DNA from: a virus
IMG/VR virus record: IMGVR_UViG_3300045988_167063
Reading direction: 5' to 3' (one strand)
DNA: 64,000 bases
Shown: piece by piece, positions 1 to 64,000 of the stretch
How positions within the stretch are numbered: the first letter of the stretch is position 1
How the letters are laid out: each line of letters opens with the position of its first letter
Program-made: the position numbers and the translations under genes
The notes under the pieces: model-generated
The model's input: the letters and a program-made list of their open reading frames with translations, nothing else
Database searches by the model: none
What the model was told of the DNA's origin: nothing

Positions 1-351
1 TGGTGCTTTTATATATAAGTCCTTAATTGATATTAACGCAATTAAAAAGACTAACCAAAGCCATTGTAGAGAATATTTTGACATATATCCTGTAACTATA
101 ATTAACATATTAGAAATTACACTACACCTCAAATTTGAAGTGCAATGAAAACCGCCACAAAATTTTCTAATCTTATTAAAAACAATCGCGCTTACAATTA
201 CAAAAGGCAAAATGTCAAACAAAATACCAAATACTATTATTGGAGTATATGTAGTTATTAGATAAATACAACAAGTTACATAATATGCTAAATCGTGATT
301 GTCTGTTTTCTTAATAATAAAATCTTGTATTTTTTCTAAAATAAAAATCAC
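1..351 (-). CDS. agrB: AgrB-like accessory gene regulator B membrane endopeptidase (3' end beyond window)
   Basis: Frame is open down to position 1. Motif IRKFCGGFHCTSNLRC has the AgrB-type R..GG.H with Cys 7 residues after His. Hydrophobic helices on both sides. Start is GTG 351 or ATT 342 after GAGGTGA. Confidence 0.6.
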   Translation of the reverse strand, partial: MIFILEKIQDFIIKKTDNHDLAYYVTCCIYLITTYTPIIVFGILFDILPFVIVSAIVFNKIRKFCGGFHCTSNLRCSVISNMLIIVTGYMSKYSLQWLWLVFLIALISIKDLYIKAP

Positions 352-425
352 CTCATTGTATTTATTATGTACTATGGTTGCTTTTTCAAGTAAAAGAACC
401 ATATAAGAAAACTTTTAAGGTGTAA

Positions 426-902
426 TTACTTACGAACTACGCCTGAACCCCACCATTGTTTCATCTTTAATCTCCTTAAAACGAAAATAAATATAAATTC
501 AAATAAATCAATTACTATGAAATATTTGAACATTTTAAAGTTTGTAAGTTTAGATAAATCAATATTACAAACTCTCTCATAAAACAAAGAAAATGTTGCA
601 TTGATTACTAAAGTATATAAATATTCTAAAGCAATAACAATTAACGAATAAAACACTTTCTTTATATCCTCATTTGTGTAATATCTTATCCTATAAATAT
701 AGGCAAATATTACTATAATACCTATAATTTGCCTTGCAATAGGTGGTGCTAATGAACTCAAACAAAATACTGCACTAACAACTAAAGCATCGACAAATTT
801 CAGTTTGATTTTTGTCAACTTGTTTACAAATAGATAGAATACTAAACTATCCCATAAACTAAATAACAAATAATCTGTTGCTAAGCCTTTAATAATTTCC
901 AT
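426..902 (-). CDS. polytopic membrane protein, unknown function
   Basis: ORF track, 158 aa, about 5 hydrophobic segments. Lies directly upstream of the AgrB-like gene on the same strand. Confidence 0.65.
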   Translation of the reverse strand: MEIIKGLATDYLLFSLWDSLVFYLFVNKLTKIKLKFVDALVVSAVFCLSSLAPPIARQIIGIIVIFAYIYRIRYYTNEDIKKVFYSLIVIALEYLYTLVINATFSLFYERVCNIDLSKLTNFKMFKYFIVIDLFEFIFIFVLRRLKMKQWWGSGVVRK

Positions 903-969
903 AATATAATCACCTTTCTTTGTTTTATTTCTTATGGTGACTACATTATATCACATAATATTTAAGATG

Positions 970-1218
970 TCAAGAGGAAAATGGAAAATTATCGTTAGTT
1001 TTTTCTACTACTTTTGTTGGTGGTACACAACAACAATCTAAATTTGGCAATATTTTTTCATACATTACCCTACTTCTAAATATATTATCAATTTGACTTA
1101 AACACTCTGCAACCTCTTTAAGTTCGCTAACATACATTTCATCATATTTTCTTGACTCTATTTCTGCTATTAGTCTATCAATTTGTGTATCAATCTTATC
1201 TCTTATACAATTTTCCAT
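970..1218 (-). CDS. hypothetical 82-aa protein with Cys-rich C-terminus (LDCCCVPP)
   Basis: ORF track; co-oriented in the accessory cassette. Confidence 0.55.
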   Translation of the reverse strand: MENCIRDKIDTQIDRLIAEIESRKYDEMYVSELKEVAECLSQIDNIFRSRVMYEKILPNLDCCCVPPTKVVEKTNDNFPFSS

Positions 1219-1242
1219 TTTCTATAAAGCCACCTTTCATAA

Positions 1243-1602
1243 TCAAGCATTTGTAAAATTGTATCTCAATATTTTAATGATTTGTTTTAAATCATCTTGT
1301 TTTATCTCTCCAAGTAACCTTTCTATTCTCTTTTTGCTTATATCTCTTATACATTCGCATAAAACAGTATTTGTCTTTTTTGCAAAGAACAGATAATCGT
1401 CACGAGATAATTCGTAATGATTTATCATATTTTTTTTGGTTGTACTTGATGTAATTGGAATAACAATAACATTATTCCGATTTTTATTCAGCATTTCTGC
1501 CGAAACAACAATACAAGGTCTTATACCCTTTTCCTCATTGCCAACATTTTCGTCACCAAGATTAACCATATAAATTCCACCTTGTTTTATGCTTCTACTC
1601 AT
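1243..1602 (-). CDS. mazF: MazF/PemK-family endoribonuclease toxin
   Basis: KQGGIYMVNLGDENVGNEEKGIRPCIVVS...VIVIPITS...TVLCECIRDISKKRI aligns by eye with the B. subtilis EndoA/MazF core (GDVY..L.P..G.E..G.RP.lVi...P.T....v...QIRtiDK.Rl). Confidence 0.8.
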   Translation of the reverse strand: MSRSIKQGGIYMVNLGDENVGNEEKGIRPCIVVSAEMLNKNRNNVIVIPITSSTTKKNMINHYELSRDDYLFFAKKTNTVLCECIRDISKKRIERLLGEIKQDDLKQIIKILRYNFTNA

Positions 1603-1967
1603 ATCTTTTTAGGTTTACTTGTTACTACTTTCTTTTTTTGTTCAAAAGGTGTCAACGAAACATCATAAATATCATCAATTCCCTCTTGAACATATACATA
1701 TTCGGGTACACTCTTAAAAGTGTTTTTTACTTTAATTGTAGTGTCCTTATATTCAATATATAAATATCCCCTACGCTCAAACAAAACTCTATTCGAGCCT
1801 TTTGGAATTTCCTTTAAATCTTTCACTTTACAATTTTCCCACCTGTCATTGAGAATAAATTTATTTTGCAAATTACAGAATTTACTATAATTGCAAATAT
1901 TATTAGTTTTTTTACAAAATAAATATTCTTTGCCTTTAAAATTCCTATATTCTGTATAAAAACACAT
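1599..1967 (-). CDS. hypothetical protein, candidate non-canonical antitoxin partner of MazF
   Basis: 122-aa ORF whose stop overlaps the mazF start by 4 nt, the usual antitoxin position. Cys-rich N-terminus; no AbrB/MazE-like motif recognised. Confidence 0.6.
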   Translation of the reverse strand: MCFYTEYRNFKGKEYLFCKKTNNICNYSKFCNLQNKFILNDRWENCKVKDLKEIPKGSNRVLFERRGYLYIEYKDTTIKVKNTFKSVPEYVYVQEGIDDIYDVSLTPFEQKKKVVTSKPKKI

Positions 1968-1982
1968 AAGTTTATCACCTAT

Positions 1983-2013
1983 AAAAATGTGGGAGAGTAT
2001 AAAACCCTCCCAC
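1983..2013 (-). terminator. rho-independent terminator, second of a tandem pair
   Basis: Stem GTGGGAG/CTCCCAC with loop AGTATAAAACC (plus-strand text), followed by a T5 run on the minus strand. Confidence 0.6.
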
Positions 2014-2019
2014 TATATG

Positions 2020-2048
2020 TAAAAAGAGTAGAGTTTTACCCCTACTCT
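2020..2048 (-). terminator. rho-independent terminator, first of a tandem pair
   Basis: Stem AGAGTAG/CTACTCT followed by a T-run on the minus strand, just after the stop at 2060. Confidence 0.6.
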
Positions 2049-2059
2049 TGAAAGCAAAA

Positions 2060-2380
2060 TTACATTGCTTTATATTTATCAACTTTATATTGAATATGGT
2101 CTATTCTATTTAGAATTTCTGAATGAGTAAATTTCCAAATATTTGTCATAACATCAAGTGTTATCTTATCTGTTATTTCATTGTCTTTCTTTTCTTTAAT
2201 AAGATTTACTACAAAAGTATGCAAACTATCTACATTTGCCATACAACCCTCATAAATCTTAAAATACTCCTCGCTTATTTCAGCATATTCATCTTTCCAT
2301 TCAATAGCCTTATCAATATAGCACTCTGCTTTGTCGATAAAACAATTTATATCTTTAACAAGTTCGGCAATAATTACCAT
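2060..2380 (-). CDS. hypothetical protein (late block)
   Basis: ORF track, 106 aa, co-oriented and tightly spaced. Confidence 0.65.
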   Translation of the reverse strand: MVIIAELVKDINCFIDKAECYIDKAIEWKDEYAEISEEYFKIYEGCMANVDSLHTFVVNLIKEKKDNEITDKITLDVMTNIWKFTHSEILNRIDHIQYKVDKYKAM

Positions 2381-2393
2381 TTAAACTCACCCC

Positions 2394-2828
2394 TTAATGA
2401 AACATTTGATAAACTTCTTTAACTTTTGCTTTTACCATTGAACACTCTTCCATATCATCTTGACATATTTTAGCGAGTTCTCGGTAAACATCATTAACAT
2501 TATTTAAAAAATGTCCTAATTCATCGTGAGCCATTTGTAAATCATCGTCTTGTCTTGTTCTCTTATATTGTTCTTTGTAAGTCTTGTATGAAACAAATTC
2601 ATCCCAAGCATCTGCCAAATAATTGTCAATTTCTGTATGTTTAGCAATACTTTGAGCATTATCATCCTCATCGTATGCTTCACCTTTTATGACCTTGTTG
2701 AGTTTATGTTCCACTTTCATCAAATCCTTTAGATAATCTAAAAGATTTTCAGTAATTGACATATCACTTACCATTTCATATTCTTCAACAATATTTTTAA
2801 GAATTTTTTGGGCAATCTGTTTATCCAT
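2394..2828 (-). CDS. hypothetical protein (late block)
   Basis: ORF track gives 2394..2840. ATG at 2828 lies 8 nt after GGTGG, so that start is preferred. Confidence 0.65.
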   Translation of the reverse strand: MDKQIAQKILKNIVEEYEMVSDMSITENLLDYLKDLMKVEHKLNKVIKGEAYDEDDNAQSIAKHTEIDNYLADAWDEFVSYKTYKEQYKRTRQDDDLQMAHDELGHFLNNVNDVYRELAKICQDDMEECSMVKAKVKEVYQMFH

Positions 2829-3039
2829 TAACATCACCACCTATTTTATTCAAAATTAAATCAAGTTTTTTATCTTGCTCTTCTAAATGATTATGAATAT
2901 CTATAAGCATATTGTGCATATTTTTTTCTAAATCATCTTTGGTTATGACCTTATCATAAGTCATAATTCCCAACATAGTTCCCATTACAGAAACTACATC
3001 AAGAGCAGATATTTCTTGTCGAACATTATTGTTTGCCAT
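2821..3039 (-). CDS. hypothetical 72-aa protein
   Basis: ORF track; only a 1-nt gap from the upstream gene. Confidence 0.6.
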   Translation of the reverse strand: MANNNVRQEISALDVVSVMGTMLGIMTYDKVITKDDLEKNMHNMLIDIHNHLEEQDKKLDLILNKIGGDVNG

Positions 3040-3040
3040 A

Positions 3041-3469
3041 TTAAGACAATTTTGTAACTGTTACATTAGCATTTGTTATTGTAACAGGTGTTCCGTCATT
3101 TTGAATAGTAAGATTAAGTGGAATATTATCAGTAACAGCACAGCAATTTGGACTTACTCTAACCATAAACTGTGATTGAGATAAGTTCATAATTACAGTA
3201 TCAGCAGTAGCAGACTGTGAAGCCTCAAAGCCTTCAATCTGTGTGCCATTACCATACAAATGGAATGTCGCTGTGCCACCTGCCGTTGCGACTGTACTTG
3301 CCGTTGCAGTGAAATCTACAAGATACCAACCTGCCCTATGCAAGCTAATAGCCGAACTTCCTGCCGAATGTCTTACTGTGCAAGAATTACTATTATAATT
3401 AGTTGTAAATACCACGGCACTGCCTGTATTTACTGTTTGTGTAGTATTAGAGAATGTAGTCAAAGCCAT
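3041..3469 (-). CDS. C1q/TNF-like (BclA C-terminal-domain-like) jelly-roll protein, possible fibre tip or receptor binder
   Basis: Pattern FS..TQ.V..GSAV.F...I.H..GS..I.L...G.Y.V.F...A.F.LY.NG..I is typical of BclA-CTD-like domains. Start moved to ATG 3469, after AAAGGA. Confidence 0.5.
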   Translation of the reverse strand: MALTTFSNTTQTVNTGSAVVFTTNYNSNSCTVRHSAGSSAISLHRAGWYLVDFTATASTVATAGGTATFHLYGNGTQIEGFEASQSATADTVIMNLSQSQFMVRVSPNCCAVTDNIPLNLTIQNDGTPVTITNANVTVTKLS

Positions 3470-3530
3470 TATATCAAGTCCTTTCAAGTATTTAGCATAT
3501 CGCACTTATACTGAAATAACTTTATCTAAA

Positions 3531-3562
3531 TAGAAAAATGGCGAGTATTTCTACTCGCCATT
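3531..3562 (-). terminator. rho-independent terminator
   Basis: 11-bp stem AATGGCGAGTA/TACTCGCCATT with a 4-nt loop and a T-run on the minus strand, after the stop at 3612. Confidence 0.7.
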
Positions 3563-3611
3563 ATTATTTAATATTTGGTGCGAGTATGCACTCTGTCATA
3601 TTTTATTTAGA

Positions 3612-4298
3612 TTATGCTACTGTTCCGCAACCATTGCAATTACTGTAACCATATACATTTGTTGGGGTTGTATATGGTGAGCAAGTAATATAAGACGGAA
3701 TTGGGAACGGTCTTAAAAGGTTGACAAGGTTTGCAGACTGTGCTTGCTGTGAAAGTTGGAAGTTTGCAGTCTGTAATTCTCTATCTCTGTCCTCAAGTTT
3801 ATCACGAAGGTCTTGCATTGTATTAGCGTTAATCAATGCACGAGTAGCTTCGCCCTCTGCGTGAATTGCAGTAGTAATTTCGCAAGTGTTCTGTGCATTT
3901 TCATAACGAACTGCATCAATGTTGCGATTGGTTGTGCAACAGCAATCTTTCATTTGATAACCAAGTTCTGTAATGCCACCTGAAACACCATTAAAACCAT
4001 TAAGCATAGTTGTATTCATAGCATAAAAGCCATCACACAAACCATTAGAAATGCCATCAAGTTTATTAATAATTTGGTTAGTGTCAAATCCTCTCTGAAT
4101 ATCAGCCTGTGTTGCATAAGTGCCAACAGCACCATTACCATAGCCACCCCAAGCACTACCTCCACCAAAAAGAAGAATAAACACAATTATAAGAGCGAGA
4201 ATACCACCAGCACCACCACTAAGGAAACCGCCGTTGTCATCATTATTCTTTGTGAGAGCGAGAGCATCTCCAATACTTAAACCATTATCCATTGCCAT
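3612..4298 (-). CDS. membrane-anchored Gly-rich / Cys-rich protein with C-terminal coiled coil
   Basis: ORF track, 228 aa. TM segment ILALIIVFILLF flanked by G-rich runs. SD AAAGGAG upstream. Confidence 0.7.
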   Translation of the reverse strand: MAMDNGLSIGDALALTKNNDDNGGFLSGGAGGILALIIVFILLFGGGSAWGGYGNGAVGTYATQADIQRGFDTNQIINKLDGISNGLCDGFYAMNTTMLNGFNGVSGGITELGYQMKDCCCTTNRNIDAVRYENAQNTCEITTAIHAEGEATRALINANTMQDLRDKLEDRDRELQTANFQLSQQAQSANLVNLLRPFPIPSYITCSPYTTPTNVYGYSNCNGCGTVA

Positions 4299-4562
4299 AA
4301 TAAAAATCTCCTTTTACTTAAATAAAATATATATTTATATTAAATTTAAGAGCCGTACGCATCTCTTAAATAAAATATCATTTATTAAAAGAGAGTACAA
4401 CTAAAAGAGATTTTAAAGTTAAGGGTTTACTTAAAAACATTAATTGCACCCCCTTGTAGTACAAATAATGTTTTGATTGTATTAACCAAAATCATATTAT
4501 TTTGATTGATTGTTTAAAGAAAGCACAATCAATATTTCTAAAGCCACCTTTCAAAATATATG

Positions 4563-4829
4563 TCACATAAAGTGTTTAAGAAAATTTCCTATACCCTTTA
4601 TATTTTTTAAATTTCCTTGAGTAGTTTTCATTATTTCCTCAGCCTGTTTTGTTGCTTGATTTATCTGTTCTTGAGAAAATTGCCCACTACTCTGCATTTT
4701 TGCTAATAGCTCATTTGGGTCTAAATTTTTCATATTCATAACATCAACGAATTTTTGAAAATTATTCATATTGAACCCATTACCATTAGACTGTGAAGAA
4801 CCCATAGAAAAAGGATTAAAAGATTTCAT
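4563..4829 (-). CDS. hypothetical 88-aa protein
   Basis: ORF track; its start overlaps the upstream stop. Confidence 0.6.
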   Translation of the reverse strand: MKSFNPFSMGSSQSNGNGFNMNNFQKFVDVMNMKNLDPNELLAKMQSSGQFSQEQINQATKQAEEIMKTTQGNLKNIKGIGNFLKHFM

Positions 4830-5335
4830 TACTTCGCCTCCCTATTTTGAGTTTTGGTAGGTTTAACTTTTGATAATTCTTGAATAGTATTATTCTGTTG
4901 AATTATAACATCTTTTAACCTATCAACCTCACTATTAAGTTCGTTAAATTTGTCAACAGTTACATAATTTTTATTTTCTTTTGTTTCTGAATTATTAAAA
5001 TCAATCTCGTGTAATTCGTATGCCCCAAAACTCGGTTGCCCCACGGCTGAAACCGCTTTAACATAAATTTCAGGCTTGCTTGTATGTCTAAACCACCTTA
5101 TTTGTCCGTTTGGCACATTAAAGTCTTGTGCCTCTTGCATACTTGAAACTGTAATAAAATCAAAATTAGTATTAGTCATTTGACTATTATTATTATTTTG
5201 TTGTTCTACCATATTCATATATCTGTTATATCGGCTATCATTATTAAAATTATTTTGAAAGCCATTTGGTTGTTGATAAGTCATTCCATAATTATTAGGA
5301 AAGCCATAACCACCATAACTCATTCTATAAGCCAC
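4829..5335 (-). CDS. hypothetical protein with N/Q/Y-rich N-terminus
   Basis: ORF track, 168 aa. Confidence 0.65.
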   Translation of the reverse strand: MAYRMSYGGYGFPNNYGMTYQQPNGFQNNFNNDSRYNRYMNMVEQQNNNNSQMTNTNFDFITVSSMQEAQDFNVPNGQIRWFRHTSKPEIYVKAVSAVGQPSFGAYELHEIDFNNSETKENKNYVTVDKFNELNSEVDRLKDVIIQQNNTIQELSKVKPTKTQNREAK

Positions 5336-5351
5336 CTTTCACTATGTACTA

Positions 5352-5376
5352 TTGCGTGAGTATAAAACCCACGCAA
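5352..5376 (-). promoter_or_regulatory. intercistronic hairpin with conserved loop AGTATAAAACC
   Basis: Stem TTGCGTG/CACGCAA. The 11-nt loop is identical to the hairpin at 1989-2013, but the stem differs. Confidence 0.5.
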
Positions 5377-5399
5377 TTTATATTTAAACTAATTTATAG

Positions 5400-6356
5400 T
5401 TATGCACTAACATTTACTACACAAGCAGTAGTAAGAGTAGTCTTACCCTTTGCTACAATCTCAATAGTAGTAACTCCGTCAGTAGTCTTTGCTGTAACAG
5501 CACCATTATTGTCTACTGTTGCAGATGTACCTGAAGCAGTAAATGTAAGCTTAGTATTGTCAATCAACGAAGGCTGTGTGCCATCTGAATACATTTTATA
5601 AACTTTAATTGTCTGTGTTTCATTATGACCGAGTTCAATATTGCCACCTGCAACTACAAGAGCAGAAACATTAGCAAGCTCATCCTGTCCGTAAATGCAT
5701 TCTGTAATAACTGCATAATAGCCGTGGTCTGAACAGCCTACATTACCTGTAAATGTAGCAAGTGCTGTACCTGAAAGTGAAACAGAAGCAATGCCACTTG
5801 AGGTAAGCGACAAATCTTGTGAGCCTTCAAGTTGGAAATTAGGAATATCAACTACAATATCACCTATTCTTGAGGCATTACTTTCAATTGTTTCGCCTGT
5901 TGCACCACTCTTGAAAAGCGGAATTGTCATTACAGCGTGACAAACAGAAGGAACATAATCTGCATTTACAGTAAATCTACGAGCAGTAGCATCCGAGATT
6001 ACATATTTAATACAAATCGTTGAACCTACAACAAGTCCATCAACTGTTGCTTTATTTTCGCCTTTTGTAAAATCAAATTTCTTATAAGCATCATCAGCTT
6101 CTGTTGACAATTTATACCAACCAATAGTGCCACTTGTAGCAGTAAAATCTTTAGGTGTTTGAGCCACTTCAAGAGTATCTTTCTCTTTTACAGTAAATTG
6201 TTCAACAGTAAGAATATCTGCACCTGCGGTAATACCACCACCACAGCTAAGTGCAATATAATTCAAATCCCAAATTTGGTCTGTAAGTGTAAGACCAAAT
6301 GAGGAGTCGTGATAATACCTGCCGAGGAGAATATTACATTCAAAATAGTTTTTCGG
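5400..6356 (-). CDS. virion (major-tail-like) protein with C-terminal Ig-like Big_2 domain, exon 2
   Basis: Long ORF. The C-terminus TFTASGTSATVDNNGAVTAKTTDG..IVAKGKT looks like a Big_2 domain. The frame is open only 5 codons upstream of the annotated ATG. Joins exon 1 across an intron. Confidence 0.6.
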   Translation of the reverse strand, partial: PKNYFECNILLGRYYHDSSFGLTLTDQIWDLNYIALSCGGGITAGADILTVEQFTVKEKDTLEVAQTPKDFTATSGTIGWYKLSTEADDAYKKFDFTKGENKATVDGLVVGSTICIKYVISDATARRFTVNADYVPSVCHAVMTIPLFKSGATGETIESNASRIGDIVVDIPNFQLEGSQDLSLTSSGIASVSLSGTALATFTGNVGCSDHGYYAVITECIYGQDELANVSALVVAGGNIELGHNETQTIKVYKMYSDGTQPSLIDNTKLTFTASGTSATVDNNGAVTAKTTDGVTTIEIVAKGKTTLTTACVVNVSA

Positions 6357-6739
6357 CATTAAACTATTTTTCTTTTATTATAAAACGCTACTTTTATAAT
6401 GCTATTTCGTTCACACTAATAGCCACATTCTTTCGATATGTGATAAGACTATTTCTTCACCTTTAAATTAAAGGGCAACCCATTTCTTCCTCCAAACACT
6501 TGAGGCTTTACTCTCTCCCGAGATAGTCGTTTAACCTTTTCCTATTCAGAACTTGGCGACCAAACTTCCATTGTTGCTTCTACTTAGGATTTAACCATAT
6601 AGAAATTTCTGTTGTTGTTTCTGCTTTCGCAACATTCATAAAATCATATTTCATATTTTATTGTAGTAACAGAACTTTAGGATTTACTGGTTTTAAGGTT
6701 GTGTCCTATGCTAATCACTTAACATACGGAGCATTAGTT
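6357..6739 (-). mobile_element. ORF-less group I intron (boundaries approximate)
   Basis: 383-nt ORF-free gap splits one reading frame. The 5' exon ends in U (..CAGAGU) and can pair with GCUC 7 nt into the intron. P7-like GACTAT/ATAGTC pair present. The last intron nucleotide is G. Confidence 0.6.
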
Positions 6740-6880
6740 ACTCTGACCGCCCCTTGCTTCCTCATTACTAATAGCCATATTAATACCTGAGTCAGTCAAG
6801 GTTTTGGTAGATACAATAAGATTATTATTATTATCAAAAAGGTCAACATTAGCAACAGATGCCAAAAGTCCTTTAGCCAT
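6740..6880 (-). CDS. virion (major-tail-like) protein, exon 1
   Basis: AAGGAG followed by ATG at 6880 (MAKGLLASVANVDLF...EEARGGQS). The longer track ORF 6734..6970 overlaps the endonuclease gene. Confidence 0.55.
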
Positions 6881-6905
6881 ATATTTTATCTCCTTTATAT
6901 ATAAT

Positions 6906-8030
6906 TTATATAAAATAAAAATGCAATCCATATACGGATTGTCTTTCTTTTCTACAAACTCTGCCGACACAATCTTTTAGTATATTCAATGTCTTTTCAG
7001 CTTGAGAAATGCTTTCAAATACTTTATCTTTTTCGACGCAATAAACCTTTTTTCTTTTTATGTTTTTTGAAGGAGTATATAATCCTCTCTTACTATCTTC
7101 AACATTATAGTTTACAAGGTTTAATTTATTTGCTTTTTTTAATAATTTACAAAACTCAAAAGAAGATATTTTTAACTTTTCTGCCATTTCTTTCATTGAC
7201 AATATACCAAGATTGTTATTAAACATATCAACAGCATAAGAAAGTAAATTGTGGTTAATCAATTCATTTTCTAATTTATCCCAATCAAATTTGTTTAAAT
7301 CAAAATAATTAAATAAACTACTATTTAAAATATTATTTTTTATATATTCAAAATCACTCTTAAAACAATTTATTCTAATTATTTTATAGCCGTTTTGAGT
7401 TGCCATTAAATTTTTTTGTCTATCTATTTCTTCTTGATTTATGTTTTTATTAAAACCTATAATTCCCGTTTTATGAAATATTCCATCCATTTCAATTATA
7501 ATTTTATTATTCTCAATTACAAAATCATAAATCCTTCTATTCGACCACTCAAACATTTTTTCTCGCTCAAAAGGAATGTTTAATTGTTTAAGTAAACAAT
7601 ACATAAATCTATTCGGATAACTATATCCTTTCCCACACTTAGGGCAAGCAAATCCTTTATTAACCAAATCTGATAATTTTTGTTTCCTTTCATTGTGACA
7701 AATAGGACAGACCATATCCACCTCTTGTGAACTTCCAAAGGTATAATTATAAGCTTCTTTTTTATTTTTAAAATAAACTAAATATTGTGGATAAATAGTA
7801 GCAAAATCATTTTTTCCAATAACGAGTTTTCTTCCGCCACAAACACCACATCCACTAACACCTCTCATAATAGCATTTGCCTCATTACAAATGCCCTCTG
7901 TCCCACAAATTTTACACTTGTATTTTATAGGAGAGTGTGCATTTTTATATTTGCTAATTATTTTTAAATTAGGGTTATTTTTACTAACCCTTTTTTCAAA
8001 ATCTTTTTGAGATAACTGATTATATGTCAT
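6906..8030 (-). CDS. free-standing homing-endonuclease-like protein (zinc ribbons + Vsr/DUF559-like nuclease core + C-terminal DNA-binding module)
   Basis: CKICG..CGVCG and CPIC..CPKCG ribbons. RIYDFVIENNKIIIEMDGIFH resembles the DUF559/Vsr-fold motif. The tail KVYCVEKDKVFESISQAEK..VCRKERQSVYGLHFYF resembles NUMOD/IENR modules. Start taken at ATG 8030. Confidence 0.6.
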   Translation of the reverse strand: MTYNQLSQKDFEKRVSKNNPNLKIISKYKNAHSPIKYKCKICGTEGICNEANAIMRGVSGCGVCGGRKLVIGKNDFATIYPQYLVYFKNKKEAYNYTFGSSQEVDMVCPICHNERKQKLSDLVNKGFACPKCGKGYSYPNRFMYCLLKQLNIPFEREKMFEWSNRRIYDFVIENNKIIIEMDGIFHKTGIIGFNKNINQEEIDRQKNLMATQNGYKIIRINCFKSDFEYIKNNILNSSLFNYFDLNKFDWDKLENELINHNLLSYAVDMFNNNLGILSMKEMAEKLKISSFEFCKLLKKANKLNLVNYNVEDSKRGLYTPSKNIKRKKVYCVEKDKVFESISQAEKTLNILKDCVGRVCRKERQSVYGLHFYFI

Positions 8031-8037
8031 TATAAAA

Positions 8038-8829
8038 TTAACCGTTAATTTGTTGTATTTTCTGTTCAAAAGACTCTGCGTCTGTGAACATTTCTTTATA
8101 TTTATCAACCCTCTTTTTGAACATAGGATGTTTAACATCGTCTTTAACTTCATATTTAAAAGAGGCTTGTATTATCTTTTGTGCAAGATAAATTTCACTA
8201 TTTATACAATGATTAAATATTTGTTCAAAAGTTCTATAAACCATATTATTTATCTGTTCCATTGTATATCCATTTTTACTCATTACATAAGTTTTCTGTT
8301 CTTCTAATGTTGGATTGTGAACTCCTTTATTAACCATTTTACAATATTTTTCATATTCGGCTTTTACATCAGGATTGACATATCTATCATCATAATCTTT
8401 GTCATTTTGAAATAATATTATCTTTTTTATATCATCAAATTCTTTTGCCGATATAATACTTTCTATAATATCATTTTCACCAAGAACTACAATACAATCT
8501 TTGCCATTATCTTTTGATAAAGCAATATTTTTATGAATACATAATTGAAACAACATTGCAAATAAACTTTGAGTATTTATATCTACTAAAACTCGATTGA
8601 TTAAAAATTCTAAATAATTCATTTGAATAACATCAATATCATTTATTGTATTTTTATCAATTTCTAAAAGTTCTTTACAATTTGCATAAATAGGAAAATC
8701 TTTTACTTTAATGGGGTATATAAATATTTCTGCTCCTTTTTTTAGTTCATAAGGAACAGCATACTCGTTAATAAAATAATTTAATTGCAAGTTATCAATA
8801 TCAACCAATACAACCACCACTTTGAGCAT
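8038..8829 (-). CDS. hypothetical virion/morphogenesis protein
   Basis: ORF track, 263 aa. The 5' end overlaps the upstream gene by 29 nt, so the start is uncertain. Confidence 0.65.
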   Translation of the reverse strand: MLKVVVVLVDIDNLQLNYFINEYAVPYELKKGAEIFIYPIKVKDFPIYANCKELLEIDKNTINDIDVIQMNYLEFLINRVLVDINTQSLFAMLFQLCIHKNIALSKDNGKDCIVVLGENDIIESIISAKEFDDIKKIILFQNDKDYDDRYVNPDVKAEYEKYCKMVNKGVHNPTLEEQKTYVMSKNGYTMEQINNMVYRTFEQIFNHCINSEIYLAQKIIQASFKYEVKDDVKHPMFKKRVDKYKEMFTDAESFEQKIQQING

Positions 8830-9415
8830 TTACATATCTCATTGCCATAGTGAGAGAACGACCGAATATGGTTTTACTATTTGTAAGTCCAATAGTTGAG
8901 CCTGTAACACGATATAATTCTCTGTCAAAAGATAAATAACTACTTCCTATATTTATATCCCTACCATTAAAAACTGCCAAAAACAAACTTTCCATTAAAT
9001 CTGTTCGTTCACATAAAACACCCTCATAATAAACAAGGCAAGTTTTTTCATTTGTTAAGAAATCAAAATCATAACAAATAATTGCACTATTTCTTGCTTC
9101 GGGTACTGTTTGTGAACGATATAATCTAAATTGTGTTTGACTTTGGCTATCTGAAAGAATTGAGCCAACAATAGGCTTTAAGAAAACACGATAATTCTGT
9201 TCATCCGTTTCGCCTGTCCAAATATAATTCCTTTTTTGTTCAAAAGTTAAATTATCTTTATCTAAAGCATCTTTAGTGTCATAAATTAAACACTTCCAAA
9301 AATCTTCTGCCATTTGGCTTTTTTCTTTCATTAAAAATTCTAATATCTTATAAGTTACTAAAGGCTGTTGAGAAAAATCATTATAAGACATTGTATTATT
9401 ACCATTATAATTCAT
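8801..9415 (-). CDS. hypothetical virion/morphogenesis protein
   Basis: ORF track, 204 aa, in the late block. Confidence 0.65.
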   Translation of the reverse strand: MNYNGNNTMSYNDFSQQPLVTYKILEFLMKEKSQMAEDFWKCLIYDTKDALDKDNLTFEQKRNYIWTGETDEQNYRVFLKPIVGSILSDSQSQTQFRLYRSQTVPEARNSAIICYDFDFLTNEKTCLVYYEGVLCERTDLMESLFLAVFNGRDINIGSSYLSFDRELYRVTGSTIGLTNSKTIFGRSLTMAMRYVNAQSGGCIG

Positions 9416-9424
9416 AAACTCTCC

Positions 9425-10684
9425 TTATAGTAAACTCTTTAATTTAATTTTAAGTTCAACATCATCGCAACCATCTGCTTTGAATGTCAATGTTAGTAAG
9501 TTCTTATCCATTTTTAAATTAGTTACTTTAAATCCGTCAATAGTTTCCTCTAATTGATAATGCCTACTATCTGCTCCACTCGGAATACACTGAATAGCAA
9601 TATTTTGTTTTTCGCCCTCAATATAAACACCACAAGTTATTTCTAAACTTTCCATTTCATTTAATTCGGTTACATCACTTGGACTAATAATTATCTTCTT
9701 TTCGGGCAAATAATCATCTACTATGTTAATTGTAATAGTATCGTAAATATTTTCATTATCTGTTAAATATGCCTTTATTTCGGCTTTAGAGCCTTTATTG
9801 CCTATAAGACGATAAATTCCATTACTATCAATAGAAACAGTCTTATTATCGCTTGTAGACCACGATATAGGCATATCTGTAGCTAATTCATTATCTTTCA
9901 TTACATTAGCAGTTAATTGACCTTGAAAACCTTGAATTTGCGAAATATTATCGCTATCAATTTTTACTCTATAATCAACTGCATAATAGTCGCAAACATT
10001 AAGCTCTTTATTGTCAATCGGCAATAATGGACTATAAACAAGATAAATCTTTATCATTGTCACATCTCCATTAGTGCCTTCTTCTTGATTGTAATTATCA
10101 ATCTGTTCGACTTTATAACATTGACTATGTTGAAACATAAATCTTTGATTTAAGTCTATTGTTTTTGTTTTGTCATTTCCTTGAACATAAAGTATCAATC
10201 TCCTGTTCTCAACCGTTGCTGTTTTTGCAACTTGCTGATTTGTACTCGATACTTCATATCCAAAAAAGACCTTTTCAGTCAAAATATTTCCATTACTCTT
10301 ATCTAACCAAGAAATTTCATTATTACAACGAATAAGCTTTGCATTTGCAACTTTTGATAGTTTATTTATTTTATCATAACACAAATAGGTTTCGCCTTCC
10401 CATTTGTATTTTTGCCCCCTATAATTTCTATGAGAACAATCTTTAAATAAAACGGCAATATAATCGCCCATTACTTTAGTTAAGTTAGTAGAAACCTCAC
10501 TAACGCTATCAATATGCACATCAAAACTTTTATATTGTTCATTAAATGGATATTTTTCTTCTTTAATAATTGTATTCAGCGTAGTATCTTCAAAAGTATC
10601 GTTTATCCATTCTTGAGTAATTTCTTTATAATAATCTTTGTTAGATTGAGCCATATTATCTATAAAATTACTATACCAACTCAC
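9425..10684 (-). CDS. virion protein with C-terminal Ig-like (Big_2-type) repeats
   Basis: ISWSTSDNKTVSIDSNGIYRLIGNKGSKAEIKAYL is Big_2-like; a second repeat follows it. Confidence 0.6.
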   Translation of the reverse strand: MSWYSNFIDNMAQSNKDYYKEITQEWINDTFEDTTLNTIIKEEKYPFNEQYKSFDVHIDSVSEVSTNLTKVMGDYIAVLFKDCSHRNYRGQKYKWEGETYLCYDKINKLSKVANAKLIRCNNEISWLDKSNGNILTEKVFFGYEVSSTNQQVAKTATVENRRLILYVQGNDKTKTIDLNQRFMFQHSQCYKVEQIDNYNQEEGTNGDVTMIKIYLVYSPLLPIDNKELNVCDYYAVDYRVKIDSDNISQIQGFQGQLTANVMKDNELATDMPISWSTSDNKTVSIDSNGIYRLIGNKGSKAEIKAYLTDNENIYDTITINIVDDYLPEKKIIISPSDVTELNEMESLEITCGVYIEGEKQNIAIQCIPSGADSRHYQLEETIDGFKVTNLKMDKNLLTLTFKADGCDDVELKIKLKSLL

Positions 10685-11178
10685 GATAAATCACTCCAAT
10701 ACGGCAATTCATCTAAATGCTTTAAATGATAATTAGCAATATCCTCTTGATATTCACTAACAAGATTGTTATACCAATTATCATTTTGTTTCATTATTGG
10801 GGCAATAGAGTCTTTTTTAAACTCTCTCTGCGAAATATAAGGCACTCTTGCCTTAATATCTTGTGTCAATCTTTTGAAATATTTTGAAACTGCAATTTCC
10901 GAAACAATTTTCTTTTCATCATCATCTAAATCATAATCAAAATAATATGCTGTTTTGTTTTCTTCTGTATCTTCAATAAAAACTTTTTCTATGTGATAAG
11001 TCAATGGCTTAATACAGTCAAAATCACTTAATCCACTTTTAAGAAAACCACAAAGATAATCAAAAACAACATCTTTATTTATTTCATATAATTTATCTAT
11101 TTTATAATCATTGATTATTGGAAGCATCCAATCCTCGTATATTTCAATAAAACTCGTTCCCAATTTGGCTACCTCCAT
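10681..11178 (-). CDS. hypothetical head-tail joining/morphogenesis protein
   Basis: ORF track, 165 aa, 4-nt overlap with the next gene. Confidence 0.6.
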   Translation of the reverse strand: MEVAKLGTSFIEIYEDWMLPIINDYKIDKLYEINKDVVFDYLCGFLKSGLSDFDCIKPLTYHIEKVFIEDTEENKTAYYFDYDLDDDEKKIVSEIAVSKYFKRLTQDIKARVPYISQREFKKDSIAPIMKQNDNWYNNLVSEYQEDIANYHLKHLDELPYWSDLS

Positions 11179-11188
11179 TTTATTAAAT

Positions 11189-11842
11189 TTATTTTGCAGA
11201 AATAAGATTACTCATCTCATCAATGTCATAACCATTCTTTTCAAGTTCCTTAATCTTGTTAAAATCATAGTTATAACCCTCACTCATTTTACGAGCAATA
11301 AGAGCGACAAATCTTTCAGCAGTGTCTTTATCCATATTAAGAATAGTATCAACTGCATTATCATCAACAAGACTAATAAGTCTTTCTACTGTTTCTTTAT
11401 TCATAACTTCATTATAAATATATCCAATACCTAAATCCTCATAGTCTTTTTGAGAAGTAAGAATAGCGTAGCCTTTTTCAAACTGCGAATTGTAATTATT
11501 TACAATTTCAACCATATCTGAAAATCTAATATTCTTAACCTCGCCAAACTTATCAAACACATAAGTACGACCTTTTTCTTTAGGATTTGACTTTACTGAA
11601 AGAACATAAGTGTGTGGGAGCATAGAAACAACCTTAACAGTTCTTGTAATATCTGAATTAGATTGAACTACAACATTTGGCTGACTTTGTGCTTGTGCCA
11701 ACTGTGACTGTAACTGTTCAATCTGCTTTTGCATTTGCTTAATCAAATCAAGATTTTCGTCTTTATTCTTTTCATCATTAGCAGACTTCGTTGTAGAAGT
11801 TTTAGTTGAAGTTCTGCTTTTCTTTGCTGTTTGTTCAGCCAT
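11189..11842 (-). CDS. hypothetical structural protein with basic/coiled-coil N-terminus
   Basis: ORF track, 217 aa, directly after the putative capsid gene. Confidence 0.65.
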   Translation of the reverse strand: MAEQTAKKSRTSTKTSTTKSANDEKNKDENLDLIKQMQKQIEQLQSQLAQAQSQPNVVVQSNSDITRTVKVVSMLPHTYVLSVKSNPKEKGRTYVFDKFGEVKNIRFSDMVEIVNNYNSQFEKGYAILTSQKDYEDLGIGYIYNEVMNKETVERLISLVDDNAVDTILNMDKDTAERFVALIARKMSEGYNYDFNKIKELEKNGYDIDEMSNLISAK

Positions 11843-11879
11843 ATATAAAACTCCTATATTTTATAAATAATATGTACGA

Positions 11880-11901
11880 GGTGGGTATATTTCAACCCAC
11901 C
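11880..11901 (-). promoter_or_regulatory. GC-rich hairpin after the putative capsid gene
   Basis: Stem GGTGGGT/ACCCACC with no clear T-run. Possibly an attenuator or mRNA-stability element. Confidence 0.4.
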
Positions 11902-11935
11902 CCAAATATAATCAACTCTAATCTAAAAGAGTAAA

Positions 11936-13033
11936 TTAACCAGCAAGTTTAACCTTTACAATCTTCTTATTTGTAGCAAGAGAAACACCAAGTTCCTTAC
12001 GAAGTGTTGAAAGAATTGCAAGGTTATTGTTGTCATAATCTTCATCTGTATTAGTAGATGTATAACCAATAGCAACCTGAATAAGCTTTGAGCCATTAAC
12101 AGGGAGTGCATAAATTCTATCTGTTGGAAGTCCAACTACACCGTCATTTCCGTCTGAAACAACATTAAATCCAAGAACAGTATAACCATTGAATACTGAC
12201 ATATAACCAACAGTATTGTATTCATCACCAAGAAGAATACGAGTTCTTGCTTCAGCAGGAAGAACTGACTTAAGGGCAACAGCGTCACCAACGATTACCA
12301 TTTTAGCACCATTACGAGCAGAAGCAAGACGGAGCTTCTTGAGGAACTCTGTTTCATCAAAGTTTTCAAGAACAAGATTTTCATCAGTCATAGCCTCTGA
12401 AACAGTTGTAAATTCACCAATAACAAGCTGATAAATCTTTGCAACCATTGAAATAGCCTTGAGCATTACATCCTCAGCAAACATAGAGTCACCTACAAGG
12501 ATTTCAGGAAGATTAGTAATGGTAGTGATACCATACATATCTGTTGCAATAGTCTTAGTAGAAGCTTTCTTTGTCTGTGTTCTTGTGTGCTTTTGGCGTC
12601 TGCCCATTCTTGATACTTCATAAATGCTATTATCTACAAGTTCAAATTCAAATACATCGCCATAGCCACCATACTGAATATTAGAAAGTGCCGAAAGACC
12701 CATAGCATCTGTTACGATAGGTGTAACAGTATCAAGCATTACTTTTTGAATATTTGCAGCCATTTGAGCAACTACACCATAAGTAGCGTATTCCTGAATA
12801 TCATTATTGAAATCTTCAAGAGAATACTTACTTCTACGAGCAAGTTCGCTCTTAAATGTTTCGTTAATCTTATTTGCCTTTTCCTCAAGACTATATTTAG
12901 TTGTTTCGTATGAAAGACCCTTTACATCATACTTGCTTGACATATAATGTCTTGCATAATCTTCCATACTTGAAACCAACTTATTTGAGTCTGCTGTTGT
13001 AGCAAACTTAACTACTGTATCAAATCTCTTCAT
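11936..13033 (-). CDS. major capsid protein (putative)
   Basis: 365 aa. Assigned by position after portal, protease/scaffold and a small head protein. High local G+C and codon bias suggest strong expression. No motif proof. Confidence 0.5.
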   Translation of the reverse strand: MKRFDTVVKFATTADSNKLVSSMEDYARHYMSSKYDVKGLSYETTKYSLEEKANKINETFKSELARRSKYSLEDFNNDIQEYATYGVVAQMAANIQKVMLDTVTPIVTDAMGLSALSNIQYGGYGDVFEFELVDNSIYEVSRMGRRQKHTRTQTKKASTKTIATDMYGITTITNLPEILVGDSMFAEDVMLKAISMVAKIYQLVIGEFTTVSEAMTDENLVLENFDETEFLKKLRLASARNGAKMVIVGDAVALKSVLPAEARTRILLGDEYNTVGYMSVFNGYTVLGFNVVSDGNDGVVGLPTDRIYALPVNGSKLIQVAIGYTSTNTDEDYDNNNLAILSTLRKELGVSLATNKKIVKVKLAG

Positions 13034-13058
13034 TAATATTTTCTCCTTTTCCTACAAA

Positions 13059-13589
13059 TTAACCATTGAAAACAGTTTTAAGAATATAAACCTTTTCTGT
13101 ATCATCATCAAAATTGAATGTAGGATATTTTGCACTATCTACAATATCAACAACCTTAAATGAAGCTACATCGGCTGTTTGAATAGCCTTTGTTACCCAA
13201 CCGTCTGCTGATGGCTCTAAAAATTGACCCTTTGTTGGAGCAGCACCCTTAATTCCGTGTGCAAGAACACCAAATTCAATATTTACTTTAGGAATGAAAA
13301 AGTCAAGTGGATGCTTTGCAGGATTTGTATAGTTTCTATCATCCTTGCTTCTTGCAGGATAAAGATTGTCACCAATAATATCATACTTTACAGACGGATT
13401 AAAAGCAATAGCAACTTCTTTAGCACCAGCTTCAGCCTTTGTTACCGTGTAAAGTTCCTTGTCTTTAGTATCATAATCACCAACAGCAAGTGCAGTACCG
13501 CCGTCAATATCTACTGTTGCAATACCACCTCTGTTAATGCAACTTGGAATAAAATTATCTGTTTCAAACAAAACATTATGTTTAGCCAT
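13059..13589 (-). CDS. head decoration/scaffold-like protein (putative)
   Basis: 176 aa, between the protease/scaffold gene and the capsid gene. Confidence 0.4.
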   Translation of the reverse strand: MAKHNVLFETDNFIPSCINRGGIATVDIDGGTALAVGDYDTKDKELYTVTKAEAGAKEVAIAFNPSVKYDIIGDNLYPARSKDDRNYTNPAKHPLDFFIPKVNIEFGVLAHGIKGAAPTKGQFLEPSADGWVTKAIQTADVASFKVVDIVDSAKYPTFNFDDDTEKVYILKTVFNG

Positions 13590-13616
13590 ATATTTAATCT
13601 CCTTATAAAAAGTTAA

Positions 13617-15131
13617 TTAGTCGTAAATGCTTGTCGGTTGGTCTTTCTTTTCTGTTTGAACCATACCCATATCAAGCATATCTTTTTCTGTACTCTTTGA
13701 CATCACACTTACATAAGCCTGTGCAAGAGCGTTGTTTTTCCACGCACCTATGTTCTCATAAGCACATTCTTTTGAAGCCTTTTCGATTTCTGCATATTTA
13801 TTTTCGTCAACACTACCCTTAATTTGTGAAAGAGTAGACTGAACGATACTATCTTTCTTTGCAGTTTCTACATCGGCTTTATATTTTTCAAGTGTTTTTA
13901 CTTTTGCCTTATATGTTTCAAGTTCGGCTTTAGTAGTTTCAAGTTCTGACTTGAGTTCAGCCATTTTTGTTTCGGTGTCATCCTCTTTTTCAGGTTCTCC
14001 CTCTTTTTTGGCTGTATCGTCATCGGTAACTTCGGCTTTTGTATCAGGTTCTTTTTGAGTATCAGTTGTTTCGGTTTCTTTTTCGTCTACCTTTACATCT
14101 TCCTCTTTTGGAGTAACCTTTTCTTTCTCTTTAGCCATAGTTTCCTCCTTTAATTGATTTTCTATATTTTCAAGTTTTTCTAAAATATCATTCATTTTTT
14201 CTTCTTGGTCTAAACCAAGTTTCTTATAAATTTTTTGAATTTTAGATACTACTGCTGACTCATTTTCTTTTTGAGCATATCCAAGAGCAGAAGCAAGTCC
14301 TTTTCGATTATAAACCCATTCTCCCTCTTTAATGTTCATTATAGGATAACCAAGTTTTGTTACTTGTCTATCTTCCCAACCCTCTTCAAGTTTCATACAC
14401 ACACTTTTTGCAAGTGTTTTAAAGTTTTTCTCTTTAATAAGGTCTTGTTTAGCTTTATCGCCATTCCAATCTCCCTCATCAAGAGCCTCTTTTGACTTAT
14501 TAACAGGGTGAGATACAAAATTATCCTTTTCAGCCATTTTGTGTTCAGAATACTTTACATATTCCTTTTCAATTTCTTTTTCACTCATTTGAGTTAATTT
14601 TATATTTGCATTTGGAACACTTGGCTTATACTTCAAACCCAAAATTGTAATGCCTGTAATATTAAAGCCTTCAACAATTTTCGGCTTATCCCCACCGTCC
14701 ATATAATTCTTTGTTTCGGGTGTAAAACCAACAAGTTCCTCAATGCTTACATTTCTATAATTATGTTCACGAAATAATGAATAAACATCATTTGCATAAA
14801 GTTTTGACATAACTATATCTACTGAGGCAATTAAATCATTGTCATCATCATATCTATACTTTATATCTTGCTGTGGCACAAAACCAACGATTTTTTGATT
14901 TTCAGTATGTTCGGTAACATCGCCCTCAAAATTATCATATTCGGCAAGTACCCATTTACCTATAACAGTAGGAGCATATTTTTTAATTACTTCTTCACTA
15001 TAAAGGTGATTATGTGAATTTTTCTTTGTACTTAAAAAATCAACTGTACCATATGCAAATTCATAATCTTCATCATTTTCGTATTTTCGCCAATCTTCTA
15101 TTGACATTTTTACTTTATTTTCAAAAGTCAT
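13617..15131 (-). CDS. prohead protease (S78/HK97-like) fused to a Glu/Lys-rich scaffold-like coiled coil
   Basis: N-terminal TEHTENQKIVGFV...NVSIEELVGF fits the His...Ser pattern of S78 proteases. The C-terminal ~200 aa are E/K/T-rich coiled coil. Confidence 0.5.
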   Translation of the reverse strand: MTFENKVKMSIEDWRKYENDEDYEFAYGTVDFLSTKKNSHNHLYSEEVIKKYAPTVIGKWVLAEYDNFEGDVTEHTENQKIVGFVPQQDIKYRYDDDNDLIASVDIVMSKLYANDVYSLFREHNYRNVSIEELVGFTPETKNYMDGGDKPKIVEGFNITGITILGLKYKPSVPNANIKLTQMSEKEIEKEYVKYSEHKMAEKDNFVSHPVNKSKEALDEGDWNGDKAKQDLIKEKNFKTLAKSVCMKLEEGWEDRQVTKLGYPIMNIKEGEWVYNRKGLASALGYAQKENESAVVSKIQKIYKKLGLDQEEKMNDILEKLENIENQLKEETMAKEKEKVTPKEEDVKVDEKETETTDTQKEPDTKAEVTDDDTAKKEGEPEKEDDTETKMAELKSELETTKAELETYKAKVKTLEKYKADVETAKKDSIVQSTLSQIKGSVDENKYAEIEKASKECAYENIGAWKNNALAQAYVSVMSKSTEKDMLDMGMVQTEKKDQPTSIYD

Positions 15132-15313
15132 TTTTGCGGAGTTTCCCCCTTTCCTAAAATTTTACATATCTTATCTGTTTTAAGATAATATATTTTATCT
15201 ACACCGATTTCACGATAAATCGGAATAAAACCTAATTTATGTAATTTTTTAGACTGTTCGGAGGTAACGCAAATATAATCATCAATATTGTTAGGTTTTC
15301 CTAAAATAATCAT
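15128..15313 (-). CDS. hypothetical 61-aa protein
   Basis: ORF track; 4-nt overlap with the downstream gene. Confidence 0.5.
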   Translation of the reverse strand: MIILGKPNNIDDYICVTSEQSKKLHKLGFIPIYREIGVDKIYYLKTDKICKILGKGETPQK

Positions 15314-15324
15314 ATCATTATCTC

Positions 15325-16956
15325 CTATTGATACTCACGACTGACCGCTCCACCCTCAGCTAAATCACTATTATCCTTTTGTGGTGCGCCAATATCGTAA
15401 GTATTTGTATTAGCATTAAACAAGGCAAATAAAGTATTTTGCATATCACTATGTTTAGCCTCTTTTACCATTGTTTCAAATTCACTGCCCTCATAACCTA
15501 AAAGAGTTCCCCACTTTCTTAAAGGCACTTGTATTCCTTTATCAGATAATTTTAAATGAGTATCAATATCTTCTTTCCTCTTAAAAGGCAGTGTACTACC
15601 ACTAACACGAAATCTAAATTTATATCTTTTAGTTTTCTTGTTTACAAAGAAATTTAAAAAGTTTTCAAATTGTGGATAAACTGCATTTGCAATTTCTTGA
15701 TAATCAGCGTTTGCAGCCAACTGTGCCTCTTCTTGTGATAATCTTTCATCTGTATAAATAAGTGAACTATTTGAAGCACCTAAACCAGCACTTGTTTTAA
15801 GTTGATTTTTATACATATTACTATTATTATCAGCAAATTGATAAAGCCTTGTTTCTTCAAGAGGTAAAGCAATTTGCTTAATATTTTTGTTAATGCCATT
15901 TCTTGCCAATCTCATAAGTTGTCCGACAACTTTAGGGTCAATAGTAAAGGCATTTTTATTATTGCCAACATTATCTTTATCTCTTGTTTTCATTTCTCCA
16001 AGAATAATTGCATTTGCAGAAATAATATCCTTATCTCTTTGTAATTTAGAAATTATATCATCATCAAATACTGACTTTAATAAGGAAGTTAAAGGTGGAA
16101 CAGTATTAAAATTAGAGGTATCATATTTAAACAACCAACTTCCTGCATTTACCTTTGTTCTTATATAATTTTCAGCATTAAAAGTATTTTGCCTACCCAA
16201 ATTTGACATATTGTCTACAATAAAGTTTTGCATTTGTTTGCTATTATCTTTACTACTTTGTCCTAATTTAGAATAGGCTTGGGCAAGTGTTTCGTCATAA
16301 TTAAGAACATTTACATTTGAACCATTAAAATAATTCAAATTAAAATCCCATAAAAAGCCATTTGCCCCACTACTTATAAAACGACCTGTGAGTTTACAAT
16401 ACTTTTGTGGCATCATTTGTAATGAAAAAGACTCTTTATTATCGTTCAAATCAATCGGAGTATCGTCAAAAGTCTTTTCGCTATCTCTAAGCCAACAAAA
16501 ATAAGTATCTGTTTTGAGCATATTTTTGACAACATTTCTAAATTCTTGTTTCGCTTTAAAATAATTAAAGAATTTATCTACTCTTTTGCAATCCTCTTTA
16601 TACTCTTCACTTTCAAACTCATCATCGTCTACTATATTAATCGGAACTCTATCTATATCAAAAGCCAATAAATTTGTTTTATATTCTATTGCCCTTTTAT
16701 AAATAGCATCCCAAGTTTCCATAAATTCGGAATAATCTTGTAATGTTTCAGCAGAATTTTTATAAGTAGCAATAGCTTGCCTTAAACTATCTCTGTCAGG
16801 TATTTGTTCATTATTATTTAAGTCAACTAATGTTTTATATTCGTTTATAGTATCATAAAAATAATTATTCTTATCTAATGGTGCTGAACTATAAAGTGCG
16901 TTCATAAAATCAATTACATTCCACACTTCGTCACGAGTTATAACTTCATCAGGCAA
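15325..16956 (-). CDS. portal protein (putative)
   Basis: 543 aa, immediately downstream of terL. Size and position fit a portal protein. Confidence 0.55.
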   Translation of the reverse strand: MPDEVITRDEVWNVIDFMNALYSSAPLDKNNYFYDTINEYKTLVDLNNNEQIPDRDSLRQAIATYKNSAETLQDYSEFMETWDAIYKRAIEYKTNLLAFDIDRVPINIVDDDEFESEEYKEDCKRVDKFFNYFKAKQEFRNVVKNMLKTDTYFCWLRDSEKTFDDTPIDLNDNKESFSLQMMPQKYCKLTGRFISSGANGFLWDFNLNYFNGSNVNVLNYDETLAQAYSKLGQSSKDNSKQMQNFIVDNMSNLGRQNTFNAENYIRTKVNAGSWLFKYDTSNFNTVPPLTSLLKSVFDDDIISKLQRDKDIISANAIILGEMKTRDKDNVGNNKNAFTIDPKVVGQLMRLARNGINKNIKQIALPLEETRLYQFADNNSNMYKNQLKTSAGLGASNSSLIYTDERLSQEEAQLAANADYQEIANAVYPQFENFLNFFVNKKTKRYKFRFRVSGSTLPFKRKEDIDTHLKLSDKGIQVPLRKWGTLLGYEGSEFETMVKEAKHSDMQNTLFALFNANTNTYDIGAPQKDNSDLAEGGAVSREYQ

Positions 16957-16980
16957 TAACGACTATTCCTCCTTTCTTAT

Positions 16981-17556
16981 TTAACCATAATCGTAAATAT
17001 CACTGAAATCATCTAAATCAATTTCAGCATCTTGTTCATCTTTCACATACTTAATATAGACTTTATCACAAAAGTAATTAAACATTGCCAAAGTCATATA
17101 TCTATCCTTTGTAGCTGTACTTTTTTCTTTAACTCTAACACCTTTATCTTTAAATTCTGTTGTTAAAGTAATTGCCTCATTAATAGCATACCTTGTTTCA
17201 ACAAACGGTACAAGGTCATAAGCCTTCTTTTCAGAGGACTTCAATATCCATTTACTATCTTTTTCTTGAAATAGTAATTCCATTTCAGAGTCATCTTTAA
17301 GAAAACTAATTATATTATCTTTAAGATTTTTTCTCATCGCTAAGTGCATATCACTATTGATTTCACTTGTACCAGCAATAGGAATAATTACTTCTTCGGC
17401 ATTAGAGTCCATAGTCCTATTAATTTTATCATTTATGATTTTATCAGAGCTTATTTGTAAAATTTTATCTCTACATACAGTCCACGCAGGATATGTAATA
17501 TCTCTTTCATCATCATATGTTTCAGTTGTCAATAAATCAAAGAAAACATTTCCTAC
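16981..17556 (-). CDS. terL: terminase large subunit, exon 3 (nuclease domain)
   Basis: Begins VGNVFFDLL directly after the intron-terminal G. Continues the MDSKG motif of exon 2. Confidence 0.7.
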   Translation of the reverse strand, partial: VGNVFFDLLTTETYDDERDITYPAWTVCRDKILQISSDKIINDKINRTMDSNAEEVIIPIAGTSEINSDMHLAMRKNLKDNIISFLKDDSEMELLFQEKDSKWILKSSEKKAYDLVPFVETRYAINEAITLTTEFKDKGVRVKEKSTATKDRYMTLAMFNYFCDKVYIKYVKDEQDAEIDLDDFSDIYDYG

Positions 17557-17911
17557 CAATTATGTTATCATATAAGTTTTTTATCTTATATTTCTTATAG
17601 TTGTATTTCCTATAAGTTCGGCGTACCTTTTCATCTAATAAATTTATTTATATAAAAATGACAAGTTTATTTTATTTTTTTGCGTTCCAAAATACATATA
17701 CTTCTTCACTTATTATCATTTATTACTACTAATTATTTATTAGATGCCGAGAACTCTTGGCAAAATTATATTCTATAAAAATAGTTTCATTTGCTACGCT
17801 CTGCGTGTGACTATTCTTTTAAAAATAGCCTTCCACTCGGATTGACATTTCAGTTTTTCCGTTTCTTTCTCGGTTCGATTATATATCACTATATAAAAGG
17901 GCGAAGTTTTC
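17557..17911 (-). mobile_element. ORF-less group I intron (terL intron 2)
   Basis: The 3' end ..CTTATAG-N9-CTATAAG..ATATAAG-N8-CTTATAT-GATAACATAATTG is shared, with compensatory changes, with the introns at 18893-19178 and 24047-24936. The 5' exon ends in GGU. Confidence 0.7.
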
Positions 17912-18892
17912 ACCTTTTGAGTCCATAACAAAATATGTGCATTTATAATCATAAAATAATCTTTTTATCATTACAATTTGTTTTTGAGAATTTAAACCAT
18001 TTTCGGCTTTTATATACTCTACTTTTCTTTGATTTGTTTCTATATCTATATTTCCTAATACAAAAACTGTATTATCGTTTTCTCTACCACCACTAACGGC
18101 AATATCCATTGCCAATACTCTTATTTCATTTTCGTGACTAAAATCATATTTATTTTTAATATTATAATAATAGTCATCATTTGTAGTTGGTAAAAAAGCA
18201 GTTTCAAGCACTTGATTTTTATGAAAATCATCATACAAAAACAAACTACCTTCTGTTTCACCAAGCCACAAATTCAAAAACTCCATTTCAAAATCCAAAT
18301 CATTTGTATTTTCTCGTCTTGTTAAATACTGATTTTTTGTTTGAATTTTATTAGCAACTGCTGTAAATATATCACCTGCAAAAAAGCCATATTTAATTCT
18401 TTTATCTGTGTAATGCTTTCTAACTACTGTTTTTAAATAAGTCCAAACCCAATTATCTTTCGTTCTTGCCGAAGTCATAAATATTTGCTTTGGCTCAATC
18501 ATTAACCCATTAAAACTATATGGCTCAAGCATAGGTTCAACAATAGACTCATAGTCTCTTTTCTTAACAATTCTTGCCTCATCTGTTATAGTTATATTAG
18601 CTCTTGCACCACGACCTGTTTCATTACACGCAACAGCGAATATTTTACTACCATTGCCATATTCGACAACTCTACCACCTGTTGTTTTATCTTTTGTAAA
18701 GTTAATATAGCCATCTGCTCGTAGTTGTTTTAAAATAGGACTTATGCCTTTTTTGTCACTACTTAACAACTTATCAATTTTATCATCAATAATTTTATTA
18801 CTTTGACCTAAAGTAAGCGAAGTAATAGCAATTTGAACTCCGGGTAAAAGCAAAGCAAGGTCATTGGCGAGAACACCTATGGTAAAGGATTT
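17912..18892 (-). CDS. terL: terminase large subunit, exon 2
   Basis: KSFTIGVLAND.. completes the Walker A motif begun in exon 1. Ends ..YFVMDSKG. Confidence 0.75.
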
Positions 18893-19178
18893 CAATTTTG
18901 TTATCGTATAGGCTCTTTATCCTATACTTCTTATACTGTACTAATTTTCGTATAAGTTCAGAGTACATTTTCATACATAAATACAGAGTATGTGGACACT
19001 CTTGGTGATATTATATTCTTCCATTTCAAAAGTTTCAATCACTACTCGTTACAATACTATTAATTTTTACATTAAATAGTTATCTCGGTGTTGTACTTAA
19101 AATTAGTGTAGTTTCACCGATTTTGCCCAATTTGCTTTATAACTATCTATAATTCATTATAAAGGAGCATTATTATTT
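18893..19178 (-). mobile_element. ORF-less group I intron (terL intron 1)
   Basis: Splits IASRGLS|KSF inside the P-loop. The 5' exon GAGU pairs with GCUC 10 nt into the intron. The 3' end ..GTATAGG-N8-CCTATAC-GATAACAAAATTG matches the family. Confidence 0.75.
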
Positions 19179-19418
19179 ACTCAATCCTCTACTTGCAATA
19201 AACGCATAAATATCATATTCCCAACAGTCAAGTAATACTTGTCTTTGAAAATAATGTAGTGGTATTTTTAAATGTTCTTCAGTAAAAATATCAAGATTAT
19301 TAAGATAAAATAATTGCCAATTAGCAATTCTCCTATCATAATCTTTTTTACTCAATTTTTTATTTTCTTTTATTTTCTTTTCTTTTGCCAAGCTAATAAG
19401 TTGTTTTTCGTCAATCAA
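19179..19418 (-). CDS. terL: terminase large subunit, exon 1
   Basis: ..YFQRQVLLDCW..FIASRGLS is an N-terminal ATPase Walker A segment. Confidence 0.75.
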
Positions 19419-20355
19419 GATTATATTTGTCTATGTCATCAATAGATAAATTAAAATCTCTATTGCCTGCCAACATATTTCCTAACGGTCTTAAAACCAT
19501 ATCTTTTTCATATTGATGTACTTTATTGAGGTCATAATATCTGCTTGGCTCTGAATATACATCCTCGACATTATTTTCGTCTACAAGTCTTATCTTTTCA
19601 AACAAAGACTGTTCCGAAGCCGTTTTAGGCTTATTGCTTTCATATTCATCAATACGAAGTTTATTCATATCTCTTATAATTCGATTTTGAACTTTATCTC
19701 TTGTTTCTTCACCACTATATGAACCGTCATCAATTTTTCTCAATAGCAATCTATCTCTACATAAATCACGATAAAGGTCATCTTGCGGTTCATTTATGAT
19801 TTCTACATTTTTTGTATATCTCTCATAGGTTCTTTCAAGATATTGATAATCTTCTGAACTTTCTTGTTTTCCCCAATTAAGTTCAAATTCATCAAGTTCT
19901 TTTTGTCTTAATTCTCGTTGTTCTATTCTACTATCAATATCACTTAAATTAACATTTGTTGCTGATAATTCATTCCAAATATTCTTTTTAGTTTTTGACT
20001 TATGTAATTCAGAAATATACAATCCCAAATAATTGTTCATTCGTTTGCCTTCTTTGCGACCTTCTTTCATTCGGTTTTCGACACCTGCCCAAACCTCAAG
20101 AATAAAAGGAATGTCATTTCGCAAACAAGTATAATAAACGGCTGATTTCATACTACAACCATTTTTAATATAATAATCAATCATTTTTTGACAACAATCT
20201 TTACAATAAGGTGTATGCCCACTTGCAAAAGGTGACCAACTTTCGTAAAAATTAGTCGCACCTCTCATACCACTACACCCTAATTCTGTATTATTGCCGA
20301 GGCAAAGAAACATATCGGTTTCCTTTTTTATGTTTTTAGAAGCCAACGCTTTCAC
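19411..20355 (-). CDS. terminase small subunit candidate (Cys-rich N-terminus)
   Basis: 314 aa, overlaps the terL start by 8 nt. The call rests on position only. Confidence 0.3.
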   Translation of the reverse strand: MKALASKNIKKETDMFLCLGNNTELGCSGMRGATNFYESWSPFASGHTPYCKDCCQKMIDYYIKNGCSMKSAVYYTCLRNDIPFILEVWAGVENRMKEGRKEGKRMNNYLGLYISELHKSKTKKNIWNELSATNVNLSDIDSRIEQRELRQKELDEFELNWGKQESSEDYQYLERTYERYTKNVEIINEPQDDLYRDLCRDRLLLRKIDDGSYSGEETRDKVQNRIIRDMNKLRIDEYESNKPKTASEQSLFEKIRLVDENNVEDVYSEPSRYYDLNKVHQYEKDMVLRPLGNMLAGNRDFNLSIDDIDKYNLD

Positions 20356-20365
20356 CTCTATGTAC

Positions 20366-20399
20366 TAAAAAATAAAAGAGAGAACTTTTGCTCTCTCTT
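20366..20399 (-). terminator. rho-independent terminator
   Basis: 8-bp stem AAGAGAGA/TCTCTCTT followed by a T-run on the minus strand. Confidence 0.55.
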
Positions 20400-20424
20400 A
20401 AATTATATTTTACTAAATCTTAAT

Positions 20425-21621
20425 TTAATTTAATACTATTGTAAAATCTGCCACTTTACCTTTATTTTCCTCATAGCAAATAAGACTTGCAGAAGCGTCA
20501 GCAGACTTTCTTATTCTCATAGAATAATCATCTATACCTACAACAGAAGCCACGCCAATAGCACCTCTACGCACACCACAGTTGGCATATTCATTATAAT
20601 GCTTATGCCCTGCAATAATATAGTCAATATTTATGCCATAAATTTCTCTATAATCTTTAATTGCACGACTTAAATCTTTAACTTCTCCGTGAATACCGAG
20701 AAAATTAAAGCCAGCAATGGTATCATAAATAAATCCTGTTTTATTTTCTTTAAAAGTAAAGTTAGGATTATCTTTATTTTTAATTTTAATGATATTAGCA
20801 ATTATTTTATCTGTTGTTTCACAAAGATGTTCATTCTTTTTACCGTCAAGCAATCTTAATTCATCGTGGTTGCCTGCCGTTTGGTTATAAATAATTTTTG
20901 TATATTTTGATAATTCTAAAAGCCATTCGCCTATATAATTACCAAAGTTAATTGCACTATCAACTACACCATATCTTAAAGACCAAAGTTGAGAATTTCT
21001 TATAAAACCTTCCGTACTATCTCCAAGATTGTTAATGTGTAATTCTTTAATGTCAAACAACTTTATTTTTTCAATAGTTTCAGATAAAATTGTTTCCATT
21101 CTCTGTTCAAAAATTTCAGGACTATATTCATTGATAATTTCATTCATAAGTCCATAAACTTTAATATCTTTTCCATAATGGCAATCTGCAAAATTTAATT
21201 GCCAACCTAATTTGCTATGTTCGACAGGAATAGGTTTAATATTAACAGAGTTGCAATTTTCATTGATTGACTCAATTACTTTTTCTTCAAAAAGTTCATC
21301 TCTTGCATTTTCACGCAACCATCTGTTATATTCAAGTTTTTCTGTTTGTAGTTTCTTTCGTTCTTTTTCAAGTTCCCTTGTTTGTTCTTTTATGTCATTC
21401 AAAAGTTCTTCACTATCAGCAAATTTAGATTGGTTAGCAACCATTATTTTTTGAAAAGATTGATATTTTTTTCTATAAGCACTTTCAGAATAGTTATTAT
21501 CTAATAATTCATTAAGAATTTTTGCTACATCTTGCCAAGTGCCAATAATATCCTTTTCAGAACAGACACGATAAATCAATTCATCTTCTGTTTCGTTTTC
21601 AAATCTCTTATAGGTCATCAT
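20425..21621 (-). CDS. calcineurin-like metallophosphoesterase with N-terminal helical domain
   Basis: Motifs in order: FADCHYG (DxH), NLGDSTEG (GD), AGNHDE (GNHD/E), LGIHGE, IIAGHKHY (GHxH). Confidence 0.7.
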   Translation of the reverse strand: MMTYKRFENETEDELIYRVCSEKDIIGTWQDVAKILNELLDNNYSESAYRKKYQSFQKIMVANQSKFADSEELLNDIKEQTRELEKERKKLQTEKLEYNRWLRENARDELFEEKVIESINENCNSVNIKPIPVEHSKLGWQLNFADCHYGKDIKVYGLMNEIINEYSPEIFEQRMETILSETIEKIKLFDIKELHINNLGDSTEGFIRNSQLWSLRYGVVDSAINFGNYIGEWLLELSKYTKIIYNQTAGNHDELRLLDGKKNEHLCETTDKIIANIIKIKNKDNPNFTFKENKTGFIYDTIAGFNFLGIHGEVKDLSRAIKDYREIYGINIDYIIAGHKHYNEYANCGVRRGAIGVASVVGIDDYSMRIRKSADASASLICYEENKGKVADFTIVLN

Positions 21622-21622
21622 A

Positions 21623-21808
21623 CTATTCCTTTTCGAGTATTGTCTTTATTTGAACTGTGTTCCCAACCATTGTATCTAAAAGGTCAATAATAGGAATTTC
21701 CTTAATATTATCCTTTAATTCAACAAATATGCACAATTCATTATTTTCATTTTTATCCAAAACACCAACAATATCAGTAATTGAATATGAGTCAAATTTA
21801 TGTTTCAT
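21623..21808 (-). CDS. hypothetical 61-aa protein
   Basis: ORF track; abuts both neighbouring genes. Confidence 0.5.
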   Translation of the reverse strand: MKHKFDSYSITDIVGVLDKNENNELCIFVELKDNIKEIPIIDLLDTMVGNTVQIKTILEKE

Positions 21809-22254
21809 TATTGATTAACCACCTTATTAAGTAAATTGATTACACTATCTTCCATAGGCTTTTTAGGAGGCTTATGTCTTTCATAATGCGCTCTTTCTCT
21901 TTCTTTGGCATTTTTATAAATTTTTCTTGTTTTCATTTTAGGCAAAGTATAATCACATTCATTTACTGCCTTATTAAAAGTATCTGACGGTCTAAAGGTT
22001 ATCTTTTCTTTAGGTTGAACATATCTTATAACTCCGTCAAGATTTATTTTTTTGTCATATCCACCAACTTGCTTAATTTCAAAAATGCCAAATCTAAAAA
22101 TACTTATTCGACCATTTAATTTGAGTTCATCTAAAATAACCTCATAAAGTGCTTTAAGATATTTTTTTGCAAGATTGGGTGTGGCATTTTGACCTACTTT
22201 TTTAGCAATAAGGTTATAAAAGTCATCTGTTCTTAAATCATTCGGTCTACCCAT
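21808..22254 (-). CDS. HU/IHF-family (type II) DNA-binding protein
   Basis: ..ALYEVILDELKLNGRISIFRFGIFEIKQ......KITFRPSDTFNKAVNE follows the HU pattern (L..G..v.l.gFG.Fe......v.Fkpsk.lk.aVN). Confidence 0.7.
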   Translation of the reverse strand: MGRPNDLRTDDFYNLIAKKVGQNATPNLAKKYLKALYEVILDELKLNGRISIFRFGIFEIKQVGGYDKKINLDGVIRYVQPKEKITFRPSDTFNKAVNECDYTLPKMKTRKIYKNAKERERAHYERHKPPKKPMEDSVINLLNKVVNQ

Positions 22255-22823
22255 TATGCTTTACTCCTCTTCTTTTCTTTTTCATATCTATTAGAAGAAT
22301 ATTCACGGAGTCTTTCTTTGTATTCTCTTTTAACATTTACTTTAAAAACATCATAATCGGGTTTATCTTCCTCAATAATATGTTTTGTACTCTTTTCACC
22401 TATTTGTGAAGGACAATTTATTACAGTACCTGCTTTTTTACCCTTTTTATGCTTAAATTCTACTTTTGCAAAATACGGAATAGCAAAACTAATATTTGAC
22501 CTATTATTTGATTTAATAAGAGTGTCAACAATATGAACGAAAGTTGTAAATACTTCATCAACTTCGTCAATGGAAAGAGAAGAGTTCCTTGCAATAAGTT
22601 TAACCATATCTCCACCATTTATGTACCCAAGAGTTAATTCTCTCGTAACTTGTTCTTCCGTAATTTCATTTCTTTTAATATGTTGCCTAAGAACATTCAT
22701 AATATCATTTCTTGCTTTTTCATCGGTATCAATAAGTTGCACTGCTTCATCAGCCGAAATGTTTTCTTTATAATAAGTTCTTAAAACTTTTAAAATTCTT
22801 GATTTAACAAGTTTATTATTCAC
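22254..22823 (-). CDS. second, divergent HU/IHF-like DNA-binding protein
   Basis: The C-terminal half (LSIDEVDEVFTTFVHIVDTLIKSNN..ISFAIPYFAKVEFKHKKGKKAG) resembles an HU fold. Confidence 0.45.
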   Translation of the reverse strand: MNNKLVKSRILKVLRTYYKENISADEAVQLIDTDEKARNDIMNVLRQHIKRNEITEEQVTRELTLGYINGGDMVKLIARNSSLSIDEVDEVFTTFVHIVDTLIKSNNRSNISFAIPYFAKVEFKHKKGKKAGTVINCPSQIGEKSTKHIIEEDKPDYDVFKVNVKREYKERLREYSSNRYEKEKKRSKA

Positions 22824-23072
22824 TATTTAATTCTCCTTTCTATGAAATTTACCTTTAAGGCGATAGCCCACAATTAAGTGGACTATCTTAAAAAATACTT
22901 TGAGAATATAATTGCAATCCCATATTTATTAAACGCATTGGCAATAGCGTTGGAATGTAATAAAGGACATCTCCTCGTTCCCCTTCCATATTACAGACGC
23001 ATTTCAATATCGAAAATTTGGCTTAACCAAGCCATTTTCAAAGCTTTTTCGCAAATAGTTTTCTGCAATTTT

Positions 23073-24046
23073 TTAGTCATTTTCGCCAAAAATAAAGCAA
23101 TTTAAGAATTTTTCTTTGTTTGTTTTATACAAAACATTAAGCATTTTTCTTGTAAATTTAGATGTTGATTTATCAATAGGTCTACCTGTAATATTACTTT
23201 CAAGACCCAAAGCACTTTCAACAAGTCTATTGATTGTCACTAAATTATTTACTTTAACCTTTGAAACATTGTCAATTAACTGTTGAAATTTCTCAATATT
23301 TTTTTCAACATCATTTCCTTGCTCTTTATTAGTTTTTACAAAAGTATCATATTCATCAACGAGTTTTCGTATTTTAGACATTTGCCTATGATTAGGTTTT
23401 CCCTCAATCTTAACAAAAAACTCATTTGTCGGAATAGTGTTTGTTGTACCACTTGGCTCAATCTCGTCTAAAATTTCTTCAAGCCAATTCATAGGACAAA
23501 TTATATCATAGTTAATTCTATCATAAACTTTTTTCTTATTATTTCTAACAATCTCAAAAGACAACTCTACACCATTTTTAGTATACGGAATATCTTTTGT
23601 ATATTTCATAAATTTAGGATAATCACATTTGACTTTTTTTTCTTTGTCATTATTTGTAATTATTGTTTTAGTTTTTTGCATACAAGACATATTTTGTATT
23701 CTGTCTATTTCATCCATTCCGTTAATTTCATACTCTCTTTTACACCCATCAATTATAATTTGGGCAACAACAGATAAAATCACAAAATTATTATACAAAT
23801 CTTCATCTTGTTCAGTCCAATAATAACTCATAGCAAGTTGAGCTAAATTACTCGACCATCCTATTCCGAGCCTTGATTTAGCAAATTTATTATCCATTTG
23901 AGAATAAGCAAGTTTTGTATTTTCGTATGTAATAGAACTTTCTTTTAGTTGATTTACAATAGTAGGAAATTCATCATAACATCTTTTTGCACACTTAACC
24001 ATAATGGGATTATTGGTTGCAAAAATGAAGTCAGAATCGAAATCTG
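23073..24046 (-). CDS. YonO/QDE-1-like single-subunit double-psi-beta-barrel RNA polymerase, exon 2
   Basis: The frame is open only from 24053. Begins (S)DFDSDFIFATNNP, the metal-binding Asp triad. Confidence 0.6.
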
Positions 24047-24936
24047 CAATATGTTATCGTATAGGTTTTTTATCCCATACCTCTTATGGTTTCCCATAAG
24101 TTCAGACTATCTCTTTACCCTCGTCTTATCCGTTAGGGTATTCGGCACTCTTGCAAAGGATTATTGTTTGTCTACTCACCTTGTAGTCGTTAAACCTTAC
24201 TGCCTACTTTTACGACATTCAGCAGTCTTGGTAATTGATTGGCTTATGTGTGTTAATTTTTGCAATATATCCATAGCAAGGCTTATTACATTTTGCCCTT
24301 CTTGCTATAAATCCACTAATTGCATTTATGCTTCCTTTAAGGTTCTGTTTAGTTTTAATCCATTCCGAACAATTCTTTATGCAAGAAAACGATTTTACCA
24401 AATTATCATTTTTATATAAGTCGACAGACTTACTTTTACCATTTTTATCTCCGAGTTTACAAACACTATATTTACCAATATCGGAACTATATCGAACATT
24501 ATCTTTGTGTGTAATCCATTCAAGATTATCAACACGATTATTTGTTCTATTATAGTCTTTATGATTTATTTCTAAATATTTATTTGGATTTGGAATAAAT
24601 GCTTCTGCTACTAATCTGTGAACAGATACATATCTTTTATTTCCACACATTTGTAAACAAACTACTTTATATCCATCTGAATTTGTTTTTGGCTTTTTAA
24701 TCTTTTCATTCCTTACAATATATCCACATTTTGCTTGTGGATGAGGAACTTTTCTACAAAGAGATTTTACTCTTCCAAAATTACTAATTTGATAATAGCC
24801 TAAAAATCCATCTATATCCTTCCATTGTTCTTTCAAAAAATCACCTCCTTGTTTATTTTTTTACACACACTTAGCGTTCCAATTTTCACCGAATAGTTTT
24901 AGAAAAGTGTTTCCACTTAACCGACCCATTTTATTA
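24047..24936 (-). mobile_element. group I intron carrying an HNH homing endonuclease gene
   Basis: The 5' exon ..AAUGGCU pairs with GGGUC 9 nt downstream. The 3' end CTTATGG-GAAA-CCATAAG..GTATGGG-N8-CCTATAC-GATAACATATTG matches the terL intron family. The last nucleotide is G. Confidence 0.75.
24219..24836 (-). CDS. intron-encoded HNH homing endonuclease (NUMOD4 + HNH_3)
   Basis: N-terminal EQWKDIDGFLGYYQISNFGRVKS (NUMOD4). HRLVAEAFIPNP..INHKDYNRTNNRVDNLEWITHKDN (HNH). Confidence 0.85.
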   Translation of the reverse strand: MKEQWKDIDGFLGYYQISNFGRVKSLCRKVPHPQAKCGYIVRNEKIKKPKTNSDGYKVVCLQMCGNKRYVSVHRLVAEAFIPNPNKYLEINHKDYNRTNNRVDNLEWITHKDNVRYSSDIGKYSVCKLGDKNGKSKSVDLYKNDNLVKSFSCIKNCSEWIKTKQNLKGSINAISGFIARRAKCNKPCYGYIAKINTHKPINYQDC

Positions 24937-26746
24937 AGCCATTAGTCCTATCTTGTAAATCCGTTCCAATACAATTCACAGCCACAATATTCTCACTAAA
25001 AGGAAAATATTTTTGCATCTCTTTTGAGTAAGTATTTTTTAAATAACAAATATTATTTGGACTGTTTTGAGGTGACCTTATACCACATAAATATTCTCCG
25101 TCATTAAATCTTGTAGTATAACATTGAATAGTTCCCTGCTCTTGTTCAAAGCAAGGGTCTTTAGTCCAATCCTCGCCAACTGCATATAACAGTAAAGCAT
25201 AGGGGTTTCCACACATTGTCAAATTATCTGCATTGACAGTTATTTTGCCTTTACGCAATTTTTCAACATAAGCAAAAATAATTTTTCGCTTTTCAGTTCT
25301 AAACCACTTACTATTTGCAAAATCTTTATTTTGATTATATAAATCTGCCATCATTTCATAATGATTTATTTCATTTGCATTTAATCTTAAAAACTTTTCA
25401 AACTCATCGTTATCTTGCTTTAACTTTTCAACATACGCTACACTATATTGAGCAAGTTCTTTAATTTCATCTTTACTACAAGGCAATGAATTAACCATTT
25501 GATAACTCATTTGTTGAACATTTCCGAGTTTACTTTTATGGTCTGTTTTAACGATACCAAAAATGCTGTTGTCAGCCTTTATTCTATCACACCAATATTT
25601 ATAAGGGTTATCCCCCATAAGCTCTGTAAACTTTTTCCATTTAATCGCATTGTCTGTTGTAATAACTTTAATATTTTTTGCTAAATGTTTCACGCCAAAC
25701 ATATCTTCAATTTCAAAAGTTTCATAATCAACATTGTTTTCAATACACCAATCTTTTAAAAATTGTTGTAAATTAGTTCTAAATCCACACATTTTAAAAA
25801 AATGATTTCTTAACAACATCATTCCGTTGACATATTTAGGCATTATAGAAGTTTCAACTAACCCCATACCATCCCATAAAGTATTTTTTAGATTAACATT
25901 TTCTTTATGTACGACACATTTTTTAGTTGGTACTCGTATTTTTTTAAATACTCTTTTAGGCTTTTTACCTTGACTTAAAGCTTTTTGTCTATTAATTTCA
26001 GTTTTTTCTGTATCAATAACTTTTTTCTCAACAAAATACTCTTCAGCTCTAACAATATTTGCCATTGTTTGAAAATAACTATCTTGGTCTTTTAAAATTA
26101 AAATATCCTCAACAGGAATATGAATGTTCCCTACAATAGTGCTTGTAGTTAAAGGGGCATAAGCAGACATTTCAACAATTTTTGCCTTTTTTTTATCCAT
26201 TTTGTTCCCCAAACCCATAGTAAGCCATTCGTATGCTGTTTTATAATACTTTTCGTTAATAAAGATAGATTGCCCGACTTTAGCTTTTGAGGGCGTTCTA
26301 AAGAGCATTTTATAATGAATTGTTTGTGTCTTTTTTATTGCTCCGTTCTTATCTCTTGTCACATAATCAATAGAAACACCATTTTGATAATATTCATCTC
26401 TTATTTCTTCCATACTCTTTTTTATAAATTTATCTTTATTCTCGTGTACTGTATTTAAAATTTCATTTAATCGTTCTAATGATTTTTCATCTGCTTTTTC
26501 AATAAGCGTTTCTATCTGTTGTACTTTTTCTTCATAAGACTTTGAGCCAAAGTCAAATTCAAGACAAACAATATCTCTTGTAGACTCACCTTTGTAAACA
26601 TTAAGACCTTTATTTATAATATAATTACTAAACAATGAATTATTAAACATTGCGTCAGTATAATCAAGCCTATCCCTTACTCCGAGATTATATTCATAAA
26701 GCGTTCCTGCCTTAATATTTTTAATTTTTATTCCAAACTCGGACAA
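24937..26746 (-). CDS. YonO/QDE-1-like single-subunit RNA polymerase, exon 1
   Basis: TTG start after AAGGAGTGA. The C-terminal CGIRSPQNSPNNICYLKN...IVAVNCIGTDLQDRTNG resembles the beta-prime segment NRaPtlHr..iqaf...i.l.PlvC.afNADFDGD. Confidence 0.6.
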
Positions 26747-26865
26747 TTTATCACTCCTTATATCGCCTGTGTGCCTATATAAGCCATTTTTATATTAAAG
26801 GAATATAATTTCACTATTATTATATAAAAGTGTCTTATTCAGCCTTACAGAGCATTATAATTATA

Positions 26866-27030
26866 TTATTTATTAAATTCATCTATTACAAATGCTTTTT
26901 CAACACCAAAAGTATTGTCGTAGCATAAATTTTCGTATAGACCATAGAATACTACATTTTCATAATCAGCCGAAGCTAAATCTTTTCTTTGTAGTTCGTG
27001 TTTTCTATTGGCAAATTTATAATATGACAT
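26866..27030 (-). CDS. small hypothetical protein (54 aa)
   Basis: Hand-translated MSYYKFANRKHELQRKDLASADYENVVFYGLYENLCYDNTFGVEKAFVIDEFNK. AAGGAG lies upstream but is distant from the ATG. Confidence 0.3.
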   Translation of the reverse strand: MSYYKFANRKHELQRKDLASADYENVVFYGLYENLCYDNTFGVEKAFVIDEFNK

Positions 27031-27174
27031 TTCGTTCCACACGATTTCGTTATTCTCCTTTCGTGTTATAGATTACTTTTATGCTTTGATATTGAAATTT
27101 GTAAGCACAAAAGTAAATTTTCAATCTTTTCTTAATTATACCATATTTCATTGTAAAAGTCAAGTGTTTTTTTA

Positions 27175-27199
27175 CTTTACCACTTTTTTACTTTACCAC
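27175..27199 (-). repeat. two tandem copies of CTTTACCAC (= GTGGTAAAG on the minus strand), 16-nt period
   Basis: ctttaccacttttttactttaccac. The same 9-mer recurs at 45170 and 45232. Confidence 0.7.
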
Positions 27200-27207
27200 T
27201 TTATTTT

Positions 27208-27304
27208 TTATATATTTATATATACTTTATAATATAATATAATACTTATATATATATATATATATATATTATATTTATATTAAATAATAATAATTAATAT
27301 AATA
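27208..27304. repeat. pure A/T, (TA)n-rich low-complexity tract
   Basis: About 100 nt with almost no G or C, including tatatatatatatatatatat. Confidence 0.9.
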
Positions 27305-27388
27305 ATATAGACAAGGAATGATACCAAATCCTGAAAAATAATGCAAATTTCCATTATTTTAATATGTTTTGTCAACGATAAAAGGTAC
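27305..27388 (+). repeat. ~84-nt repeat element, copy A (ATATAGACAAGG...TCAACGATA..GGTAC)
   Basis: Aligns by eye with the reverse complement of 36994-37074 and partly with 37117-37182. Confidence 0.7.
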
Positions 27389-27471
27389 TTATTTTAAAGA
27401 GGCACTATAAAAATCAATAATGAAATAATATATAATTTACATCTTTTTAAAGAAATCTTTGGGAAATTATC

Positions 27472-27570
27472 GGCTTTTCGTAAGAAAAGCTTTAATCGAA
27501 AAAGTTAAGACACGATAGTGGCTTAATTTTTTTGTCAAAAGTTAAGGAGCGTAGCGACTTAACTTGCGAC
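27472..27570 (+). promoter_or_regulatory. array of three hairpins in the divergent control region
   Basis: GCTTTTC-gtaa-GAAAAGC; GTTAAG-N11-CTTAAT+T7; AAGTTAAG-N11-CTTAACTT. Confidence 0.5.
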
Positions 27571-27593
27571 AGCCTTGTGAAATCTTATGAGGA

Positions 27594-27715
27594 ATATTTA
27601 TTTTTAATATTTATAAATTAAATTTTATATTATATAATAAAATATATAATAAATATATTAATATATAAATTATAATATAATAAGATAATCTAATAAATAA
27701 TATAAATAAAAACAT
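27594..27715. repeat. pure A/T low-complexity tract
   Basis: About 120 nt essentially free of G and C. Confidence 0.9.
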
Positions 27716-27790
27716 TTTAAACATATTCTATTAACTTGATATGTAATATGATACAGTTAAATTTCAATCACAATTTTTTTAAAAAAGTTC

Positions 27791-27819
27791 TTGACATTTA
27801 GATAAAACTATGGTATAAT
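27791..27819 (+). promoter_or_regulatory. sigma-A-type promoter, first early promoter
   Basis: TTGACA-17 nt-TGgTATAAT. Confidence 0.8.
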
Positions 27820-27838
27820 TAAGAAAATCGACAAAGAG

Positions 27839-28762
27839 GTGATATTTATTGAATTAGAATTTGATAAAAAATATAAATATCAACAACTATGTAGTATCTT
27901 TCAGCTTGAAGTTAAAAGAGGTTCGGCACAAAGAACTCAAATAAGTAAACTTAAAGAAAAGTATGATATTGAAAAAGATAATGGCTTTTATATTATTCAT
28001 AGAGAATATTCACAAGAAGAACAATTAGATAATATAAAATATCATAAATATAAAAAACTTATTGAGCCTATGTTATATACCATTTTGTCGCAGCCGAATA
28101 AAGATGTGATAAGAATGGATATGCACGAACTTATGGAGTTTTTAGGAATAGTCAATAAAGATTATCATTATGCTAAATATCATCCAAAAGAATGTATTGA
28201 GCAAATTGATAAAGGTACGGTCGCAGGACTTACTATATTTTCAAGAGAAAGTGAACCTTTATTAAAAAGAATTATTGTAGATGTTCTTAAAGATATGCAA
28301 AGAAAATGTTTAATTAAAGTTAATATGATACCTATGTTTGCCAAAAAGTATATCAACAACGAGGATGGCAAATTATATACAAAAGTATGGGAAGCAAATA
28401 AAATAACAGAAATTCCTAAATTACTTGAGGCTAAAAGGTTAGTCCTTAAAGAATTTAACATTGAATATTGGGATGATTTACAATATAATCAATTTGGGAG
28501 AGCAAAAGATATTATTGCAGAACAATTAGGTATTGATTATTTTTATTATGAATATGAATTGATATTAAATAAGCAAGGACTTAATGAGTTAATTACTGAA
28601 AATTACACGGAATTAAAAAAAGCTCTTAATAAACACATTCAGTCAAAAACTAAAATGTCAAAACAAGGAAATTTAAAATTCCTTACAGACAATGAAAAAA
28701 GTGTTTACATTGAGCATTTTATCAATACTGAAAAAGATTATAGATTGAGGGATAAAAAATAA
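27839..28762 (+). CDS. hypothetical early protein (307 aa)
   Basis: ORF track. The GTG start sits inside GAGGTGA; an in-frame ATT at 27848 has ideal spacing. Confidence 0.7.
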   Translation: MIFIELEFDKKYKYQQLCSIFQLEVKRGSAQRTQISKLKEKYDIEKDNGFYIIHREYSQEEQLDNIKYHKYKKLIEPMLYTILSQPNKDVIRMDMHELMEFLGIVNKDYHYAKYHPKECIEQIDKGTVAGLTIFSRESEPLLKRIIVDVLKDMQRKCLIKVNMIPMFAKKYINNEDGKLYTKVWEANKITEIPKLLEAKRLVLKEFNIEYWDDLQYNQFGRAKDIIAEQLGIDYFYYEYELILNKQGLNELITENYTELKKALNKHIQSKTKMSKQGNLKFLTDNEKSVYIEHFINTEKDYRLRDKK

Positions 28763-28765
28763 AAA

Positions 28766-28891
28766 ATGAATATAGATTTTAAATATTTATACGAAAAGAA
28801 AAGATTAAGACTTAGTTCAAAGAAAGGTCACATTGATGAAAAATTATTAACGAAAGGTAAAAAATATGACAATAAAAGAATTGATGAATAA
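28766..28891 (+). CDS. small hypothetical protein (41 aa)
   Basis: Hand-translated ORF; ATG lies 4 nt after the upstream stop. Confidence 0.35.
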   Translation: MNIDFKYLYEKKRLRLSSKKGHIDEKLLTKGKKYDNKRIDE

Positions 28892-29003
28892 ATTAAACCA
28901 AATTGAAAATAAAGACTTACCAATTAAATATTTTAGTTACAATGGCTATACTAAGACCATTGAAAATATTGAAATAAAAGATAATTATTTGGAGGTAAAA
29001 TAA
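28866..29003 (+). CDS. small hypothetical protein (45 aa)
   Basis: AAAGGTAAAAAAT then ATG. Ends ..YLEVK with a TAATG overlap into the next gene. Confidence 0.45.
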   Translation: MTIKELMNKLNQIENKDLPIKYFSYNGYTKTIENIEIKDNYLEVK

Positions 29004-29377
29004 TGACTTGTAAAGAAAATATTAAATGGCTTGAAAGCCTTAAAAAAGAGTTAGAACAAAGCCAATATCAATGTTTATGGCATTATGAGCAAGCATTAGC
29101 AGAAACTATTGAACTATTGCAAAGCGACAGGCTTGTTGAACTGCCTTGTAGAATTGACGATAAAGTCTATTATATAATAATAAAAAGATATGTTCCTTTA
29201 ACATACAAGATAGTAGAAGCCAAAGTACTTGATTATAACATTAATAGATACGGAATTTGTGGTGTGAAAATAAGACCGTTAAATTCAGAGTATACATTCG
29301 AAACAAATATTGATAAGATATTTCTCACTAAAGAAGAAGCAGAAGCAAAGTTAAAGGAGTTGAACGGCAATGATTGA
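29003..29377 (+). CDS. hypothetical protein, paralog of the C-terminal part of 59895..60416
   Basis: Shares VELPCR..Y and TKEEAEAKLKELN with the 173-aa protein. Confidence 0.7.
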   Translation: MTCKENIKWLESLKKELEQSQYQCLWHYEQALAETIELLQSDRLVELPCRIDDKVYYIIIKRYVPLTYKIVEAKVLDYNINRYGICGVKIRPLNSEYTFETNIDKIFLTKEEAEAKLKELNGND

Positions 29378-29516
29378 TGAAACTTTAGAACTTACACTTG
29401 ACGAAGTGGAATATATAATTGCGTTCATTCGCAGTCACGAATGGAATGACATACCTGAAACATTAAAAAGTAAAATTTTACCGAAGTTAGAAAATTTCTG
29501 TGATGAATGTTATTAA
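29370..29516 (+). CDS. small acidic hypothetical protein (48 aa)
   Basis: Hand-translated; the ATG overlaps the upstream stop. Confidence 0.45.
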   Translation: MIDETLELTLDEVEYIIAFIRSHEWNDIPETLKSKILPKLENFCDECY

Positions 29517-29536
29517 TCAAAGGAGTTGAATGAAAA

Positions 29537-29851
29537 ATGAAAGAAAATTTAATGTTGTTTTTTACTTTCTTTGGAATAATATCTTCAGTTATAGTATTAG
29601 TAACTATCATAATGTTTATTATAATGGCGGCATATTATTTTATCACAGAAAAAATTGAAGAATTGAAATATGATTATAAAGCCAAGCATCGTTTCGATAA
29701 ACCACCATTAGCTAATTGTTATTGCATAGATTGCAAGTCTTACAATCGTGAAAATGAGAGATGTTATAGGCTTAACCGAAGCACAGCAGATAATTGGTTT
29801 TGTAGTTGGGCAGAAAGGAAACGAGTAGAAAATGAGCAAGAAAAAGCGTAA
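29537..29851 (+). CDS. membrane-anchored Cys-rich hypothetical protein
   Basis: ORF track; TM segment FFTFFGIISSVIVLVTIIMFIIMAAYYFI. Confidence 0.65.
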   Translation: MKENLMLFFTFFGIISSVIVLVTIIMFIIMAAYYFITEKIEELKYDYKAKHRFDKPPLANCYCIDCKSYNRENERCYRLNRSTADNWFCSWAERKRVENEQEKA

Positions 29852-30050
29852 GTTTAGGGTTATGACTCTTGATGAATATTGTACTTATAGAAAAACGGGG
29901 TGTAATGGCTGTGAGTATCGCCAAAGTTTAACTTATTATGATTATTACTGTGATTATTCAAACTTTAATAAAGTAAATCGAGAGCGTGACAAAAGTAAGC
30001 CTTACAAAACAAAAGACGGCAAATACATATTGATTGAGGTAAAAGAATAA
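29832..30050 (+). CDS. hypothetical 72-aa protein
   Basis: ORF track. Confidence 0.6.
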   Translation: MSKKKRKFRVMTLDEYCTYRKTGCNGCEYRQSLTYYDYYCDYSNFNKVNRERDKSKPYKTKDGKYILIEVKE

Positions 30051-30316
30051 TGACAGAAAGTAATGTATTTTTAAAATTTGGTGCATTGAGTAACGATTTT
30101 AATACTCAATTCAAACAGCAAGGTTATGAATTGAAAAACAAAAAAATACCTATCCAATTCACCAATATGGTTACAGTTGTCCGTTGTAAAAATTGTAAAC
30201 ATTATATCACAAACACAGAATTATTAGGCAATGTATGCAATCGCTTGTTTACAGTATTTCCAATGAAACCCAACGATTTTTGCAGTTATGGAGAACGGAA
30301 AGGAGAGCAAAAATGA
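30050..30316 (+). CDS. hypothetical 88-aa protein (CxxC)
   Basis: ORF track; TAATG-coupled to its neighbour. Confidence 0.6.
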   Translation: MTESNVFLKFGALSNDFNTQFKQQGYELKNKKIPIQFTNMVTVVRCKNCKHYITNTELLGNVCNRLFTVFPMKPNDFCSYGERKGEQK

Positions 30317-30801
30317 GAGAGATTTTATTTAGAGCAACGGATTTGTCAGGTGTTAACAATCGCTCTTGGGTTTTTGGCAGTTTAGATACAACTGAAAATG
30401 AATATACAATAATGATTTACCCCGACAGATTTGGTAACAAGTGTAGAATTTTTGTTGACCCTAAAACAGTAGGGCAATACACAGGACTGATTGATAAAAA
30501 CGGCAAAAAGATATTTGAGGGTGATATTGTTCAGTATTTAACTTATGATGAATTTGATTGTCAATCTGTCGTTAAATTTGGCAAATACAAACAAGACGGT
30601 AGTGAAGGTGAATATAAAGCGAGTGACTGTTTAGGATTTTATGTTGAAGTAGATAATTTTACTTGCCCCGATTGGTGTGATAACGAACCTGAAAAATTTC
30701 ACGATTACTTGGAACAGCAAAGTTTAGCAGAGATAGCGAGTCGATGCGAAGTTATTGGCAATATACACGATAACCCCGAATTGTTGGAGGTAAAAGAATG
30801 A
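30313..30801 (+). CDS. YopX-family protein, paralog 1
   Basis: MREILFRA.., GQYTGLIDKNGKKIFEGDIV, and the terminal IGNIHDNPELLE signature of the YopX family. Start is at an ATGA overlap. Confidence 0.75.
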   Translation: MREILFRATDLSGVNNRSWVFGSLDTTENEYTIMIYPDRFGNKCRIFVDPKTVGQYTGLIDKNGKKIFEGDIVQYLTYDEFDCQSVVKFGKYKQDGSEGEYKASDCLGFYVEVDNFTCPDWCDNEPEKFHDYLEQQSLAEIASRCEVIGNIHDNPELLEVKE

Positions 30802-31001
30802 ATAATTTTGAAGATATTAAAAATAAAAACATTCAAGAAATGGCTGAATGGATAGAGGAAATATTTTCAAGTAACCCCTGTTATTGTTGTGTAAAAAAAG
30901 ATATTGATAAATGTCATTATTATGAAAAAAATTATTATGATAGAATAGAACTTTGTGTCGAAAATAGAAAATTGTGGCTTGAAAGTGAGGTAGAGGAATA
31001 A
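30798..31001 (+). CDS. small Cys-rich protein, paralog of 59719..59898
   Basis: M.NFE.IKN...EMA....C..C......W.ESEVEE is shared by both copies. Confidence 0.6.
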   Translation: MNNFEDIKNKNIQEMAEWIEEIFSSNPCYCCVKKDIDKCHYYEKNYYDRIELCVENRKLWLESEVEE

Positions 31002-31264
31002 TGGCAGGAATTATAGCAAAGCAACCTAATGGCTTATATTGTAGAATTTCAACCATAATTGACGCACCTACACATTCCAATATGACAAAACAAGATTATA
31101 TTGATATGTGTGTTGAAAAAGCAAAAGAAGAAGCTGAAAGTGTACTTGAAAATTATTGTTATGATTTTGATAGAGCATTAACATATATCAATTATGGGGA
31201 TAATACAAATATGACAAATGAAGAATATGAACAATTTATTAAATATTGTAATACAAAACCTTAA
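31001..31264 (+). CDS. hypothetical 87-aa protein
   Basis: ORF track. Confidence 0.6.
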   Translation: MAGIIAKQPNGLYCRISTIIDAPTHSNMTKQDYIDMCVEKAKEEAESVLENYCYDFDRALTYINYGDNTNMTNEEYEQFIKYCNTKP

Positions 31265-31278
31265 GGGAGTGATTAAAT

Positions 31279-31617
31279 TTGGATAGAAGAATTATCGCCG
31301 TTGATTTTGACGGCACATTATGTGAAAGCAATTATCCTTATTGTGGCAAACCTATTATGCCTGTTATCAGAGCTATTACCGAAGAAAAGAAAAAAGGGTC
31401 AATTATTATTCTTTACACTATGAGAGAAGGCAAGGAACTTGATTTGGCTTTAAAATGGTGTAAATGTTATGGCATTGAATTTGATGCCGTAAATGAAAAT
31501 TGTCAATGGGCAAAAGAATACTTCAATAACCCACGAAAAATATTTTATACTGAATTATGGGATGATAGGGCATTTAATGTTGACGATATTATTAGACTAT
31601 ATAATCAATTTTGTTAA
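31279..31617 (+). CDS. small HAD-like phosphatase/nucleotidase (putative)
   Basis: IAVDFDGTL is HAD motif I (DxDGT). TTG start. Confidence 0.45.
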   Translation: MDRRIIAVDFDGTLCESNYPYCGKPIMPVIRAITEEKKKGSIIILYTMREGKELDLALKWCKCYGIEFDAVNENCQWAKEYFNNPRKIFYTELWDDRAFNVDDIIRLYNQFC

Positions 31618-31772
31618 TGAATATGAATTATGAATATAGAATTTATGAAGTTAGTTCACAATACAGGCAAGGAAAAGTATTAAAAGATTATAAAAATTAC
31701 AATAATGCTATTGCTCATATGAAAAAATCAATTTTTAAATTTATAAAAGAAATAAAAATAATAAAGGAATAA
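31617..31772 (+). CDS. small hypothetical protein (51 aa)
   Basis: Hand-translated; TAATG overlap with the upstream gene. Confidence 0.4.
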   Translation: MNMNYEYRIYEVSSQYRQGKVLKDYKNYNNAIAHMKKSIFKFIKEIKIIKE

Positions 31773-31777
31773 AATAA

Positions 31778-31942
31778 ATGTTATTTAAAATAATAATTTC
31801 AGTTATGATTTGGTGTTTTGTGTTGAATTTGCCTCTTATATATGAACCAGCAGATATAACACCTAAACAATTTCGTATTTTTTGTTGGTATGAATTTATT
31901 GTTTTAATTGTTGGAACAATTATTATATTTAATTTAAAATAA
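31778..31942 (+). CDS. small two-TM membrane protein (54 aa)
   Basis: Hand-translated MLFKIIISVMIWCFVLNL...EFIVLIVGTIIIFNLK. Confidence 0.4.
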   Translation: MLFKIIISVMIWCFVLNLPLIYEPADITPKQFRIFCWYEFIVLIVGTIIIFNLK

Positions 31943-31945
31943 CTC

Positions 31946-31974
31946 TTGACAAATTGATATTTTTATGGTATAAT
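31946..31974 (+). promoter_or_regulatory. sigma-A-type promoter
   Basis: TTGACA-17-TGgTATAAT. Confidence 0.8.
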
Positions 31975-32311
31975 AAGGGAGAAATCTCGAAAAGGTGTAT
32001 TATTAAGCAAATAAAAATCTCGATTTGGTGATAATACGCATAATTAGATTTACTAAAATAACCAATAAAACGCAAAATAATGTTTAAAAATATGAACGGA
32101 ATTAAGAATTATGTTTGTATTTTTAAACATAAAAAGATTGGACTAAAGATGATTGGGATAGAGAAGTAGCAAAATTTAAGGCACAAGGATGTGAATTATT
32201 TTGATTGTAGAAAAGCAAATATTATTTAAAAATGGAAACAAAATCAATTTAATTGAACCTAAAGAAAGTTATCGTGGAAAAAATCATTTTAAAACAAGAA
32301 AGGAAAAATCA

Positions 32312-33337
32312 ATGATATATTTTGACAACGCAGCGACAACACCACTTTCGGAAAATGTCAAAAATGATATAAAAAATAACCTTGATAATTTTGGCAATCC
32401 GAGTTCTATATACTCAATCGGTTTTAAATCAAAAGAAATTATTGAAAATGCAAGAAAAAAAGTTGCCGAATGTATAAATTGCAAGCCGACAGAAGTTTTT
32501 TTTACAAGTGGTGCTTCTGAAAGTAATACTTGGGCATTGCAAGACTTATTTTGGTGTAACCCATTTGAACACCATAGTATTTTAAATAACCCAAACAAAG
32601 TTTATAAAACAAGAGATGCTTATATTATTACTTGTATGCTTGTAAACAATGAATTAGGAATTGATTTTACTGATTATCTTGCAGAATTAAGACAAAATTC
32701 CTCAAAACAAATTCATTGTGATGCTACTCAAGCAATCGGCACACTTGATGTTGATGTTCAAAAATTAGGTGTTGATACAATGTCATTTAGTGGGCATAAA
32801 TTTCACGCTCCTAAAGGAACAGGAGTATTATATATAAAAGAGGGAATTGAATTGCCTCGAACAATTTATGGTGGAAAGCAAGAAAGTGGCTTGAGAGGTG
32901 GCACAGAGAATATTTTAGGCATTTCTGCTCTTGGTGTTGCTATTCAAGACGCTTATAATAACCTTGAAAAGAAAAATCAACATTGTGAACATCTTAAAAA
33001 TGTTTTTCTTAATAAATTAAAGCATTATTGGAGTTTAGATTATGAAATAAATGCTACTAAATATGATACTGTGCCAAATATTATAAGTTTTTCGCTAAAA
33101 GATATTGAAAGTGAGCCTATTTTGACTCAACTTGACCTTGAAAATATTTATGTTTCAAGTGGTTCAGCTTGTAATACAGGCACTCTTGAACCGAGCGAAA
33201 CGCTAAAATGGTATGGTATTCCTGAAGATTACATAAATGGAACAATTAGGGTTTCATTCGATTTAGAAAATACTGAAGAAGAAATTGATATTTTCTTACA
33301 TAAATTAGCAGAAATTGTAAAGAGGGTAAAAAATTGA
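32312..33337 (+). CDS. cysteine desulfurase (NifS/IscS-like class V aminotransferase)
   Basis: IYFDNAATTPL, SFSGHKFHAPKGTGVLY (PLP lysine) and SSGSACN (active-site Cys). ATG 32312 after AAAGGA is preferred over the track start at 32201. Confidence 0.8.
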   Translation: MIYFDNAATTPLSENVKNDIKNNLDNFGNPSSIYSIGFKSKEIIENARKKVAECINCKPTEVFFTSGASESNTWALQDLFWCNPFEHHSILNNPNKVYKTRDAYIITCMLVNNELGIDFTDYLAELRQNSSKQIHCDATQAIGTLDVDVQKLGVDTMSFSGHKFHAPKGTGVLYIKEGIELPRTIYGGKQESGLRGGTENILGISALGVAIQDAYNNLEKKNQHCEHLKNVFLNKLKHYWSLDYEINATKYDTVPNIISFSLKDIESEPILTQLDLENIYVSSGSACNTGTLEPSETLKWYGIPEDYINGTIRVSFDLENTEEEIDIFLHKLAEIVKRVKN

Positions 33338-33612
33338 AGTTTGTAAGACCGAGTTTATTAAAATTTGAATTTACATACAAAGATATATATGATGAACTAC
33401 ATAAAAGAGTTTTTGAGTCAAAAGATTATGAAAATTCGACAAATAGTTTGCTAAATATTCATAAAGACATTGATGACTTTATTGATACATTAAAAAGTTA
33501 TAGTCCTAAAGATGTAATTATGAATTTTAATGGTGAATATACTGTGGGGTTAGAGGATATTGAAATTGATTTAGGAATTATTTTTAATGCTATTTCGCCA
33601 AAAAATTCATAA
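33334..33612 (+). CDS. hypothetical 92-aa protein
   Basis: ORF track; 4-nt overlap with the desulfurase gene. Confidence 0.6.
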   Translation: MKFVRPSLLKFEFTYKDIYDELHKRVFESKDYENSTNSLLNIHKDIDDFIDTLKSYSPKDVIMNFNGEYTVGLEDIEIDLGIIFNAISPKNS

Positions 33613-33718
33613 AAGGAGTCAAGATAATGCTTTATTTTATGGTACTAATTACAATAGTCATAATATTTATTATTTCTGCTTATTCTAACCCACGAATAAA
33701 CCATTAAAGGAGTTAAAT

Positions 33719-33982
33719 ATGATTAAATATGATAATATTGAATATTTTGATGAGCCGATATATAAAAATTTGACCGAAATTCAACAAGGTGATGTAATTT
33801 ATACTGAATTTGGTGATTATGGCAATTATATTCAAGCAATTTTTGATGATTTTGAAAAGACAAAACCTAATATATCAAAGATTTCTTTTCATTATCCAGA
33901 CGGAAGATTTGATGAAATGTATGGATTTTTAAATATCGACACGACAGAATATAAAATTATAGGAAAGGAAATACAAAAATGA
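33719..33982 (+). CDS. hypothetical 87-aa protein
   Basis: ORF track; AAGGAG upstream. Confidence 0.6.
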   Translation: MIKYDNIEYFDEPIYKNLTEIQQGDVIYTEFGDYGNYIQAIFDDFEKTKPNISKISFHYPDGRFDEMYGFLNIDTTEYKIIGKEIQK

Positions 33983-34185
33983 CAGAAAAAGTCTATGAAA
34001 ATACTGATTATACAACAATAAATCAATATCTTGAAGTAACAATTGGTACAATTTGTGATAAAATTGAGGACACTATTATTCAAATGACCTGCACCGACCA
34101 TAAGAGGCAACGAGAAAAATTAAAGGATATTTGCCAATGCTATATTGATGACATTTATACAATTATAGGAATGAAAGAACAATAA
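33979..34185 (+). CDS. hypothetical 68-aa protein
   Basis: ORF track; ATGA-coupled. Confidence 0.55.
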   Translation: MTEKVYENTDYTTINQYLEVTIGTICDKIEDTIIQMTCTDHKRQREKLKDICQCYIDDIYTIIGMKEQ

Positions 34186-34388
34186 TGAAATTATATTTTA
34201 GAGACTCAAACAGTAAAGAACTTAAATTTGTAAGAGAGGTAGACTCTCAACAAGAAGTTTTTTACGAAATTAGAAAATATGCCAAAGAAAATAACATTGA
34301 TGTCTACTACATAAGAACTTTTGGCACTGATAAAGTGACAACTTATGATTTTGGTAGTCATTTAGACTTTTTTGAGTTACATAAATGA
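34185..34388 (+). CDS. hypothetical 67-aa protein
   Basis: ORF track; TAATG-coupled. Confidence 0.55.
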   Translation: MKLYFRDSNSKELKFVREVDSQQEVFYEIRKYAKENNIDVYYIRTFGTDKVTTYDFGSHLDFFELHK

Positions 34389-34467
34389 AAATGATAAATT
34401 TTATAAAATCAATAATTAAATTCATAAAAGACCCTATGTGGTTATTTTAAAACAAAGAGGTGATTAA

Positions 34468-34989
34468 ATGGAAACAGTTAAATTTGCAAAAGTTAAAGAA
34501 AACGCAATTATTCCTACAAAAACCAATGAAAATATGGGATATGATATTTATGCTTGTTTTGACGAGGACTATATTGAAATTCGCCCACACGAAACAAAGC
34601 TAATTCCGACAGGTATTGCAAGTTGTTGTAGTGATGAATATGGATTTATTATTAAAGAGCGTGGTTCAACAGGTTCTCAAGGCATTGCTGTTCGCTGTGG
34701 TGTCATTGATAGCGGTTTTAGAGGGGAATGGTTTATTGCTCTTACAAATACTACAGCAGAAACAATGAGAATTACTAAAAAGGTCAATAAAGTGCAACAA
34801 GGTGTTGCATATAGTGGTAAAGAGGAAAAATATTATCTTGGAACTAATAAAAATGTAGACTTCGTTCAAAATGACCCATTTGTTTATGGTGAAACTTTAA
34901 AACTTTATCCATATAATAAAGCTATCGCCCAAGCTATTCTTGTGCCTGTGCCAAAGGTTAAGGTTGAAGAAGTCACCTATATGAATTAA
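34468..34989 (+). CDS. dut: dUTPase (trimeric type). C-terminal motif V is out of frame (see findings)
   Basis: GYDIYA, ERGSTGSQG and GVIDSGFRGEW motifs. The frame stops before motif V, which is encoded in the -1 frame at 34968-35042. Confidence 0.8.
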   Translation: METVKFAKVKENAIIPTKTNENMGYDIYACFDEDYIEIRPHETKLIPTGIASCCSDEYGFIIKERGSTGSQGIAVRCGVIDSGFRGEWFIALTNTTAETMRITKKVNKVQQGVAYSGKEEKYYLGTNKNVDFVQNDPFVYGETLKLYPYNKAIAQAILVPVPKVKVEEVTYMN

Positions 34990-35041
34990 AATCAATTAAA
35001 TCAGACAGAATGAACGGTCAATTAGGGAGTAGTGGAAAATA

Positions 35042-35230
35042 ATGAAAATTTCAACTAAAATGTTAATTGCTACAATCATATCGGCAATATTATCTATTAC
35101 TTTTTGTACAATTAGAGCATTAGTACCTGTTCTCGAAAATGGTTTTGTGCCATTAGCGATAATGAGTTTAGCAGTCTTTTTTGTATCTTTTTTTGCTTGG
35201 ATATTTGAAACTTGTTATCCTCTTAATTAA
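35042..35230 (+). CDS. small two-TM membrane protein
   Basis: ORF track. Confidence 0.6.
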   Translation: MKISTKMLIATIISAILSITFCTIRALVPVLENGFVPLAIMSLAVFFVSFFAWIFETCYPLN

Positions 35231-35235
35231 AATAG

Positions 35236-35715
35236 ATGGCAACAATGAAAAATAAATATAAAATAAATAAACTCAAAAGAGATTTATCCTATTGCAAACA
35301 CGGAAGTTTAAAATATAGGCTTAAATATTTCTTTAAAGCCTTTAAAAATGCCTTTCATCGCTTTATTTACGGCTATGATGACCGAGATTGGTATGATTAC
35401 TATTATAGCTTTATAGAACGCAATATGGCTTTATTTCAAGAACTTGTTAATAATGTTGAGTTGACAAAAACAAACGAAAAATATTGTTGTGGTTGTTTGC
35501 CCATAATTATTAACGGTAAAAGAATAGGTGATATGACTGTCGAGCAAACACAGGAATTTTATACCGAACTTATCAAACTATTAAAAGACATTGATAAATT
35601 TGAAAATTCAGACTTTGGTGATAAAAATTATATTGAAAAATATAAAAAAGCAAAAGAAAGCCTTAACGCTTATTTTGACATTATGAAAGAATATTTTTGG
35701 GAGTTATGGGATTGA
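35236..35715 (+). CDS. hypothetical 159-aa protein
   Basis: ORF track. Confidence 0.65.
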   Translation: MATMKNKYKINKLKRDLSYCKHGSLKYRLKYFFKAFKNAFHRFIYGYDDRDWYDYYYSFIERNMALFQELVNNVELTKTNEKYCCGCLPIIINGKRIGDMTVEQTQEFYTELIKLLKDIDKFENSDFGDKNYIEKYKKAKESLNAYFDIMKEYFWELWD

Positions 35716-35933
35716 TGATAGATGATGAAACGCTATTAAATATAGCAATTACTGAAACTTATAAAAGATTTGCTATGCGAGGAAGTTCTAAAAGTCTTGT
35801 AACTCCAACATTATATGCATTAAAATTATATAGTTGGTTAAAGACGGAAAATCAACTAAACAAATATAATTTTAATTTACCCAAAGAACGAATAGCAATG
35901 AATTTAAGGAGGAATAGTTTTGATAGATTATAA
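35715..35933 (+). CDS. hypothetical 72-aa protein
   Basis: ATG at a TGATG overlap, after GGGAG, is preferred to the track start at 35697. Confidence 0.55.
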   Translation: MIDDETLLNIAITETYKRFAMRGSSKSLVTPTLYALKLYSWLKTENQLNKYNFNLPKERIAMNLRRNSFDRL

Positions 35934-36321
35934 AAGATATGTTATTTTATTAGGCTTTGACAATACAATAAAAAGTTCTAAGGAGGTCTTTCCTTTTCTT
36001 ATGAGTGGCACTGACCTTAATAATGCCCTTCGTCACTTTTTAGACCTTGAATGTGGTATTCCTTTCCACAAAACAGATAATCTTACCACATATGAACTTA
36101 TTTCTAAAATTCCACAAATGGTATTGAGTATTTATGAATTAAAACTCGACAATATGATTTATTTTGGAGATAATAAAGAAGAGCTTACAAATAAAGATGA
36201 GACTAAATCTATAAAAGATGTTAAACCCACACCTGTTTTAAAACAATATAAACACGGGAAGATTGTGGTTTCATCATTAGAATTAAAAGATGAGAACGGA
36301 AATACTATATTGAATTTATGA
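35920..36321 (+). CDS. hypothetical 133-aa protein
   Basis: AGGAGG, 7 nt, then TTG. Confidence 0.65.
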   Translation: MIDYKRYVILLGFDNTIKSSKEVFPFLMSGTDLNNALRHFLDLECGIPFHKTDNLTTYELISKIPQMVLSIYELKLDNMIYFGDNKEELTNKDETKSIKDVKPTPVLKQYKHGKIVVSSLELKDENGNTILNL

Positions 36322-36502
36322 AAATAATAATCAAACCTAAAGCAAAGGTGAAAGACAAAAGACTTATTTGCCCCTTTTGTGGAGAAGATAAGCCTTTTAT
36401 CCGCTACATAAAGAAAGGCATATTAAATCGTGTATAGGTTTTATTGACACAAATGAAAGTGTTTATAAGTGCAATACCTGTGGAACACAATGGACTAATT
36501 AA
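36318..36502 (+). pseudogene. small zinc-ribbon protein interrupted by a -1 frameshift
   Basis: CPFCG lies in frame A, which stops at TAG 36435-36437. The partner CNTCG lies in the -1 frame ending at 36502. The frames overlap around ATAAAGAAAGG. Confidence 0.45.
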
Positions 36503-36514
36503 AAAGGTGAACTT

Positions 36515-36898
36515 ATGAAAATTTATTTAAGATATAAACTATTACTTATTAAAGAATGGTTTGAAAATACTATAAAGAAAAAATATCTTGATAGTAGAAA
36601 ATATAAATTATTTAAAAAGAAATATAAAAATGAATTAAATGCTTTGAGTAAGAATGTACTATCAATAGCCTCATCTTCTGACTCTAAACTCATTAAAATT
36701 CCTTGTTATACTTTTCTTAATAACTGCAATCTTATTACTCACTCTAATATTTGTGTTTCTGACCAAGACTTTCAAGACTTTATCGAAATGATTTTATCTA
36801 AACATTTTAAACATATATTATTATGTAAATGCTTTATTTGTCACGATGGAGATATTTATGATAACAAAAATTTAACACTCGTAATGAGATTGAAATAA
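36515..36898 (+). CDS. hypothetical 127-aa protein
   Basis: ORF track; followed by a strong terminator. Confidence 0.65.
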   Translation: MKIYLRYKLLLIKEWFENTIKKKYLDSRKYKLFKKKYKNELNALSKNVLSIASSSDSKLIKIPCYTFLNNCNLITHSNICVSDQDFQDFIEMILSKHFKHILLCKCFICHDGDIYDNKNLTLVMRLK

Positions 36899-36900
36899 TT

Positions 36901-36931
36901 ATAAGTGCCTTTGTTGGCACTTATTTTTTTA
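36901..36931 (+). terminator. rho-independent terminator
   Basis: ATAAGTGCC-tttgtt-GGCACTTAT followed by T7. Confidence 0.85.
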
Positions 36932-36993
36932 TTTTATAGATAGTTCAACTTTGAACAGCACTCAATTACATATAATTTCCACCTTTGACCTCC

Positions 36994-37074
36994 GTACCTA
37001 TCGTTGAAAAAACATACTCAAATAACATAAATTCAACGCTACTTTCAGTTTTTGATACCAAACCTTGTCTATAT
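36994..37074 (-). repeat. ~84-nt repeat element, copy B (inverted relative to copy A); left arm of the large palindrome
   Basis: Its reverse complement reads ATATAGACAAGG..TTTTTTCAACGATAGGTAC, matching 27305-27388. Confidence 0.7.
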
Positions 37075-37116
37075 TATATATATTATATAATTTAATCCTG
37101 CCACCAGTATGACACG

Positions 37117-37182
37117 CTTTGGTATCAAATCCGAAAACTAAAGCTAAATTTTCATTATCTGAAACAAATTTTCAACGATAGC
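37117..37182 (+). repeat. repeat element, copy C; right arm of the large palindrome
   Basis: TTTGGTATCAAA (37118-37129) and TTTTCAACGATA (37169-37180) mirror 37051-37062 and 36999-37010, around a centre near 37090. Confidence 0.7.
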
Positions 37183-37311
37183 AAGTCCTTAATATAAGGG
37201 GTAATTACTTTTTAGGAGTGGCTAAATATAGTAAAAAATCGGAAAAATGAAAGAAAATGTTGAAAATAATGGAAATTGGGAATAGAGTTGCGAGTGTTGA
37301 ATAGCCGAGCG

Positions 37312-37328
37312 TGTGAATAAAAATCACA
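37312..37328. promoter_or_regulatory. TGTGA-N7-TCACA inverted-repeat operator candidate (site 1 of 4)
   Basis: tgtgaataaaaatcaca. Confidence 0.5.
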
Positions 37329-37639
37329 AGGGGTTGTGAATTTGAGAAACACCCCCGTTAATAGACACTTTTATTATTTTTGTCTATTATCTTTTAAACT
37401 TTCAGCGATTCAAGCGGTAAGCGGTTAAAATCATTTAAAATCTTGTAAAAAAATGATATATAAATAATATTATACAATGTTTTTATAAGCGGTTGAAAAA
37501 ATCAAGCATTTATTAAATTGTATACTTTTTTTTGAAGATTTTTTTGTGTATTTTTAGTATACAGTGCTTTCAGGTAATCGCGTAAAGTCCAAAAAGTGTA
37601 CTATACAATCAACCTATACGAATGCTTATCATTATAGCC

Positions 37640-38070
37640 TTAATCTATATCAATATTATATCATTACTTATATATACTATATATCAATATATATATATAT
37701 ACTCTTATATATTATAGTATCTTTTAGTATAATATAACATACTCTTATTATATACCATCATATCAATATCACATATACAATTTTAAAAATCAATAGTACA
37801 ATTTTATACACTATATATCATATTATATATAACTATATCTTTATTGATATAGTACAATTATATACACTATAATATATATAATAATCTTAATATATAATAC
37901 TTCAGTATATAGTATATTGTAATATATTATATAAGATATAATAATATATCAATATCAATTTAAAATATTAAATATTAAAATAAAATTTAATTATTAAAAA
38001 TATTGCCTATAAACCTATATAAAGCCGTTTTAATATAAAATAATGATATTATATTATTAAATATTAAAAA
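37640..38070. repeat. ~430-nt TA-rich low-complexity tract with embedded 22-nt direct repeats
   Basis: Very few G or C. TAGTACAATT(T/A)TATACACTATA occurs at 37794-37815 and 37850-37871. Confidence 0.85.
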
Positions 38071-38132
38071 GTGTTTATATAAGCGTCAGAGAGCCTGACT
38101 TTAATGATTTAGCGTATTAAAGTGGGCAGGCA

Positions 38133-38164
38133 ATAAAAAAAAGCCTTGCATTATACAAGGCTTT
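38133..38164 (-). terminator. rho-independent terminator (hairpin is symmetric and could act in both directions)
   Basis: AAAGCCTTG-N7-CAAGGCTTT with A8 on the plus strand (T8 on the minus strand). Confidence 0.8.
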
Positions 38165-38171
38165 AAAAATT

Positions 38172-38399
38172 TTAATTTATTGAATTAAAAAGCTTCGAAG
38201 CTTCTATATCGTCAACAGCGTATAACTCACTTTTATAATTCCCGTCATTAAGTATAAAATAACGAGTCTTAATAGGTGCGCCGCATATCTTCGCCCAATC
38301 TTCCCGCTCTGCTGCTGTTGGTAATACTTCATCTCTAAATAAAGCCATAAAGCCTCGGCGGTCTATCTCGTACGCTTTATAGTTATTATTATAATACAT
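38172..38399 (-). CDS. hypothetical 75-aa protein in a counter-oriented, GC-richer islet
   Basis: ORF track. A hand count of 38261-38320 gives about 53% G+C. Confidence 0.65.
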   Translation of the reverse strand: MYYNNNYKAYEIDRRGFMALFRDEVLPTAAEREDWAKICGAPIKTRYFILNDGNYKSELYAVDDIEASKLFNSIN

Positions 38400-38413
38400 T
38401 TTATACCCTCTTT

Positions 38414-38818
38414 CTATTCTTCTGCTGATTGTATTTTATCTAATCTTGATTCTAATTCAAGACGGTTATCTTCTATATATTCGGCAATGCAAGACGGCAA
38501 TACATAGCATCTAATTATAACATCAAGCCATTCTGTGCCCTTGTCTAATACATCAATATTATTATATCCAAATTCCTGAAGTGCTTCACTTGCTAAACTC
38601 AAGTTATTTATTAGTGCTTCTTCTGCTTTATAAGAATTGCAATAATAAGAGCCCGAAGCGTTCCCTGTTACTGCGTCTTCGTTCCATAACTCATCATTTA
38701 AAACTTCTTCATATTCTTCCAAATCATTAGGACGAACCGCTTCAATGTTTAAATAATATGCTTCATCATTTATAACATCTTCTATTGATTGTTTTACTTC
38801 TTCATAGTAATTATACAT
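38414..38818 (-). CDS. highly acidic 134-aa protein (possible DNA mimic / anti-restriction candidate)
   Basis: ORF track. Many D/E residues. GGAGGT lies upstream of the ATG. Confidence 0.65.
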   Translation of the reverse strand: MYNYYEEVKQSIEDVINDEAYYLNIEAVRPNDLEEYEEVLNDELWNEDAVTGNASGSYYCNSYKAEEALINNLSLASEALQEFGYNNIDVLDKGTEWLDVIIRCYVLPSCIAEYIEDNRLELESRLDKIQSAEE

Positions 38819-38892
38819 AATAAATACCTCCGTTTAACGCCCGTCGGCTTATTCTTTTTAACTCTTGGCGTTACGCCCTTCGTTCTGTCTAT

Positions 38893-38921
38893 ACTATAAC
38901 ACGCATCCGCCGATTTGTCAA
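38893..38921 (-). promoter_or_regulatory. sigma-A-type promoter for the counter-oriented islet
   Basis: The minus strand reads TTGACA-17-TATAGT, followed by a GC-rich leader of about 85 nt. Confidence 0.7.
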
Positions 38922-39341
38922 CATATTTCTTGAAGTTTATGCAACTTGTATACTTCAAGCCGATTTATAGCCGGCTTTTTGTGCATATTGCATAAATTCA
39001 GAGCTTTTGGTATGTTTTATAGTACAATTTAATTAAAAGTGTATTATAACTAACTTCGTGTGCTTTAGTCAAGTAAAGTTTGCCACTTTTGAGGGTGTAG
39101 GAATATAGATATATTACTAACACTAAAAACGGCTTATATCGGCTTTCAGAGCCTTATAATACACTTTGATATAAAATGCACATTATTTTAGCGTTCATAT
39201 TATTACACTTTGTATATATCAATTTTACTATATGTAATATAACTAATTGTATAGTTTATGTTTACATATTGTATAATAGACTTTTGTTTATTATTATATC
39301 ATTGTCTATTTATGAATAAATTGTAAAATTTAAAATAATTG

Positions 39342-39370
39342 TTGACTTTTAAACGGCTTTATGTTATTAT
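39342..39370 (+). promoter_or_regulatory. sigma-A-type promoter driving an ORF-free ~330-nt transcript
   Basis: TTGACT-17-TGtTATTAT. Confidence 0.6.
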
Positions 39371-39599
39371 ACAAAGTGAATTATAACGACTTTTAGTGCT
39401 TTATAATTGTAACAATTTTGTAATAACCTATTAAAATTATAGGTATTGTAATTTTATGCAGGGTATCACGCTTTACCGTGATAAAGTGTTAAAGTCCTAT
39501 TAAATTAGTAGGATATTATATATTATTTAATTGATAAAAATATATCAATCTTATTTAAAATTTTATCAATCTTAAATGTGAATAATTATATAATTTTTA

Positions 39600-39616
39600 T
39601 GTGAATTTTAGTCACA
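39600..39616. promoter_or_regulatory. TGTGA-N7-TCACA operator candidate (site 2)
   Basis: tgtgaattttagtcaca. Confidence 0.5.
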
Positions 39617-39711
39617 AAGTCAAAGTGTAGTGAACGCTTGTGAGGGTAATGGTGAGATTGAAATTTGCCCCGAGGAAATTATGAACAGTTTGTAAACAAA
39701 TCAAAAAAGTC

Positions 39712-39740
39712 TTGACGAGTGCAAACAAGTATGTTATATT
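39712..39740 (+). promoter_or_regulatory. sigma-A-type promoter
   Basis: TTGACG-17-TGtTATATT. Confidence 0.7.
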
Positions 39741-39796
39741 GTAATCAAGCTAAACGGCAAAAGCCGAAAATAAATGTAGTATAGGGAGGTTTAATT

Positions 39797-40018
39797 ATGA
39801 CATTAGATAATCAAATTAAAAATTATAATTATAGGGTTAATGTGCTTTTCAAAAACCATCTAACAGGTTGGGAAAAAAGATATACAGTAGAATTTCCTGA
39901 ATTTTGGCTGGCAATGAAGTATGTTGAAGCATTACAAGATAACGAAGATATTGTAAAAATTTTTCTATTAGAACGCATATCAGACGGTAGTTTTGATATT
40001 ACAAGGAAGTTTAAATAA
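39797..40018 (+). CDS. hypothetical 73-aa protein
   Basis: GGGAGG SD then ATG. Confidence 0.65.
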   Translation: MTLDNQIKNYNYRVNVLFKNHLTGWEKRYTVEFPEFWLAMKYVEALQDNEDIVKIFLLERISDGSFDITRKFK

Positions 40019-40040
40019 ATTCAATTTTTTCAAAAAAGTA

Positions 40041-40069
40041 TTGACAAGTTCATAAATTTGTGCTATATT
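40041..40069 (+). promoter_or_regulatory. sigma-A-type promoter
   Basis: TTGACA-17-TGcTATATT. Confidence 0.75.
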
Positions 40070-40121
40070 AAAATCAACAAATAAAACTGTGCTAACGGTT
40101 ATACGGGCAGGAGATATTATT

Positions 40122-40325
40122 ATGTGTTATCTAATTGAGGTCACGGAGATAGAGGAAGTAACGCCAAAACAACAAGGCTACACGCACAGCAAGGATTTTT
40201 GCATTGCAACGCTTGAGGAGGCAATGTGCGGAGCGTATGATAAAGTCGATATATTAAACGCTGTAACAGGCGAAGTGTTAGCAGCCTTCTATGATGAGGA
40301 ATTAGCCTATAACATTTTATATTGA
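40122..40325 (+). CDS. hypothetical 67-aa protein
   Basis: AGGAGA, 7 nt, then ATG at 40122. The track start at 40089 has no SD. Confidence 0.6.
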   Translation: MCYLIEVTEIEEVTPKQQGYTHSKDFCIATLEEAMCGAYDKVDILNAVTGEVLAAFYDEELAYNILY

Positions 40326-40420
40326 TTTTAAAAAAACAATTTTCGTTTTCAGATTTGAAAATCAAAATCAAAATTCAGATTTGAAAACGAAAATTGAAAA
40401 TTGAAAATGAGGTTTGAAAA

Positions 40421-40741
40421 ATGAAAACTAACAAAAATATAAACATTTATACATTTACGAAGATTTTTGAAAATGAAATTGAAAAAATCAATAAATTTAA
40501 AAATCCGCATACAATGGCAGGATTTGACGAAGCCGTTGATTTTTTTATTCACGATTTTTTACCGTTGCAATATGATTTTTGCAAAGAATTTTTTAATTGT
40601 TATTACAAAGATAATTTTGAGTTATCACAAGAAGTTGAATATGACGGCAAAAAAACAATTTATTATTCTATAACCGAGGTTGAAATGGTGGCTTTTGCCT
40701 TCACAATTACATATTTTGAAGATTTTAATGCTTATTATTAA
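40421..40741 (+). CDS. hypothetical 106-aa protein
   Basis: ORF track. Confidence 0.6.
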   Translation: MKTNKNINIYTFTKIFENEIEKINKFKNPHTMAGFDEAVDFFIHDFLPLQYDFCKEFFNCYYKDNFELSQEVEYDGKKTIYYSITEVEMVAFAFTITYFEDFNAYY

Positions 40742-40759
40742 TTTTTTTTGAAAAAACAC

Positions 40760-40788
40760 TTGACAATTCAGCAAATGTATGCTATTAT
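40760..40788 (+). promoter_or_regulatory. sigma-A-type promoter
   Basis: AAAAAACACTTGACA-17-TGcTATTAT. Confidence 0.75.
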
Positions 40789-40820
40789 ATAGACAATGAA
40801 TAACAAAGGAGTTAATTATT

Positions 40821-41024
40821 ATGACTAAAGAAATTATTGCAAAATTAAACACAATCGCAAAAGAGGATTTTACAAAAGCAAAAATAATGCTTGAGGGTAT
40901 AAACCTTGCTTTAGGAACAGAATACGGATGGTTAAATAAAAGAGTTGTATTTTTTGATAATTCAAATAGTTCAACTGCTGAAAAATATGCACATTCTCAC
41001 GATGCATATGCATATTTTAATTAA
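40821..41024 (+). CDS. hypothetical 67-aa protein
   Basis: AAGGAG SD. Confidence 0.65.
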   Translation: MTKEIIAKLNTIAKEDFTKAKIMLEGINLALGTEYGWLNKRVVFFDNSNSSTAEKYAHSHDAYAYFN

Positions 41025-41107
41025 AAAACACGCTTCTTGAGGGTTGAGCGCATCAGCCCTATACCATTAAAATTATAGTCGGCGGACTTAAAACGCAAAG
41101 GAAAATT

Positions 41108-41560
41108 ATGAGAACAGAAAAAGAGATTAGACAAGAATTAAAAGACTTGTTTGAGGAGGACAATGCACTATTTAACGAAACTATTGAGGAATTAGACTCT
41201 TATAATGGTTACTTGGGCGATGACCGTTATTATTTTATGGAAGACTTAACAGATTATATTGATACTTCAGATTTGTGGAGCAGTTTAATTTATCGTATGT
41301 TTTATGGTAGAGACGATGACTGTTATATTACTAATAGTCAAGGCGAAAAAGAATATTCACAATTCAACCCAAATAGAGAATATTATTATTATGATGGTTA
41401 TGGTAATTTGGTTAGTAGTGATGATAAAGATTATTCAAATTATCTTGATGATTATTTTATTGATGATTTGCTTGAAAACCGTTCTTATTTAAGTCTTGAC
41501 ACAGATGTTGAAGCATTACTTGACGAGTTGGAAAACGCAGAGCAGGGCGAGGAGGAATAA
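41108..41560 (+). CDS. strongly acidic, Tyr-rich 150-aa protein
   Basis: ORF track; D/E/Y-rich throughout. Confidence 0.65.
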   Translation: MRTEKEIRQELKDLFEEDNALFNETIEELDSYNGYLGDDRYYFMEDLTDYIDTSDLWSSLIYRMFYGRDDDCYITNSQGEKEYSQFNPNREYYYYDGYGNLVSSDDKDYSNYLDDYFIDDLLENRSYLSLDTDVEALLDELENAEQGEEE

Positions 41561-41563
41561 ACA

Positions 41564-42148
41564 ATGGCAACACTAAAACAAAAGCAGACGGCTGCTAATA
41601 AGATTTTGAAAGTTAATTATCCCACCTATGGCATCAAAAGAAGAGAATACTTGGGAAACGCTTTAGTTGATAATGAAGGCAATCAATATTATTTTTGCAA
41701 TTATATGGGCGTTAAAACAAGTGAAAAAATCATTGATGAGCAAGACTTAAAACTGTTAGATTTTGAAAATTATAATCTTATTAACAATTCTTTAATTAAA
41801 AGTTATTGTCTTGATGTAGATTTGTCAAAATATAAAAAAGTCAAGTGTGACTTAAAGTCACTAAAAGTTGAAAAGAAATGGTACAAAGAAAACAAAAAAA
41901 AATATAGTCCGAATATTTTTTTGTATGATTTTCATTTTTGTGATAATTCCACAATAGTCGACATTGATTATCTTATAACACTCTTAACTATTATTGATGA
42001 AGGAGATATATATATTCCACCGCAAATTACAAAGCCTATTGTAATTAAGAATGATAATTCAATAGGTATTCTAATGCAATGTAAACCGAGCGACGAAACA
42101 GCCGAAATCTTTGCAAAGCGTGACAAGGAGTTCAAATATGTTGACTAA
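41564..42148 (+). CDS. hypothetical 194-aa protein
   Basis: ORF track. Confidence 0.65.
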   Translation: MATLKQKQTAANKILKVNYPTYGIKRREYLGNALVDNEGNQYYFCNYMGVKTSEKIIDEQDLKLLDFENYNLINNSLIKSYCLDVDLSKYKKVKCDLKSLKVEKKWYKENKKKYSPNIFLYDFHFCDNSTIVDIDYLITLLTIIDEGDIYIPPQITKPIVIKNDNSIGILMQCKPSDETAEIFAKRDKEFKYVD

Positions 42149-42350
42149 TGTTCAGTTAATTCAAAGTAGCAAAAACTATACTATTATTCAGGTTGACAAT
42201 GATATAATATGCTTCAGCTTTAAGAAGCCTATAAGTGTTTATAATGGCGAAAATAAAAAACTTGTGAAATTTAATAAAAATATTACAACAGAAACAAATA
42301 AAAAGCATTTTGCATTTTTTTTAAAATATTTACTTGACAAGTTGAAATAA
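42138..42350 (+). CDS. hypothetical 70-aa protein
   Basis: AAGGAG, 7 nt, then ATG 42138, inside the track ORF starting at 42111. Confidence 0.55.
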   Translation: MLTNVQLIQSSKNYTIIQVDNDIICFSFKKPISVYNGENKKLVKFNKNITTETNKKHFAFFLKYLLDKLK

Positions 42351-42362
42351 AAGTGATATATT
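42334..42362 (+). promoter_or_regulatory. sigma-A-type promoter overlapping a gene's 3' end
   Basis: TTGACA-17-TATATT. Confidence 0.6.
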
Positions 42363-42400
42363 TAAACTACAAAATAAATTAAGTTTTGGAGGAAATAAAA

Positions 42401-43012
42401 ATGAGTAAAAAGCAATTAAGTGTTGCTACCATTAAGAAATGGTTAATTAATGATGATTGGCATCTTCGTGTTGTTGCAATGAATACTTGTAAAAATCGTG
42501 ATGTTTCACTTAATATTATCAAACAAGGATTGAATGATAATGATTGTGATGTCCGTGCAGCCGCAATGAAAGCTTGTCAAGGTCGTGATATTTCATTAGA
42601 TATTATTAAACAGGGATTAAATGATGATAATTGGATAGTTCGCAAAGTTGCAATAAAATACATTAAAGATAATAATATTGAGAATGTATATGTACCATAT
42701 AGAGCGATTGAGCCACCGAAAAAAGTTTATAAAAAATGTATGGGCGATGTTATTGTTGTAGCTACAATTCCAGATGATGCTGAAGTCAGAGGCAGTTATA
42801 ATAACAAGTGTAGAACGAATAAAGCAAAAATCATTGATATTATAGGTACATTTGGTGAAGTGAAAGTCGGTATATCAATGTACGATATGACAACAACATA
42901 CTTCGTTGGGGATGATGTTTATATTGATGATTTTGATTTATCAAATAGGGAGTGTTCAACAGGTTTTCATTTCTTTTGTGATATTGAACAGGCAAAAAAC
43001 TATAATTTTTAA
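42401..43012 (+). CDS. HEAT-repeat protein with C-terminal globular domain
   Basis: Three tandem repeats of the form ..D.RVAAM.AC..RD.SL.IIKQGLND.. (PBS-lyase/HEAT-like). GGAGG then ATG at 42401. Confidence 0.55.
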   Translation: MSKKQLSVATIKKWLINDDWHLRVVAMNTCKNRDVSLNIIKQGLNDNDCDVRAAAMKACQGRDISLDIIKQGLNDDNWIVRKVAIKYIKDNNIENVYVPYRAIEPPKKVYKKCMGDVIVVATIPDDAEVRGSYNNKCRTNKAKIIDIIGTFGEVKVGISMYDMTTTYFVGDDVYIDDFDLSNRECSTGFHFFCDIEQAKNYNF

Positions 43013-43029
43013 AATTTAATGAAAAACAC

Positions 43030-43058
43030 TTGACAATTAAATAAATTTATGATAATAT
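43030..43058 (+). promoter_or_regulatory. sigma-A-type promoter
   Basis: AAAAACACTTGACA-17-TGaTAATAT. Confidence 0.7.
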
Positions 43059-43110
43059 GTTATTGTAATCGAAAGCAATAACATATTATTTTTTTTAGGA
43101 GGATTTGATT

Positions 43111-43266
43111 ATGAACACGATTAGACAATATAATAAAAGGCGCAATAATTATATGCCAATTAAAGAGCAGTATGCACTTATTAAACAATATTTTGGCAAA
43201 AAATTATTATCCGTTCAATTAGATAAAGAAGATAGAAATTACATAACAATTATTGTACGAGTTTAA
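43111..43266 (+). CDS. small hypothetical protein (51 aa)
   Basis: TAGGAGG, 8 nt, then ATG; hand-translated. Confidence 0.55.
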   Translation: MNTIRQYNKRRNNYMPIKEQYALIKQYFGKKLLSVQLDKEDRNYITIIVRV

Positions 43267-43270
43267 TCAT

Positions 43271-43298
43271 TTATACAAATTGCACAATATGATATAAT
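43271..43298 (+). promoter_or_regulatory. extended -10 promoter (weak -35)
   Basis: TTATAC..TGaTATAAT. Confidence 0.45.
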
Positions 43299-43346
43299 AC
43301 AAGTACAACAAAGGCAAGAAAGCTAATAACAAAGGAGTTAATTATT

Positions 43347-43553
43347 ATGAAGATAACAAAAAATACGACAATCAATAAAATGTTTGAATTAGGGTTTACA
43401 GAGATGCGTTTTAAACAACTTATTGTTAATGAAAACGAAGATATTTTCACCTTGGAAGATTTTAAAAAAAATGGAAGAATGTATGGATTCGGCAATTATT
43501 CAATAGACAGATTTGAAAATGCGTTTTGCTGTGTTATTTCTTTTAGTATATAA
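43347..43553 (+). CDS. hypothetical 68-aa protein
   Basis: AAGGAG SD. Confidence 0.6.
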   Translation: MKITKNTTINKMFELGFTEMRFKQLIVNENEDIFTLEDFKKNGRMYGFGNYSIDRFENAFCCVISFSI

Positions 43554-43574
43554 TCATTATAGGAGGTAATAACA

Positions 43575-43751
43575 ATGACTGAATATCAATTTTTTGGAGT
43601 TTTATTTTTCGGTTTTATTCTTTTACTTATTCTTTTTGCGTTAGTTCTTGATTTTTCAGAAAAATGCAAAAATAAACGCAGGGAGCAGGAGCTTCAGCAA
43701 TGGCAGCACAAAAGAAATAAAAAACATATTGAAAAAGGATTTGAATTATAA
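43575..43751 (+). CDS. small membrane protein (58 aa)
   Basis: AGGAGG SD; TM segment FFGVLFFGFILLLILFALVL; hand-translated. Confidence 0.55.
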   Translation: MTEYQFFGVLFFGFILLLILFALVLDFSEKCKNKRREQELQQWQHKRNKKHIEKGFEL

Positions 43752-43756
43752 TTTTT

Positions 43757-43793
43757 AAAAGCACATTATTGCAATGTGCTTTTATTTTTTTTT
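43757..43793 (+). terminator. rho-independent terminator
   Basis: AAAAGCACAT-N7-ATGTGCTTTT followed by a T-run. Confidence 0.85.
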
Positions 43794-43923
43794 GTTTGCT
43801 TGCTATTGTCGTTCGCTACAACGCTATCTAACACGCTTTTATGTATTATCAATAAAAATACTCGAATAAACTTTAAAAGCCGTTATAAAGCGTTGTAGGC
43901 GATATTCAGAACAGTAATATATT

Positions 43924-43940
43924 TGTGACTTTTATTCACA
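43924..43940. promoter_or_regulatory. TGTGA-N7-TCACA operator candidate (site 3)
   Basis: tgtgacttttattcaca; identical to site 4 over 20 nt. Confidence 0.5.
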
Positions 43941-43944
43941 ATTC

Positions 43945-43962
43945 TTTTTTTTTTTTTTTTTT
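43945..43962. repeat. T18 homopolymer
   Basis: 18 consecutive T in an intergenic region. Confidence 0.95.
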
Positions 43963-44044
43963 ACTTCCCATACTTTCCCACTTCTAATTATACAGATTTT
44001 TTCAGAAAAAGTCAATAGATATTTTGTTAATTTTATTTGGCATT

Positions 44045-44076
44045 TTGCACAAATATTTGGCGGTTTATTTGTGCAA
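44045..44076. promoter_or_regulatory. perfect 11-bp inverted repeat upstream of a promoter
   Basis: TTGCACAAATA-N10-TATTTGTGCAA, 20 nt upstream of the -35 at 44096. Confidence 0.5.
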
Positions 44077-44095
44077 TTTTACAACAAAATTTTTC

Positions 44096-44124
44096 TTGCT
44101 TTTTTGTGTCAAATATGCTATTAT
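44096..44124 (+). promoter_or_regulatory. sigma-A-type promoter
   Basis: TTGCTT-17-TGcTATTAT. Confidence 0.55.
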
Positions 44125-44183
44125 ATATACAAACAGAAAAAACAAAAACACGAAAGCGTGTAATTATTTTTGGGAGGTATATT

Positions 44184-44525
44184 ATGAAATATATTTTTGA
44201 CACGATTGCAACAACAAAAGAATACGACAAGGGAAAGTGGTGGATTGACCCTGACATTATTAGTAGTAAAACGATTAAAGCAGATACAGTAATTGCTGCC
44301 CTTGAACGATTCCAAGCGTTAGTTGAAGAAGAACGCTATGTCTCTATTTCCAATAATGCCATAAAAAATAAAGAACCTATGTATATTGAAACTGAAAACG
44401 GCGCAAAACAAACAGGTTTTGTTATTACGGGAAAAACCTGTTTTCAAACAGATTCTGGGCGTTGGGTATGTCATTATATAGACTTATGGATAAATGTTTT
44501 AACTGTTGTTGATACGAAATTTTAA
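44184..44525 (+). CDS. hypothetical 113-aa protein
   Basis: GGGAGG, 7 nt, then ATG 44184. The track start at 44037 would read through the promoter. Confidence 0.65.
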   Translation: MKYIFDTIATTKEYDKGKWWIDPDIISSKTIKADTVIAALERFQALVEEERYVSISNNAIKNKEPMYIETENGAKQTGFVITGKTCFQTDSGRWVCHYIDLWINVLTVVDTKF

Positions 44526-44590
44526 TTATAAACGGATTTACCTATTGACAATACAGCCCTAAAAGATTAGATTAAATAAATAATAATTAT

Positions 44591-44625
44591 AAAGTCGGTA
44601 TATTTTATATCGACTTTATTTTTTT
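44591..44625 (+). terminator. rho-independent terminator
   Basis: AAAGTCG-N13-CGACTTT followed by T7. Confidence 0.7.
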
Positions 44626-44801
44626 ATTCTTAATTTACATAATTACTATTATAATTATCATATAATAGCCTTGAGAGCCTCCAGAACGCTATATAAAGCG
44701 TTTTTATTATAAAGTAGTAAAAGTATATTACTTAAATCAAAAGTGTTAAAATAAGCGTTACAGAGCCTATTAAAAATTTTTAAAAAAGTTTGAAAAAATG
44801 C

Positions 44802-44830
44802 TTGACAATTCAGAAAACTTGTGCTATAAT
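44802..44830 (+). promoter_or_regulatory. sigma-A-type promoter (short ORF-poor transcript)
   Basis: TTGACA-17-TGcTATAAT. Confidence 0.75.
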
Positions 44831-44937
44831 TTAGATATGATAAAGATTTGGAGTGATTACGATGCAAAACAGTAAGCGAAATCACTCAAGGTGCAATTTT
44901 TTAAATATGAACAAATTGTAAACAATTAAAATAATGC

Positions 44938-44966
44938 TTGACTTTTGCGTTCATATTTGGTAGAAT
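44938..44966 (+). promoter_or_regulatory. sigma-A-type promoter (short ORF-poor transcript)
   Basis: TTGACT-17-TGgTAGAAT. Confidence 0.65.
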
Positions 44967-45115
44967 AAAGACAACAAATGAATATGATAAAATAGGCTGA
45001 AGTGAGAAGCGTGGCTGAAGAGTCAAAATGCTTTGCCTCGGTCAATCATCTAAGCAACAATTTTTTAAATATGAATAAATTGTTAATAAATTGTAAATGC
45101 AAATAATATTCAATT

Positions 45116-45132
45116 TGTGACTTTTATTCACA
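45116..45132. promoter_or_regulatory. TGTGA-N7-TCACA operator candidate (site 4)
   Basis: tgtgacttttattcaca. Confidence 0.5.
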
Positions 45133-45396
45133 AAAACACACCAAACCTACCAACATTGTAGACTTTAGTGTGGTAAAGCATTAAAGTTCTTAAAACCTAC
45201 CAAGTTAATATGTTTTTAAGAATGACTCAAGGTGGTAAAAGGGTAATCGGGCGAATAAAAATTCCCCCACGGAAAATTTGGTTCAAAGAAAATTATATCC
45301 AATTTTCTGCACACAGTTTTAAATATTTGTGTGCTAAAAGTTGGAATTAAAAGGAAATATTATATTTAAGTATATATTATTAAAAGGAGATAAATT

Positions 45397-45996
45397 ATGT
45401 TTAGAATTAGAGTGAACAAAAATAAAATGCCTTATATTATTGAGGCTTTTTGCAAAAGAATTAAGAAAGAAAAGTTAAGAGATATTGAATATTGGCTTGA
45501 TAACAATTTGGATATAGCTCAATATTTCTTAACTAACTATGTAAAATTGGCTAAATTAAAGCAATTATATGATGATTTAACAGTTGACATTATGAGGTAT
45601 TATCAAAGAAAAGACTTAACTGCAAACGAAATGAAAAATGAATTTAATCATATTATGTGGAAAACTCAATTTAATCATTCGTTTGATACTATGGCAAATA
45701 AAAATCCTATCAATATAAATGATTTTAATAGCCGAATTGATTATTATTTAGAAGAGATAAATTATATAAATAATAATAAATTCCATTATAAACACTTATC
45801 TTTTACCACAATTATGGCAGATTGGGCAGTTTTGGGAAGTTATCTAACTGTATTATCATCAAGATATGGCAGGAATTTGACTAAATCTGAATATGAACTT
45901 GCTGATAGAATGATAAAAGAGAATAAAAAGTTAAATTATAGGCAATTTAAAAATTCAATTTCAAAATCAAAAATGAAAATCGAAAATAAGAATTGA
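45397..45996 (+). CDS. hypothetical 199-aa protein
   Basis: AAGGAG SD. Confidence 0.65.
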   Translation: MFRIRVNKNKMPYIIEAFCKRIKKEKLRDIEYWLDNNLDIAQYFLTNYVKLAKLKQLYDDLTVDIMRYYQRKDLTANEMKNEFNHIMWKTQFNHSFDTMANKNPININDFNSRIDYYLEEINYINNNKFHYKHLSFTTIMADWAVLGSYLTVLSSRYGRNLTKSEYELADRMIKENKKLNYRQFKNSISKSKMKIENKN

Positions 45997-46025
45997 AATT
46001 TAAAAATGAAAATTAAAATTTGATA

Positions 46026-46054
46026 TTGACTTTTGGATTTTGTTGTGATATAAT
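46026..46054 (+). promoter_or_regulatory. sigma-A-type promoter
   Basis: TTGACT-17-TGaTATAAT. Confidence 0.75.
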
Positions 46055-46232
46055 GTAGACATCAAAGGAAATAAAACATTGAGGTGACTTTTATGATAAG
46101 AAATAATTTACGACCAAAAGCAAATTTAGATTTAATGGAACTAAAAAGAATAGCGGTTTGCTCTCTCGAATGAAAGAAAGAGATGGAAATGAAAAATTAA
46201 ATAAAATTTGTTTAGAAAATTATAAAAAAGAC

Positions 46233-46261
46233 TTGACAAAATAAAAAGGTTATGGTAAAAT
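46233..46261 (+). promoter_or_regulatory. sigma-A-type promoter overlapping a start codon
   Basis: TTGACA-17-TGgTAAAAT. The -10 ends 5 nt before ATG 46266. Confidence 0.65.
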
Positions 46262-46520
46262 GATTATGACAGAGAAAGAAAGAAAAGTAAAAGACAGCAA
46301 AACAACAGTAAAGGTTCGTGCTTCTATTGAAATGAATATAGAAGTACCCGAAAATGTTAAAAACCCTACTAAATTTGCTATAAGTACTATGGAAAATGAA
46401 ATTGAAAGTAACATTGTAAGACAATCATTTGACTACAATGATTTTAATTATGAAGTTTTAGAAATAAAGAATAAAAGTTTGATTGAAGAAAAAGTTAATT
46501 ATACAGATAAGGAGATTTAA
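46260..46520 (+). CDS. hypothetical 86-aa protein (start 46260 or 46266)
   Basis: ORF track. Confidence 0.6.
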   Translation: MIMTEKERKVKDSKTTVKVRASIEMNIEVPENVKNPTKFAISTMENEIESNIVRQSFDYNDFNYEVLEIKNKSLIEEKVNYTDKEI

Positions 46521-46571
46521 TTATGAGAACAACAGGTGAGATTAGAAGAATGGATGAAGAGGTTGATAAAA

Positions 46572-46850
46572 ATGAATAAATACTTAATAATGAGTAGTAG
46601 TGACATAAATGAAGATGAAAATATCATAGAAGCAAATACACTAACTGAGGCTTTAATTGATTATATTGAAAATTCTACGTATGGTGTAAGTATTGATATT
46701 AATATCTTAAAGAAAACGATTGTGCCTTTAAACGAAACAAAAGAACTAATAGAATATATTAATGCTTTGTTTCTTAATTGGGAAGATATGATTATAGATA
46801 TTTATTTATTGGGTGAACATATTTATAATTCTAAAGACTTAAAAAGATAA
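46572..46850 (+). CDS. hypothetical 92-aa acidic protein
   Basis: GAGG then ATG at 46572, within the track ORF starting at 46536. Confidence 0.6.
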   Translation: MNKYLIMSSSDINEDENIIEANTLTEALIDYIENSTYGVSIDINILKKTIVPLNETKELIEYINALFLNWEDMIIDIYLLGEHIYNSKDLKR

Positions 46851-46867
46851 AGAGAAATTTATAAAAA

Positions 46868-46984
46868 ATGAAACAAATAATTATTAAAGATAAAAAAGTT
46901 AAATGTGTAACAGAAATTCCATATTCACAAGAAATTATTAAAGAAATGAAAAAGGCAGGATATAAGGTCAAAAATGAAGAATAA
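46868..46984 (+). CDS. small hypothetical protein (38 aa)
   Basis: Hand-translated MKQIIIKDKKVKCVTEIPYSQEIIKEMKKAGYKVKNEE. Confidence 0.35.
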   Translation: MKQIIIKDKKVKCVTEIPYSQEIIKEMKKAGYKVKNEE

Positions 46985-47162
46985 AATTATTATTTGTATT
47001 TTAACCATTTTAATTTTTGGTGTTTTATCTTTTTGTGCAGGAAGTAGATATACTATAACACACCAAAAAATTCAAGGAGATGTGTTTAAATATGTTGTTG
47101 TTTTCAATGGTTCAAGATATGGTTACTCGGTAGAAAATGGAAAATTCACAGGTTTGGCATAA
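46974..47162 (+). CDS. small membrane/secreted protein (62 aa)
   Basis: ORF track; N-terminal TM or signal segment. Confidence 0.55.
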   Translation: MKNKIIICILTILIFGVLSFCAGSRYTITHQKIQGDVFKYVVVFNGSRYGYSVENGKFTGLA

Positions 47163-47180
47163 TTTTTTTTAAAAAAACAC

Positions 47181-47209
47181 TTGACATTCTTTATTTTATG
47201 TGTTATAAT
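47181..47209 (+). promoter_or_regulatory. sigma-A-type promoter
   Basis: AAAAAAACACTTGACA-17-TGtTATAAT. Confidence 0.8.
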
Positions 47210-47241
47210 AAGGTCAACAAATAAAGAAAGAGGTCGTTATT

Positions 47242-48126
47242 ATGACAAACACAGAGTTAATAAAGATATTTGAACAGACAATAAGGCAAAAACCATTCTC
47301 TTTAAGTGAGAATACAATTAAGACTTATTTATATCATATTGATAGTCTTTTAAAATTCCTCGACAATAAAAACATTGCCGAGATTATAACAAAAGACATT
47401 AAAAAATATTTGTTTAATATCAGTTCTGTGGGTGTTTCAGATACAACCTATAATATTTCATTGGCAGGGTTTAAATGCTTGTATAAAGCTTTGAGATACA
47501 ATCCTATGACAGAAGATATTATTCAAAATAATCCAGCTATTGATATTCCAAGTATCAAAAACGCAAAACAAAAGAAAAAGACACCTTTAAATGAAATTGA
47601 AAAACAGGCATTATTGCATAGTTGTAAAAATGTAAGAGATTATGCTATTCTTGTAACTTATTTGAATGTTGGCTTGCGTGTTCACGAACTTGTTAATTTA
47701 ACACTTGAACAATATCTTAATCGTGGCGAAAATGGCGAAATTAAACTTGTTGTTAATAAAGGCTCTTATGATGATGAATATATTTTTATCAACGAACAGA
47801 CCGAAAAGGCAATAGATAATTATATTAAGAATTTAAGAAAAGATTGTGGCTGTAAATATCTTTTTGTATCAAATCAAGGCAACCAAATGACACCAAGTTG
47901 TATTTCTAAAACTATTAAGACTTTGGCAAGAAGAAGTGGTAAGTTTTCAGAAGATAGAATTTCACAATTATCAAATCATATTATGCGACACACTATGGCA
48001 ACTGATTTAGTTAATGAAAATGTGCCGATTGATGTTGTTGCAATGGTATTAAGACATCATAGTCTTGCAACAGTTATGACTTATGCAAAGACGGATAAAG
48101 AAAGAGTTATGGAGGCAGTAAGATGA
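47242..48126 (+). CDS. tyrosine recombinase (XerC/D / phage integrase family)
   Basis: N-terminal SAM-like core-binding region, GLRVHELVNL (Arg I), HIMRHTMATDL (H-x-x-R) and LRHHSLATVMTYAKT (catalytic Tyr). Confidence 0.8.
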   Translation: MTNTELIKIFEQTIRQKPFSLSENTIKTYLYHIDSLLKFLDNKNIAEIITKDIKKYLFNISSVGVSDTTYNISLAGFKCLYKALRYNPMTEDIIQNNPAIDIPSIKNAKQKKKTPLNEIEKQALLHSCKNVRDYAILVTYLNVGLRVHELVNLTLEQYLNRGENGEIKLVVNKGSYDDEYIFINEQTEKAIDNYIKNLRKDCGCKYLFVSNQGNQMTPSCISKTIKTLARRSGKFSEDRISQLSNHIMRHTMATDLVNENVPIDVVAMVLRHHSLATVMTYAKTDKERVMEAVR

Positions 48127-48284
48127 CAGATATTCAAGAGGAAAAAGTTGACGAAATTAAAAGAAGTCTTGATAGGGTTTATTTTTACACAGACGCTGGG
48201 GATTGTGTAGTAATTACGGGCAGTAAAAATGGTGATTTAGTCACTTATGATATATATAGTAACGGTTGGGCTACGAAAATATGA
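48123..48284 (+). CDS. small hypothetical protein (53 aa)
   Basis: ATGA-coupled; hand-translated. Confidence 0.45.
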   Translation: MTDIQEEKVDEIKRSLDRVYFYTDAGDCVVITGSKNGDLVTYDIYSNGWATKI

Positions 48285-48295
48285 GGAGATAAAAT

Positions 48296-48559
48296 ATGAA
48301 TATAAATATAATAAGACCTTCAGTTGAAATAAAATCTATTAAACTTAAAGATGTTAAAGCAGGAGATGTGTTTTATATCCAAGGGGCAGATGATGTTCCT
48401 TTTTTAAAAACAAAACTTCGTATTCCTGATTTTACTAATAGATATTCTGATGAATATTTGATTGGTGCAATGAATTTGACAAACGGTAATATAATTGATT
48501 TTACTCAAGATACATATGTAAGACTTTATAAAAAAACTAAATTAACAATAGAGGTTTGA
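48296..48559 (+). CDS. hypothetical 87-aa protein
   Basis: GAGGAG SD. Confidence 0.6.
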   Translation: MNINIIRPSVEIKSIKLKDVKAGDVFYIQGADDVPFLKTKLRIPDFTNRYSDEYLIGAMNLTNGNIIDFTQDTYVRLYKKTKLTIEV

Positions 48560-48560
48560 T

Positions 48561-48827
48561 ATGGAACAATATTATATGACAGAAACAAAAATGGGCGATT
48601 TTAGTCTACACAAAATTAAGCGTTTATATGGCATTTTAAAGGCTTTTAAAATCTATGATACTTATTTCCGTATTGAAAGTAAAAATGGAAAATTCACGCT
48701 CTCAACCTGCTCATTTCTTATTTTAACAAGTTTGTGTGGACTTAATGAAGTAGTAACAATTAAATTGTATGGAAATGATAAAGAATTATTGGAAAATACA
48801 AAAAGACAACTCGAAAGGATAGCATAA
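48561..48827 (+). CDS. hypothetical 88-aa protein
   Basis: AGAGG SD. Confidence 0.6.
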   Translation: MEQYYMTETKMGDFSLHKIKRLYGILKAFKIYDTYFRIESKNGKFTLSTCSFLILTSLCGLNEVVTIKLYGNDKELLENTKRQLERIA

Positions 48828-49003
48828 TGACAGTTGAAGAATTAGTTTATAAAAAAGACCTATATAATAGTGTTGTATTTATATATGATAACCATAAGGG
48901 TTATTATATCTATATAGGTAAAGCTAAAGATATTCCACAATGTATTTTAGAACGCATTGCAGATGAAAATTCTTATAAGTCAAGACATTTTAATATTTTG
49001 TAA
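48827..49003 (+). CDS. small hypothetical protein (58 aa)
   Basis: TAATG-coupled; hand-translated. Confidence 0.45.
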   Translation: MTVEELVYKKDLYNSVVFIYDNHKGYYIYIGKAKDIPQCILERIADENSYKSRHFNIL

Positions 49004-49012
49004 AAAAAGTTC

Positions 49013-49041
49013 TTGACTTTTGCTTTATTTTGTGGTATAAT
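49013..49041 (+). promoter_or_regulatory. sigma-A-type promoter of the RNA locus
   Basis: TTGACT-17-TGgTATAAT. Confidence 0.8.
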
Positions 49042-49057
49042 ACAGAAGAAGTTAAGA

Positions 49058-49179
49058 GTTGAGCAATTAGAGATTATACTTACTTGTTTGTTTTCATAAT
49101 GTATACCTCTTTCAATTAAAATAATTTACCTCCAAAAAAAATATATAAAACAGGTAGGTGTAATCTTTAATTGCTCAAC
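49058..49179 (+). ncRNA. ~120-nt leader hairpin closed by a 19-bp stem
   Basis: GTTGAGCAATTAGAGATTA (49058-49076) pairs with TAATCTTTAATTGCTCAAC (49161-49179), with one G-U wobble. The interior contains TTACCTCC. Confidence 0.6.
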
Positions 49180-49186
49180 CAAATAT

Positions 49187-49260
49187 AGAGAGTTAGTATA
49201 ATAGTAGTACAACAGACTTTGAATCTGTCGGAAAAGGGGCAGAACCTTTACTCTCTGCCA
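49187..49260 (+). tRNA. tRNA-Gln(UUG)-like cloverleaf with non-canonical D and T loops and an encoded CCA
   Basis: Acceptor AGAGAGT/ACTCTCT, D stem GTAT/GTAC, anticodon arm ACAGA-CTTTGAA-TCTGT, T arm AAAGG-GGCAGAA-CCTTT, then GCCA. Confidence 0.55.
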
Positions 49261-49956
49261 ATCCCTAACGGCGAGGGTTATAATGTGTCCGTACATAAGA
49301 TGAAATCAAATTCCCTAAATGGAGAGTAATCGTGTGTCGTTTTAGGTTTTGCGACTATAAATAATAATTACTTTGTATAGTCTTTTAGGGTGACTCCAAA
49401 GAGTGAGATAATATCAAGAGTGGGTGTGTAAGTTTTGGTAGTTCTTATAGTCAAAATACTACTAAGCACAATATGATAATAGTGAGGTTCTAATTAAATA
49501 TTATTATTTAATATTCCGACTATTTGATAGTGCTTTTATGTGGCAAAAGATATTAAGGAATTTAGCCACGGATTTTTAATTCAAAATCTAAAATTCCATT
49601 AGACAGTTAGCCATTTAAGTGGCAGTGTGTTAAGCACAGAAGATTTTAGGCAAGTTAGTCAAGCCTTCGGTTAAGAAAGACTTAATTGAAAACGGACTAC
49701 ACGCAGTCTGAGCGTGACAAAATCAAGTGTGGTGACTTGAAAAGAAAGATAAGAAAAGCCAAATACTAATTATTACCAAAATAAGTTAGGACTTTTTGTA
49801 TTGAGTGGGTTATTGACCTATCCATAGTTTTTCTAATGTTGTAATTTTACGATAAAAGAGTGTGCATTATTTTATACGAATTTTACAACACCGACTTTGC
49901 ATTGTTTTTTTCTTTGCTCTGACATACGGCAAATTAAATATAGTATGTTATTTATG
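49261..49956 (+). ncRNA. candidate large structured ncRNA (~700 nt; ROOL/GOLLD-like context or a new class)
   Basis: No ORF of 60 aa or more on either strand. Sampled 60-mers are 38-42% G+C against about 28% in flanking genes. Many local hairpins. Bounded by tRNA-like elements and lies downstream of a consensus promoter. Confidence 0.5.
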
Positions 49957-50025
49957 GCAGATATAGTCCAAGTAAGGCATCTATTAACTAAATAGAAAAT
50001 AAGAGTTCAATTCTCTTTATCTGCC
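49957..50025 (+). tRNA. tRNA-like element with an aberrant anticodon loop
   Basis: Acceptor GCAGATA/TATCTGC, canonical T arm AAGAG-TTCAATT-CTCTT, 3-bp D stem. Anticodon arm TCTAT-TAACTAA-ATAGA lacks U33. No encoded CCA. Confidence 0.45.
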
Positions 50026-50053
50026 TCTATTGAATAATAATAGGAGATGAATT

Positions 50054-50230
50054 ATGCGAAAGTATAAAAGAAAAATTGCTCACTATAAAATGGAGCGAGA
50101 AGGTATTAAACACATCAATAAAACAGTAAGAAAGCGAAATGGTGAGGTTATTCCGAGTTTTTTCTCTCAATTTTGGAAAACTTATGTGACTAAACCATTA
50201 GCACCAAAAGTATCATTAAGGAAAGGTTGA
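50054..50230 (+). CDS. small basic protein (58 aa)
   Basis: TAGGAG, 8 nt, then ATG; hand-translated MRKYKRKIAHYKMEREG... Confidence 0.5.
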   Translation: MRKYKRKIAHYKMEREGIKHINKTVRKRNGEVIPSFFSQFWKTYVTKPLAPKVSLRKG

Positions 50231-50237
50231 TAAAAGT

Positions 50238-50582
50238 ATGAAGAAATATGTAACATACACATCTGATGATGGTAAGTTTAGTCATTCAGATGTCAAGAAA
50301 GTAGAACAGTATGAGGCAAAGGTAAAGGCTGAAAAGGAAAGAAAAGCCGAACTTAAAGCAACAAAAGAAGCAAGAAAAGCAGAAGTTGATGAGGCTATAA
50401 ATAAGGCTTATGAACTTTTTAAGCAGTTTATGAAAGATTATGGCACTTATGAAACCAAATACACCACAGTAAGCAATTATAAAGGTGAAAAATTTGATGA
50501 TTTTTTTAAATTTTATAAAATGTTAAATCCGTCATTTTCCGATGCTTTGTCATTTCTTGACGGTTCGTTTTACAAGGATTAA
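50238..50582 (+). CDS. hypothetical 114-aa protein with a Lys/Glu coiled coil
   Basis: ORF track. Confidence 0.65.
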   Translation: MKKYVTYTSDDGKFSHSDVKKVEQYEAKVKAEKERKAELKATKEARKAEVDEAINKAYELFKQFMKDYGTYETKYTTVSNYKGEKFDDFFKFYKMLNPSFSDALSFLDGSFYKD

Positions 50583-50585
50583 AAT

Positions 50586-50819
50586 ATGGAATTAGAATTA
50601 AAAGAAAAAATTGTTGATACTTTTAACAAAGAGTTAAAAGGAAATTATATTAAAAATCTTATAGAAGGCTCTGAAATCGCTTATACGCTTATTTTAGATA
50701 ATATCAACAAAGGATATAGCCTTGAGCAAGTAAAGGCTTTTTGTGAATTACAGTTAAGTCCTAAAGGCAAAGAAACAATGAGAAAAGTAGCAGGAGCAAA
50801 GATAACAAATAATAATTAA
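50586..50819 (+). CDS. hypothetical 77-aa protein
   Basis: ORF track. Confidence 0.6.
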   Translation: MELELKEKIVDTFNKELKGNYIKNLIEGSEIAYTLILDNINKGYSLEQVKAFCELQLSPKGKETMRKVAGAKITNNN

Positions 50820-50836
50820 ATATATAAGGAGAATTT

Positions 50837-51859
50837 ATGGCAAGAGAAATTAGAAGAACAGACTCACAAGGCTTGATTGTAGGTGTGCTTTCTGAATTAG
50901 CACTTGAAATTATTGACGATGAAATTAAGCTTTCAAATGGTAAAACAAAAAAGTGTAAGAGAATTGTAGCAAAAGACAAGAAGTTTAATAGTGCAATTAG
51001 TATTGAAACAGCAAATGGCACTTTTGAATTTCCTGCACCGAGTTTTTGTTCAAGCATCACACGAGAGGGTGAAGAAAGTAAGTCTTTTAAGTCTTGGGAA
51101 ACAGTGGTCAATGAGTATAAGGATAAATTGCATTATGGCGAAAATGCCGACAGAGTTGCATTGACAGTTAGTTATGCCCCTCAAGTTAGTTATAATAGAC
51201 AAAAAGATGATGTGTTAGTCTATGCAAATTCCTTTAATACAAGATATATTACAAGAGTTAGTGAAGAAACTGAAAGTTCAACAGATATGTCAACAGAATG
51301 TATTATCAAGGCAATTAGACCTGAAATGAGAAATGAAGAAGAAACAGGTCGAAAGATTGTCGATATTATGACAGTTGGTTATGGTGATGCTAATACTCCT
51401 TTGATTGGTATTATTTCATCACTTATTATTCCTGAAAATCTTGTTGATGATTTTGAAAATACTTTTGAAATCGGTCAAACTTGTAAGCTTGACTTTGAAC
51501 TGAAAAAGGTAAGGGTTGGTGGCAGTCAAACACAGCAGTCACACGGCTTTGGTAGAAAAGCAAAGGTTAATGAAGGCTTTTCTGTAACAGAAAGAGTAGT
51601 TATTGGTGGTGACGAACCTTATAATGATAGTGATATGGAAACCACACAAGAACTTGCTTATACAAAGACTGAAATTAAGTCGCTCCTCAAGGATTTTGAA
51701 ATTGTTAAAAAGGCAAAGCTTGAAAAGGGGAAAGAAAATGCCTCAAATTCAAATAGTAAGCCGAGAGGTTTAGGTCATAGAGCAACAGTTGAAACACCGA
51801 CTGCAAGTGACAGTCCTTTTGATATTGATGACGAAGATGACGAAAATCCATTTATGTAA
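50837..51859 (+). CDS. SSB-like protein with acidic C-terminal tail (putative)
   Basis: The terminal SPFDIDDEDDENPF resembles the acidic D-D-D-I-P-F protein-interaction tail of SSBs. Sits at the head of the replication/recombination module. Confidence 0.45.
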   Translation: MAREIRRTDSQGLIVGVLSELALEIIDDEIKLSNGKTKKCKRIVAKDKKFNSAISIETANGTFEFPAPSFCSSITREGEESKSFKSWETVVNEYKDKLHYGENADRVALTVSYAPQVSYNRQKDDVLVYANSFNTRYITRVSEETESSTDMSTECIIKAIRPEMRNEEETGRKIVDIMTVGYGDANTPLIGIISSLIIPENLVDDFENTFEIGQTCKLDFELKKVRVGGSQTQQSHGFGRKAKVNEGFSVTERVVIGGDEPYNDSDMETTQELAYTKTEIKSLLKDFEIVKKAKLEKGKENASNSNSKPRGLGHRATVETPTASDSPFDIDDEDDENPFM

Positions 51860-51878
51860 TCAGGGGAGGGGATAATAT

Positions 51879-52895
51879 ATGTCGCTACTTGATGAACTTA
51901 AAAGTATTGCACAAGATAAAGGTGCTTTAGTTGGTGGATTAGAGGGCAAAAAGATTTTAATTTATGGCTCAAATGATTGTGGAAAGACTTATCAATCAAT
52001 GCACTTAGATAAACCACTACTTCTTATGACCGAGAGTGGTGGTGGTGCATTAAGCAATCGTAAAAAGTCTATTTCGACTTGGAGTGCATTTTGTCAAATG
52101 GTTGAAACTTTGGCAGGTAAGCATTATGAGGAAATGAAAAAACTCTTTTCTACAATTATTATTGATACAGCCGAAAATCTTGTTGATTTGTCTGAAAAGT
52201 CAACTTGTAATGAATTTGGTGTTCGTGATTTGAGTGAAATTCAAGGCAGACAAAATGGCTACAAAATTTCAAGGAATAATTTTTCAGCACAAATTAATAA
52301 ATTGACATCACAAGGTTATTGTGTTGTATTTATTTCACACGAGGAAACAGTGGAAAGAACTGACCCTGTTACTAATGAAAAATACTCGTATGTTCAGCCA
52401 AAGGGAACATCAAATGAAAAATCCTCAATGCGTATGCTCCGTGATTTGTGCGATTTTGCCATTTATGTAAGACCAAATGGCATTGACCCAAGCACTTATG
52501 AAACAATACCTTCTACGGCTATTTGTAAAGAAACAAAAACAAGTTTTGCTCGTTCAAGATTTGCTATGCAGACTTTTATTGACCCATTTACAGCCGAAGG
52601 ACTTAAAGAGGCTATTGAAAAAGCCATTGAAAAGTCGGCAGAAAATGAGGGTGTAGCCGTTGAAAAATATAAGCAAAAGAAAGAGTCTTATACAAAACAA
52701 GACTATTTTGATATGATTGCCCCTTATGTTAAGAGGTTGTCAAAGAACTTTGCTAACGAAATTTCAAATATTATTGAGAGTGAACTTGGCGAAGGTCGTA
52801 AAATTACAAGTGCTGACGATGACGAAATTATAAATCTTGATAATATTTATAATAGACTTGTCACACTTGCAACATCGTTAGACATAACGGTGTGA
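51879..52895 (+). CDS. Sak4-like / AAA_24-type RecA-fold ATPase (recombination)
   Basis: KILIYGSNDCGKTYQS (Walker A) and IIIDTAENL (Walker B-like). Confidence 0.55.
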   Translation: MSLLDELKSIAQDKGALVGGLEGKKILIYGSNDCGKTYQSMHLDKPLLLMTESGGGALSNRKKSISTWSAFCQMVETLAGKHYEEMKKLFSTIIIDTAENLVDLSEKSTCNEFGVRDLSEIQGRQNGYKISRNNFSAQINKLTSQGYCVVFISHEETVERTDPVTNEKYSYVQPKGTSNEKSSMRMLRDLCDFAIYVRPNGIDPSTYETIPSTAICKETKTSFARSRFAMQTFIDPFTAEGLKEAIEKAIEKSAENEGVAVEKYKQKKESYTKQDYFDMIAPYVKRLSKNFANEISNIIESELGEGRKITSADDDEIINLDNIYNRLVTLATSLDITV

Positions 52896-52974
52896 GTACA
52901 TAAGAATATAATTGCAAATTATTTAGCCACTTTGATTTTGTGTCGGAGTGGCTAAATTTAAAGGAGTGTTTAAA

Positions 52975-53676
52975 TTGTTCAATAAATTATTTAATAATGA
53001 TTGTTTTAATATAATGAAAAATCTAATAAATGAAAATATTAAAGTAGATGCAATTATTGCCGACCCACCCTATAACATAAAATATACTGATTGGGATAAA
53101 GAATTTAATACTCCTTTGGCTATTGATTTATGTTTAAATTTATTAAAACCCAACGGAAATTTGATTTTATTTCAAGGTTGGTCGAATGTTTGTAAAACAA
53201 TTACATATATAGAAAATGAGCATAAAGAATTATTATTAAATAATTGGATTGCATATGATAGAATAAAAGGTCGTGGAGCAAAGAAAAACTTTGTTTCTAC
53301 AAGAGAAGATATTTTATGGTATTCAAAAGGCAAAAATCCGACTTTTAATAAAATTTATTCAAATATCCCTAAAAAAACAGGCGGTATGGGCAAAAAGAAC
53401 GGAGAAGAAAATCGTGCATTAACAAATGTTTGGTATGATTTGTCACCTATTGTTCCTTGGAGTAAAGAAAGAGTGGCACACCCCTCACAAAAATCTATTC
53501 AGCTTATGGAAAGATGTGTAACTATTTGGACTAATGAAGAAGATACTATTCTTGATTTTACTATGGGTAGTGGCAGTACAGGTGTAGCTTGTAAAAACTT
53601 AAATAGAAATTTTATAGGAATTGAAAATAACGAAGAATATTTTAAAATTGCAAAGGACAGAATATTAAATGCCTAA
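52975..53676 (+). CDS. DNA methyltransferase, N6_N4_Mtase family (beta class, DPPY)
   Basis: IIADPPYN precedes [26 protein letters not shown] 52975 after AAAGGAG is preferred to the track start at 52948. Confidence 0.8.
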   Translation: MFNKLFNNDCFNIMKNLINENIKVDAIIADPPYNIKYTDWDKEFNTPLAIDLCLNLLKPNGNLILFQGWSNVCKTITYIENEHKELLLNNWIAYDRIKGRGAKKNFVSTREDILWYSKGKNPTFNKIYSNIPKKTGGMGKKNGEENRALTNVWYDLSPIVPWSKERVAHPSQKSIQLMERCVTIWTNEEDTILDFTMGSGSTGVACKNLNRNFIGIENNEEYFKIAKDRILNA

Positions 53677-54217
53677 ATGTAGATTTTGCAAAAAAGAAAT
53701 AAAGAACACAAAAGAGTGCTATATAGTCGCAGGAGAGCGTAGAAACACTTATTTTTGTAATATTGAGTGTTATCATAACCAACTTGCAAAAGACAAATAT
53801 AAGCCAAGTAAGACTACAATAACAGGTGATATAAATCCAAGACGAGAATTGACGGACTATATTTTAGCACTTTATGTCAATCAAGGCATAGATAAACACA
53901 ATATTCCGTGGCAAATGATGATGTCACAATTAAAAAATATTATAGATAATCATAAAGAACAAAAATACACTTATCAGTCAATATTATATGTGCTTAAATA
54001 TATGAATATGATAGGTGTTAATTTATTTGATGAAAGGTCAAATGGTTCAGTATTGTCGCTTGTAGAATATTATTATAACGAGGCAAGGCAATATTGTATT
54101 GATACAAATAGACTTAAAAAGGTTTTTGAAAAAGTAGAATTAAATGAAGAACCGATAATTATAACTAAAAATGTGGGCAAAAGTAAATTACAGTCCAAAA
54201 AAATGGACTTTGACTAA
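53669..54217 (+). CDS. zinc-finger protein, candidate replication organizer / helicase loader
   Basis: CRFC..C..EC N-terminus. Assigned by its position directly upstream of the helicase gene. Confidence 0.35.
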   Translation: MPKCRFCKKEIKNTKECYIVAGERRNTYFCNIECYHNQLAKDKYKPSKTTITGDINPRRELTDYILALYVNQGIDKHNIPWQMMMSQLKNIIDNHKEQKYTYQSILYVLKYMNMIGVNLFDERSNGSVLSLVEYYYNEARQYCIDTNRLKKVFEKVELNEEPIIITKNVGKSKLQSKKMDFD

Positions 54218-55758
54218 TGGAGGGGTATATGCTATATTTTAATGATATTGGAAATTTAATTTTAGGTGCAATTTGTAATGATTGTTCTTTAGCTTTAAAG
54301 GATAAAATGCCCCTTGTAAAATATGATTTTGAACCTAATCAATTTCATAAAATTGTTTTTGTAAGTGTATATAATCTTGCTTTAAAAGGTGTTAAAGAGG
54401 CAACAGAGGTAGAAATAACAGAGTTTCTTGAAAATTATACTTCAGAGTATAATACTTTCACGGATAATAATGGAATTGAATATATAAAGACAATAAGAAC
54501 ACTTGCAAAAGTTGATAACTTTGATTATTATTGGCAAACTCTCAAAAAATATTCTTTATTAAGAAAATATAAAGAGAGTGGCTTTGACATAAATAAATTT
54601 TTTGATGAGTCAAAAGACGAAACAAAAGAAAGGCAAAAAGTTGATAAAGTTAGTATTGATGATATTGTAAATTATTATGACAAATTACAATGTGACATAA
54701 AAAATGACTTTTTATTTAACAATGATATAGAGGAAATGATATGTGGTGATGGCTTTGATAATTTACTTGACGAATTAGAAAAAGAGCCTATGATTGGTGG
54801 GCAACTTGCCTCACCTATTTTGACGAACTTATATCGTGGTTGGTGTAAAGGACACCTACTTTTGCGTGGTGCTCCGAGTTCTTTTGGTAAAACCTTAATG
54901 AGTATTATGGATTTGCTTATGGTTGGTTGTTTAAAGATATGGAGTGAAGATGAACAGAAATTTGTTGACAATCCCTATTATCAAGGTAAGGCAGTTTTAA
55001 TTCATTCCGAGCAAAAATCTTTTACTGAAATTCAGCCGAGAGTTGTTTCAGTATTAGCAAAAATCAATTATTCAACTGTTCTTGACGGAAATTATACAAA
55101 AGAAGAAAAACAAAGGCTTATCGAGGCAGGTCGTATACTTAAAGAAAGCGAATTTAAAATTGTCAATTATCCTAATTTTACTTCTTCAGGTATGAGAGAA
55201 AAATGTAAACAATTAGCACTTGAGGGATATGAGTATTTTTATCAAGATTACATTTGGAATAATAGTTATATCATTTCAGATATGAAAAAAACAATGGGAT
55301 TGACAAATATTTCAGAGCCTAATGCTTTGTTGAATTTTTCAAATCAACTTAAAATGATTGCCGAGGAATTTGATATTGCTATGGCTACTTCGATGCAGTT
55401 GAATGATACATATAAAACAGCCGAAATACTCGATGAGGGTTGTCTATATGCCTCAAAAGCAGTTAAAACAAAGCTCGATAATGGTTGTATTACAACCCAT
55501 CCAAAAGAAAAGGACATAAAGCAACTTGACTTACTGATTTCTAAATGGAATAGAAAATACAATACTAATAATAACTTTGAACTTCTAAGACCGAATATGT
55601 TGACGAGTTGCTTTAAAACAAGATATGGTAAATATGGTGATAATGTAAAAATTTGGTCTTATATTGATAAGTCAATAGGTAAAATTACAGATATGTTTGC
55701 AACAGATGAACATAATAATTTGATAAATATTCAACCTATGTATATTAAAAGGGTGTAA
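54217..55758 (+). CDS. dnaB: DnaB-like replicative helicase
   Basis: Walker A LLRGAPSSFGKTLMS, a DnaB-like N-terminal domain, and Walker B YFYQDYIW. ATG 54229 is an alternative start. Confidence 0.7.
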   Translation: MEGYMLYFNDIGNLILGAICNDCSLALKDKMPLVKYDFEPNQFHKIVFVSVYNLALKGVKEATEVEITEFLENYTSEYNTFTDNNGIEYIKTIRTLAKVDNFDYYWQTLKKYSLLRKYKESGFDINKFFDESKDETKERQKVDKVSIDDIVNYYDKLQCDIKNDFLFNNDIEEMICGDGFDNLLDELEKEPMIGGQLASPILTNLYRGWCKGHLLLRGAPSSFGKTLMSIMDLLMVGCLKIWSEDEQKFVDNPYYQGKAVLIHSEQKSFTEIQPRVVSVLAKINYSTVLDGNYTKEEKQRLIEAGRILKESEFKIVNYPNFTSSGMREKCKQLALEGYEYFYQDYIWNNSYIISDMKKTMGLTNISEPNALLNFSNQLKMIAEEFDIAMATSMQLNDTYKTAEILDEGCLYASKAVKTKLDNGCITTHPKEKDIKQLDLLISKWNRKYNTNNNFELLRPNMLTSCFKTRYGKYGDNVKIWSYIDKSIGKITDMFATDEHNNLINIQPMYIKRV

Positions 55759-55761
55759 TGT

Positions 55762-56172
55762 ATGAACGATTTAGATAGAAACAAAATAAACAGATTAAAA
55801 TTACTTTACGAGTCGGAATTATATGATAATAAAGGTTTGAGTGCTAATACAACTAACATATGTTTAAATAAACCTTTTGAATTTGAGTATGACACAAACA
55901 CAGATATGACTAATAATAATTTTTCCAAATCTAAAAATGAAGTTATTGTTTTATATATTCAAAATAGAACGCATAGAAAAAAGAGAATAAACAAAAAATG
56001 GTTAAAAAAATTTGGTGTAACTGAAAGAAAAATAAATTGCCATATAGATTATAATATGAAAAATATATGTAATTATGAAGTTAAGATAAATACAACAGAA
56101 TTGACCGATTTTATTAAAGAGATGAAACAACATAGAAATAGAATTTATTTTGAAAATCCGATTAATAATTAA
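55762..56172 (+). CDS. hypothetical 136-aa protein
   Basis: ORF track. Confidence 0.6.
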   Translation: MNDLDRNKINRLKLLYESELYDNKGLSANTTNICLNKPFEFEYDTNTDMTNNNFSKSKNEVIVLYIQNRTHRKKRINKKWLKKFGVTERKINCHIDYNMKNICNYEVKINTTELTDFIKEMKQHRNRIYFENPINN

Positions 56173-56292
56173 GGTGAATATGATATTATGAATGTAAAAT
56201 ATGATTATAAAAATCGCACATATTATATTAAAGAGAAAGTCCACAATCAAACAATGATTATGTAGTTTGAAGAATGTGACAGGTCTTTTGAT

Positions 56293-56592
56293 ATGATATA
56301 TTATAATGTTGTATTGGGTGTATATAATAAAAGAAAGCACACACAGAAAAACGAAAATGATGCTATCGTTACAGGAAAATATCCATTTGAAACAGTAGCA
56401 AAAGCTATGAGAGTATTTAATCTTTTAGAGGAAGAAGTTATAAAAGAAAATAAATTCTACAATAGAAAAATAATGATAATGATTAGTTGGGTTGACAATA
56501 GACGAAGGGATATATATTATAAATATTTATCAAGGCGTGGTTATAAATACGAAGTAGTAGATGGACAGAAATTTATTTGCAAAATATATTGA
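56293..56592 (+). CDS. hypothetical 99-aa protein
   Basis: ORF track. Confidence 0.55.
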   Translation: MIYYNVVLGVYNKRKHTQKNENDAIVTGKYPFETVAKAMRVFNLLEEEVIKENKFYNRKIMIMISWVDNRRRDIYYKYLSRRGYKYEVVDGQKFICKIY

Positions 56593-56617
56593 CAAGCAGA
56601 ATGAAATATGTTATAAT
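56589..56617 (+). promoter_or_regulatory. sigma-A-type promoter upstream of the methyltransferase cluster
   Basis: TTGACA-17-TGtTATAAT. Confidence 0.8.
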
Positions 56618-56760
56618 TAAGACACAATAAAAATAAAAAAGGAGATTTATGTGGACGAAAATATGGAATGTATTTTAGTTTTAGGTTTATTTTTTCTATA
56701 TTTAATAGTAGATAGATTTTTTGATTATTTAAACGAAAGAAATAATAGGAGGTAAAAATA

Positions 56761-57408
56761 ATGCTTAGTGGAACTAAACTTGCAGGTAGTAATTCTAAAA
56801 GAGGTAGAGTTGAGAATGATTTTTATGCAACAAATCCAAAAGCAGTTGAAATGTTGCTCTCAAATAGTGAATTTAAAAAATGGTTTTGGAAAGATTATAA
56901 CAATGGAAGCGATATAGAACTTTTAGAACCTTGTGTGGGTCAAGGACATATTATTCAAGGAATAAAAAATTATTATAATAACAAAAATCTACTTATTAAT
57001 TTTACCTGTCTTGACATTGCTGACCGTGGATATGATAATGTTATTGTGCAAGATTTTATGGAATATGATACAGATAAGCGTTTTGATTGTATTATGACAA
57101 ATCCACCTTATGAAATTGCAATGGAATTTGCACAAAAAGGAATGGAATTGTTGAAGCCTAATGGCAAAATGTGTATGTTTTTAAAAATTCAGTTTTTAGA
57201 GGGTAGAAAGAGAAGAGAATTTTTTGACAAATACCCTCCTCGTTATATTTATGTATTTGAAAAAAGAATGGGAACTTGGCGAAACGGAGAAGAATTTGAA
57301 GAAACGGAAGATGGAAAGAAAAAAAGATTATCGACAACAATGTGCCACGCTTGGTTTTGTTGGGAAAAGGGATTTACAGGTGAACCGATTGTGAGATGGG
57401 TTAGATAG
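56761..57408 (+). CDS. N6-adenine DNA methyltransferase (NPPY)
   Basis: LEPCVGQGHI (motif I) followed by IMTNPPYE (motif IV). Confidence 0.7.
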   Translation: MLSGTKLAGSNSKRGRVENDFYATNPKAVEMLLSNSEFKKWFWKDYNNGSDIELLEPCVGQGHIIQGIKNYYNNKNLLINFTCLDIADRGYDNVIVQDFMEYDTDKRFDCIMTNPPYEIAMEFAQKGMELLKPNGKMCMFLKIQFLEGRKRREFFDKYPPRYIYVFEKRMGTWRNGEEFEETEDGKKKRLSTTMCHAWFCWEKGFTGEPIVRWVR

Positions 57409-57417
57409 GAGATAAAT

Positions 57418-58204
57418 ATGAGTTTAGCTGAAATGTATAAGAGCGCAGATTATAAAGATAAAAATGGAATGTTGTTTAATAATGATTGTCTTGAGATTAT
57501 GAAGAATATACCAGACGAAAGCATAGATTGTATTATTTGCGATTTACCTTATGGAACTACTGACTGTAAATGGGATAGTGTAATTCCCTTTGAGTCTTTG
57601 TGGGGGGGGGTACGAAAGAATAATAAAAAATGATGGTGCTATTATACTGTTTGGTTCAGAGCCATTTAGCAGTGCGTTAAGAATGAGTAACTTAAATTTA
57701 TATAAATATGATTGGGTTTGGGATAAAATTCAAGGTGCTAATTTTCTAAATGTTAAGTATCAGCCCTTAAAAAATGTTGAAAATATTATGGTGTTTTCAA
57801 AAGGTCGTATAACTAATGGTAAAAGACAACCGATTAAGTATAATCCACAAGGAGTACACAAAACAAATACTGTAAAAACAAATTCATCTGATTATAATGG
57901 CACTTTTGGTTCATCAAGCGTTAAAAAAGGCAAGGAATATGTAACAACAGGAAGTGGTTATCCTAAATGTATTTTACAATTCGCAAAAGATAAAGATGGA
58001 TTGCATCCAACACAAAAACCCGTTAAATTACTTGAATACTTAATTAAAACCTACACAGACGAAAACAATATTGTTTTAGATAACTGTATGGGTTCTGGTA
58101 GCACAGGAGTAGCGTGTTTAAATACAAATAGAAAATTTATAGGTATAGAATTAGACAAACAGTATTTTAATATTGCAGTTGAAAGAATGAAAAATAAGGA
58201 GTAA
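57418..58204 (+). CDS. DNA methyltransferase (N6_N4_Mtase, DLPY) split by a frameshift at a G9 tract
   Basis: Track ORFs 57418..57633 and 57590..58204 are the two halves of one enzyme. CDLPYG..ESLWGG|[27 protein letters not shown] is in frame if the tract 57602-57610 is G8. Confidence 0.75.
57602..57610 (+). repeat. G9 homopolymer inside the methyltransferase gene
   Basis: tggggggggg. Confidence 0.95.
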
Positions 58205-58211
58205 AAAAAAT

Positions 58212-58943
58212 ATGGTATATATGGGCAGTAAATCACGAATAGCTAAAGAAATTGTGCCGATTATTCAGTCTTATATTGATGATAATAATATTCATAATTA
58301 TTTAGAGCCATTTTGTGGGGGGGGCAATGTAATTGATAAGGTAAAATGTGAACATAAATATGCAAGTGATGTTCATCCTTATTTAATTGCATTGTTAAAG
58401 CAAGCACAAAAAGATACAAGTGTATTTCCTGAAACGATTACTTTAGAAGAATATAAAGATGTTAAAGACAATAAAGAAAAATATCCTGCTTGGTATGTTG
58501 GACTTGTTGGGTTTTGTGCAAGTTATAATGGTAAATGGTTCAGTGGTTATGCAAATAATATTAAAACTAAAATCGGAACAGTTAGAAAGTATGCAGACGA
58601 AAAAATAAGAAACCTCATCAAACAATCATTAAACTTAAAAGATATTCAATTTACTTGTTGTGATTTTAGAAATATTAAGCCGACTATTAAGAATTTTGTG
58701 ATTTATTGCGACATTCCTTATAAAAATTCTACAAAATATAAAGTAGATGATTTCCCTTATGATGAATTTTATGATTGGTGTAGACAAATGGCTAAAAATA
58801 ATATAGTATTAGTCAGCGAATATAATATGCCAGATGATTTTGAGTGTATATGGCAAAAAGAAATTAAAACCTCATTGTGTATAGATAGAGCAAAAACAGA
58901 CTCAAAACGAGTTGAAAAACTTTTTATAATAAATTCAAAATAA
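58212..58943 (+). CDS. dam: Dam-like (D12 class) N6-adenine DNA methyltransferase containing a G8 tract
   Basis: MGSKSRIAKEI, EPFCGGGNV (FxGxG, encoded by G8 at 58317-58324) and YCDIPY. Confidence 0.8.
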   Translation: MVYMGSKSRIAKEIVPIIQSYIDDNNIHNYLEPFCGGGNVIDKVKCEHKYASDVHPYLIALLKQAQKDTSVFPETITLEEYKDVKDNKEKYPAWYVGLVGFCASYNGKWFSGYANNIKTKIGTVRKYADEKIRNLIKQSLNLKDIQFTCCDFRNIKPTIKNFVIYCDIPYKNSTKYKVDDFPYDEFYDWCRQMAKNNIVLVSEYNMPDDFECIWQKEIKTSLCIDRAKTDSKRVEKLFIINSK

Positions 58944-58946
58944 TAC

Positions 58947-58975
58947 TTGACAATCTCCTTATCTTGTGATATAAT
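58947..58975 (+). promoter_or_regulatory. sigma-A-type promoter
   Basis: TTGACA-17-TGaTATAAT. Confidence 0.8.
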
Positions 58976-59006
58976 TAAGACAACAAATAGATAAGGAGAT
59001 TTTTTT

Positions 59007-59192
59007 ATGAGAATTTATACAATATTAGTCAATGGAGAGAAAGTCTTGCCAAAAGCATATAAAACTTATGGTGAAGCATTAGAGTGTATTCTTTGCCCAT
59101 TAAATATAAAGAACACACAAAGGTTAGGTCAAGGATTGTTTGTAGTAAACGATACAACATATCAGATTACAGAATGTTATGTGGAGGATTAA
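59007..59192 (+). CDS. hypothetical 61-aa protein
   Basis: AAGGAG SD. Confidence 0.6.
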   Translation: MRIYTILVNGEKVLPKAYKTYGEALECILCPLNIKNTQRLGQGLFVVNDTTYQITECYVED

Positions 59193-59194
59193 CT

Positions 59195-59722
59195 ATGAGA
59201 GAAATATTATTTAGAGGGAAACCTGTTCATAAAGAAGATTATACACTTTACGAAAAACTTTACAAGTCTGATGTTTTTAAAGATGGATTTGCCTATGGTT
59301 CTTTAGTTGTAATAAAAGATAAATATTATATTTGTATAGGTGTTGCAGGTGTTTCGATTAACAGTTTAATCAATAATACAACAGCGACTTTAGTTGAGGT
59401 TATTCCTGAAACCGTAGGACAATTCACAGGCTTGACCGACAAAAACGGTAAAAAGATTTTTGAGGGGGATATTGTAAAAACTCAACCATTTTCTGATAAA
59501 CCTTATTCCAGCAAAGCAAAATATAAAAAGCATATTGGTGTTGTCGAATATCGGATACGACATTTCAAAAATCATTTTTATGGACAGGATTACGAAGCCA
59601 GATGGACAGTTACAATCATTGACTATGGCAAATTCACTTGTTATAATTGGAATGAATTTTTTAAATGCGAAATTATCGGCAACATACACGATAACCCTGA
59701 ATTGTTGGAGGTAAAAGAATGA
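59195..59722 (+). CDS. YopX-family protein, paralog 2
   Basis: MREILFRG.., GQFTGLTDKNGKKIFEGDIV and IGNIHDNPELLEVKE. GGAGG SD. The track ORF starts upstream at 59084. Confidence 0.75.
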   Translation: MREILFRGKPVHKEDYTLYEKLYKSDVFKDGFAYGSLVVIKDKYYICIGVAGVSINSLINNTTATLVEVIPETVGQFTGLTDKNGKKIFEGDIVKTQPFSDKPYSSKAKYKKHIGVVEYRIRHFKNHFYGQDYEARWTVTIIDYGKFTCYNWNEFFKCEIIGNIHDNPELLEVKE

Positions 59723-59898
59723 CAAATTTTGAGCGAATTAAAAATATGAGTGTTGAGGAAATGGCAAGTGAAATCAATCACATAGGCAATGTTCCTTGCT
59801 TTCCTTGCAATGACAGAAGATGTACAGGAGATAGCGGTAGTGTTATCAAATGTTGCAAAGGTATAAAAAAGTGGTTTGAAAGCGAGGTAGAGGAATGA
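59719..59898 (+). CDS. small Cys-rich protein (59 aa), paralog of 30798..31001
   Basis: Hand-translated MTNFERIKNMSVEEMA...KKWFESEVEE. ATGA-coupled at both ends. Confidence 0.55.
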   Translation: MTNFERIKNMSVEEMASEINHIGNVPCFPCNDRRCTGDSGSVIKCCKGIKKWFESEVEE

Positions 59899-60416
59899 AA
59901 GCACAAGAAGCAATTAAAACGCTCAAAATGGAAATGTTGGGCGATGATGAGCAAATGAAATATGCTAAACAAATGGCAATAGAAGCACTTGAAAAACAAA
60001 TACCTAAAGAGCCTATTAAAAAATATGATTGTAAAAATTGTATTCACGATGAAATATGCCCTGTATGGGATGATTATAATGACGAACCTTGCAAAGACGG
60101 ATATAGAGGATTTTGTCATAATTATGATAAATTTAAAGATAAATCACTAATTGTTGAATTGCCTTGTAGGGTTGGCGAAGAAATTTATGTTTTAAACAAA
60201 GAGAACATACCGCAAAGAATGATTTTAGACAAACCCGACATAAGATGTTATTGTCCAAAAGAAGACTATTTATGTAAGGCTTCGTGTGATGATATGAAAC
60301 ACTGTTATTGTGCATATCATTTTAACTATGATGGGTCAGATATTGGTGAAAAAGTTTTTCGCACTAAAGAAGAAGCAGAAGAAAAGTTAAAGGAGTTAAA
60401 TAATGAACAAGATTAA
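59895..60416 (+). CDS. Cys-rich 173-aa protein; C-terminus paralogous to 29003..29377
   Basis: ORF track; shares VELPCRVGEEIY..TKEEAEEKLKELN. Confidence 0.65.
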   Translation: MKAQEAIKTLKMEMLGDDEQMKYAKQMAIEALEKQIPKEPIKKYDCKNCIHDEICPVWDDYNDEPCKDGYRGFCHNYDKFKDKSLIVELPCRVGEEIYVLNKENIPQRMILDKPDIRCYCPKEDYLCKASCDDMKHCYCAYHFNYDGSDIGEKVFRTKEEAEEKLKELNNEQD

Positions 60417-60702
60417 AGATATTGAATTAGAACAAATGAAAGACCTTAATAATTGGAAAGAGATTACGAAAGGATTATATCGTTATGTGATTAGTGCAAA
60501 TGCTTGTTATGAAATTCATATCAAGATACGCAAATTTGATAGACCTATTTTAATGGCAAACGCAAGTTTGTTTTTAGTCGGTGATTGGCGTGATAAAAAT
60601 GGGGGTAGTTTCTTTTCAAGAGAGTGTTTATTATCAAAGAACCAAACTGTTCAGAAATGTATTGAAAAGGCAATACAAGATTACAAGGAAAATATGAATT
60701 AA
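60403..60702 (+). CDS. hypothetical 99-aa protein
   Basis: ORF track. Confidence 0.6.
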   Translation: MNKIKDIELEQMKDLNNWKEITKGLYRYVISANACYEIHIKIRKFDRPILMANASLFLVGDWRDKNGGSFFSRECLLSKNQTVQKCIEKAIQDYKENMN

Positions 60703-60714
60703 AGGGGACTTATA

Positions 60715-60939
60715 ATGAATAATAACGATTGGATAAGTATTGATGAAGCTTTACCTACTCACAATTGTAGAGTTCTTGTTTTTAAAAAAGGAAATGCACC
60801 TTATAACGATATAGTAGAAGTATTTTATTATAATAGTGATGAAAAAGTATTTTATAATTATTATTGGAGTTATTACGAAGAGATTGCCCCAACATATTGG
60901 AAATATATTTATTTACCAGACGGAACAGAGGTATTATAG
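60715..60939 (+). CDS. DUF551-like protein
   Basis: WISIDEALP...RVLVF...YWKYIYLP resembles the DUF551 pattern. Confidence 0.45.
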   Translation: MNNNDWISIDEALPTHNCRVLVFKKGNAPYNDIVEVFYYNSDEKVFYNYYWSYYEEIAPTYWKYIYLPDGTEVL

Positions 60940-60986
60940 GAAAATTTAATTGAAAAGTTCAAGAGAAAAAGATTGGAGAAAAATGA

Positions 60987-61427
60987 ATGAATAGTTATTT
61001 AGATTTTGATTTAATGAAAAAATATCCCAATAAATACAACTTAACACCTAAAAACATAAGTACAATTAAAGTATTGGATTGGGATAGGCTTAAAGAACAT
61101 ACTTCTGATTACACAAAAAGGGATAATCAATTTTGTTGTCATCTTGAAGGATGTGAAAAAGAAGGACAACCATTTAATAATAAAAATGAATTTTGGATAG
61201 GCTTTTTTGTAGACGGAGAAGTTGCTTGTTATTTTACTACTCTCTTTGCTATTTTCCACAAAAAAAATGAAAGTCCTTATTCTCTTTATAGCGATTATTA
61301 TAATTTTGAAAAGTTTTATTCCATAAAAAGTATTAAAAATCCCTACGATATGCAAGTTCAAGTAAATGCAATTAAGTACCTAAATATGTTAATTGACGAG
61401 AAAATTATTTCACCACCAAACGAATAA
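60987..61427 (+). CDS. hypothetical 146-aa protein
   Basis: ORF track. Confidence 0.6.
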   Translation: MNSYLDFDLMKKYPNKYNLTPKNISTIKVLDWDRLKEHTSDYTKRDNQFCCHLEGCEKEGQPFNNKNEFWIGFFVDGEVACYFTTLFAIFHKKNESPYSLYSDYYNFEKFYSIKSIKNPYDMQVQVNAIKYLNMLIDEKIISPPNE

Positions 61428-61460
61428 ACATACCCTATGAGGTATAAAGGAGAAAGTTAA

Positions 61461-62111
61461 ATGAAAATATTATATCCTAATGGGTATATTGTTATAAACG
61501 AAGATACTCACGAATACCGATTTTTTGATTATTTAAAAAATTATTCCAATTTTAGTACAGTTAATATAAGCAAACAGGAAATTGATAATTTAATTTCAAA
61601 GTATCAAAATTGGTTTAAATTTTCTCTTGTTTCGGACAGAATATTTGGTGAGCCAAAATTAAAAAAGCCTAAAGAGTTAAACAATATAAAACAAAGTGGA
61701 AATATTAGCTTTTGTCGTAATAAATGTAAATGCCCTTATTTTATAAAAGGCAACGATATTTATATTAAACACCGAGATTATTTTTCTAAAAGTTTTGAAA
61801 TACCAAAAGAAGATATGAACGCACCATTAAATGTTATTTTAAATAAATATTTCAATAAAAATAAAGCAAATAAATTTGTATATCCTGACTGTTGGGGAGA
61901 TGTAGTTTTACGCAATGAGGCTTGGATAAAATTAGAAAATATAATGTTGTTTGTTAATGATTATCTTCCAAGTCAACTCGCCTATATGGTATGTCAACAA
62001 CAAAAAGAATATCATAAATTTGAAGATGATTTAGATATGGAATGGGAGAATTTTTATGAGGAACTATTTAGAAAATTGAGAAAAACACTTGACAATCAAT
62101 CTACTTTATGA
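61461..62111 (+). CDS. hypothetical 216-aa protein
   Basis: AAGGAG SD. Confidence 0.65.
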   Translation: MKILYPNGYIVINEDTHEYRFFDYLKNYSNFSTVNISKQEIDNLISKYQNWFKFSLVSDRIFGEPKLKKPKELNNIKQSGNISFCRNKCKCPYFIKGNDIYIKHRDYFSKSFEIPKEDMNAPLNVILNKYFNKNKANKFVYPDCWGDVVLRNEAWIKLENIMLFVNDYLPSQLAYMVCQQQKEYHKFEDDLDMEWENFYEELFRKLRKTLDNQSTL

Positions 62112-62117
62112 TATAAT
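62089..62117 (+). promoter_or_regulatory. sigma-A-type promoter embedded in a gene's 3' end
   Basis: AAAAACACTTGACA-17-TGaTATAAT. Confidence 0.75.
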
Positions 62118-62147
62118 CAAACCATACTAATTAAAGGAGTGTTTATT

Positions 62148-63077
62148 ATGTATTTACACAAAAGTTTAGACGAAAATGGAATTGAAAAGAAATTGCCTAT
62201 TTTTGAGGCAGGAGATATTGTCTATTTTATCAATTATGATAGAAAAGTTCCAAAAATAAGCAGACACTATCGAGTTGATATTGGTATAGTTTATGATGAT
62301 TGGTTTTATACTAATGAAGTAAAGGTTTCATTACTTGTACCTAAAGAAGATAGATTAGTTAATGGTGTGTCTTGGAATGAATTTAAAACACCGACAAAAG
62401 TTATGCCTTTAGTCTCAAATGATAGAAAACTAAAGCCTTATGAGATATATAATAAATATGTTCATATTACACACGAAAAAACTTCGATTTTTTATAAAGA
62501 TATAGATATTTCAAATCGTGATGAGATTGTAAAATATGTATTAAGCAAAGATTTAATTCCGTTAGTTGAAAGAGATAATAGTTACATAAGTTTTAGATAT
62601 GATGATAGTGGTAAAGGTTATTATTTAACAAGAGAATATGACCCATATGTCCATCCGTTTATTTATATTTCAAAATATTATAGTAAATATGTATGGGAAA
62701 ACGAACATAAATTATGTTATTCAGATACTTTTTCAATAGGATTTAATTATAATAAAATAAAAACTCTTTGTGATAAATTAAATGAATTGCAAATTTTACA
62801 TAAAGAAAAAATTGATAATATGACAGAATTAGATTTTGTTATTGAGGAAATTGATGATGTTTGTGGCAAATACAATAAAATATATTGTGACGATATTTAT
62901 TATACACGAGCAGTAAAACAATGGCTTTTAGCAAAGAAAAACGCAGATAAACTTTGTGTAAGATTATATTGTGGAGATATTCAATGGAAGTATTCGCAAA
63001 ATTCAAAATGGCAAAAGGTTGATAAAGATGAAATCAACACTATAATCTTTATGAATAAGAGGTCACGGGAGGTTTGA
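62148..63077 (+). CDS. hypothetical 309-aa protein
   Basis: AAAGGAG, 8 nt, then ATG 62148. The track start is GTG at 62139. Confidence 0.65.
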   Translation: MYLHKSLDENGIEKKLPIFEAGDIVYFINYDRKVPKISRHYRVDIGIVYDDWFYTNEVKVSLLVPKEDRLVNGVSWNEFKTPTKVMPLVSNDRKLKPYEIYNKYVHITHEKTSIFYKDIDISNRDEIVKYVLSKDLIPLVERDNSYISFRYDDSGKGYYLTREYDPYVHPFIYISKYYSKYVWENEHKLCYSDTFSIGFNYNKIKTLCDKLNELQILHKEKIDNMTELDFVIEEIDDVCGKYNKIYCDDIYYTRAVKQWLLAKKNADKLCVRLYCGDIQWKYSQNSKWQKVDKDEINTIIFMNKRSREV

Positions 63078-63078
63078 T

Positions 63079-63666
63079 ATGGAGTATTTAATTACGAATG
63101 GCAACTTATATGTTGGTGGAGATAAAAACGGCACACGCACGCTTACAACGAATATAAATAATGCTTGTGTATATTCTACTAAAGCAAAAGCAGAAAACGA
63201 GCTTGAAAACGCTGTTAGAAGTAAAAATGGTTGGTCTTTAACTGTAAATAATGAATGGTTTATTAAAGGCAAACAAGATATTGAAATGGTTGAACCTATT
63301 GAACTTGATTTTGATTTTCATAAAGAAATAATTGAATTACAAGATAAAATAAACCAACTTGAACAAAGAAAAGAATATTTAAAATATCTTATAAGTAAGT
63401 GTGATAGAGAAATTAGTGATATTCAACATTGTGCCGAGTTTTATAATCTTAATGCAAGTCAAGGCTATAAACTTTATAAAATGTTACATAATGTAACTAA
63501 TAAGCGTAGAGAAGTTAAAAATGAATTTAATTCAATTAGTCTGATTTTATCATCTAAAATAACAAGTGCTGAAATCAATAATGTAAATAAATCAATTTAT
63601 GGTATATATAACAACCAACAATATTCAAACAGAGTATTTGATGATTTATTTGATATAGTAAAGTGA
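63079..63666 (+). CDS. hypothetical 195-aa protein with a central coiled coil
   Basis: ORF track. Confidence 0.65.
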   Translation: MEYLITNGNLYVGGDKNGTRTLTTNINNACVYSTKAKAENELENAVRSKNGWSLTVNNEWFIKGKQDIEMVEPIELDFDFHKEIIELQDKINQLEQRKEYLKYLISKCDREISDIQHCAEFYNLNASQGYKLYKMLHNVTNKRREVKNEFNSISLILSSKITSAEINNVNKSIYGIYNNQQYSNRVFDDLFDIVK

Positions 63667-63676
63667 GGTATATAAA

Positions 63677-63850
63677 ATGTTTAATGTGTATAAAAAAGAA
63701 ACAGATGAAATTGTAGATGTATATGATGTAAGAACAGATAGAGCAGGTTATCCTATGTTTCTAATTTTTGAGAATAATCAATGGAAGTATAGAAGTGCAA
63801 AGCATTTTAAACCTTATGTATGTTGGGTGAGAGCCGAGGAGGATATTTAA
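63677..63850 (+). CDS. small hypothetical protein (57 aa)
   Basis: GTGAGG SD; hand-translated. Confidence 0.45.
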   Translation: MFNVYKKETDEIVDVYDVRTDRAGYPMFLIFENNQWKYRSAKHFKPYVCWVRAEEDI

Positions 63851-63852
63851 TA

Positions 63853-64000
63853 ATGAGATTATGGCATTATGAATTATTAAGTGTTTTACCTCGTTGTCAA
63901 CTTGTATCACAATTAAGGGAGTGTACTGCTATCGCTAAAAACATTCATAAATATGGTACACCAAATCATTTACTTGTGAATAAGATTTCTGATTATGATA
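63853..64000 (+). CDS. pyrimidine-dimer DNA glycosylase-like (T4 DenV / TIGR02328-like) protein, 5' partial
   Basis: MRLWHYELLSVLPRCQLVSQLRECTAIAKN matches the MRLWH..L...LP..QL..Q.REC motif of this family. Runs off the window. Confidence 0.5.
   Translation, partial: MRLWHYELLSVLPRCQLVSQLRECTAIAKNIHKYGTPNHLLVNKISDYD

Follow-up and report, generated by a model that had tools for sequence, protein, structure and literature searches.

Using an alignment to an uninterrupted allele, a covariance model built from relatives in other contigs and searches against known families, we conclude that terL, the large terminase gene in the window (the whole stretch of 64,000 nucleotides analyzed here), is very probably one gene with two ORF-less, Twort-like group I introns of the IA type (I1 and I2), and that a third member of this class, which carries an HNH endonuclease gene, resides in a YonO-like RNA polymerase (RNAP) gene. 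Two predicted self-splicing introns in the DNA-packaging motor gene of an SPbeta-like gut phage are ordinary for Firmicutes phages. Multi-intron terL genes are already known from published work (Twort, Bastillevirinae), and the present introns add members to this set. The features and their coordinates are collected in Table 1.

An earlier note on this DNA had described terL as three exons separated by gaps of 286 and 355 nt without an ORF, and both the ORFs and the alignment to an intron-less allele bear this out. The minus-strand ORFs covering the gene are 19173..19418, 17879..18895 and 16981..17559, and their ends read ..FIASRGLSK-stop; (L)KSFTIGVL..YFVMDSKGENF..stop; and (L)VGNVFFDLL.. (here and below, a hyphen within a motif marks a junction, unless it precedes a stop). 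The DNA alignment to L001, a 97% identical phage contig with an unbroken 598-aa terL, defines both boundaries: the inserts comprise exactly 286 nt (19178..18893) and 355 nt (17911..17557), although the first could equally be shifted by up to 4 nt (AAAT) and the second by 1 nt (G). There is a single placement in which the 5' exon ends in U and the insert ends in G, and it is the one chosen in the earlier note. Excision of the inserts gives a 598-aa frame through SRGLS-KS and VMDSKG-VGN; the resulting protein is 94-99% identical to uninterrupted 598-aa proteins, and none of 107 homologs has an indel at either junction, so that the comparison with intron-less terL genes, which the earlier note had suggested, speaks for the three-exon structure. 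The spliced TerL matches PHROG phrog_2, 'terminase large subunit' (E=3e-20, residues 34-574), and in tblastn searches it matches annotated terminases, including SPbeta YonF, in one piece at 90-94% coverage; its lineage is SPbeta YonF-like (~28% identity by tblastn). A Pfam search with the three separate exon ORFs gave no significant match.

In the output of gene callers, terL appears as three proteins (523, 445 and 370 aa), which is what a natural split terminase with separately translated ORFs would look like. This explanation is almost certainly wrong, because the breaks are located inside the Walker A motif and the conserved VMDSKG-VGN block, and because exon 2 and exon 3 both lack a ribosome-binding site, the sole 'start' being the TTG in the last bases of the intron. 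The same low probability applies to the possibility that the inserts are MITE/IS DNA elements unrelated to RNA splicing, since they contain covarying RNA helices with the group I pseudoknot topology and have no terminal inverted repeats, no transposase, and target duplications limited to the 1-4 nt ambiguity. For terL as a single spliced gene, the predicted ligated exon-exon junctions are GGATTGAGT joined to AAATCCTTT and TCAAAAGGT joined to GTAGGAAAT, and the 27-mers over these junctions are AGAGGATTGAGT joined to AAATCCTTTACC (first) and GACTCAAAAGGT joined to GTAGGAAATG (second). The first ligated 27-mer is found in no DNA contig of IMG/VR or the JGI metagenomes; the unspliced counterpart of this junction is found in three IMG/VR contigs.

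Table 1. Features of the terL and RNAP genes and their introns in the window.
Feature	Coordinates	Strand	Basis and remarks
terL exon 1 (codons 1-80)	19179..19418	-	Ends ..GGA TTG AGT; Walker A SRGLS-; boundary by intron-less allele L001
terL exon 2 (codons 81-407)	17912..18892	-	-KSFT...VMDSKG-; ORF and L001 comparison
terL exon 3 (codons 408-598 and stop codon)	16981..17556	-	ORF and L001 comparison
terL intron 1 (I1), 286 nt, predicted ORF-less group I intron	18893..19178	-	Insertion vs L001; R1 144.2 bits, E=4e-36, full length
I1 putative internal guide sequence GCUC	19165..19168	-	Would pair with exon end GAGU (P1, U.G at splice site); read by eye
I1 P7 5' strand A[C]GAGUA	19043..19049	-	Pairs with UACUCU 18960-18965 (pseudoknot); G-C at expected guanosine-binding position
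I1 P9 and P9.1 hairpins	18906..18956	-	P9 18930-18956; P9.1 18906-18927
terL intron 2 (I2), 355 nt, predicted ORF-less group I intron	17557..17911	-	Insertion vs L001 and L002; R1 126 bits, E=2.5e-31
I2 putative internal guide sequence GCC(C)UUUU	17895..17902	-	Would pair with exon end AAAAGGU; read from sequence
I2 P7 5' strand G[A]GCGUA	17795..17801	-	Pairs with UACGCC 17620-17625
I2 extended P8	17632..17746	-	12-bp stem around ~90-nt AT-rich loop; fold z-score -2.8
RNAP (YonO-like) exon 1	24937..26746	-	Ends ..ACT AAT GGC T
RNAP intron, 890 nt, predicted group I with homing-endonuclease gene in P5 loop	24047..24936	-	R1 122.8 bits on 3' part
RNAP exon 2	23073..24046	-	Starts CA GAT TTC GAT (..G-SDFDSD..)
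Intron-encoded HNH homing endonuclease (NUMOD4 and HNH_3)	24219..24836	-	TTG start; ribosome-binding site AAGGAGGTGA

The RNAP gene, which gene callers break into 609 + 309 aa, gives an in-frame protein of 927 aa when spliced. Three features underlie the label 'YonO-like', namely gene order, the annotation of homologs as 'RNA-dependent RNA polymerase' and a DFDSD motif; tblastn with the RNAP did not reach SPbeta YonO directly, the spliced protein had no match among PDB sequences, and a literature search on YonO introns found nothing relevant. The gene order of the window phage is SPbeta-like, i.e., YonO-YonN-YonJ-YonG-YonF-YonE-YonD. The endonuclease encoded in the RNAP intron matches Pfam NUMOD4 (58 bits, E=9e-16) and HNH_3 (42 bits, E=6e-11), both above the cut-offs, and PHROG phrog_59, HNH endonuclease (E=9e-43); comparison to an ORF-less allele of the intron places its ORF in the P5 loop. 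The ORF list for the terL inserts contains no ORF of at least 60 aa and nothing endonuclease-like. At the intron sites, the genes code for active-site motifs, namely Walker A, the VMDSKG-VGN block, which may be a nuclease motif, and DFDSD, which may be a polymerase metal-binding site.

The group I assignment was approached with a covariance model (R1) built from 29 relatives in other contigs and zero window sequences. In the window, R1 has exactly three strong matches, I1 (144 bits), I2 (126 bits) and the RNAP intron (123 bits), and the next match scores 12.7 bits; together with a 3' module common to all three, this confirms the structural family in which the earlier note had placed the terL inserts and the RNAP intron. 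It should be noted that the full-length score comes in part from this 3' module, which also served to choose the seed, and that core-only searches are the control: with the module removed, I1 scores 68 bits and I2 scores 82 bits. In the seed alignment of the 29 relatives, 91.2% of the cells are paired, compared to 35-40% in slid controls, and both-sided base changes are observed in 42 of the 52 pairs, in agreement with the conserved covarying helices claimed before. Covariation extends over P3, P4-P6, the P7 pseudoknot, P7.1, P8, P9 and P9.1. At the family level (RNAalifold and pair counts), the paired fraction is 95% for P3, 80-90% for P6, 100% for P7, 97% for P7.1 and 90% for P8; P4 and P5 are weaker in the seed alignment (68% and 72%). 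The P7.1 helix, formed by columns 166-170 with 225-229, is located between P7 and P3'. One G-C pair of P7 (columns 161-321) is invariant in 29/29 sequences and has a single unpaired nucleotide on its 5' side; the position of this pair suggests that it is the guanosine-binding site. In I1 it corresponds to G 19047 with C 18961, and in I2 to G 17799 with C 17621. Four P7 sequence types each occur with their own complement (14/19, 9/11, 15/20 and 34/45; off-diagonal 0-5). The 3' hairpins quoted in the earlier note are correct in sequence: the first helix is CTTATGG/CCATAAG in the RNAP intron, CTTATAC/GTATAAG in I1 and CTTATAG/CTATAAG in I2, and the second helix is GTATGGG/CCTATAC, GTATAGG/CCTATAC and ATATAAG/CTTATAT, respectively. 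The compensatory changes derived from them (GG/CC, AC/GT, AG/CT; G..C to A..T) stand as well, except that the P9 loop of I1 has 13 nt, not 12.

The Rfam group I model (RF00028), which had been named as a check, would have wrongly rejected both terL introns: neither gave a cmsearch match in tight slices (each intron alone; 16900-19500), even with the cut-off relaxed to E<=10, and of the three introns the model detected the RNAP intron alone, in its ORF-less allele. Other Rfam matches at E<=10 in 16900-19500 and in the terL introns are noise-level snoRNA/miRNA alone, and the gathering scan of the whole window reports two tRNAs and nothing else. The ORF-less RNAP-intron allele (L001, 276 nt) scores 83.5 bits on RF00028 (threshold 50) and 151.7 bits on R1; the 660-nt ORF in the P5 loop is the reason that RF00028 misses the window copy of this intron. 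Relatives that share the 3' module reach 70-95 bits on RF00028; the ORF-less RNAP-intron allele and the relatives with a UAGUC-type P7 match over the whole model, in which the first 3' hairpin aligns to P9, and 0 of roughly 10 relatives with a non-UAGUC P7 in the scanned loci matched. The other long ORF-free gaps of the window have no additional R1 or Rfam match. A candidate for a fourth intron copy, found by a loose motif at 43054-43067, is a short intergenic inverted repeat with no R1 match.

According to the alignment to R1, every core helix can form in both I1 and I2, and the P7.1 hairpin between P7 and P3' is present in both. All three introns end ..TTG, i.e., in G (omega-G), and intron-less alleles define their boundaries. 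The proposal that the 5' exons end in U and pair with a guide sequence 9-10 nt inside the intron holds by direct reading: the putative P1 is GAGU/GCUC at nt 11-14 in I1, AAAAGGU/GCC(C)UUUU from nt 10 in I2 and GGCU/GGUC from nt 11 in the RNAP intron, with a U.G wobble at the exon end in all three. These P1 helices, read by eye, are short (4 bp in I1), and P1 covariation amounts to a single candidate pair with a compensatory change, seen when I2 is compared with the L131-type copies; a by-eye search for P10 (3' exon with guide sequence) yielded none that is convincing.

From sequence, boundaries, helices and homology, we infer that I1 and I2 are catalytic and perhaps autonomous; the predicted splicing may instead depend on a protein cofactor. 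After transcription, each intron would fold into P1 (5' exon with guide sequence) and two domains, P4-P6 and P3-P8, the latter containing the P7 pseudoknot. Exogenous guanosine would dock at the P7 G-C pair and attack the phosphate that follows the last exon nucleotide, the U of the U.G wobble; the last G of the intron would next occupy this pocket, and the 3' splice site would be attacked by the released 5' exon. After ligation, SRGLS would be followed directly by KS, which restores Walker A, and VMDSKG by VGN in the 598-aa terminase. It is very unlikely that the inserts are former group I introns that no longer splice, in a terL pseudogene of a defective phage or prophage remnant, given that the three exons are intact at the protein identity to uninterrupted alleles given above, that all core helices are formable in both introns, that I1 and its flanks are conserved in at least 8 contigs, and that the I2 lineage is kept at its site in the terL genes of L130-L133, only ~68% identical, with changes that preserve pairing. 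What could be taken as decay is that splicing is a prediction, that Rfam does not recognize I1 and I2, and that I2 has an extra P8 expansion of ~90 AT-rich nt; this expansion, however, is peripheral and closed by a 12-bp stem, and it is missing in the L130-L133 copies of the same intron.

The closest well-characterized counterparts of I1 and I2 are the three introns (I1-I3) in orf142 of Staphylococcus phage Twort, which are reportedly self-splicing group I introns (Landthaler & Shub 1999); a crystal structure of the second one has reportedly been solved (Golden et al. 2005). R1 matches all three at full length (87, 76 and 44 bits), and they have the same architecture and 3' end as the window introns, P7'-GAAC-P9 (GAAA loop)-P9.1-(G)UAACAUAAUUG. 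Like terL of the window, orf142 is a late gene that contains several small, related introns without ORFs; it is a different host gene, in a phage of another family. The orf142 introns have the canonical P7 GACUA/UAGUC and score 64-101 bits on RF00028, whereas I1 and I2 have variant P7 sequences (GAGUA/UACUC and GCGUA/UACGC, respectively) and no match to this model. The P7.1 hairpin and the R1 matches to Twort suggest that I1 and I2 belong to subgroup IA (phage IA2, Twort-like); the Twort introns are assigned to subgroup IA2 (PMC11878797), and the terL genes of Bastillevirinae are also split by multiple introns (NAR 2025, PMC11878797). In Twort itself, terL (NC_007021) is annotated in three pieces, ORF151 (79 aa), ORF059 and ORF036, with two endonuclease genes between them. 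Shared insertion codons were considered, but those of the Twort terL introns are not the same as those in the window, and TerL belongs to a different lineage. Endonuclease genes are present in the Twort terL introns and in most Bastillevirinae introns; in contrast, I1 and I2 have none.

Across terL alleles, I1 alone is present in L002-L005 and L127-L129, both introns are present in L006, and neither is present in L001 and L137-L141, i.e., I1 and I2 are distributed independently. Their presence and absence among near-identical phages show that the introns move at the DNA level. The exon flanks next to the introns are recoded, with mismatches clustering around junction 1, as expected from co-conversion during homing; I1 and I2, which encode no endonuclease, must depend on recombination or be served by such an enzyme in trans. 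The natural alleles with and without an intron, together with the recoded flanks, constitute a clean population-level record of intron homing.

The earlier note had gone further and proposed recent intragenomic spread, such that the three introns would be recent copies of one intron inside this genome. All three do share the 3' module of ~85 nt (GAAC-hairpin-hairpin-GATAACA..TTG), which occurs three times in the window (17563-17619, 18899-18959 and 24052-24103, all minus; 0 expected in shuffled sequence). However, the module is common to >120 IMG/VR contigs with about 100 distinct introns, and outside it the window introns barely align (67 bits for I1 vs I2, 48 bits for I1 vs the RNAP intron); each is much nearer to introns of other phages (for instance, 163 bits for I1 with L039 and 186 bits for I2 with L063). 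The position of the I2 lineage at the same terL codon in the distant relatives and the independent occurrence of I1 and I2 also argue against recent copying, which is very unlikely as the origin of the three introns. In its favor, contig L002 contains two 100% identical RNAP-intron copies at two sites of the RNAP gene, both flanked by TGGCT-CAG, and the flanks of site B are recoded compared to the uninterrupted window sequence; these twins suggest that intragenomic copying occurs among these phages.

The P7 variants GCAUA/UAUGC, GCGUA/UACGC and GAGUA/UACUC account for about 80% of the distinct instances sampled (~95), are missed by RF00028, and alter the pairs stacked on the putative guanosine-binding G-C. 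A joint reading of these observations, possible but doubtful, is that I1 and I2 represent large clades of Twort-like introns with a P7 unlike the canonical GACUA/UAGUC, and, separately, that the L002 twins could record ectopic transposition by reverse splicing, directed by the guide sequence of the intron itself, or copying with exon flanks, rather than classical endonuclease homing. If the P7-variant clades are real, Rfam-based annotation would overlook most such gut-phage introns. Gene callers fragment terL and RNAP, and Rfam is silent on the terL introns; therefore, terminase-based classification and counts of genes without a known function are distorted in these gut phages.

Introns are found in bnrdE and bnrdF of Bacillus phage SPbeta, and the intron in the DNA polymerase gene of SPO1 encodes the HNH endonuclease I-HmuI; the combination of a group I intron and an HNH endonuclease is typical of the SPbeta-like phage group. 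The findings leave the understanding of group I introns unchanged, and the SPbeta-like gut phage lineage and the YonO-type RNA polymerase gene join the hosts of Twort-type group I introns. By its domains, the endonuclease in the RNAP intron of the window is of the NUMOD + HNH type, whereas the host genes differ: nucleotide metabolism and DNA polymerase genes in SPbeta and SPO1, terL and the YonO-like RNAP gene in the window.

Using related phage contigs fetched for comparison (numbered L001, L002 and so on), we delimited two insertions, introns I1 and I2, in the large terminase gene (terL). The terL gene of L001 is intact, L002-L005 carry the first insertion only, and L006 carries both; homologs in a large protein database include uninterrupted ones of 598 aa with 94-99% identity, as well as shortened ones of 523, 445 and 370 aa. 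The earlier note had suggested a comparison with an intron-less homolog, and alignment to L001 resolves two precise insertions; the intron placement proposed there is the sole one in which the 5' exons end in U and the inserts end in G. The terL ORFs are likewise as read in that note (19173..19418, 17879..18895 and 16981..17559, minus strand), and, joined at the proposed points, they encode a 598-aa protein that matches phrog_2 of PHROG ('terminase large subunit') over residues 34-574 and aligns in one piece, with 90-94% coverage, to the uninterrupted terminases of SPbeta-like (YonF), Enterocloster and Thomasclavelia phages. The separate pieces gave no match to Pfam. When aligned by MAFFT to 107 full-length homologs, junction 1 (ASRGLS|KSF) and junction 2 (VMDSKG|VGN) show no indel, the single gap in the two junction blocks being a one-residue insertion in one homolog, six residues downstream of junction 1. 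We take the sequence at junction 1 to correspond to the Walker A motif SRQLGKT of T4 gp17. The window, with a G+C content of 29%, is an SPbeta-like phage because the genes flanking terL carry the YonJ, YonG, YonD, YomX and YomU Pfam families in close relatives.

Coordinates of the introns and other features in the window
Feature	Position	Strand	Remarks
I1	19178..18893	minus	286 nt; L001 alignment; placement ambiguous by 4-nt AAAT
I2	17911..17557	minus	355 nt; L001 alignment; placement ambiguous by 1 nt
Recoded exon flanks of I1	19179-19196 and 18872-18892	minus	compared with L001 10224-10270 and L137-L141
RNAP intron	24936..24047	minus	890 nt
NUMOD4 + HNH_3 endonuclease ORF in RNAP intron	24219..24836	minus	strong ribosome-binding site
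tRNA gene	49187-49257	plus	Rfam 51.8 bits; early or middle phage region
tRNA gene	49957-50025	plus	Rfam 44.7 bits; early or middle phage region

The 3' end of about 85 nt shared by I1, I2 and the intron of the RNA polymerase gene (RNAP intron), GAAC-hairpin-hairpin-GATAACA..TTG, here called the 3' module, has exactly three copies in the window and is also found in more than 120 IMG/VR contigs (~100 distinct instances). We built a covariance model, R1, from a seed of 29 relatives from other contigs, with window-type sequences excluded. RNAalifold and explicit pair counting recovered P3, P4, P5, P6, P7.1, P8, P9 and P9.1, together with the P7 pseudoknot. In the seed, 91.2% of cells are paired, compared to 35-40% after shifting the partners by 1-3 columns, both-sided changes are seen in 42 of the 52 pairs, and none of 500 shuffles reached the observed values; in P7, pairing is 100% and a G-C pair adjoining a bulged base is invariant. 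The R1 search of the 64 kb yielded exactly three strong full-length matches, to I1 (144 bits, E=4e-36), I2 (126 bits, E=2.5e-31) and the RNAP intron (123 bits), the next best match scoring 12.7 bits. Because the seeds had been picked by the 3' module, the search was repeated on the cores alone, and I1 scored 68 bits (model positions 36-165, P3 to P3') and I2 82 bits. The R1 matches and covarying helices thus bear out the main reading of the earlier note, that the terL inserts are group I introns. Judged by sequence, terL and the RNAP gene carry group I introns whose class and arrangement are already known from phages, and for which splicing is predicted.

The Rfam group I search by cmsearch, also suggested earlier, would have been misleading: no group I match was found in the window at gathering thresholds, nor in I1 and I2 at E<=10. 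This negative is uninformative, because several relatives with the 3' module do match the Rfam group I model RF00028 (70-95 bits, the first hairpin aligning to the model's P9 and GAUAUAGUC to J8/7-P7'), because a 276-nt ORF-less allele of the RNAP intron in L001 matches it as well (83.5 bits, E=5e-22), and because the covarying seed and R1 recover the introns. RF00028 misses the RNAP intron of the window because an HNH gene occupies the P5 loop, and it probably misses I1 and I2 because their P7 helices (A[C]GAGUA/UACUCU and G[A]GCGUA/UACGCC, respectively) depart from the GACUA/UAGUC of Rfam-positive members. Among 95 sampled introns sharing the 3' module (loci L007-L126, IMG/VR), the canonical P7' UAGUC is present in 19, UAUGC in 45, UACGC in 20 and UACUC in 11; each type has its own complement 45-145 nt upstream (14/19, 34/45, 15/20 and 9/11, respectively), with 0-5 wrong-type complements. 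Since UAGUC is a minority and an Rfam scan of 20 loci detected no non-UAGUC member at the gathering threshold, Rfam-based annotation probably overlooks most of this family. Locus L065 apparently holds two different group I introns within ~400 nt, one Rfam-positive (3624-3845) and one Rfam-negative of the UAUGC type (motif match 3435-3490), and thus multi-intron genes may be common in the IMG/VR collection.

The recent intragenomic spread proposed in the earlier note is unsupported, as closer relatives exist elsewhere and the I2 lineage occupies the same site in distant terL genes. Beyond the shared 3' ~85 nt there is hardly any alignment among the three introns: I1 matches I2 with 67 bits and the RNAP intron with 48, compared to 163 for L039, and I2 matches L063 with 186 bits. 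In L130-L133, whose terL is ~68% identical, the I2 lineage lies between the same codons (407/408); these copies measure about 250 nt and have a short P8. The window I2 differs from them by an extra ~90-nt AT-rich expansion in the P8 loop (17644-17734, minus strand), closed by a 12-bp stem; the expansion contains no ORF and may be what is left of a lost endonuclease gene. Among near-identical genomes, the presence of I1 is independent of that of I2. I1, I2 and the RNAP intron are most probably separate acquisitions from a large pool.

The flanks GCA AGT AGA GGA TTG AGT|..|AAA TCC TTT ACC ATA GGT GTT are common to 8/8 I1-bearing alleles, whereas in six uninterrupted alleles (four distinct sequences) other codons specify this ASRGLS (GCT TCT CGT GGA CTT/TTA TCA/TCT), making pairing with the I1 guide sequence impossible for all six. 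Within 30 nt on either side of junction 1, uninterrupted alleles have 12-24 mismatches (60 nt), compared to 3-7% gene-wide. No contig of IMG/VR or the JGI metagenomes contains the 27-mer that joins the exons with the I1-type flank, and three IMG/VR contigs contain the unspliced junction. At junction 2, the L001 flanks are the same as those of intron-bearing alleles and other uninterrupted alleles differ. Co-conversion during homing would be expected to leave such a pattern, which selection for P1 pairing may have reinforced; the recoded I1 flanks look like a co-conversion tract, or like the outcome of selection for P1 pairing or homing-site immunity.

Splicing would give an in-frame RNAP of 927 aa, which aligns without interruption to phrog_8308 and some of whose homologs bear the annotation 'RNA-dependent RNA polymerase'. 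We infer a YonO-like two-barrel RNAP from the gene position upstream of YonN-, YonJ-, YonG- and YonF-like genes, since the spliced protein gave no direct match to SPbeta YonO or PDB. The exon junction (24937/24046, minus strand) reads ..DRTNG|SDFDSD.., the intron interrupting the codon just before DFDSD, probably the metal-binding aspartate triad of the enzyme; like the terL introns, the RNAP intron is thus located where an active-site motif is encoded. The HNH ORF lies in the P5 loop, its 3' end extending into P4'/P6, and it varies among near-identical phages, being present in the window and absent from the 276-nt intron at the same site in L001 (3713-3988) and L002. It should be noted that L002, a close relative, carries the RNAP intron at two sites in the gene (2262-2537 and 2822-3097); the copies are 100% identical (277/277), and both are flanked by TGGCT|CAG. 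The second site is uninterrupted in the window (~23757-23775, minus strand), with GTT GCC CAA ATT there versus GTG GCT|CAG GTA in L002; because these codons differ, the second-site flanks would either have travelled with the intron or have become adapted to its guide sequence.

Staphylococcus phage Twort has three orf142 introns, which score 87, 76 and 44 bits on R1 and 64-101 bits on RF00028 and which share the P9-P9.1-UAACAUAAUUG layout of the 3' end with the window introns. We take them to be IA2 introns that self-splice by experiment, one having a crystal structure. Twort terL is annotated in three pieces with two endonuclease genes between, although the insertion codons differ from those of the window. 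In a 2025 survey (PMC11878797), terL introns were present in 5/52 Bastillevirinae genomes, some with two or three, and were mostly IA2/IA3-like. By BLAST, many cultured phages have sequences partially similar to I1 and I2, including Staphylococcus 6ec, Clostridium perfringens phiCP39-O, Enterocloster phages, crAss-like phages and Yersinia phiR1-37. Therefore, elements of this kind were already known, as were terL genes with several introns.

A candidate fourth intron (43054-43090, minus strand) was rejected as an intergenic inverted repeat, AATATGTTATTG..CAATAACATATT, directly upstream of a gene start, which may be an operator or terminator. In L001, a TnpB/IS605 OrfB-type gene (7827-8942; OrfB_IS605, Cas12f1-like_TNB) lies between the YonJ-like and YonG-like genes, where the window has none.

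Follow-up and report, generated by a model that had tools for sequence, protein, structure and literature searches.

A YonO-like RNA polymerase gene of a gut phage interrupted by a group I intron ahead of its catalytic aspartate codons

A 64,000-nucleotide stretch of viral DNA (IMG/VR record IMGVR_UViG_3300045988_167063, here called the window) carries a gene that can be read, with a probability of roughly 80%, as encoding a two-barrel RNA polymerase of the YonO lineage, a single chain of 927 aa, with a mobile group I intron set into the coding sequence before the codons for D-F-D-S-D. The reading is built on the anatomy of the sequence, the existence of an intron-less allele, the membership of the intron in group I, homology and predicted fold, synteny with the prophage SPbeta, and purifying selection on both exons.

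YonO itself, from the SPbeta prophage of Bacillus subtilis, is a single-chain DNA-dependent RNA polymerase that transcribes late genes (PMC5467207). Relatives of YonO in Firmicutes phages are already documented, and phage genes for RNA polymerases are known to harbor group I introns with HNH nucleases (PMC2919709, PMC5467207, PMC11620839). A literature search for YonO together with introns found no relevant report. The polymerase gene and the intron are each of a known kind, and current understanding is not overturned by any of the findings below; the intron population around the gene is unusually varied. Coordinates of the features are collected in Table 1.

Table 1. Features of the polymerase locus, in window coordinates
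Feature	Position	Strand	Basis and remarks
Sigma-70-like promoter match, TTGACT-17-TATAAT with TG	27135..27163	-	Consensus scan only; precedes a 58-aa ORF and the polymerase gene
Exon 1, YonO-like polymerase gene	24937..26746	-	Codons 1-603 and first base of codon 604; ORF list, translation
Putative beta-like barrel region: D292-G293, R313..K318, K369..K372	25628..25882	-	Invariant columns
R557-x-P559 motif, IRSPQNSPNN, beta-prime-like barrel	25052..25081	-	Family-invariant R568/P570 (P0036), aligned to YonO R491/P493
Group I intron, 890 nt	24047..24936	-	Follows exon base U24937, ends G24047; RF00028 local match, intron-less allele L001/P0001
5' ribozyme segment	24867..24936	-	98.6% identical to positions 1-70 of ORF-less intron; Rfam alignment
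HNH endonuclease ORF, 205 aa	24219..24836	-	TTG start, Shine-Dalgarno AAGGAGGTGA upstream; Pfam, PHROG
3' ribozyme segment: catalytic core (..AAGAGAUAGUCUGAAC..), terminal hairpins, final G	24047..24248	-	98.5% identical to positions 75-276 of ORF-less intron; Rfam alignment
Exon 2	23073..24046	-	Last two bases of codon 604 to codon 927, and stop
Asp triad D605-F-D607-S-D609, predicted metal-binding	24030..24044	-	Aligned to YonO D534/D536/D538
Second intron site (..SVVA|QIIIDGCK..), empty in the window	23762..23763	-	4 codons ahead of invariant D703..K706
Terminator-like hairpin	23019..23034	-	Directly past polymerase stop codon; consensus scan only
Pair of genes for HU-like DNA-binding proteins of 189 and 148 aa	21808..22823	-	SPbeta yonN position; phrog_379; PF00216 on L001 ortholog
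Downstream block in SPbeta order	16981..21808	-	BLASTP, SPbeta map
61-aa ORF at yonK position	within 16981..21808	-	Gene order
YonJ-like exonuclease	21621..20425	-	BLASTP YonJ 33%, E 1e-55
YonG-like gene	20355..19411	-	BLASTP YonG 25%, E 4e-12
YonF-like large terminase, itself split twice	19418..16981	-	Spliced product vs YonF 30%, E 3e-58

The polymerase and its family

The spliced 927-aa protein belongs to a family of roughly 3000 loci and 1241 clusters at 50% identity, most of them from phages of gut metagenomes, and full-length uninterrupted homologs cover 99-100% of it. One of these homologs, P0036 (63% identical to the window protein), heads the alignments and was used for the structure work. 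Searches by sequence named little. Pfam had no credible match for either exon product or for P0036, PHROG had no named match for the polymerase protein itself, and neither the spliced protein nor a 54-member profile matched any chain in the PDB. Pfam RdRP (PF05183) was matched by 2 of 42 family members, with a best E of 1.3e-8.

The relationship with YonO emerges when families are compared. In hhalign, 54 members of the window family matched 22 members of the YonO family with a probability of 99.6% (E 3.4e-24, 524 columns), the alignment placing DFDSD on the DNDGD of YonO and R-S-P on its R-S-P. Pairwise BLASTP against YonO gives an E of 0.004, with the Asp triads aligned; identity to YonO is about 18-20%. 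A preliminary description of this DNA had taken DFDSD and R-x-P as the signature of a double-psi-beta-barrel polymerase in which Ser replaces the usual Gly; the profile alignment bears this out for both motifs, and the fourth position of the triad is Ser, not Gly, throughout the family.

The beta-like barrel is recognized by a fourth invariant Asp and two Lys that are universal in the superfamily (D837, K979, and K987 in Rpb2). In the profile alignment, D292-G293, R313/K318, and K369/K372 of the window protein fall on D248-G249, R265/K270, and K315/K318 of YonO, which are invariant in the YonO family; counterparts of the Rpb2 residues may be among them. The residues invariant in each of the two families all coincide. 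Numbered as in P0036, the triad residues D616, D618, and D620 are invariant in a set of 42 members; in the set of 54, D618 and D620 remain so, and conservation of D616 is 90% or more. In YonO, mutation of the three triad Asp abolishes activity (PMC5467207). The R-x-P motif is among eight residues common to all two-barrel polymerases, with R446/P448 as its equivalents in Rpb1 (PMC2919709). By analogy, phages of this family most likely carry their own YonO-type late-gene transcriptase, and a function would be assigned to a very large unnamed protein family that has no Pfam model.

Gene neighborhood

Gene order in the window is that of SPbeta yonO-yonN-yonK-yonJ-yonG-yonF. The two HU-like genes reported earlier beside the polymerase gene are real, as their family assignments in Table 1 attest, and an HU-like product is a weak BLASTP match to YonN. 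The genes 3' of the polymerase gene follow close behind or overlap one another, whereas SPbeta has a 1.7-kb gap before yonK. No candidate late promoter was identified. The identity of the gene order with the yonO..yonF block supports, by analogy, a probable role of the enzyme as a late transcriptase.

Predicted fold and template

The AlphaFold model of P0036 has a pLDDT of 90.6 and a pTM of 0.86. In a Foldseek search of the PDB at E<=1e-3, all 25 matches were RDR2, QDE-1, or the RNA polymerases of Thermus phages (gp64/gp62). The RDR2 and QDE-1 matches have E values from 2e-12 to 5e-8 at a modest global TM of 0.37-0.47, and the Thermus phage polymerases come next. Among the viral models of BFVD, the best match reaches a TM of 0.71 (E 6.5e-51); at the top stand proteins called "RNA dependent RNA polymerase" along with P23-45 gp64, and phi14:2 gp66 is matched weakly. 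Profile comparison and Foldseek are both favorable to the two-barrel polymerase fold that had been proposed, and no primase or helicase fold appeared.

Matches of this kind could also mean that the enzyme, like QDE-1 and RDR2, makes RNA from RNA templates and is not a DNA-dependent transcriptase. The top Foldseek matches are eukaryotic RNA-dependent polymerases, two family members match Pfam RdRP, and genes of Enterocloster phage PMBT24 and Thomasclavelia phages are annotated, as are the best BFVD matches, as RNA-dependent RNA polymerases (the paper on PMBT24 has no discussion of this gene). However, such annotations stem from the same fold similarity that YonO has, and YonO was shown to be DNA-dependent (PMC5467207). 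There are also structures of QDE-1 with DNA templates (PDB titles), and the window gene belongs to a dsDNA phage, where its place before the late genes is that of yonO. An RNA-dependent enzyme is therefore considered unlikely, and a polymerase of the YonO lineage would be expected to prefer a DNA template, by analogy with its namesake.

The interrupted gene and its splice junction

In the ORF list, the polymerase gene begins as a 609-aa minus-strand ORF (24917..26746) whose end reads ..CGIRSPQNSPNNICYLKN..IVAVNCIGTDLQDRTNG; translation then runs on for six codons (LIKWVG) to a stop. Exon 1 starts with the TTG at 26746, with AAGGAG upstream, and homologs begin at the same MSEFGIKIK. The frame of exon 2 opens at 24053, directly after a TAA (24056..24054), and reads HIADFDSDFIFATNNP. 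Joining U24937 to C24046 yields an in-frame coding sequence of 2784 nt and 927 aa that reads ..TNGSDFDSDFIF.., so the intron lies after the first base of a Ser codon, 2 nt upstream of the first catalytic Asp codon.

The exon and intron coordinates of the preliminary description, and every statement it made about the sequence, held on rechecking, and the junction it predicted is found with identical sequence in intron-less alleles. Twenty-four protein clusters (P0001-P0024), 97-99% identical to the window protein, span the junction uninterrupted with exactly the predicted sequence. Intron-less phages of 97% DNA identity read through it as ..DRTNGSDFDSDFIF.., and the contig L001 (about 97% DNA identity) has no insert there and an intact reading frame. 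Other joins, for instance one that places the intron end at G24044, produce a length or residues at odds with all homologs.

Both exons bear the mark of purifying selection. The window and L001 differ by 54 synonymous and 13 non-synonymous codon differences; between the window and the intron-bearing locus L086, where both exons are intact, the counts are 276 and 161.

The ribozyme and its endonuclease

The intron is easily missed. A local search against RF00028 gives it 37.9 bits (E 9e-8); the 618-nt ORF cassette splits the model and so keeps the score under the gathering value of 50. Rfam failed to find it at the gathering threshold and also at E<=0.01 across the whole window, and only the local search detects it. 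Copies of this ribozyme that lack the ORF reach 84.2 and 83.9 bits, over the threshold, and are about 98.5% identical to the window ribozyme. There are also alleles without the intron. As had been proposed, it is a genuine group I intron.

The hallmarks of the group are present: the 5' exon ends in U (U24937) and the intron in G (G24047). In a fold of the identical 5' end, P1 forms between the guide UGGGUC and the exon sequence GGCU|UA, with a U.G pair at the splice site. A P10 pairing of the guide region with the shared 3' exon sequence CAGAU was looked for, and none was seen. In the 3' ribozyme core, a stretch of 64-69 nt matches DNA of 63 Streptococcus phage records at 87-89% identity. The records have no annotation under the matching stretches, which probably belong to group I introns like those of Streptococcus thermophilus phages.

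The ORF within the intron matches NUMOD4 (E 8.9e-16) and HNH_3 (E 5.6e-11) in Pfam and HNH endonuclease families in PHROG (best E 9e-43), and the polymerase gene does carry an intron with an HNH ORF of the homing type. The cassette sits in a ribozyme hairpin loop, between flanks that are common to an alternative cassette, and the last 27 nt and stop codon of the ORF overlap the 3' ribozyme segment. The empty site in L001 has three synonymous differences within 6 nt of the insertion site, at an overall divergence of 2.6%; two codings of the site are GGC TCA GAT and GGG TCG GAC. Indirectly, these differences and the distribution of HNH cassettes over the intron sites (see below) suggest that the endonuclease may cleave or nick the intron-less target.

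Were the gene not spliced, it would be dead, or its 609-aa and 309-aa products would have to make up a two-piece enzyme. Gene callers do give two separate proteins (the P0027 group), and the window intron falls under the Rfam threshold. Yet intron-bearing lineages 18% apart have kept both exons whole and under purifying selection, and copies that differ little from this ribozyme pass Rfam at 84 bits. In addition, the Asp triad would be left untranslated: exon 1 ends short of the triad, and in exon 2 the first ATG (24002) comes 9 codons past the last Asp codon. An unspliced gene is thus very improbable, and the polymerase transcript would be expected to splice in vivo. Last, an unrelated fold (primase, helicase, or structural protein) with a chance match to DFDSD would agree with the lack of a Pfam or PDB sequence match, but is refuted as far as computation allows, since profile-profile comparison, structure, and synteny all indicate YonO and the two-barrel polymerases and other folds are absent from the PDB search at E<=1e-3.

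Intron variation among sibling phages

The best 80 matches in an IMG/VR search for related loci were all uninterrupted genes, and the intron-bearing loci were found through an exact 20-21-nt intron pattern. The ORF-bearing introns of L085, L091, L100, L101, L103, and L104 went undetected in the Rfam search. Intron states differ even among phages that are 97% identical. In sibling phages, the second site (A|QI) is occupied by the same ribozyme. In the sampled loci, HNH cassettes are found at the first site and never at the second; a GIY-YIG-like protein is encoded in L091. L092 shows an apparent deletion, either real or a product of assembly collapse.

The odds are about even that one ribozyme lineage moved among at least three sites in YonO-family genes, retuning its guide and exchanging the HNH cassette for a GIY-YIG-like one. 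The proposed sites are NG-S|D (the window), DxD-S|D (L100, L101, and L103), and A|QI (the second site); all have the sequence U|CAGAU and lie in or beside active-site codons. The guide varies with the 5' exon, being GGGUC with GGCU and GACU and GAUCG with CGAUU, and the two kinds of cassette occupy the same loop with identical flanks. If such movement is real, the gene would provide a natural setting, active to this day, in which to study how group I introns transpose to ectopic sites, and it may show co-infecting gut phages competing, by means of endonucleases, over an essential polymerase gene. The active-site codons of the family are a repeated landing place for mobile introns, and gene callers therefore split or truncate the polymerase gene in many assemblies.

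Proposed mechanism

Transcription of the polymerase gene would proceed from the sigma-70-like promoter match at 27163..27135, with the host polymerase as the probable enzyme. In the transcript, the ribozyme guide would pair with exon GGCU, forming the U.G wobble at U24937, where the ribozyme would cut with the help of guanosine. U24937 would then be joined to C24046, past the terminal G24047, and ligation would restore GGC U|CA GAU, that is, ..NG S DFDSD... The HNH/NUMOD4 protein of the intron would cut or nick the intron-less alleles of co-infecting relatives, and repair would copy the intron, with a few flanking bases, into the cut allele. The spliced protein is presumed to be an active polymerase; by analogy with YonO and from the gene order, it would use a DNA template and transcribe the downstream packaging and structural genes.

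Comparison with known systems

The closest known system is YonO. Both proteins are single chains of about 840-930 aa with the same invariant D-G, R..K, K..K, Y-Q, R-x-P, D-x-D-x-D, and I-D..K, and both genes lie ahead of HU-like, YonJ, YonG, terminase, and portal genes. The differences are an identity of only about 18-20% and a triad of DFDSD as opposed to DNDGD. The N- and C-terminal regions of YonO are not alignable with the window protein, and its C-terminal Cys cluster is outside the aligned region. The yonO gene of SPbeta has no intron, and the window phage differs further in its gut-metagenome origin, its GC content of 29%, and the presence of two HU-like genes.

The best structural matches to the P0036 model are QDE-1 and RDR2 (PDB 2J7N, 7Y7P, 7W82, 7ROZ). 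These, too, have both barrels in a single chain, and their triad is of the DxDGD type (PMC2919709). They differ in being eukaryotic silencing enzymes that work on RNA templates, with about 10% identity and the TM values given above. The group I introns of Gram-positive phages have the RF00028 architecture in common with the window intron, but their host genes differ.

The nearest parallel to the split gene is in phage PhiPA3, where gp210 is an HNH homing endonuclease encoded in a group I intron of the virion RNA polymerase subunit gene gp211/209, and silent recoding of the target protects against it (PMC11620839). In both cases, a phage RNA polymerase gene is split by an HNH-bearing group I intron, and the silent recoding is paralleled by the synonymous differences at the empty site of the window type. 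The PhiPA3 enzyme, however, is the multi-subunit polymerase of a jumbo Pseudomonas phage, with an insertion site that is not reported to be the Asp triad. There, phages were shown to compete, while for the window intron this is a conjecture. With their two sites and two nucleases, the polymorphic introns described here are material for studies of intron mobility and of phage-phage interference in the manner of PhiPA3.

Splice junction and intron

A minus-strand gene of the window had been read as a two-barrel RNA polymerase like YonO, the single-chain enzyme of the Bacillus subtilis prophage SPbeta, split by an intron at its catalytic Asp triad. This observation was confirmed, and its interpretation is supported by the junction, the intron, homology, fold and gene order. 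The 609-aa open reading frame (ORF) ends in ..IVAVNCIGTDLQDRTNG, followed by LIKWVG and a stop, and the exon 2 frame, which opens behind a TAA, reads HIADFDSDFIFATNNP. With U24937 joined to C24046, the reading frame is kept through a coding sequence of 2784 nt (927 aa, ..TNGSDFDSDFIF..); when ORFs and translation were rechecked, the earlier statements on the ORF ends, the frame opening and this join were all correct. No other join produces N-G-x-D-x-D-S-D while leaving U as the last base of the 5' exon and G as the last base of the intron (^ marks the insertion point throughout). In a search of 5.8 billion proteins, 24 clusters (698 aa), 97-99% identical to the window product, ran uninterrupted across the junction as ..DLQDRTNGSDFDSDFIFATNNP.., and their contig, L001, shares about 97% DNA identity with the window and lacks the insert. 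Homologs without a split (890-970 aa, 56-67% identity) align over 99-100% of the spliced product. Judged by its match to the intron-less clusters and L001, the predicted junction, 24937^24046, is real.

The inserted DNA is a group I intron that encodes a homing-type HNH nuclease, as the preliminary description proposed; its splicing and the nuclease's cleavage are predicted. Pfam finds NUMOD4 (E 8.9e-16) and HNH_3 (E 5.6e-11) in the 205-aa ORF, which also matches HNH endonuclease PHROGs and has a TTG start preceded by AAGGAGGTGA. In a 1.4-kb search, the Rfam group I model (RF00028) matched 24083..24319 at 37.9 bits (E 9e-8), below the gathering score of 50 bits because the ORF cassette splits the model. 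ORF-less copies of the same ribozyme in sibling phages (276 nt, 98.5% identical to window segments 24936..24867 and 24248..24047) score 84.2 and 83.9 bits. In the fold, exon GGCU^UA pairs with UGGGUC to form P1, with a U.G wobble at the cut site, and a hairpin in the 5' ribozyme half holds the nuclease ORF in its terminal loop. The intron 3' core (window 24052-24120) also matches unannotated DNA of 63 phage records (Streptococcus thermophilus, S. suis) at 87-89% identity over 64-69 nt, which suggests a ribozyme lineage widely shared among phages of low-GC Gram-positive hosts.

The coding sequences of the window and L001 differ at 73 of 2784 nt, with 54 synonymous and 13 non-synonymous codon differences. 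The L086 lineage, 18% apart from the window, carries the HNH intron at the same place with both exons intact, and here the codon differences are 276 synonymous and 161 non-synonymous. The synonymous excess, the intact exons and the fact that the Asp triad is untranslated unless splicing occurs together argue that the intron splices.

Relationship to YonO

Neither the spliced protein nor a 54-member profile matched PDB sequences, the window protein had no match in Pfam, and the only PHROG match is the unnamed family phrog_8308. Of 42 family members, two match Pfam RdRP. An exhaustive HMMER search placed 1241 clusters at 50% identity in the family (E<=1e-3). In BLASTP, YonO aligned with P0036, a full-length homolog 63% identical to the window protein, over 406 residues (E 0.004), pairing ILRSPH with AIRNPH and QFDNDGD with NGCDFDSD. 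The family alignment matched 22 YonO relatives in hhalign with a probability of 99.6% (E 3.4e-24, 524 columns), and the invariant residues of the two families share columns: D300-G, R321, K326, K377, K380, Y426-Q427, R568-x-P570, D616, D618, D620, G677 and D714..K717 of P0036 correspond to D248-G, R265, K270, K315, K318, Y353-Q354, R491-x-P493, D534, D536, D538, G592 and D624..K627 of YonO. In window numbering, the invariants are D292, R313, K318, K369, K372, R557, P559, D605, D607, D609, G666, D703 and K706. The R-x-P, the triad, a further Asp and two Lys are common to all two-barrel polymerases (PMC2919709), and changing the YonO triad to Asn abolishes activity (PMC5467207).

The AlphaFold model of P0036 (pLDDT 90.6, pTM 0.86) had 25 PDB structure matches at E<=1e-3, and all 25 are two-barrel polymerases: RDR2 (maize/Arabidopsis), QDE-1 or the Thermus phage gp64/gp62 RNA polymerases. 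Multi-subunit beta-prime and Rpb1 chains matched more weakly. Among viral models, the best match was a metagenomic phage "RNA dependent RNA polymerase" (E 6.5e-51, TM 0.71); P23-45 gp64 also matched, and phi14:2 gp66 did so weakly. The profile and structure comparisons thus bear out the YonO-like reading and support the spliced protein as a YonO-family two-barrel RNA polymerase, with its activity and template choice predicted.

Signs of intron mobility

A second position of the gene, ..SVVA^Q(I/V)IID.., 284 nt downstream of the first, holds the same ribozyme in some phages, 94-99% identical and usually ORF-less (276 nt). The two sites have similar flanks (site 1, aaTGGCT^CAGATTt; site 2, tgTGGCT^CAGATTa), and phages with about 97% identity to the window differ in whether site 2 is occupied. 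Among the related contigs, site 1 has the HNH intron and site 2 is empty in the window, L086 and L093; L001 has only an ORF-less intron at site 2; L084, L089 and L099 have ORF-less introns at both sites, as does L088, whose end falls inside the site-2 copy; and L087 pairs the HNH intron with an ORF-less one. In L091, L094 and L095, site 1 is empty and the ORF in the site-2 intron is not the HNH one but a different, GIY-YIG-like one. Pfam supports the GIY-YIG assignment weakly (E 0.0016, below the cut-off), and homing endonuclease PHROGs back it. Both cassettes lie in one and the same loop, bounded by shared flanks, GUGUGU..AAGGAGGUGA and AAUUAACACACAUAAGCC, which include a Shine-Dalgarno sequence. 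Across the loci sampled, only site 1 has HNH cassettes and only site 2 has GIY-YIG cassettes. In contig L092, a single HNH intron connects the 5' splice site of site 1 directly to the 3' exon of site 2, and the 284-nt middle exon with the Asp triad codons is missing, the result of either recombination/deletion between two intron copies or assembly collapse.

At site 1, intron-plus and intron-minus alleles have three synonymous differences within 6 nt (GGC U^CA GAU vs GGG UCG GAC), although their overall divergence is only 2.6%. Such clustering is the pattern expected from co-conversion or target immunity. The silent differences at the empty site parallel the case of PhiPA3 gp210, whose target is protected by silent recoding (PMC11620839).

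Nine of the best 150 family representatives end abruptly at the triad. The four contigs read (L100-L103; family members 27-51% identical) have triad codons split at two positions, N-G-x^D and D-x-D-S^D. CAGAU starts the 3' exon in three of the four, and in L100, L101 and L103 guide sequences fit their own 5' exons (GAUCG for CGAUU, GGGUC for GACU). From these sequences, the polymerase active-site codons are a recurrent intron target. True yonO genes, those of Bacillus velezensis prophages, are interrupted too, at ..NNFTID^FAKTLF.., with the invariant D on one side and the invariant K on the other; Rfam gave no match for the L104 insert.

The YonF-like terminase gene of the window is interrupted as well. 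Both of its ORF-less inserts follow a U, end in ..AATTG and have 3' hairpins in common with the polymerase intron, and neither matches Rfam. Insert 1 is absent in L001, where the flank is recoded at about 8 synonymous positions. Without inserts, the terminase has 598 aa and aligns with SPbeta YonF along its whole length. An ORF of 415 aa, located with the structural genes, matches HNH/homing endonuclease PHROGs (phrog_4538, E 5e-54; phrog_559; phrog_9084) and may encode a further mobile nuclease, either free-standing or carried by an intron. Of two tRNA genes found by Rfam, ARAGORN calls one.

Coordinates of features in the window and in contigs of related loci
Feature	Source	Position	Strand	Remarks
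609-aa ORF	window	26746..24917	minus	ORF list
205-aa ORF	window	24836..24219	minus	ORF list
Exon 2 open frame	window	24053 to 23073	minus	ORF list, translation
Site 2	window	23763^23762		empty; four codons ahead of invariant D..K
Candidate promoter	window	27163..27135	minus	sigma-70-like, 11/12; consensus match only
AT-rich divergent intergenic region	window	27135-27819
Candidate promoter	window	27791-27819	plus	sigma-70-type, perfect 12/12, extended -10
YonF-like terminase gene	window	19418..16981	minus
Terminase insert 1	window	18893-19178	minus	286 nt; inside Walker-A codons (ASRGLS^KS)
Terminase insert 2	window	17557-17911	minus	355 nt; absent in L084
415-aa ORF	window	6906-8153	minus
tRNA gene	window	49187-49257		Rfam
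tRNA gene	window	49956-50027		Rfam; ARAGORN: tRNA-Ser, unusual anticodon ACT
Site-2 intron	L001	5356-5631
Site-2 intron	L084	2822-3097		also in L087, L089, L099
Site-2 intron with GIY-YIG-like ORF	L091	6671-7921		ORF ~314 aa; also L094, L095
Single HNH intron locus	L092	~6960-9675
ORF-less group I intron	L102	5711-5996		N-G-C^D, as in window; 73.5 bits, Rfam
Triad insert	L100	~1850-3000		D-x-D-S^D; U before, G at end, CAGAU after
Triad insert	L101	~2490-3520		D-x-D-S^D; U before, G at end, CAGAU after; NUMOD4 + HNH_3 ORF
Triad insert	L103	~3430-3740		D-x-D-S^D; U before, G at end, CAGAU after
yonO insert, SPbeta-like prophage	L104 (B. velezensis, GCA_007678125.1)	5376-6660		~1.3 kb; GIY-YIG/NUMOD3 ORF; follows U, G-terminated; also L105

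Gene order and known systems

The window has a GC content of 24-36% (about 29% near the polymerase gene) and a strand switch at about 27.5 kb, with minus-strand genes below and plus-strand genes above. Candidate promoters in the divergent intergenic region face the two gene blocks. A candidate promoter lies upstream of the polymerase gene, and a terminator-like hairpin, a consensus match only, lies 3' of its stop codon. The minus-strand order is polymerase, two HU-like genes, a 61-aa ORF, a YonJ-like exonuclease (33% identity, E 1e-55), a YonG-like gene (25%, E 4e-12), the YonF-like large terminase (30%, E 3e-58) and the portal gene, matching the SPbeta order yonO-yonN-yonK-yonJ-(yonH)-yonG-yonF-yonE. 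In SPbeta, the late operon, starting upstream of yonK, is transcribed by YonO (PMC5467207). By analogy, it would be natural for the window polymerase to transcribe the late genes; no late-gene promoter for it could be put forward.

No description of the YonO-family intron population, the triad-site introns or the split B. velezensis yonO was found in the literature. Both parts of the split gene are already known in kind: YonO-like polymerases on the one hand and, on the other, HNH-encoding group I introns inserted at conserved sites. What is added is a name for a large unannotated family and a polymorphic, multi-site intron system, alongside the mobile introns known in phage multi-subunit RNA polymerase genes, such as 201phi2-1 gp273/274 (PMC2919709) and PhiPA3 gp211/209 (PMC11620839).

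What the first reader, a model, noticed from the sequence alone, without database searches (positions are those of the whole stretch)
36994..37182. ~180-bp palindrome built from an ~84-nt element that also occurs at the late/early divergent junction
TATCGTTGAAAA (36999-37010) mirrors TTTTCAACGATA (37169-37180). TTTGATACCAAA (37051-37062) mirrors TTTGGTATCAAA (37118-37129). Both pairs are symmetric about position ~37090.

The left arm, reverse-complemented (ATATAGACAAGG..TATGTTTTTTCAACGATAGGTAC), matches 27305-27388 (ATATAGACAAGG..TATGTTTTGTCAACGATAAAAGGTAC). All copies abut pure A/T tracts. Together the copies bracket the ~10-kb first early segment (27.3-37.2 kb).

Candidate functions are a replication origin or cruciform, a packaging or injection-stop signal, a recombination or inversion site (a tyrosine recombinase is encoded at 47242), or module-boundary scars.
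Basis: seen in the sequence. Interest (0 to 1): 0.65.

Follow-up and report, generated by a model that had tools for sequence, protein, structure and literature searches.

The report
Back-to-back promoter cassettes, not a palindrome
The "palindrome" is two diverged copies of an ~80-bp promoter-and-operator cassette placed back to back, with a third copy 10 kb away; all three are strongly conserved, most likely start short non-coding transcripts in an uncultured SPbeta-like gut phage, and do not appear to be selected to form a hairpin.

Summary
Three copies of an ~80-nt element exist: A 27305-27388 (+), B 36995-37073 (-), C 37108-37185 (+). They are 71-74% identical, with z = 12-17 against shuffles. 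B and C form an imperfect inverted repeat around an A/T centre.

B-C identity is the lowest of the three pairs, so arm pairing is not under selection. No consensus RNA structure emerges from 7 homologous copies, and no Rfam family matches.

Each copy begins with a -10-like hexamer followed directly by ATAGACA. Two canonical sigma-A promoters of this phage have the same geometry. A palindromic box follows (TTTGGTACCAAA; core TACCAAAT kept across lineages), then an unstructured A/T-rich leader, then hairpins or terminators, with no ORF.

The region is as conserved among 9 strain variants as coding DNA (pi 0.00-0.02, against 0.07-0.26 for neighbouring non-coding DNA). A sister lineage keeps the same three-copy layout, and its copies have co-evolved.

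Best reading, at confidence 0.5: co-regulated promoter/operator cassettes driving short non-coding RNAs, comparable to SPBRE elements of SPbeta. A replication origin, promoters for the phage's YonO-like RNA polymerase, and Xer-type recombination sites remain possible. Interest is moderate.

The parts
27207..27309 (.). A/T-only tract with (TA)n runs upstream of copy A. Several metagenome contigs break here.
   Evidence: TRF; contig ends
27298..27388 (+). Copy A. TATAAT 27298-27303 (AATAAT 27301-27306 at the homologous position); ATAGACA 27307-27313; box AATGATACCAAA 27318-27329; TCAACGATA 27372-27380; GGTAC end.
27470..27585 (+). Hairpin cluster downstream of A. One hairpin carries a U7 terminator-like tail (27506-27537). 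Another displays GAGCGTAGCGA (27547-27557) followed by GCGACAGCC. The block is nearly identical to L035 (one difference over ~170 nt), and the motif is shared by other lineages.
27791..27819 (+). Canonical sigma-A promoter of the early operon (TTGACA-17-TATAAT, TG-extended, 12/12).
27135..27163 (-). Canonical leftward promoter (TTGACT-17-TATAAT, 11/12) for the minus-strand cluster, which starts with a 58-aa gene and the YonO-like RNA polymerase gene.
36901..36924 (.). Bidirectional intrinsic terminator. It ends the early operon and would also end a transcript started at copy B. Relatives show a compensatory stem change.
36995..37078 (-). Copy B (left arm). TATAAT 37078-37073; ATAGACA 37072-37066; box 37062-37051; TCAACGATA 37007-36999. 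Invariant in 12 sequence variants except for one box position.
37070..37110 (.). A/T-rich centre holding the -10-like hexamers for both directions, plus the extra bases specific to C (TTAATCCTGCCACCAGT).
37086..37185 (+). Copy C (right arm). TATAAT 37086-37091; ATGACA 37109-37114; box 37118-37129; TCAACGATA 37172-37180.
37186..37398 (+). Conserved non-coding stretch downstream of C (37186-37310, pi 0.016), followed by two hairpins, the second with a T-rich tail. No conserved ORF.
38886..38921 (-). Reference sigma-A promoter with the same start geometry: TTGACA-17-TATAGT, then ATAGACA.
40760..40795 (+). Second reference sigma-A promoter with the same geometry: TTGACA-17-TATTAT, then ATAGACA.
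47242..48126 (+). Xer-like tyrosine recombinase retaining R, HxxR, H and Y. It is a candidate trans factor only by analogy.

Best explanation
The ~190-bp 'palindrome' is two diverged copies (B leftward, C rightward) of one promoter-proximal cassette set back to back. A third copy (A) sits in the divergent junction 10 kb upstream.

Each cassette has four parts:
1. An A/T-rich upstream tract.
2. A -10-like hexamer followed immediately by the start motif ATAGACA (ATGACA in C).
3. A 12-18-bp palindromic, operator-like box centred about 15 bp downstream. It reads TTTGGTACCAAA, and its core TACCAAAT is kept across lineages.
4. About 55 nt of A/T-rich leader with no conserved secondary structure.

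Inferred mechanism: RNA polymerase starts at ATAGACA and makes short non-coding transcripts. Their lengths would be about 165 nt from B, about 230 nt from A and about 300 nt from C, each ending at the nearby hairpins or terminators. A sequence-specific dimeric factor binding the box, just downstream of the start, would co-regulate all three. In the back-to-back pair, the two boxes lie 66 bp apart and flank both -10 elements, so one bound complex could shut both promoters.

What is shown: the homology, the sequence anatomy, the conservation, the lack of RNA structure, and the lack of selection for arm pairing. What is inferred: transcription, its end points, and the binding factor.
For: 1. **Start geometry.** A -10 hexamer followed directly by ATAGACA occurs in B (TATAAT+ATAGACA) and at two canonical promoters with perfect TTGACA -35 boxes at 17 bp: the minus-strand promoter at 38921-38886 and the plus-strand promoter at 40760-40795. 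Copy A has AATAAT at that position and TATAAT 3 nt upstream.

2. **Cross-lineage conservation of the start.** TATAAT-ATAGACA-N8-GTACCAAAT is kept at the same junction in lineages whose flanking proteins are only 67-83% identical (L052, L055, L233, L230). The upstream A/T tract and the downstream sequence differ completely.

3. **Variant contig L036.** It places a perfect TTGACA-17-TATAAT directly upstream of copy B.

4. **Downstream context.** Every copy is followed within 60-300 nt by hairpins or terminators, and no conserved ORF follows.

5. **No shared RNA structure.** RNAalifold finds 9 weak pairs or fewer on 3 copies and 0 pairs on 7 copies. No Rfam family matches.

6. **No selection for arm pairing.** Identities are A-B 73.8%, A-C 71.9%, B-C 70.8%. 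Strain variants in C are not compensated in B.

7. **Purifying selection.** Diversity is pi 0.006 in B, 0 in the centre, 0.022 in C and 0.016 downstream of C. Coding DNA shows 0.02-0.03 and other non-coding DNA 0.07-0.26.

8. **Sister lineage L235/L236.** It has the same layout: one junction copy and a back-to-back pair after the early-operon terminator. Its three copies share lineage-specific blocks, which indicates concerted evolution, as expected for co-evolution with a trans-acting factor, although gene conversion between the copies would give the same pattern.

9. **Behaviour of the box.** It is a perfect palindrome, TGGTACCA, in most strains. It is tandemly duplicated in L051. In the window's sub-lineage, all three copies carry a transition at the inner G:C pair of GGTACC, removing every KpnI-type site from a genome that strongly avoids 6-bp palindromes.
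Against: - There are no transcript data.
- In the window, B and C lack a recognisable -35 box, and A has only 4/6. -10-like hexamers are common in A/T tracts: the promoter scan found 18 sites against 14 expected.
- C has lost the hexamer+ATAGACA geometry. Its TATAAT lies 17 nt upstream of ATGACA.
- L036 has 1.9x coverage and could be chimeric.
- B points into the 3' end of a convergent operon, and C points toward convergent genes, so any product would be non-coding with unknown use.
- The ~55 nt beyond the box, including the invariant TCAACGATA, are not explained by a simple promoter-plus-operator model.
- No cognate DNA-binding protein was identified.
Confidence: 0.5

Rival explanations
1. 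The copies are replication origins, or parts of them. Transcription from the cassettes, divergent in the B/C pair, would open the adjoining A/T tracts or supply a primer. The model is the transcription-dependent origin of lactococcal phage c2, which lies between the early and late clusters and is flanked by two early promoters.
For: - Copy A sits in a ~800-bp non-coding junction between divergent gene clusters. The order is an upstream promoter-like start, a non-coding hairpin region, and then the main early promoter. This is the layout described for c2-type origins (PMC7150918).
- All copies abut A/T-only tracts.
- B and C lie in a 1.2-kb non-coding island between convergent terminators. The island also holds three 35-nt direct repeats spaced 56-60 bp apart.
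- The junction's non-coding sequence differs between lineages, as the c2, bIL67 and 923 origin types do.
Against: - B and C copy only the first ~80 bp of the junction locus, not its conserved hairpin core.
- There is no cluster of DnaA boxes.
- The replication genes (DnaB-like helicase at 54217) are 17 kb away.
- A natural variant, L047, deletes 37716-40708, including the iteron-like repeats.
- Nothing here demonstrates origin activity.
Confidence: 0.17
2. The cassettes are promoters for the phage's own YonO-like single-chain RNA polymerase rather than for host sigma-A polymerase. That enzyme's promoter sequence is unknown even in SPbeta.
For: - The 609-aa and 309-aa ORFs beside copy A (24917-26746 and 23073-24002, split by an HNH/intron insertion) are homologous to proteins annotated as 'RNA-dependent RNA polymerase' in Enterocloster and Thomasclavelia phages. 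Relatives also carry YonG/YonJ domains.
- The cassettes lack -35 boxes but have a long specific sequence spanning the start. The three copies co-evolve within a lineage.
- In SPbeta, the one mapped YonO start site precedes an unannotated non-coding RNA, and the promoter is undefined (PMC5467207).
Against: - The same ATAGACA start follows -10 hexamers of promoters with perfect sigma-A -35 boxes.
- A and C point away from the structural genes. B is 10 kb from them and antisense to the early operon.
- The position matching the SPbeta YonO start, between the HU-like and YonJ-like genes (21622-21807), shows no similar motif.
- No catalytic motif was confirmed in the split ORF.
Confidence: 0.1
3. 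The boxes, or the 13-bp outer inverted repeats, are sites for the phage's Xer-like tyrosine recombinase. Possible outcomes are an invertible promoter switch (the 158-bp segment between 36998-37010 and 37169-37181), inversion or excision of the 10-kb early segment, or dimer resolution.
For: - The 47242 protein is Xer-like and retains R, HxxR, H and Y.
- The outer inverted repeats are 13/13 complementary. The boxes are 12-18-bp palindromes, as recombinase core sites usually are.
- Relative to the early operon, the cassette pair lies in the opposite orientation in sister lineage L235: window 37051-37172 aligns to L235 18021-17903 on the opposite strand, E 1e-8.
Against: - All 14 contigs of the window's lineage and both contigs of the L235 lineage show a single orientation each. 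No A-B inversion or A-C deletion junction was seen in about 20 contigs.
- The flanks in L235 are also rearranged: the 134-aa gene is on the other strand. The orientation difference may therefore be one old rearrangement.
- The recombinase gene is 10 kb away.
- A palindromic core gives no directionality.
- Arm homology extends far beyond any core site.
Confidence: 0.07
4. Copy A marks the packaging start (the pac site, or genome opening point), and the pair is a related terminase-binding or injection-stop signal.
For: - In SPbeta, the genome opening point lies in the yonP-yonR intergenic region next to yonO (bioRxiv 10.1101/2021.11.22.469490). By gene order, this corresponds to the window's junction.
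- Contigs L050, L053, L054 and L236 end in the A/T tract beside A.
- A deposited Enterocloster phage record is opened in the equivalent junction.
Against: - Contig breaks are expected at (TA)n low-complexity DNA.
- Other contigs of 105 kb read straight through.
- The B/C pair has no counterpart in SPbeta packaging.
- The terminase-like genes are 7-9 kb from A.
- The Enterocloster junction has no homologous element.
Confidence: 0.05
5. The inverted repeat works by folding. It would act either as a DNA cruciform or as a long RNA hairpin in read-through transcripts of the early operon, for example as an RNase III processing or retroregulation site.
For: - As a single strand, 36990-37190 folds into one long imperfect hairpin: DNA -24.9 kcal/mol (z -5.2) and RNA -40.5 kcal/mol (z -6.3).
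- The box substitutions in B (G to A at 37055) and C (C to T at 37125) fall on positions that would pair with each other.
Against: - B-C identity (70.8%) is the lowest of the three pairs.
- Three polymorphic sites in C have no compensating change in B.
- The centre is asymmetric.
- Copy A is single yet equally conserved.
- A strong terminator lies upstream.
- The paired box changes are equally explained by the same site-avoiding substitution occurring in each copy.
Confidence: 0.04

Closest known systems
SPBRE (SPbeta repeated element), bound by the master repressor MrpR/YopR of Bacillus phage SPbeta
   Same: SPBRE is a short conserved motif repeated in promoter regions at several intergenic sites of an SPbeta-type genome. 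It is bound by one phage regulator that co-controls those promoters (PMC10516654). The window's phage is SPbeta-like (YopX domains, HU-like and YonO-like genes; YonG/YonJ domains in relatives L235/L237) and encodes a tyrosine-recombinase-fold protein.
   Different: SPBRE is a 15-bp motif found at about 10 promoters. Here there are three copies of an ~80-bp unit. The window's recombinase-like protein keeps its catalytic residues and gave no PDB hit to MrpR. No binding was tested.
Transcription-dependent origin of lactococcal phage c2 (PE1, non-coding PE1-T, PE2)
   Same: Both are non-coding regions between divergently transcribed clusters. In both, a first promoter yields a non-coding transcript upstream of the main early promoter, and the sequence is lineage-specific (PMC7150918). 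This matches the setting of copy A.
   Different: The c2 origin is a single locus. Here the promoter-proximal 80 bp is triplicated, and the back-to-back pair lies at an operon end. There is no sequence similarity, and no replication assay was done.
Divergent (back-to-back) promoter regions with flanking operators, such as the phage phi29 A2b/A2c-A3 control region or loop-forming operator pairs
   Same: Two oppositely oriented promoters share an A/T-rich core and are flanked by repeated binding sites for one regulator. Comparison from general knowledge, not tested here.
   Different: Here the two sides are paralogous over ~80 bp, which gives a pseudo-palindrome. The regulator is unknown, and both products appear non-coding.
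Invertible promoters (invertons) such as fimS or Bacteroides phase-variable promoters
   Same: Short perfect inverted repeats flank a promoter-bearing segment of ~160 bp, a tyrosine recombinase is encoded in the genome, and the opposite orientation is seen in a sister lineage.
   Different: No orientation polymorphism was seen within a lineage. Homology between the arms extends through the whole segment. A third, unpaired copy exists. The recombinase gene is not adjacent.

Membership tests
Sigma-A (sigma-70-type) promoter | -10 hexamer close to TATAAT | tested here: met
   TATAAT at 27298-27303 (A), 37078-37073 (B) and 37086-37091 (C). The hexamer is kept next to ATAGACA in other lineages.
Sigma-A (sigma-70-type) promoter | -35 hexamer close to TTGACA at 16-18 bp | tested here: inconclusive
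   A has TTTATA at 18 bp (4/6). B and C in the window have no recognisable -35. Variant L036 has a perfect TTGACA at 17 bp upstream of B.
Sigma-A (sigma-70-type) promoter | Mapped transcription start | not testable with these tools
   No RNA data are available. The start is inferred from the hexamer+ATAGACA geometry shared with two canonical promoters.
Operator for a dimeric DNA-binding regulator (SPBRE-like repeated element) | Short dyad-symmetric motif repeated at several promoters of one genome | tested here: met
   TTTGGTACCAAA (perfect in L035 and most strains) sits at the same offset in all three copies. The core TACCAAAT is kept in four other lineages. A related TGTACTAAATC lies upstream of another promoter in L235.
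Operator for a dimeric DNA-binding regulator (SPBRE-like repeated element) | Identified cognate binding protein | not testable with these tools
   No HTH or repressor family was found among the neighbouring ORFs. The Xer-like protein is only a candidate by analogy.
Structured non-coding RNA family | Conserved secondary structure with covariation | tested here: not met
   RNAalifold found 9 weak pairs with no compensatory change on 3 copies, and 0 pairs on 7 copies. A hairpin in A is broken by a substitution in L035 and is absent in C.
Structured non-coding RNA family | Match to a curated Rfam model | tested here: not met
   There were no hits at gathering thresholds. Only noise appeared at E up to 5, such as a plant miRNA hairpin model matching the inverted repeat.
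Cruciform-forming or protelomerase-type palindrome | Near-perfect dyad symmetry across the centre | tested here: not met
   Arm complementarity is 71%, the centre is asymmetric with 16-19 extra bases on one side, and B-C identity is lower than A-B and A-C.
Site-specific recombination or inversion sites | Alternative arrangements (isomers) among genomes or reads | tested here: inconclusive
   No isomer was found within a lineage in about 20 contigs. The cassette orientation does differ between two lineages. Read-level data are not available.
Replication origin (c2-type, transcription-dependent) | Non-coding region between divergent clusters, bounded by two early promoters | tested here: met
   This holds for copy A only. 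It does not hold for the B/C pair, which lies between convergent units.
Replication origin (c2-type, transcription-dependent) | Supports autonomous replication or maps as an initiation site | not testable with these tools
   This requires plasmid replication assays or marker-frequency analysis.
pac or cos packaging site | Defined DNA ends or a coverage step at the site, near the terminase genes | tested here: inconclusive
   Four contigs end in the A/T tract beside A, while other contigs of 105 kb read through. The terminase-like ORFs lie at 16981-18895.

The most novel reading that the evidence does not exclude
The three cassettes are the promoters recognised by the phage's YonO-like single-chain RNA polymerase. 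The long specific sequence spanning the start (TATAAT-ATAGACA-N8-TACCAAAT and beyond) would then be the first promoter consensus for this polymerase class. The back-to-back pair would be a bidirectional entry point from which the phage enzyme reads through host-type terminators in both directions.

A second unexcluded reading, of similar probability, is that the 158-bp segment between the perfect 13-bp inverted repeats is an invertible promoter flipped by the Xer-like recombinase.
Probability: 0.1. Interest if true: 0.7.

Novelty: new variant of a known kind. Interest (0 to 1): 0.4.

Why it matters
If the reading is right, this uncultured lineage of ~105-kb SPbeta-like human-gut phages carries a small regulon of three paralogous promoter/operator cassettes. 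They drive non-coding transcripts and are kept under selection as strong as that on coding DNA, across lineages.

That would give a concrete handle on early regulation in a phage group with no cultured member. It also yields a defined candidate operator (TTTGGTACCAAA), whose three copies each lost the GGTACC restriction site by a substitution at the inner G:C pair, in one half-site or the other. This is a clear case of a functional site evolving under restriction pressure.

The finding also warns that large 'palindromes' in phage genomes can simply be back-to-back paralogous promoters. If the cassettes prove to be promoters of the YonO-like polymerase, or origin-priming units, the value would be higher: YonO promoters are undefined, and transcription-primed phage origins are known from few systems.

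Tried and rejected
**Searches and tests on the element**
- **Rfam.** The whole window at gathering thresholds, and both loci at E up to 5, gave nothing relevant. A further scan of 17300-25000 for introns gave nothing at E up to 0.1.
- **Conserved RNA structure.** None was found on either strand.
- **Small ORFs.** Candidates inside or after the elements have no ribosome-binding sites, and their stops differ between copies and strains.
- **Cultured phages.** BLASTN of 36000-38500 found no match.
- **Element pattern in public collections.** It occurs only in this phage lineage: one IMG/VR contig and three gut-metagenome contigs. One chance hit appeared in Shewanella.
- **Two looser pattern scans of viral contigs.** They returned only chance matches and wasted scans.
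- **Similarity beyond the ~80-nt unit between A, B and C.** Not significant.
- **DnaA-box clustering.** None.
- **Motif at the position matching the SPbeta YonO start.** None.

**Comparisons with relatives and known proteins**
- **Distant relatives found through the 134-aa protein (L003-L034).** They lack the element and are organised differently.
- **The 47242 protein as an MrpR-like inactive recombinase.** Not supported, because the catalytic residues are present and the best PDB hits are XerA and XerD.
- **Flank collinearity between the window and L235 at nucleotide level.** Not significant in either orientation, so a clean inversion cannot be claimed.
- **Two c2-origin papers (PMC529073, PMC194990).** Not held in the library.
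Full report
**1. The observation**

Every sequence detail in the finding is present. CTATCGTTGAAAA (36998-37010) and TTTTCAACGATAG (37169-37181) are perfectly complementary. TTTGATACCAAA (37051-37062) mirrors TTTGGTATCAAA (37118-37129). Both pairs are centred on ~37090.

Without gaps, the arms are 52 nt at 71% complementarity. With gaps, they are ~80 nt each.

The reverse complement of the left arm matches 27305-27388. BLAST E-values are 3e-13 (A-B), 6e-9 (A-C) and 8e-7 (B-C). Smith-Waterman z-scores against dinucleotide shuffles are 17, 12 and 14. A profile built from the copies finds only these three in the window. The combined pattern gives 3 hits against 0 in shuffles.

I call the copies A (27305-27388, +), B (36995-37073, -) and C (37108-37185, +).

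**2. Context**

The window has 29% G+C and comes from an uncultured human-gut phage.
- Genes 1-27042 are on the minus strand. They include a portal (15325-16956), terminase-like ORFs, HU-like proteins and a split polymerase-like gene.
- The first plus-strand operon runs 27839-36898 and encodes YopX, a class-V aminotransferase and dUTPase.
- A small minus-strand unit lies at 38172-39123.
- A long plus-strand block follows from 39797, with Sak4, methyltransferases, a DnaB-like helicase and a Xer-like recombinase at 47242.

Several results point to an SPbeta-like Firmicutes phage:
- Distant portal relatives are Enterocloster, Thomasclavelia, lactococcal and SPbeta-like phages.
- Relatives carry YonG/YonJ domains.
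- The 609-aa ORF beside copy A matches proteins annotated as 'RNA-dependent RNA polymerase' in Enterocloster and Thomasclavelia phages, a label I take, from general knowledge, to mark YonO-type enzymes.

Full contigs of close relatives are ~105 kb. The window plus the closest IMG/VR contig cover about 82 kb and contain exactly three copies.

**3. The element is not a folding palindrome**

- If arm pairing mattered, B and C should resemble each other more than either resembles A. They do not: identities are A-B 73.8%, A-C 71.9% and B-C 70.8%.
- Among 12 sequence variants, three polymorphic sites in C have no compensating change in B.
- The centre is asymmetric.
- A single strand would of course fold into a long hairpin, as any inverted repeat does. 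That alone gives no evidence of selection for folding.
- RNAalifold finds no shared structure in three copies on either strand, and none in seven homologous copies from three lineages, where it predicts 0 pairs.
- Rfam has nothing.
- Small ORFs are not conserved.

**4. The element is constrained**

Across nine strain variants, nucleotide diversity is 0.006 in B, 0 in the centre, 0.022 in C and 0.016 in the 125 nt after C. The neighbouring genes show 0.02-0.03, and the other non-coding DNA around it shows 0.07-0.26. 'Module-boundary scar' therefore does not fit.

**5. What the 5' end of the element is**

In B, TATAAT is followed directly by ATAGACA. The same geometry occurs at two textbook sigma-A promoters of this phage:
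- TTGACA-17-TATAGT+ATAGACA at 38921-38886 (minus strand).
- TTGACA-17-TATTAT+ATAGACA at 40760-40795 (plus strand).

Copy A has AATAAT at the homologous position and TATAAT 3 nt upstream, with TTTATA 18 bp before that. Copy C has TATAAT 17 nt upstream of ATGACA.

Three further observations support a start site here.
- A low-coverage variant contig (L036) replaces arm C with unrelated sequence that supplies a perfect TTGACA-17-TATAAT reading into B.
- At the same junction in lineages whose flanking proteins are 67-83% identical, the A/T tract and the downstream sequence are unrelated to the window's, yet TATAAT-ATAGACA (ATAGCAA in one lineage) plus TGTAC(C/T)AAAT are kept.
- In the L052, L055 and L233 lineages, this start is followed by a G+C-rich ~250-nt sequence that folds far better than shuffles (-96.8 kcal/mol, z -5.0) and has no Rfam match.

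Each window copy is followed by hairpins or terminators:
- B: the bidirectional terminator at 36901-36924.
- A: a hairpin with a U7 tail at 27506-27537.
- C: two hairpins at 37330-37398.

I therefore read the first ~13 nt of the 'element' as the -10/start region of a promoter, and the rest as initially transcribed DNA.

**6. The box**

About 15 bp after the start lies TTTGGTACCAAA. In most strains all three copies carry a perfect TGGTACCA palindrome, extending to ~16-18 bp.

Three facts suggest a DNA-level protein site:
- The core TACCAAAT is the most conserved part across lineages (alignment).
- One strain (L051) has a 13-bp tandem duplication of the box.
- In sister lineage L235, a related TGTACTAAATC sits just upstream of the -35 box of another promoter.

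In the window's sub-lineage (window, L042, L046), B and C each carry one transition at the inner G:C pair of GGTACC. The window's A does the same (GATACC/GGTATC). As a result the window has no GGTACC at all, while in relatives GGTACC occurs only inside these boxes. The genome avoids other 6-bp palindromes strongly (GATATC 0 observed against 23 expected, GAATTC 0 against 21) and encodes several DNA methyltransferases. The box has probably been reshaped by restriction pressure within the limits its function allows.

**7. The three-copy architecture is conserved and co-evolves**

In L235/L236 the first early protein is 75% identical. That lineage has a junction copy (9524-9610) and a back-to-back pair (17885-17972 minus strand, 17994-18080 plus strand), placed right after the terminator of the first early operon. 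Its three copies share blocks such as GTAATATT after the box, where all three window copies have CTGAAA or CGAAAA. This concerted evolution is what recognition by a lineage-specific trans factor, or gene conversion, would produce.

C-type starts (CCAGTATGACA) are orthologous between the lineages. However, the pair lies in the opposite orientation relative to the early operon: window 37051-37172 aligns to L235 18021-17903 on the opposite strand, E 1e-8. The immediate flanks are not alignable, and the 134-aa gene is also on the other strand in L235. I therefore treat this as an old rearrangement, not as evidence of an active switch.

**8. Mechanism I commit to (confidence 0.5)**

The three units are paralogous promoter/operator cassettes that start short, terminator-bounded, non-coding transcripts. 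A box-binding factor co-regulates them. The 'palindrome' is a by-product of placing two cassettes back to back around a shared A/T core. In the pair, the two boxes lie 66 bp apart and bracket both -10 elements.

The closest described analogue in a related phage is the SPbeta repeated element (SPBRE). It is found at about ten promoter regions and is bound by MrpR, a repressor with a tyrosine-recombinase fold (PMC10516654). Membership is not claimed, for three reasons: the unit here is much longer, there are only three copies, and the window's recombinase-like protein keeps its catalytic residues and resembles XerA/XerD rather than MrpR.

Two things remain unexplained:
- What the ~55 nt after the box, including the invariant TCAACGATA, do.
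- What the transcripts are for, given that B and C point into convergent units.

**9. Rivals**

- **Replication origin of the transcription-dependent c2 type (0.17).** It fits the setting of copy A well (PMC7150918) and fits the A/T tracts. It does not explain why only the first 80 bp is triplicated. No DnaA-box cluster or other origin evidence was found.
- **Promoters for the YonO-like polymerase (0.10).** This is attractive because the cassettes lack a -35 box, have a long specific start sequence and co-evolve, and because the mapped YonO start in SPbeta precedes a non-coding RNA (PMC5467207). Against it, the same start motif follows sigma-A promoters, and the orientations do not suit late genes.
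- **Xer-type recombination or an inverton (0.07).** It is not excluded, but no isomers were seen.
- **Packaging site (0.05).** It rests on synteny with the SPbeta opening point and on contig breaks that (TA)n tracts explain just as well.
- **Folding palindrome (0.04).** See section 3.

**10. Verdict**

The feature is real, constrained and lineage-conserved. It is best filed as a new variant of a known kind: repeated promoter/operator elements of large temperate-type Firmicutes phages. Interest is moderate (0.4). It would be higher if the cassettes prove to be YonO-type promoters, origin-priming units or an invertible switch.

Noticed in passing
window 23073-26746 (minus strand); 24052-24120; 24219-24836: A ~920-aa polymerase-like gene (YonO-type; homologues annotated 'RNA-dependent RNA polymerase' in cultured relatives) appears split into 609-aa and 309-aa ORFs. 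The insertion carries an HNH/NUMOD4 homing endonuclease and a 68-bp stretch that is 87-89% identical to DNA lying between the two halves of split TerL genes in Streptococcus thermophilus and S. suis phages. This is probably a mobile group I-type intron. Relatives differ here in presence and arrangement. There was no Rfam hit.
   Followed up: partly
window 17557-17910: A ~355-bp stretch between the two terminase-like ORFs (16981-17559 and 17879-18895) is absent from close relatives L050 and L051. It may be a second intron-like insertion. It contains GAGCGTAGCAA, one mismatch from the junction motif.
   Followed up: no
L052:7090-7385 (minus strand); also L055 and L233/L235 ~9620-9850: In sister lineages, the junction copy's start is followed by a G+C-rich ~250-nt non-coding sequence in a 29% G+C genome. 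It folds at -96.8 kcal/mol (z -5.0) and has no Rfam match, so it is a candidate novel structured RNA. A (CG/TG)n alternating tract follows, just before the early promoter.
   Followed up: partly
window 27538-27575; L230 ~2820-2880; L229 1470-1550: A hairpin displaying GAGCGTAGCGA in its loop, followed by GCGACAGC, is shared at the junction by lineages with only 55-67% protein identity. L229 has three GCGTAGCG copies. This core of the junction locus is conserved and its function is unknown.
   Followed up: partly
whole window; boxes at 27318-27329, 37051-37062, 37118-37129: The window has no GGTACC site. In relatives, the only GGTACC sites in the ~150 kb of held, partly overlapping, DNA are inside the three boxes. 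The window also strongly avoids GATATC, GAATTC, CTATAG and CAATTG, and has at least four DNA methyltransferase genes (52948, 56761, 57590, 58212).
   Followed up: partly
window 37716-40708 (compared with L047): A natural variant lacks this 3-kb stretch: the A/T repeat region, the 75-aa and 134-aa genes and the 39.1-39.8 kb promoter region. It keeps the inverted repeat. The 134-aa protein is very acidic, possibly a DNA-mimic anti-restriction protein, and sits under a perfect sigma-A promoter.
   Followed up: no
window 37793-37943: Three direct repeats of ~35 nt (ATAGTACAATTnTATACACTATA...) are spaced 56-60 bp apart within a 700-bp A/T-rich non-coding stretch. They resemble iterons.
   Followed up: no
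window 38990-39250; L004 5393-5772; L019 5210-5535: Operator-like repeats sit around the divergent promoters beside the 134-aa gene. The window has AAAGTGTATTATAA/TTATAATACACTTT. Distant relatives have ATAAGTGCATTAT or TATGTGCGTTAT repeated around a TTGTCA box.
   Followed up: no
window 49187-49257 and 49956-50027: Rfam calls two tRNAs. ARAGORN calls only the second, as tRNA-Ser with the unusual anticodon ACT.
   Followed up: no
L051 ~1983-2011: One strain carries a 13-bp tandem duplication of the box in copy A (GAATGGTACCAAA twice).
   Followed up: no
L239/L238 (Enterocloster phage CB473P1, junction across the record ends): The equivalent junction of a cultured distant relative has no homologous element. 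It does have long (TA)n tracts, a G+C-rich hairpin and a 20-bp-arm perfect palindrome (TATAAATTTATATATCTATT ... AATAGATATATAAATTTATA). The linear record is opened inside the A/T tract.
   Followed up: no
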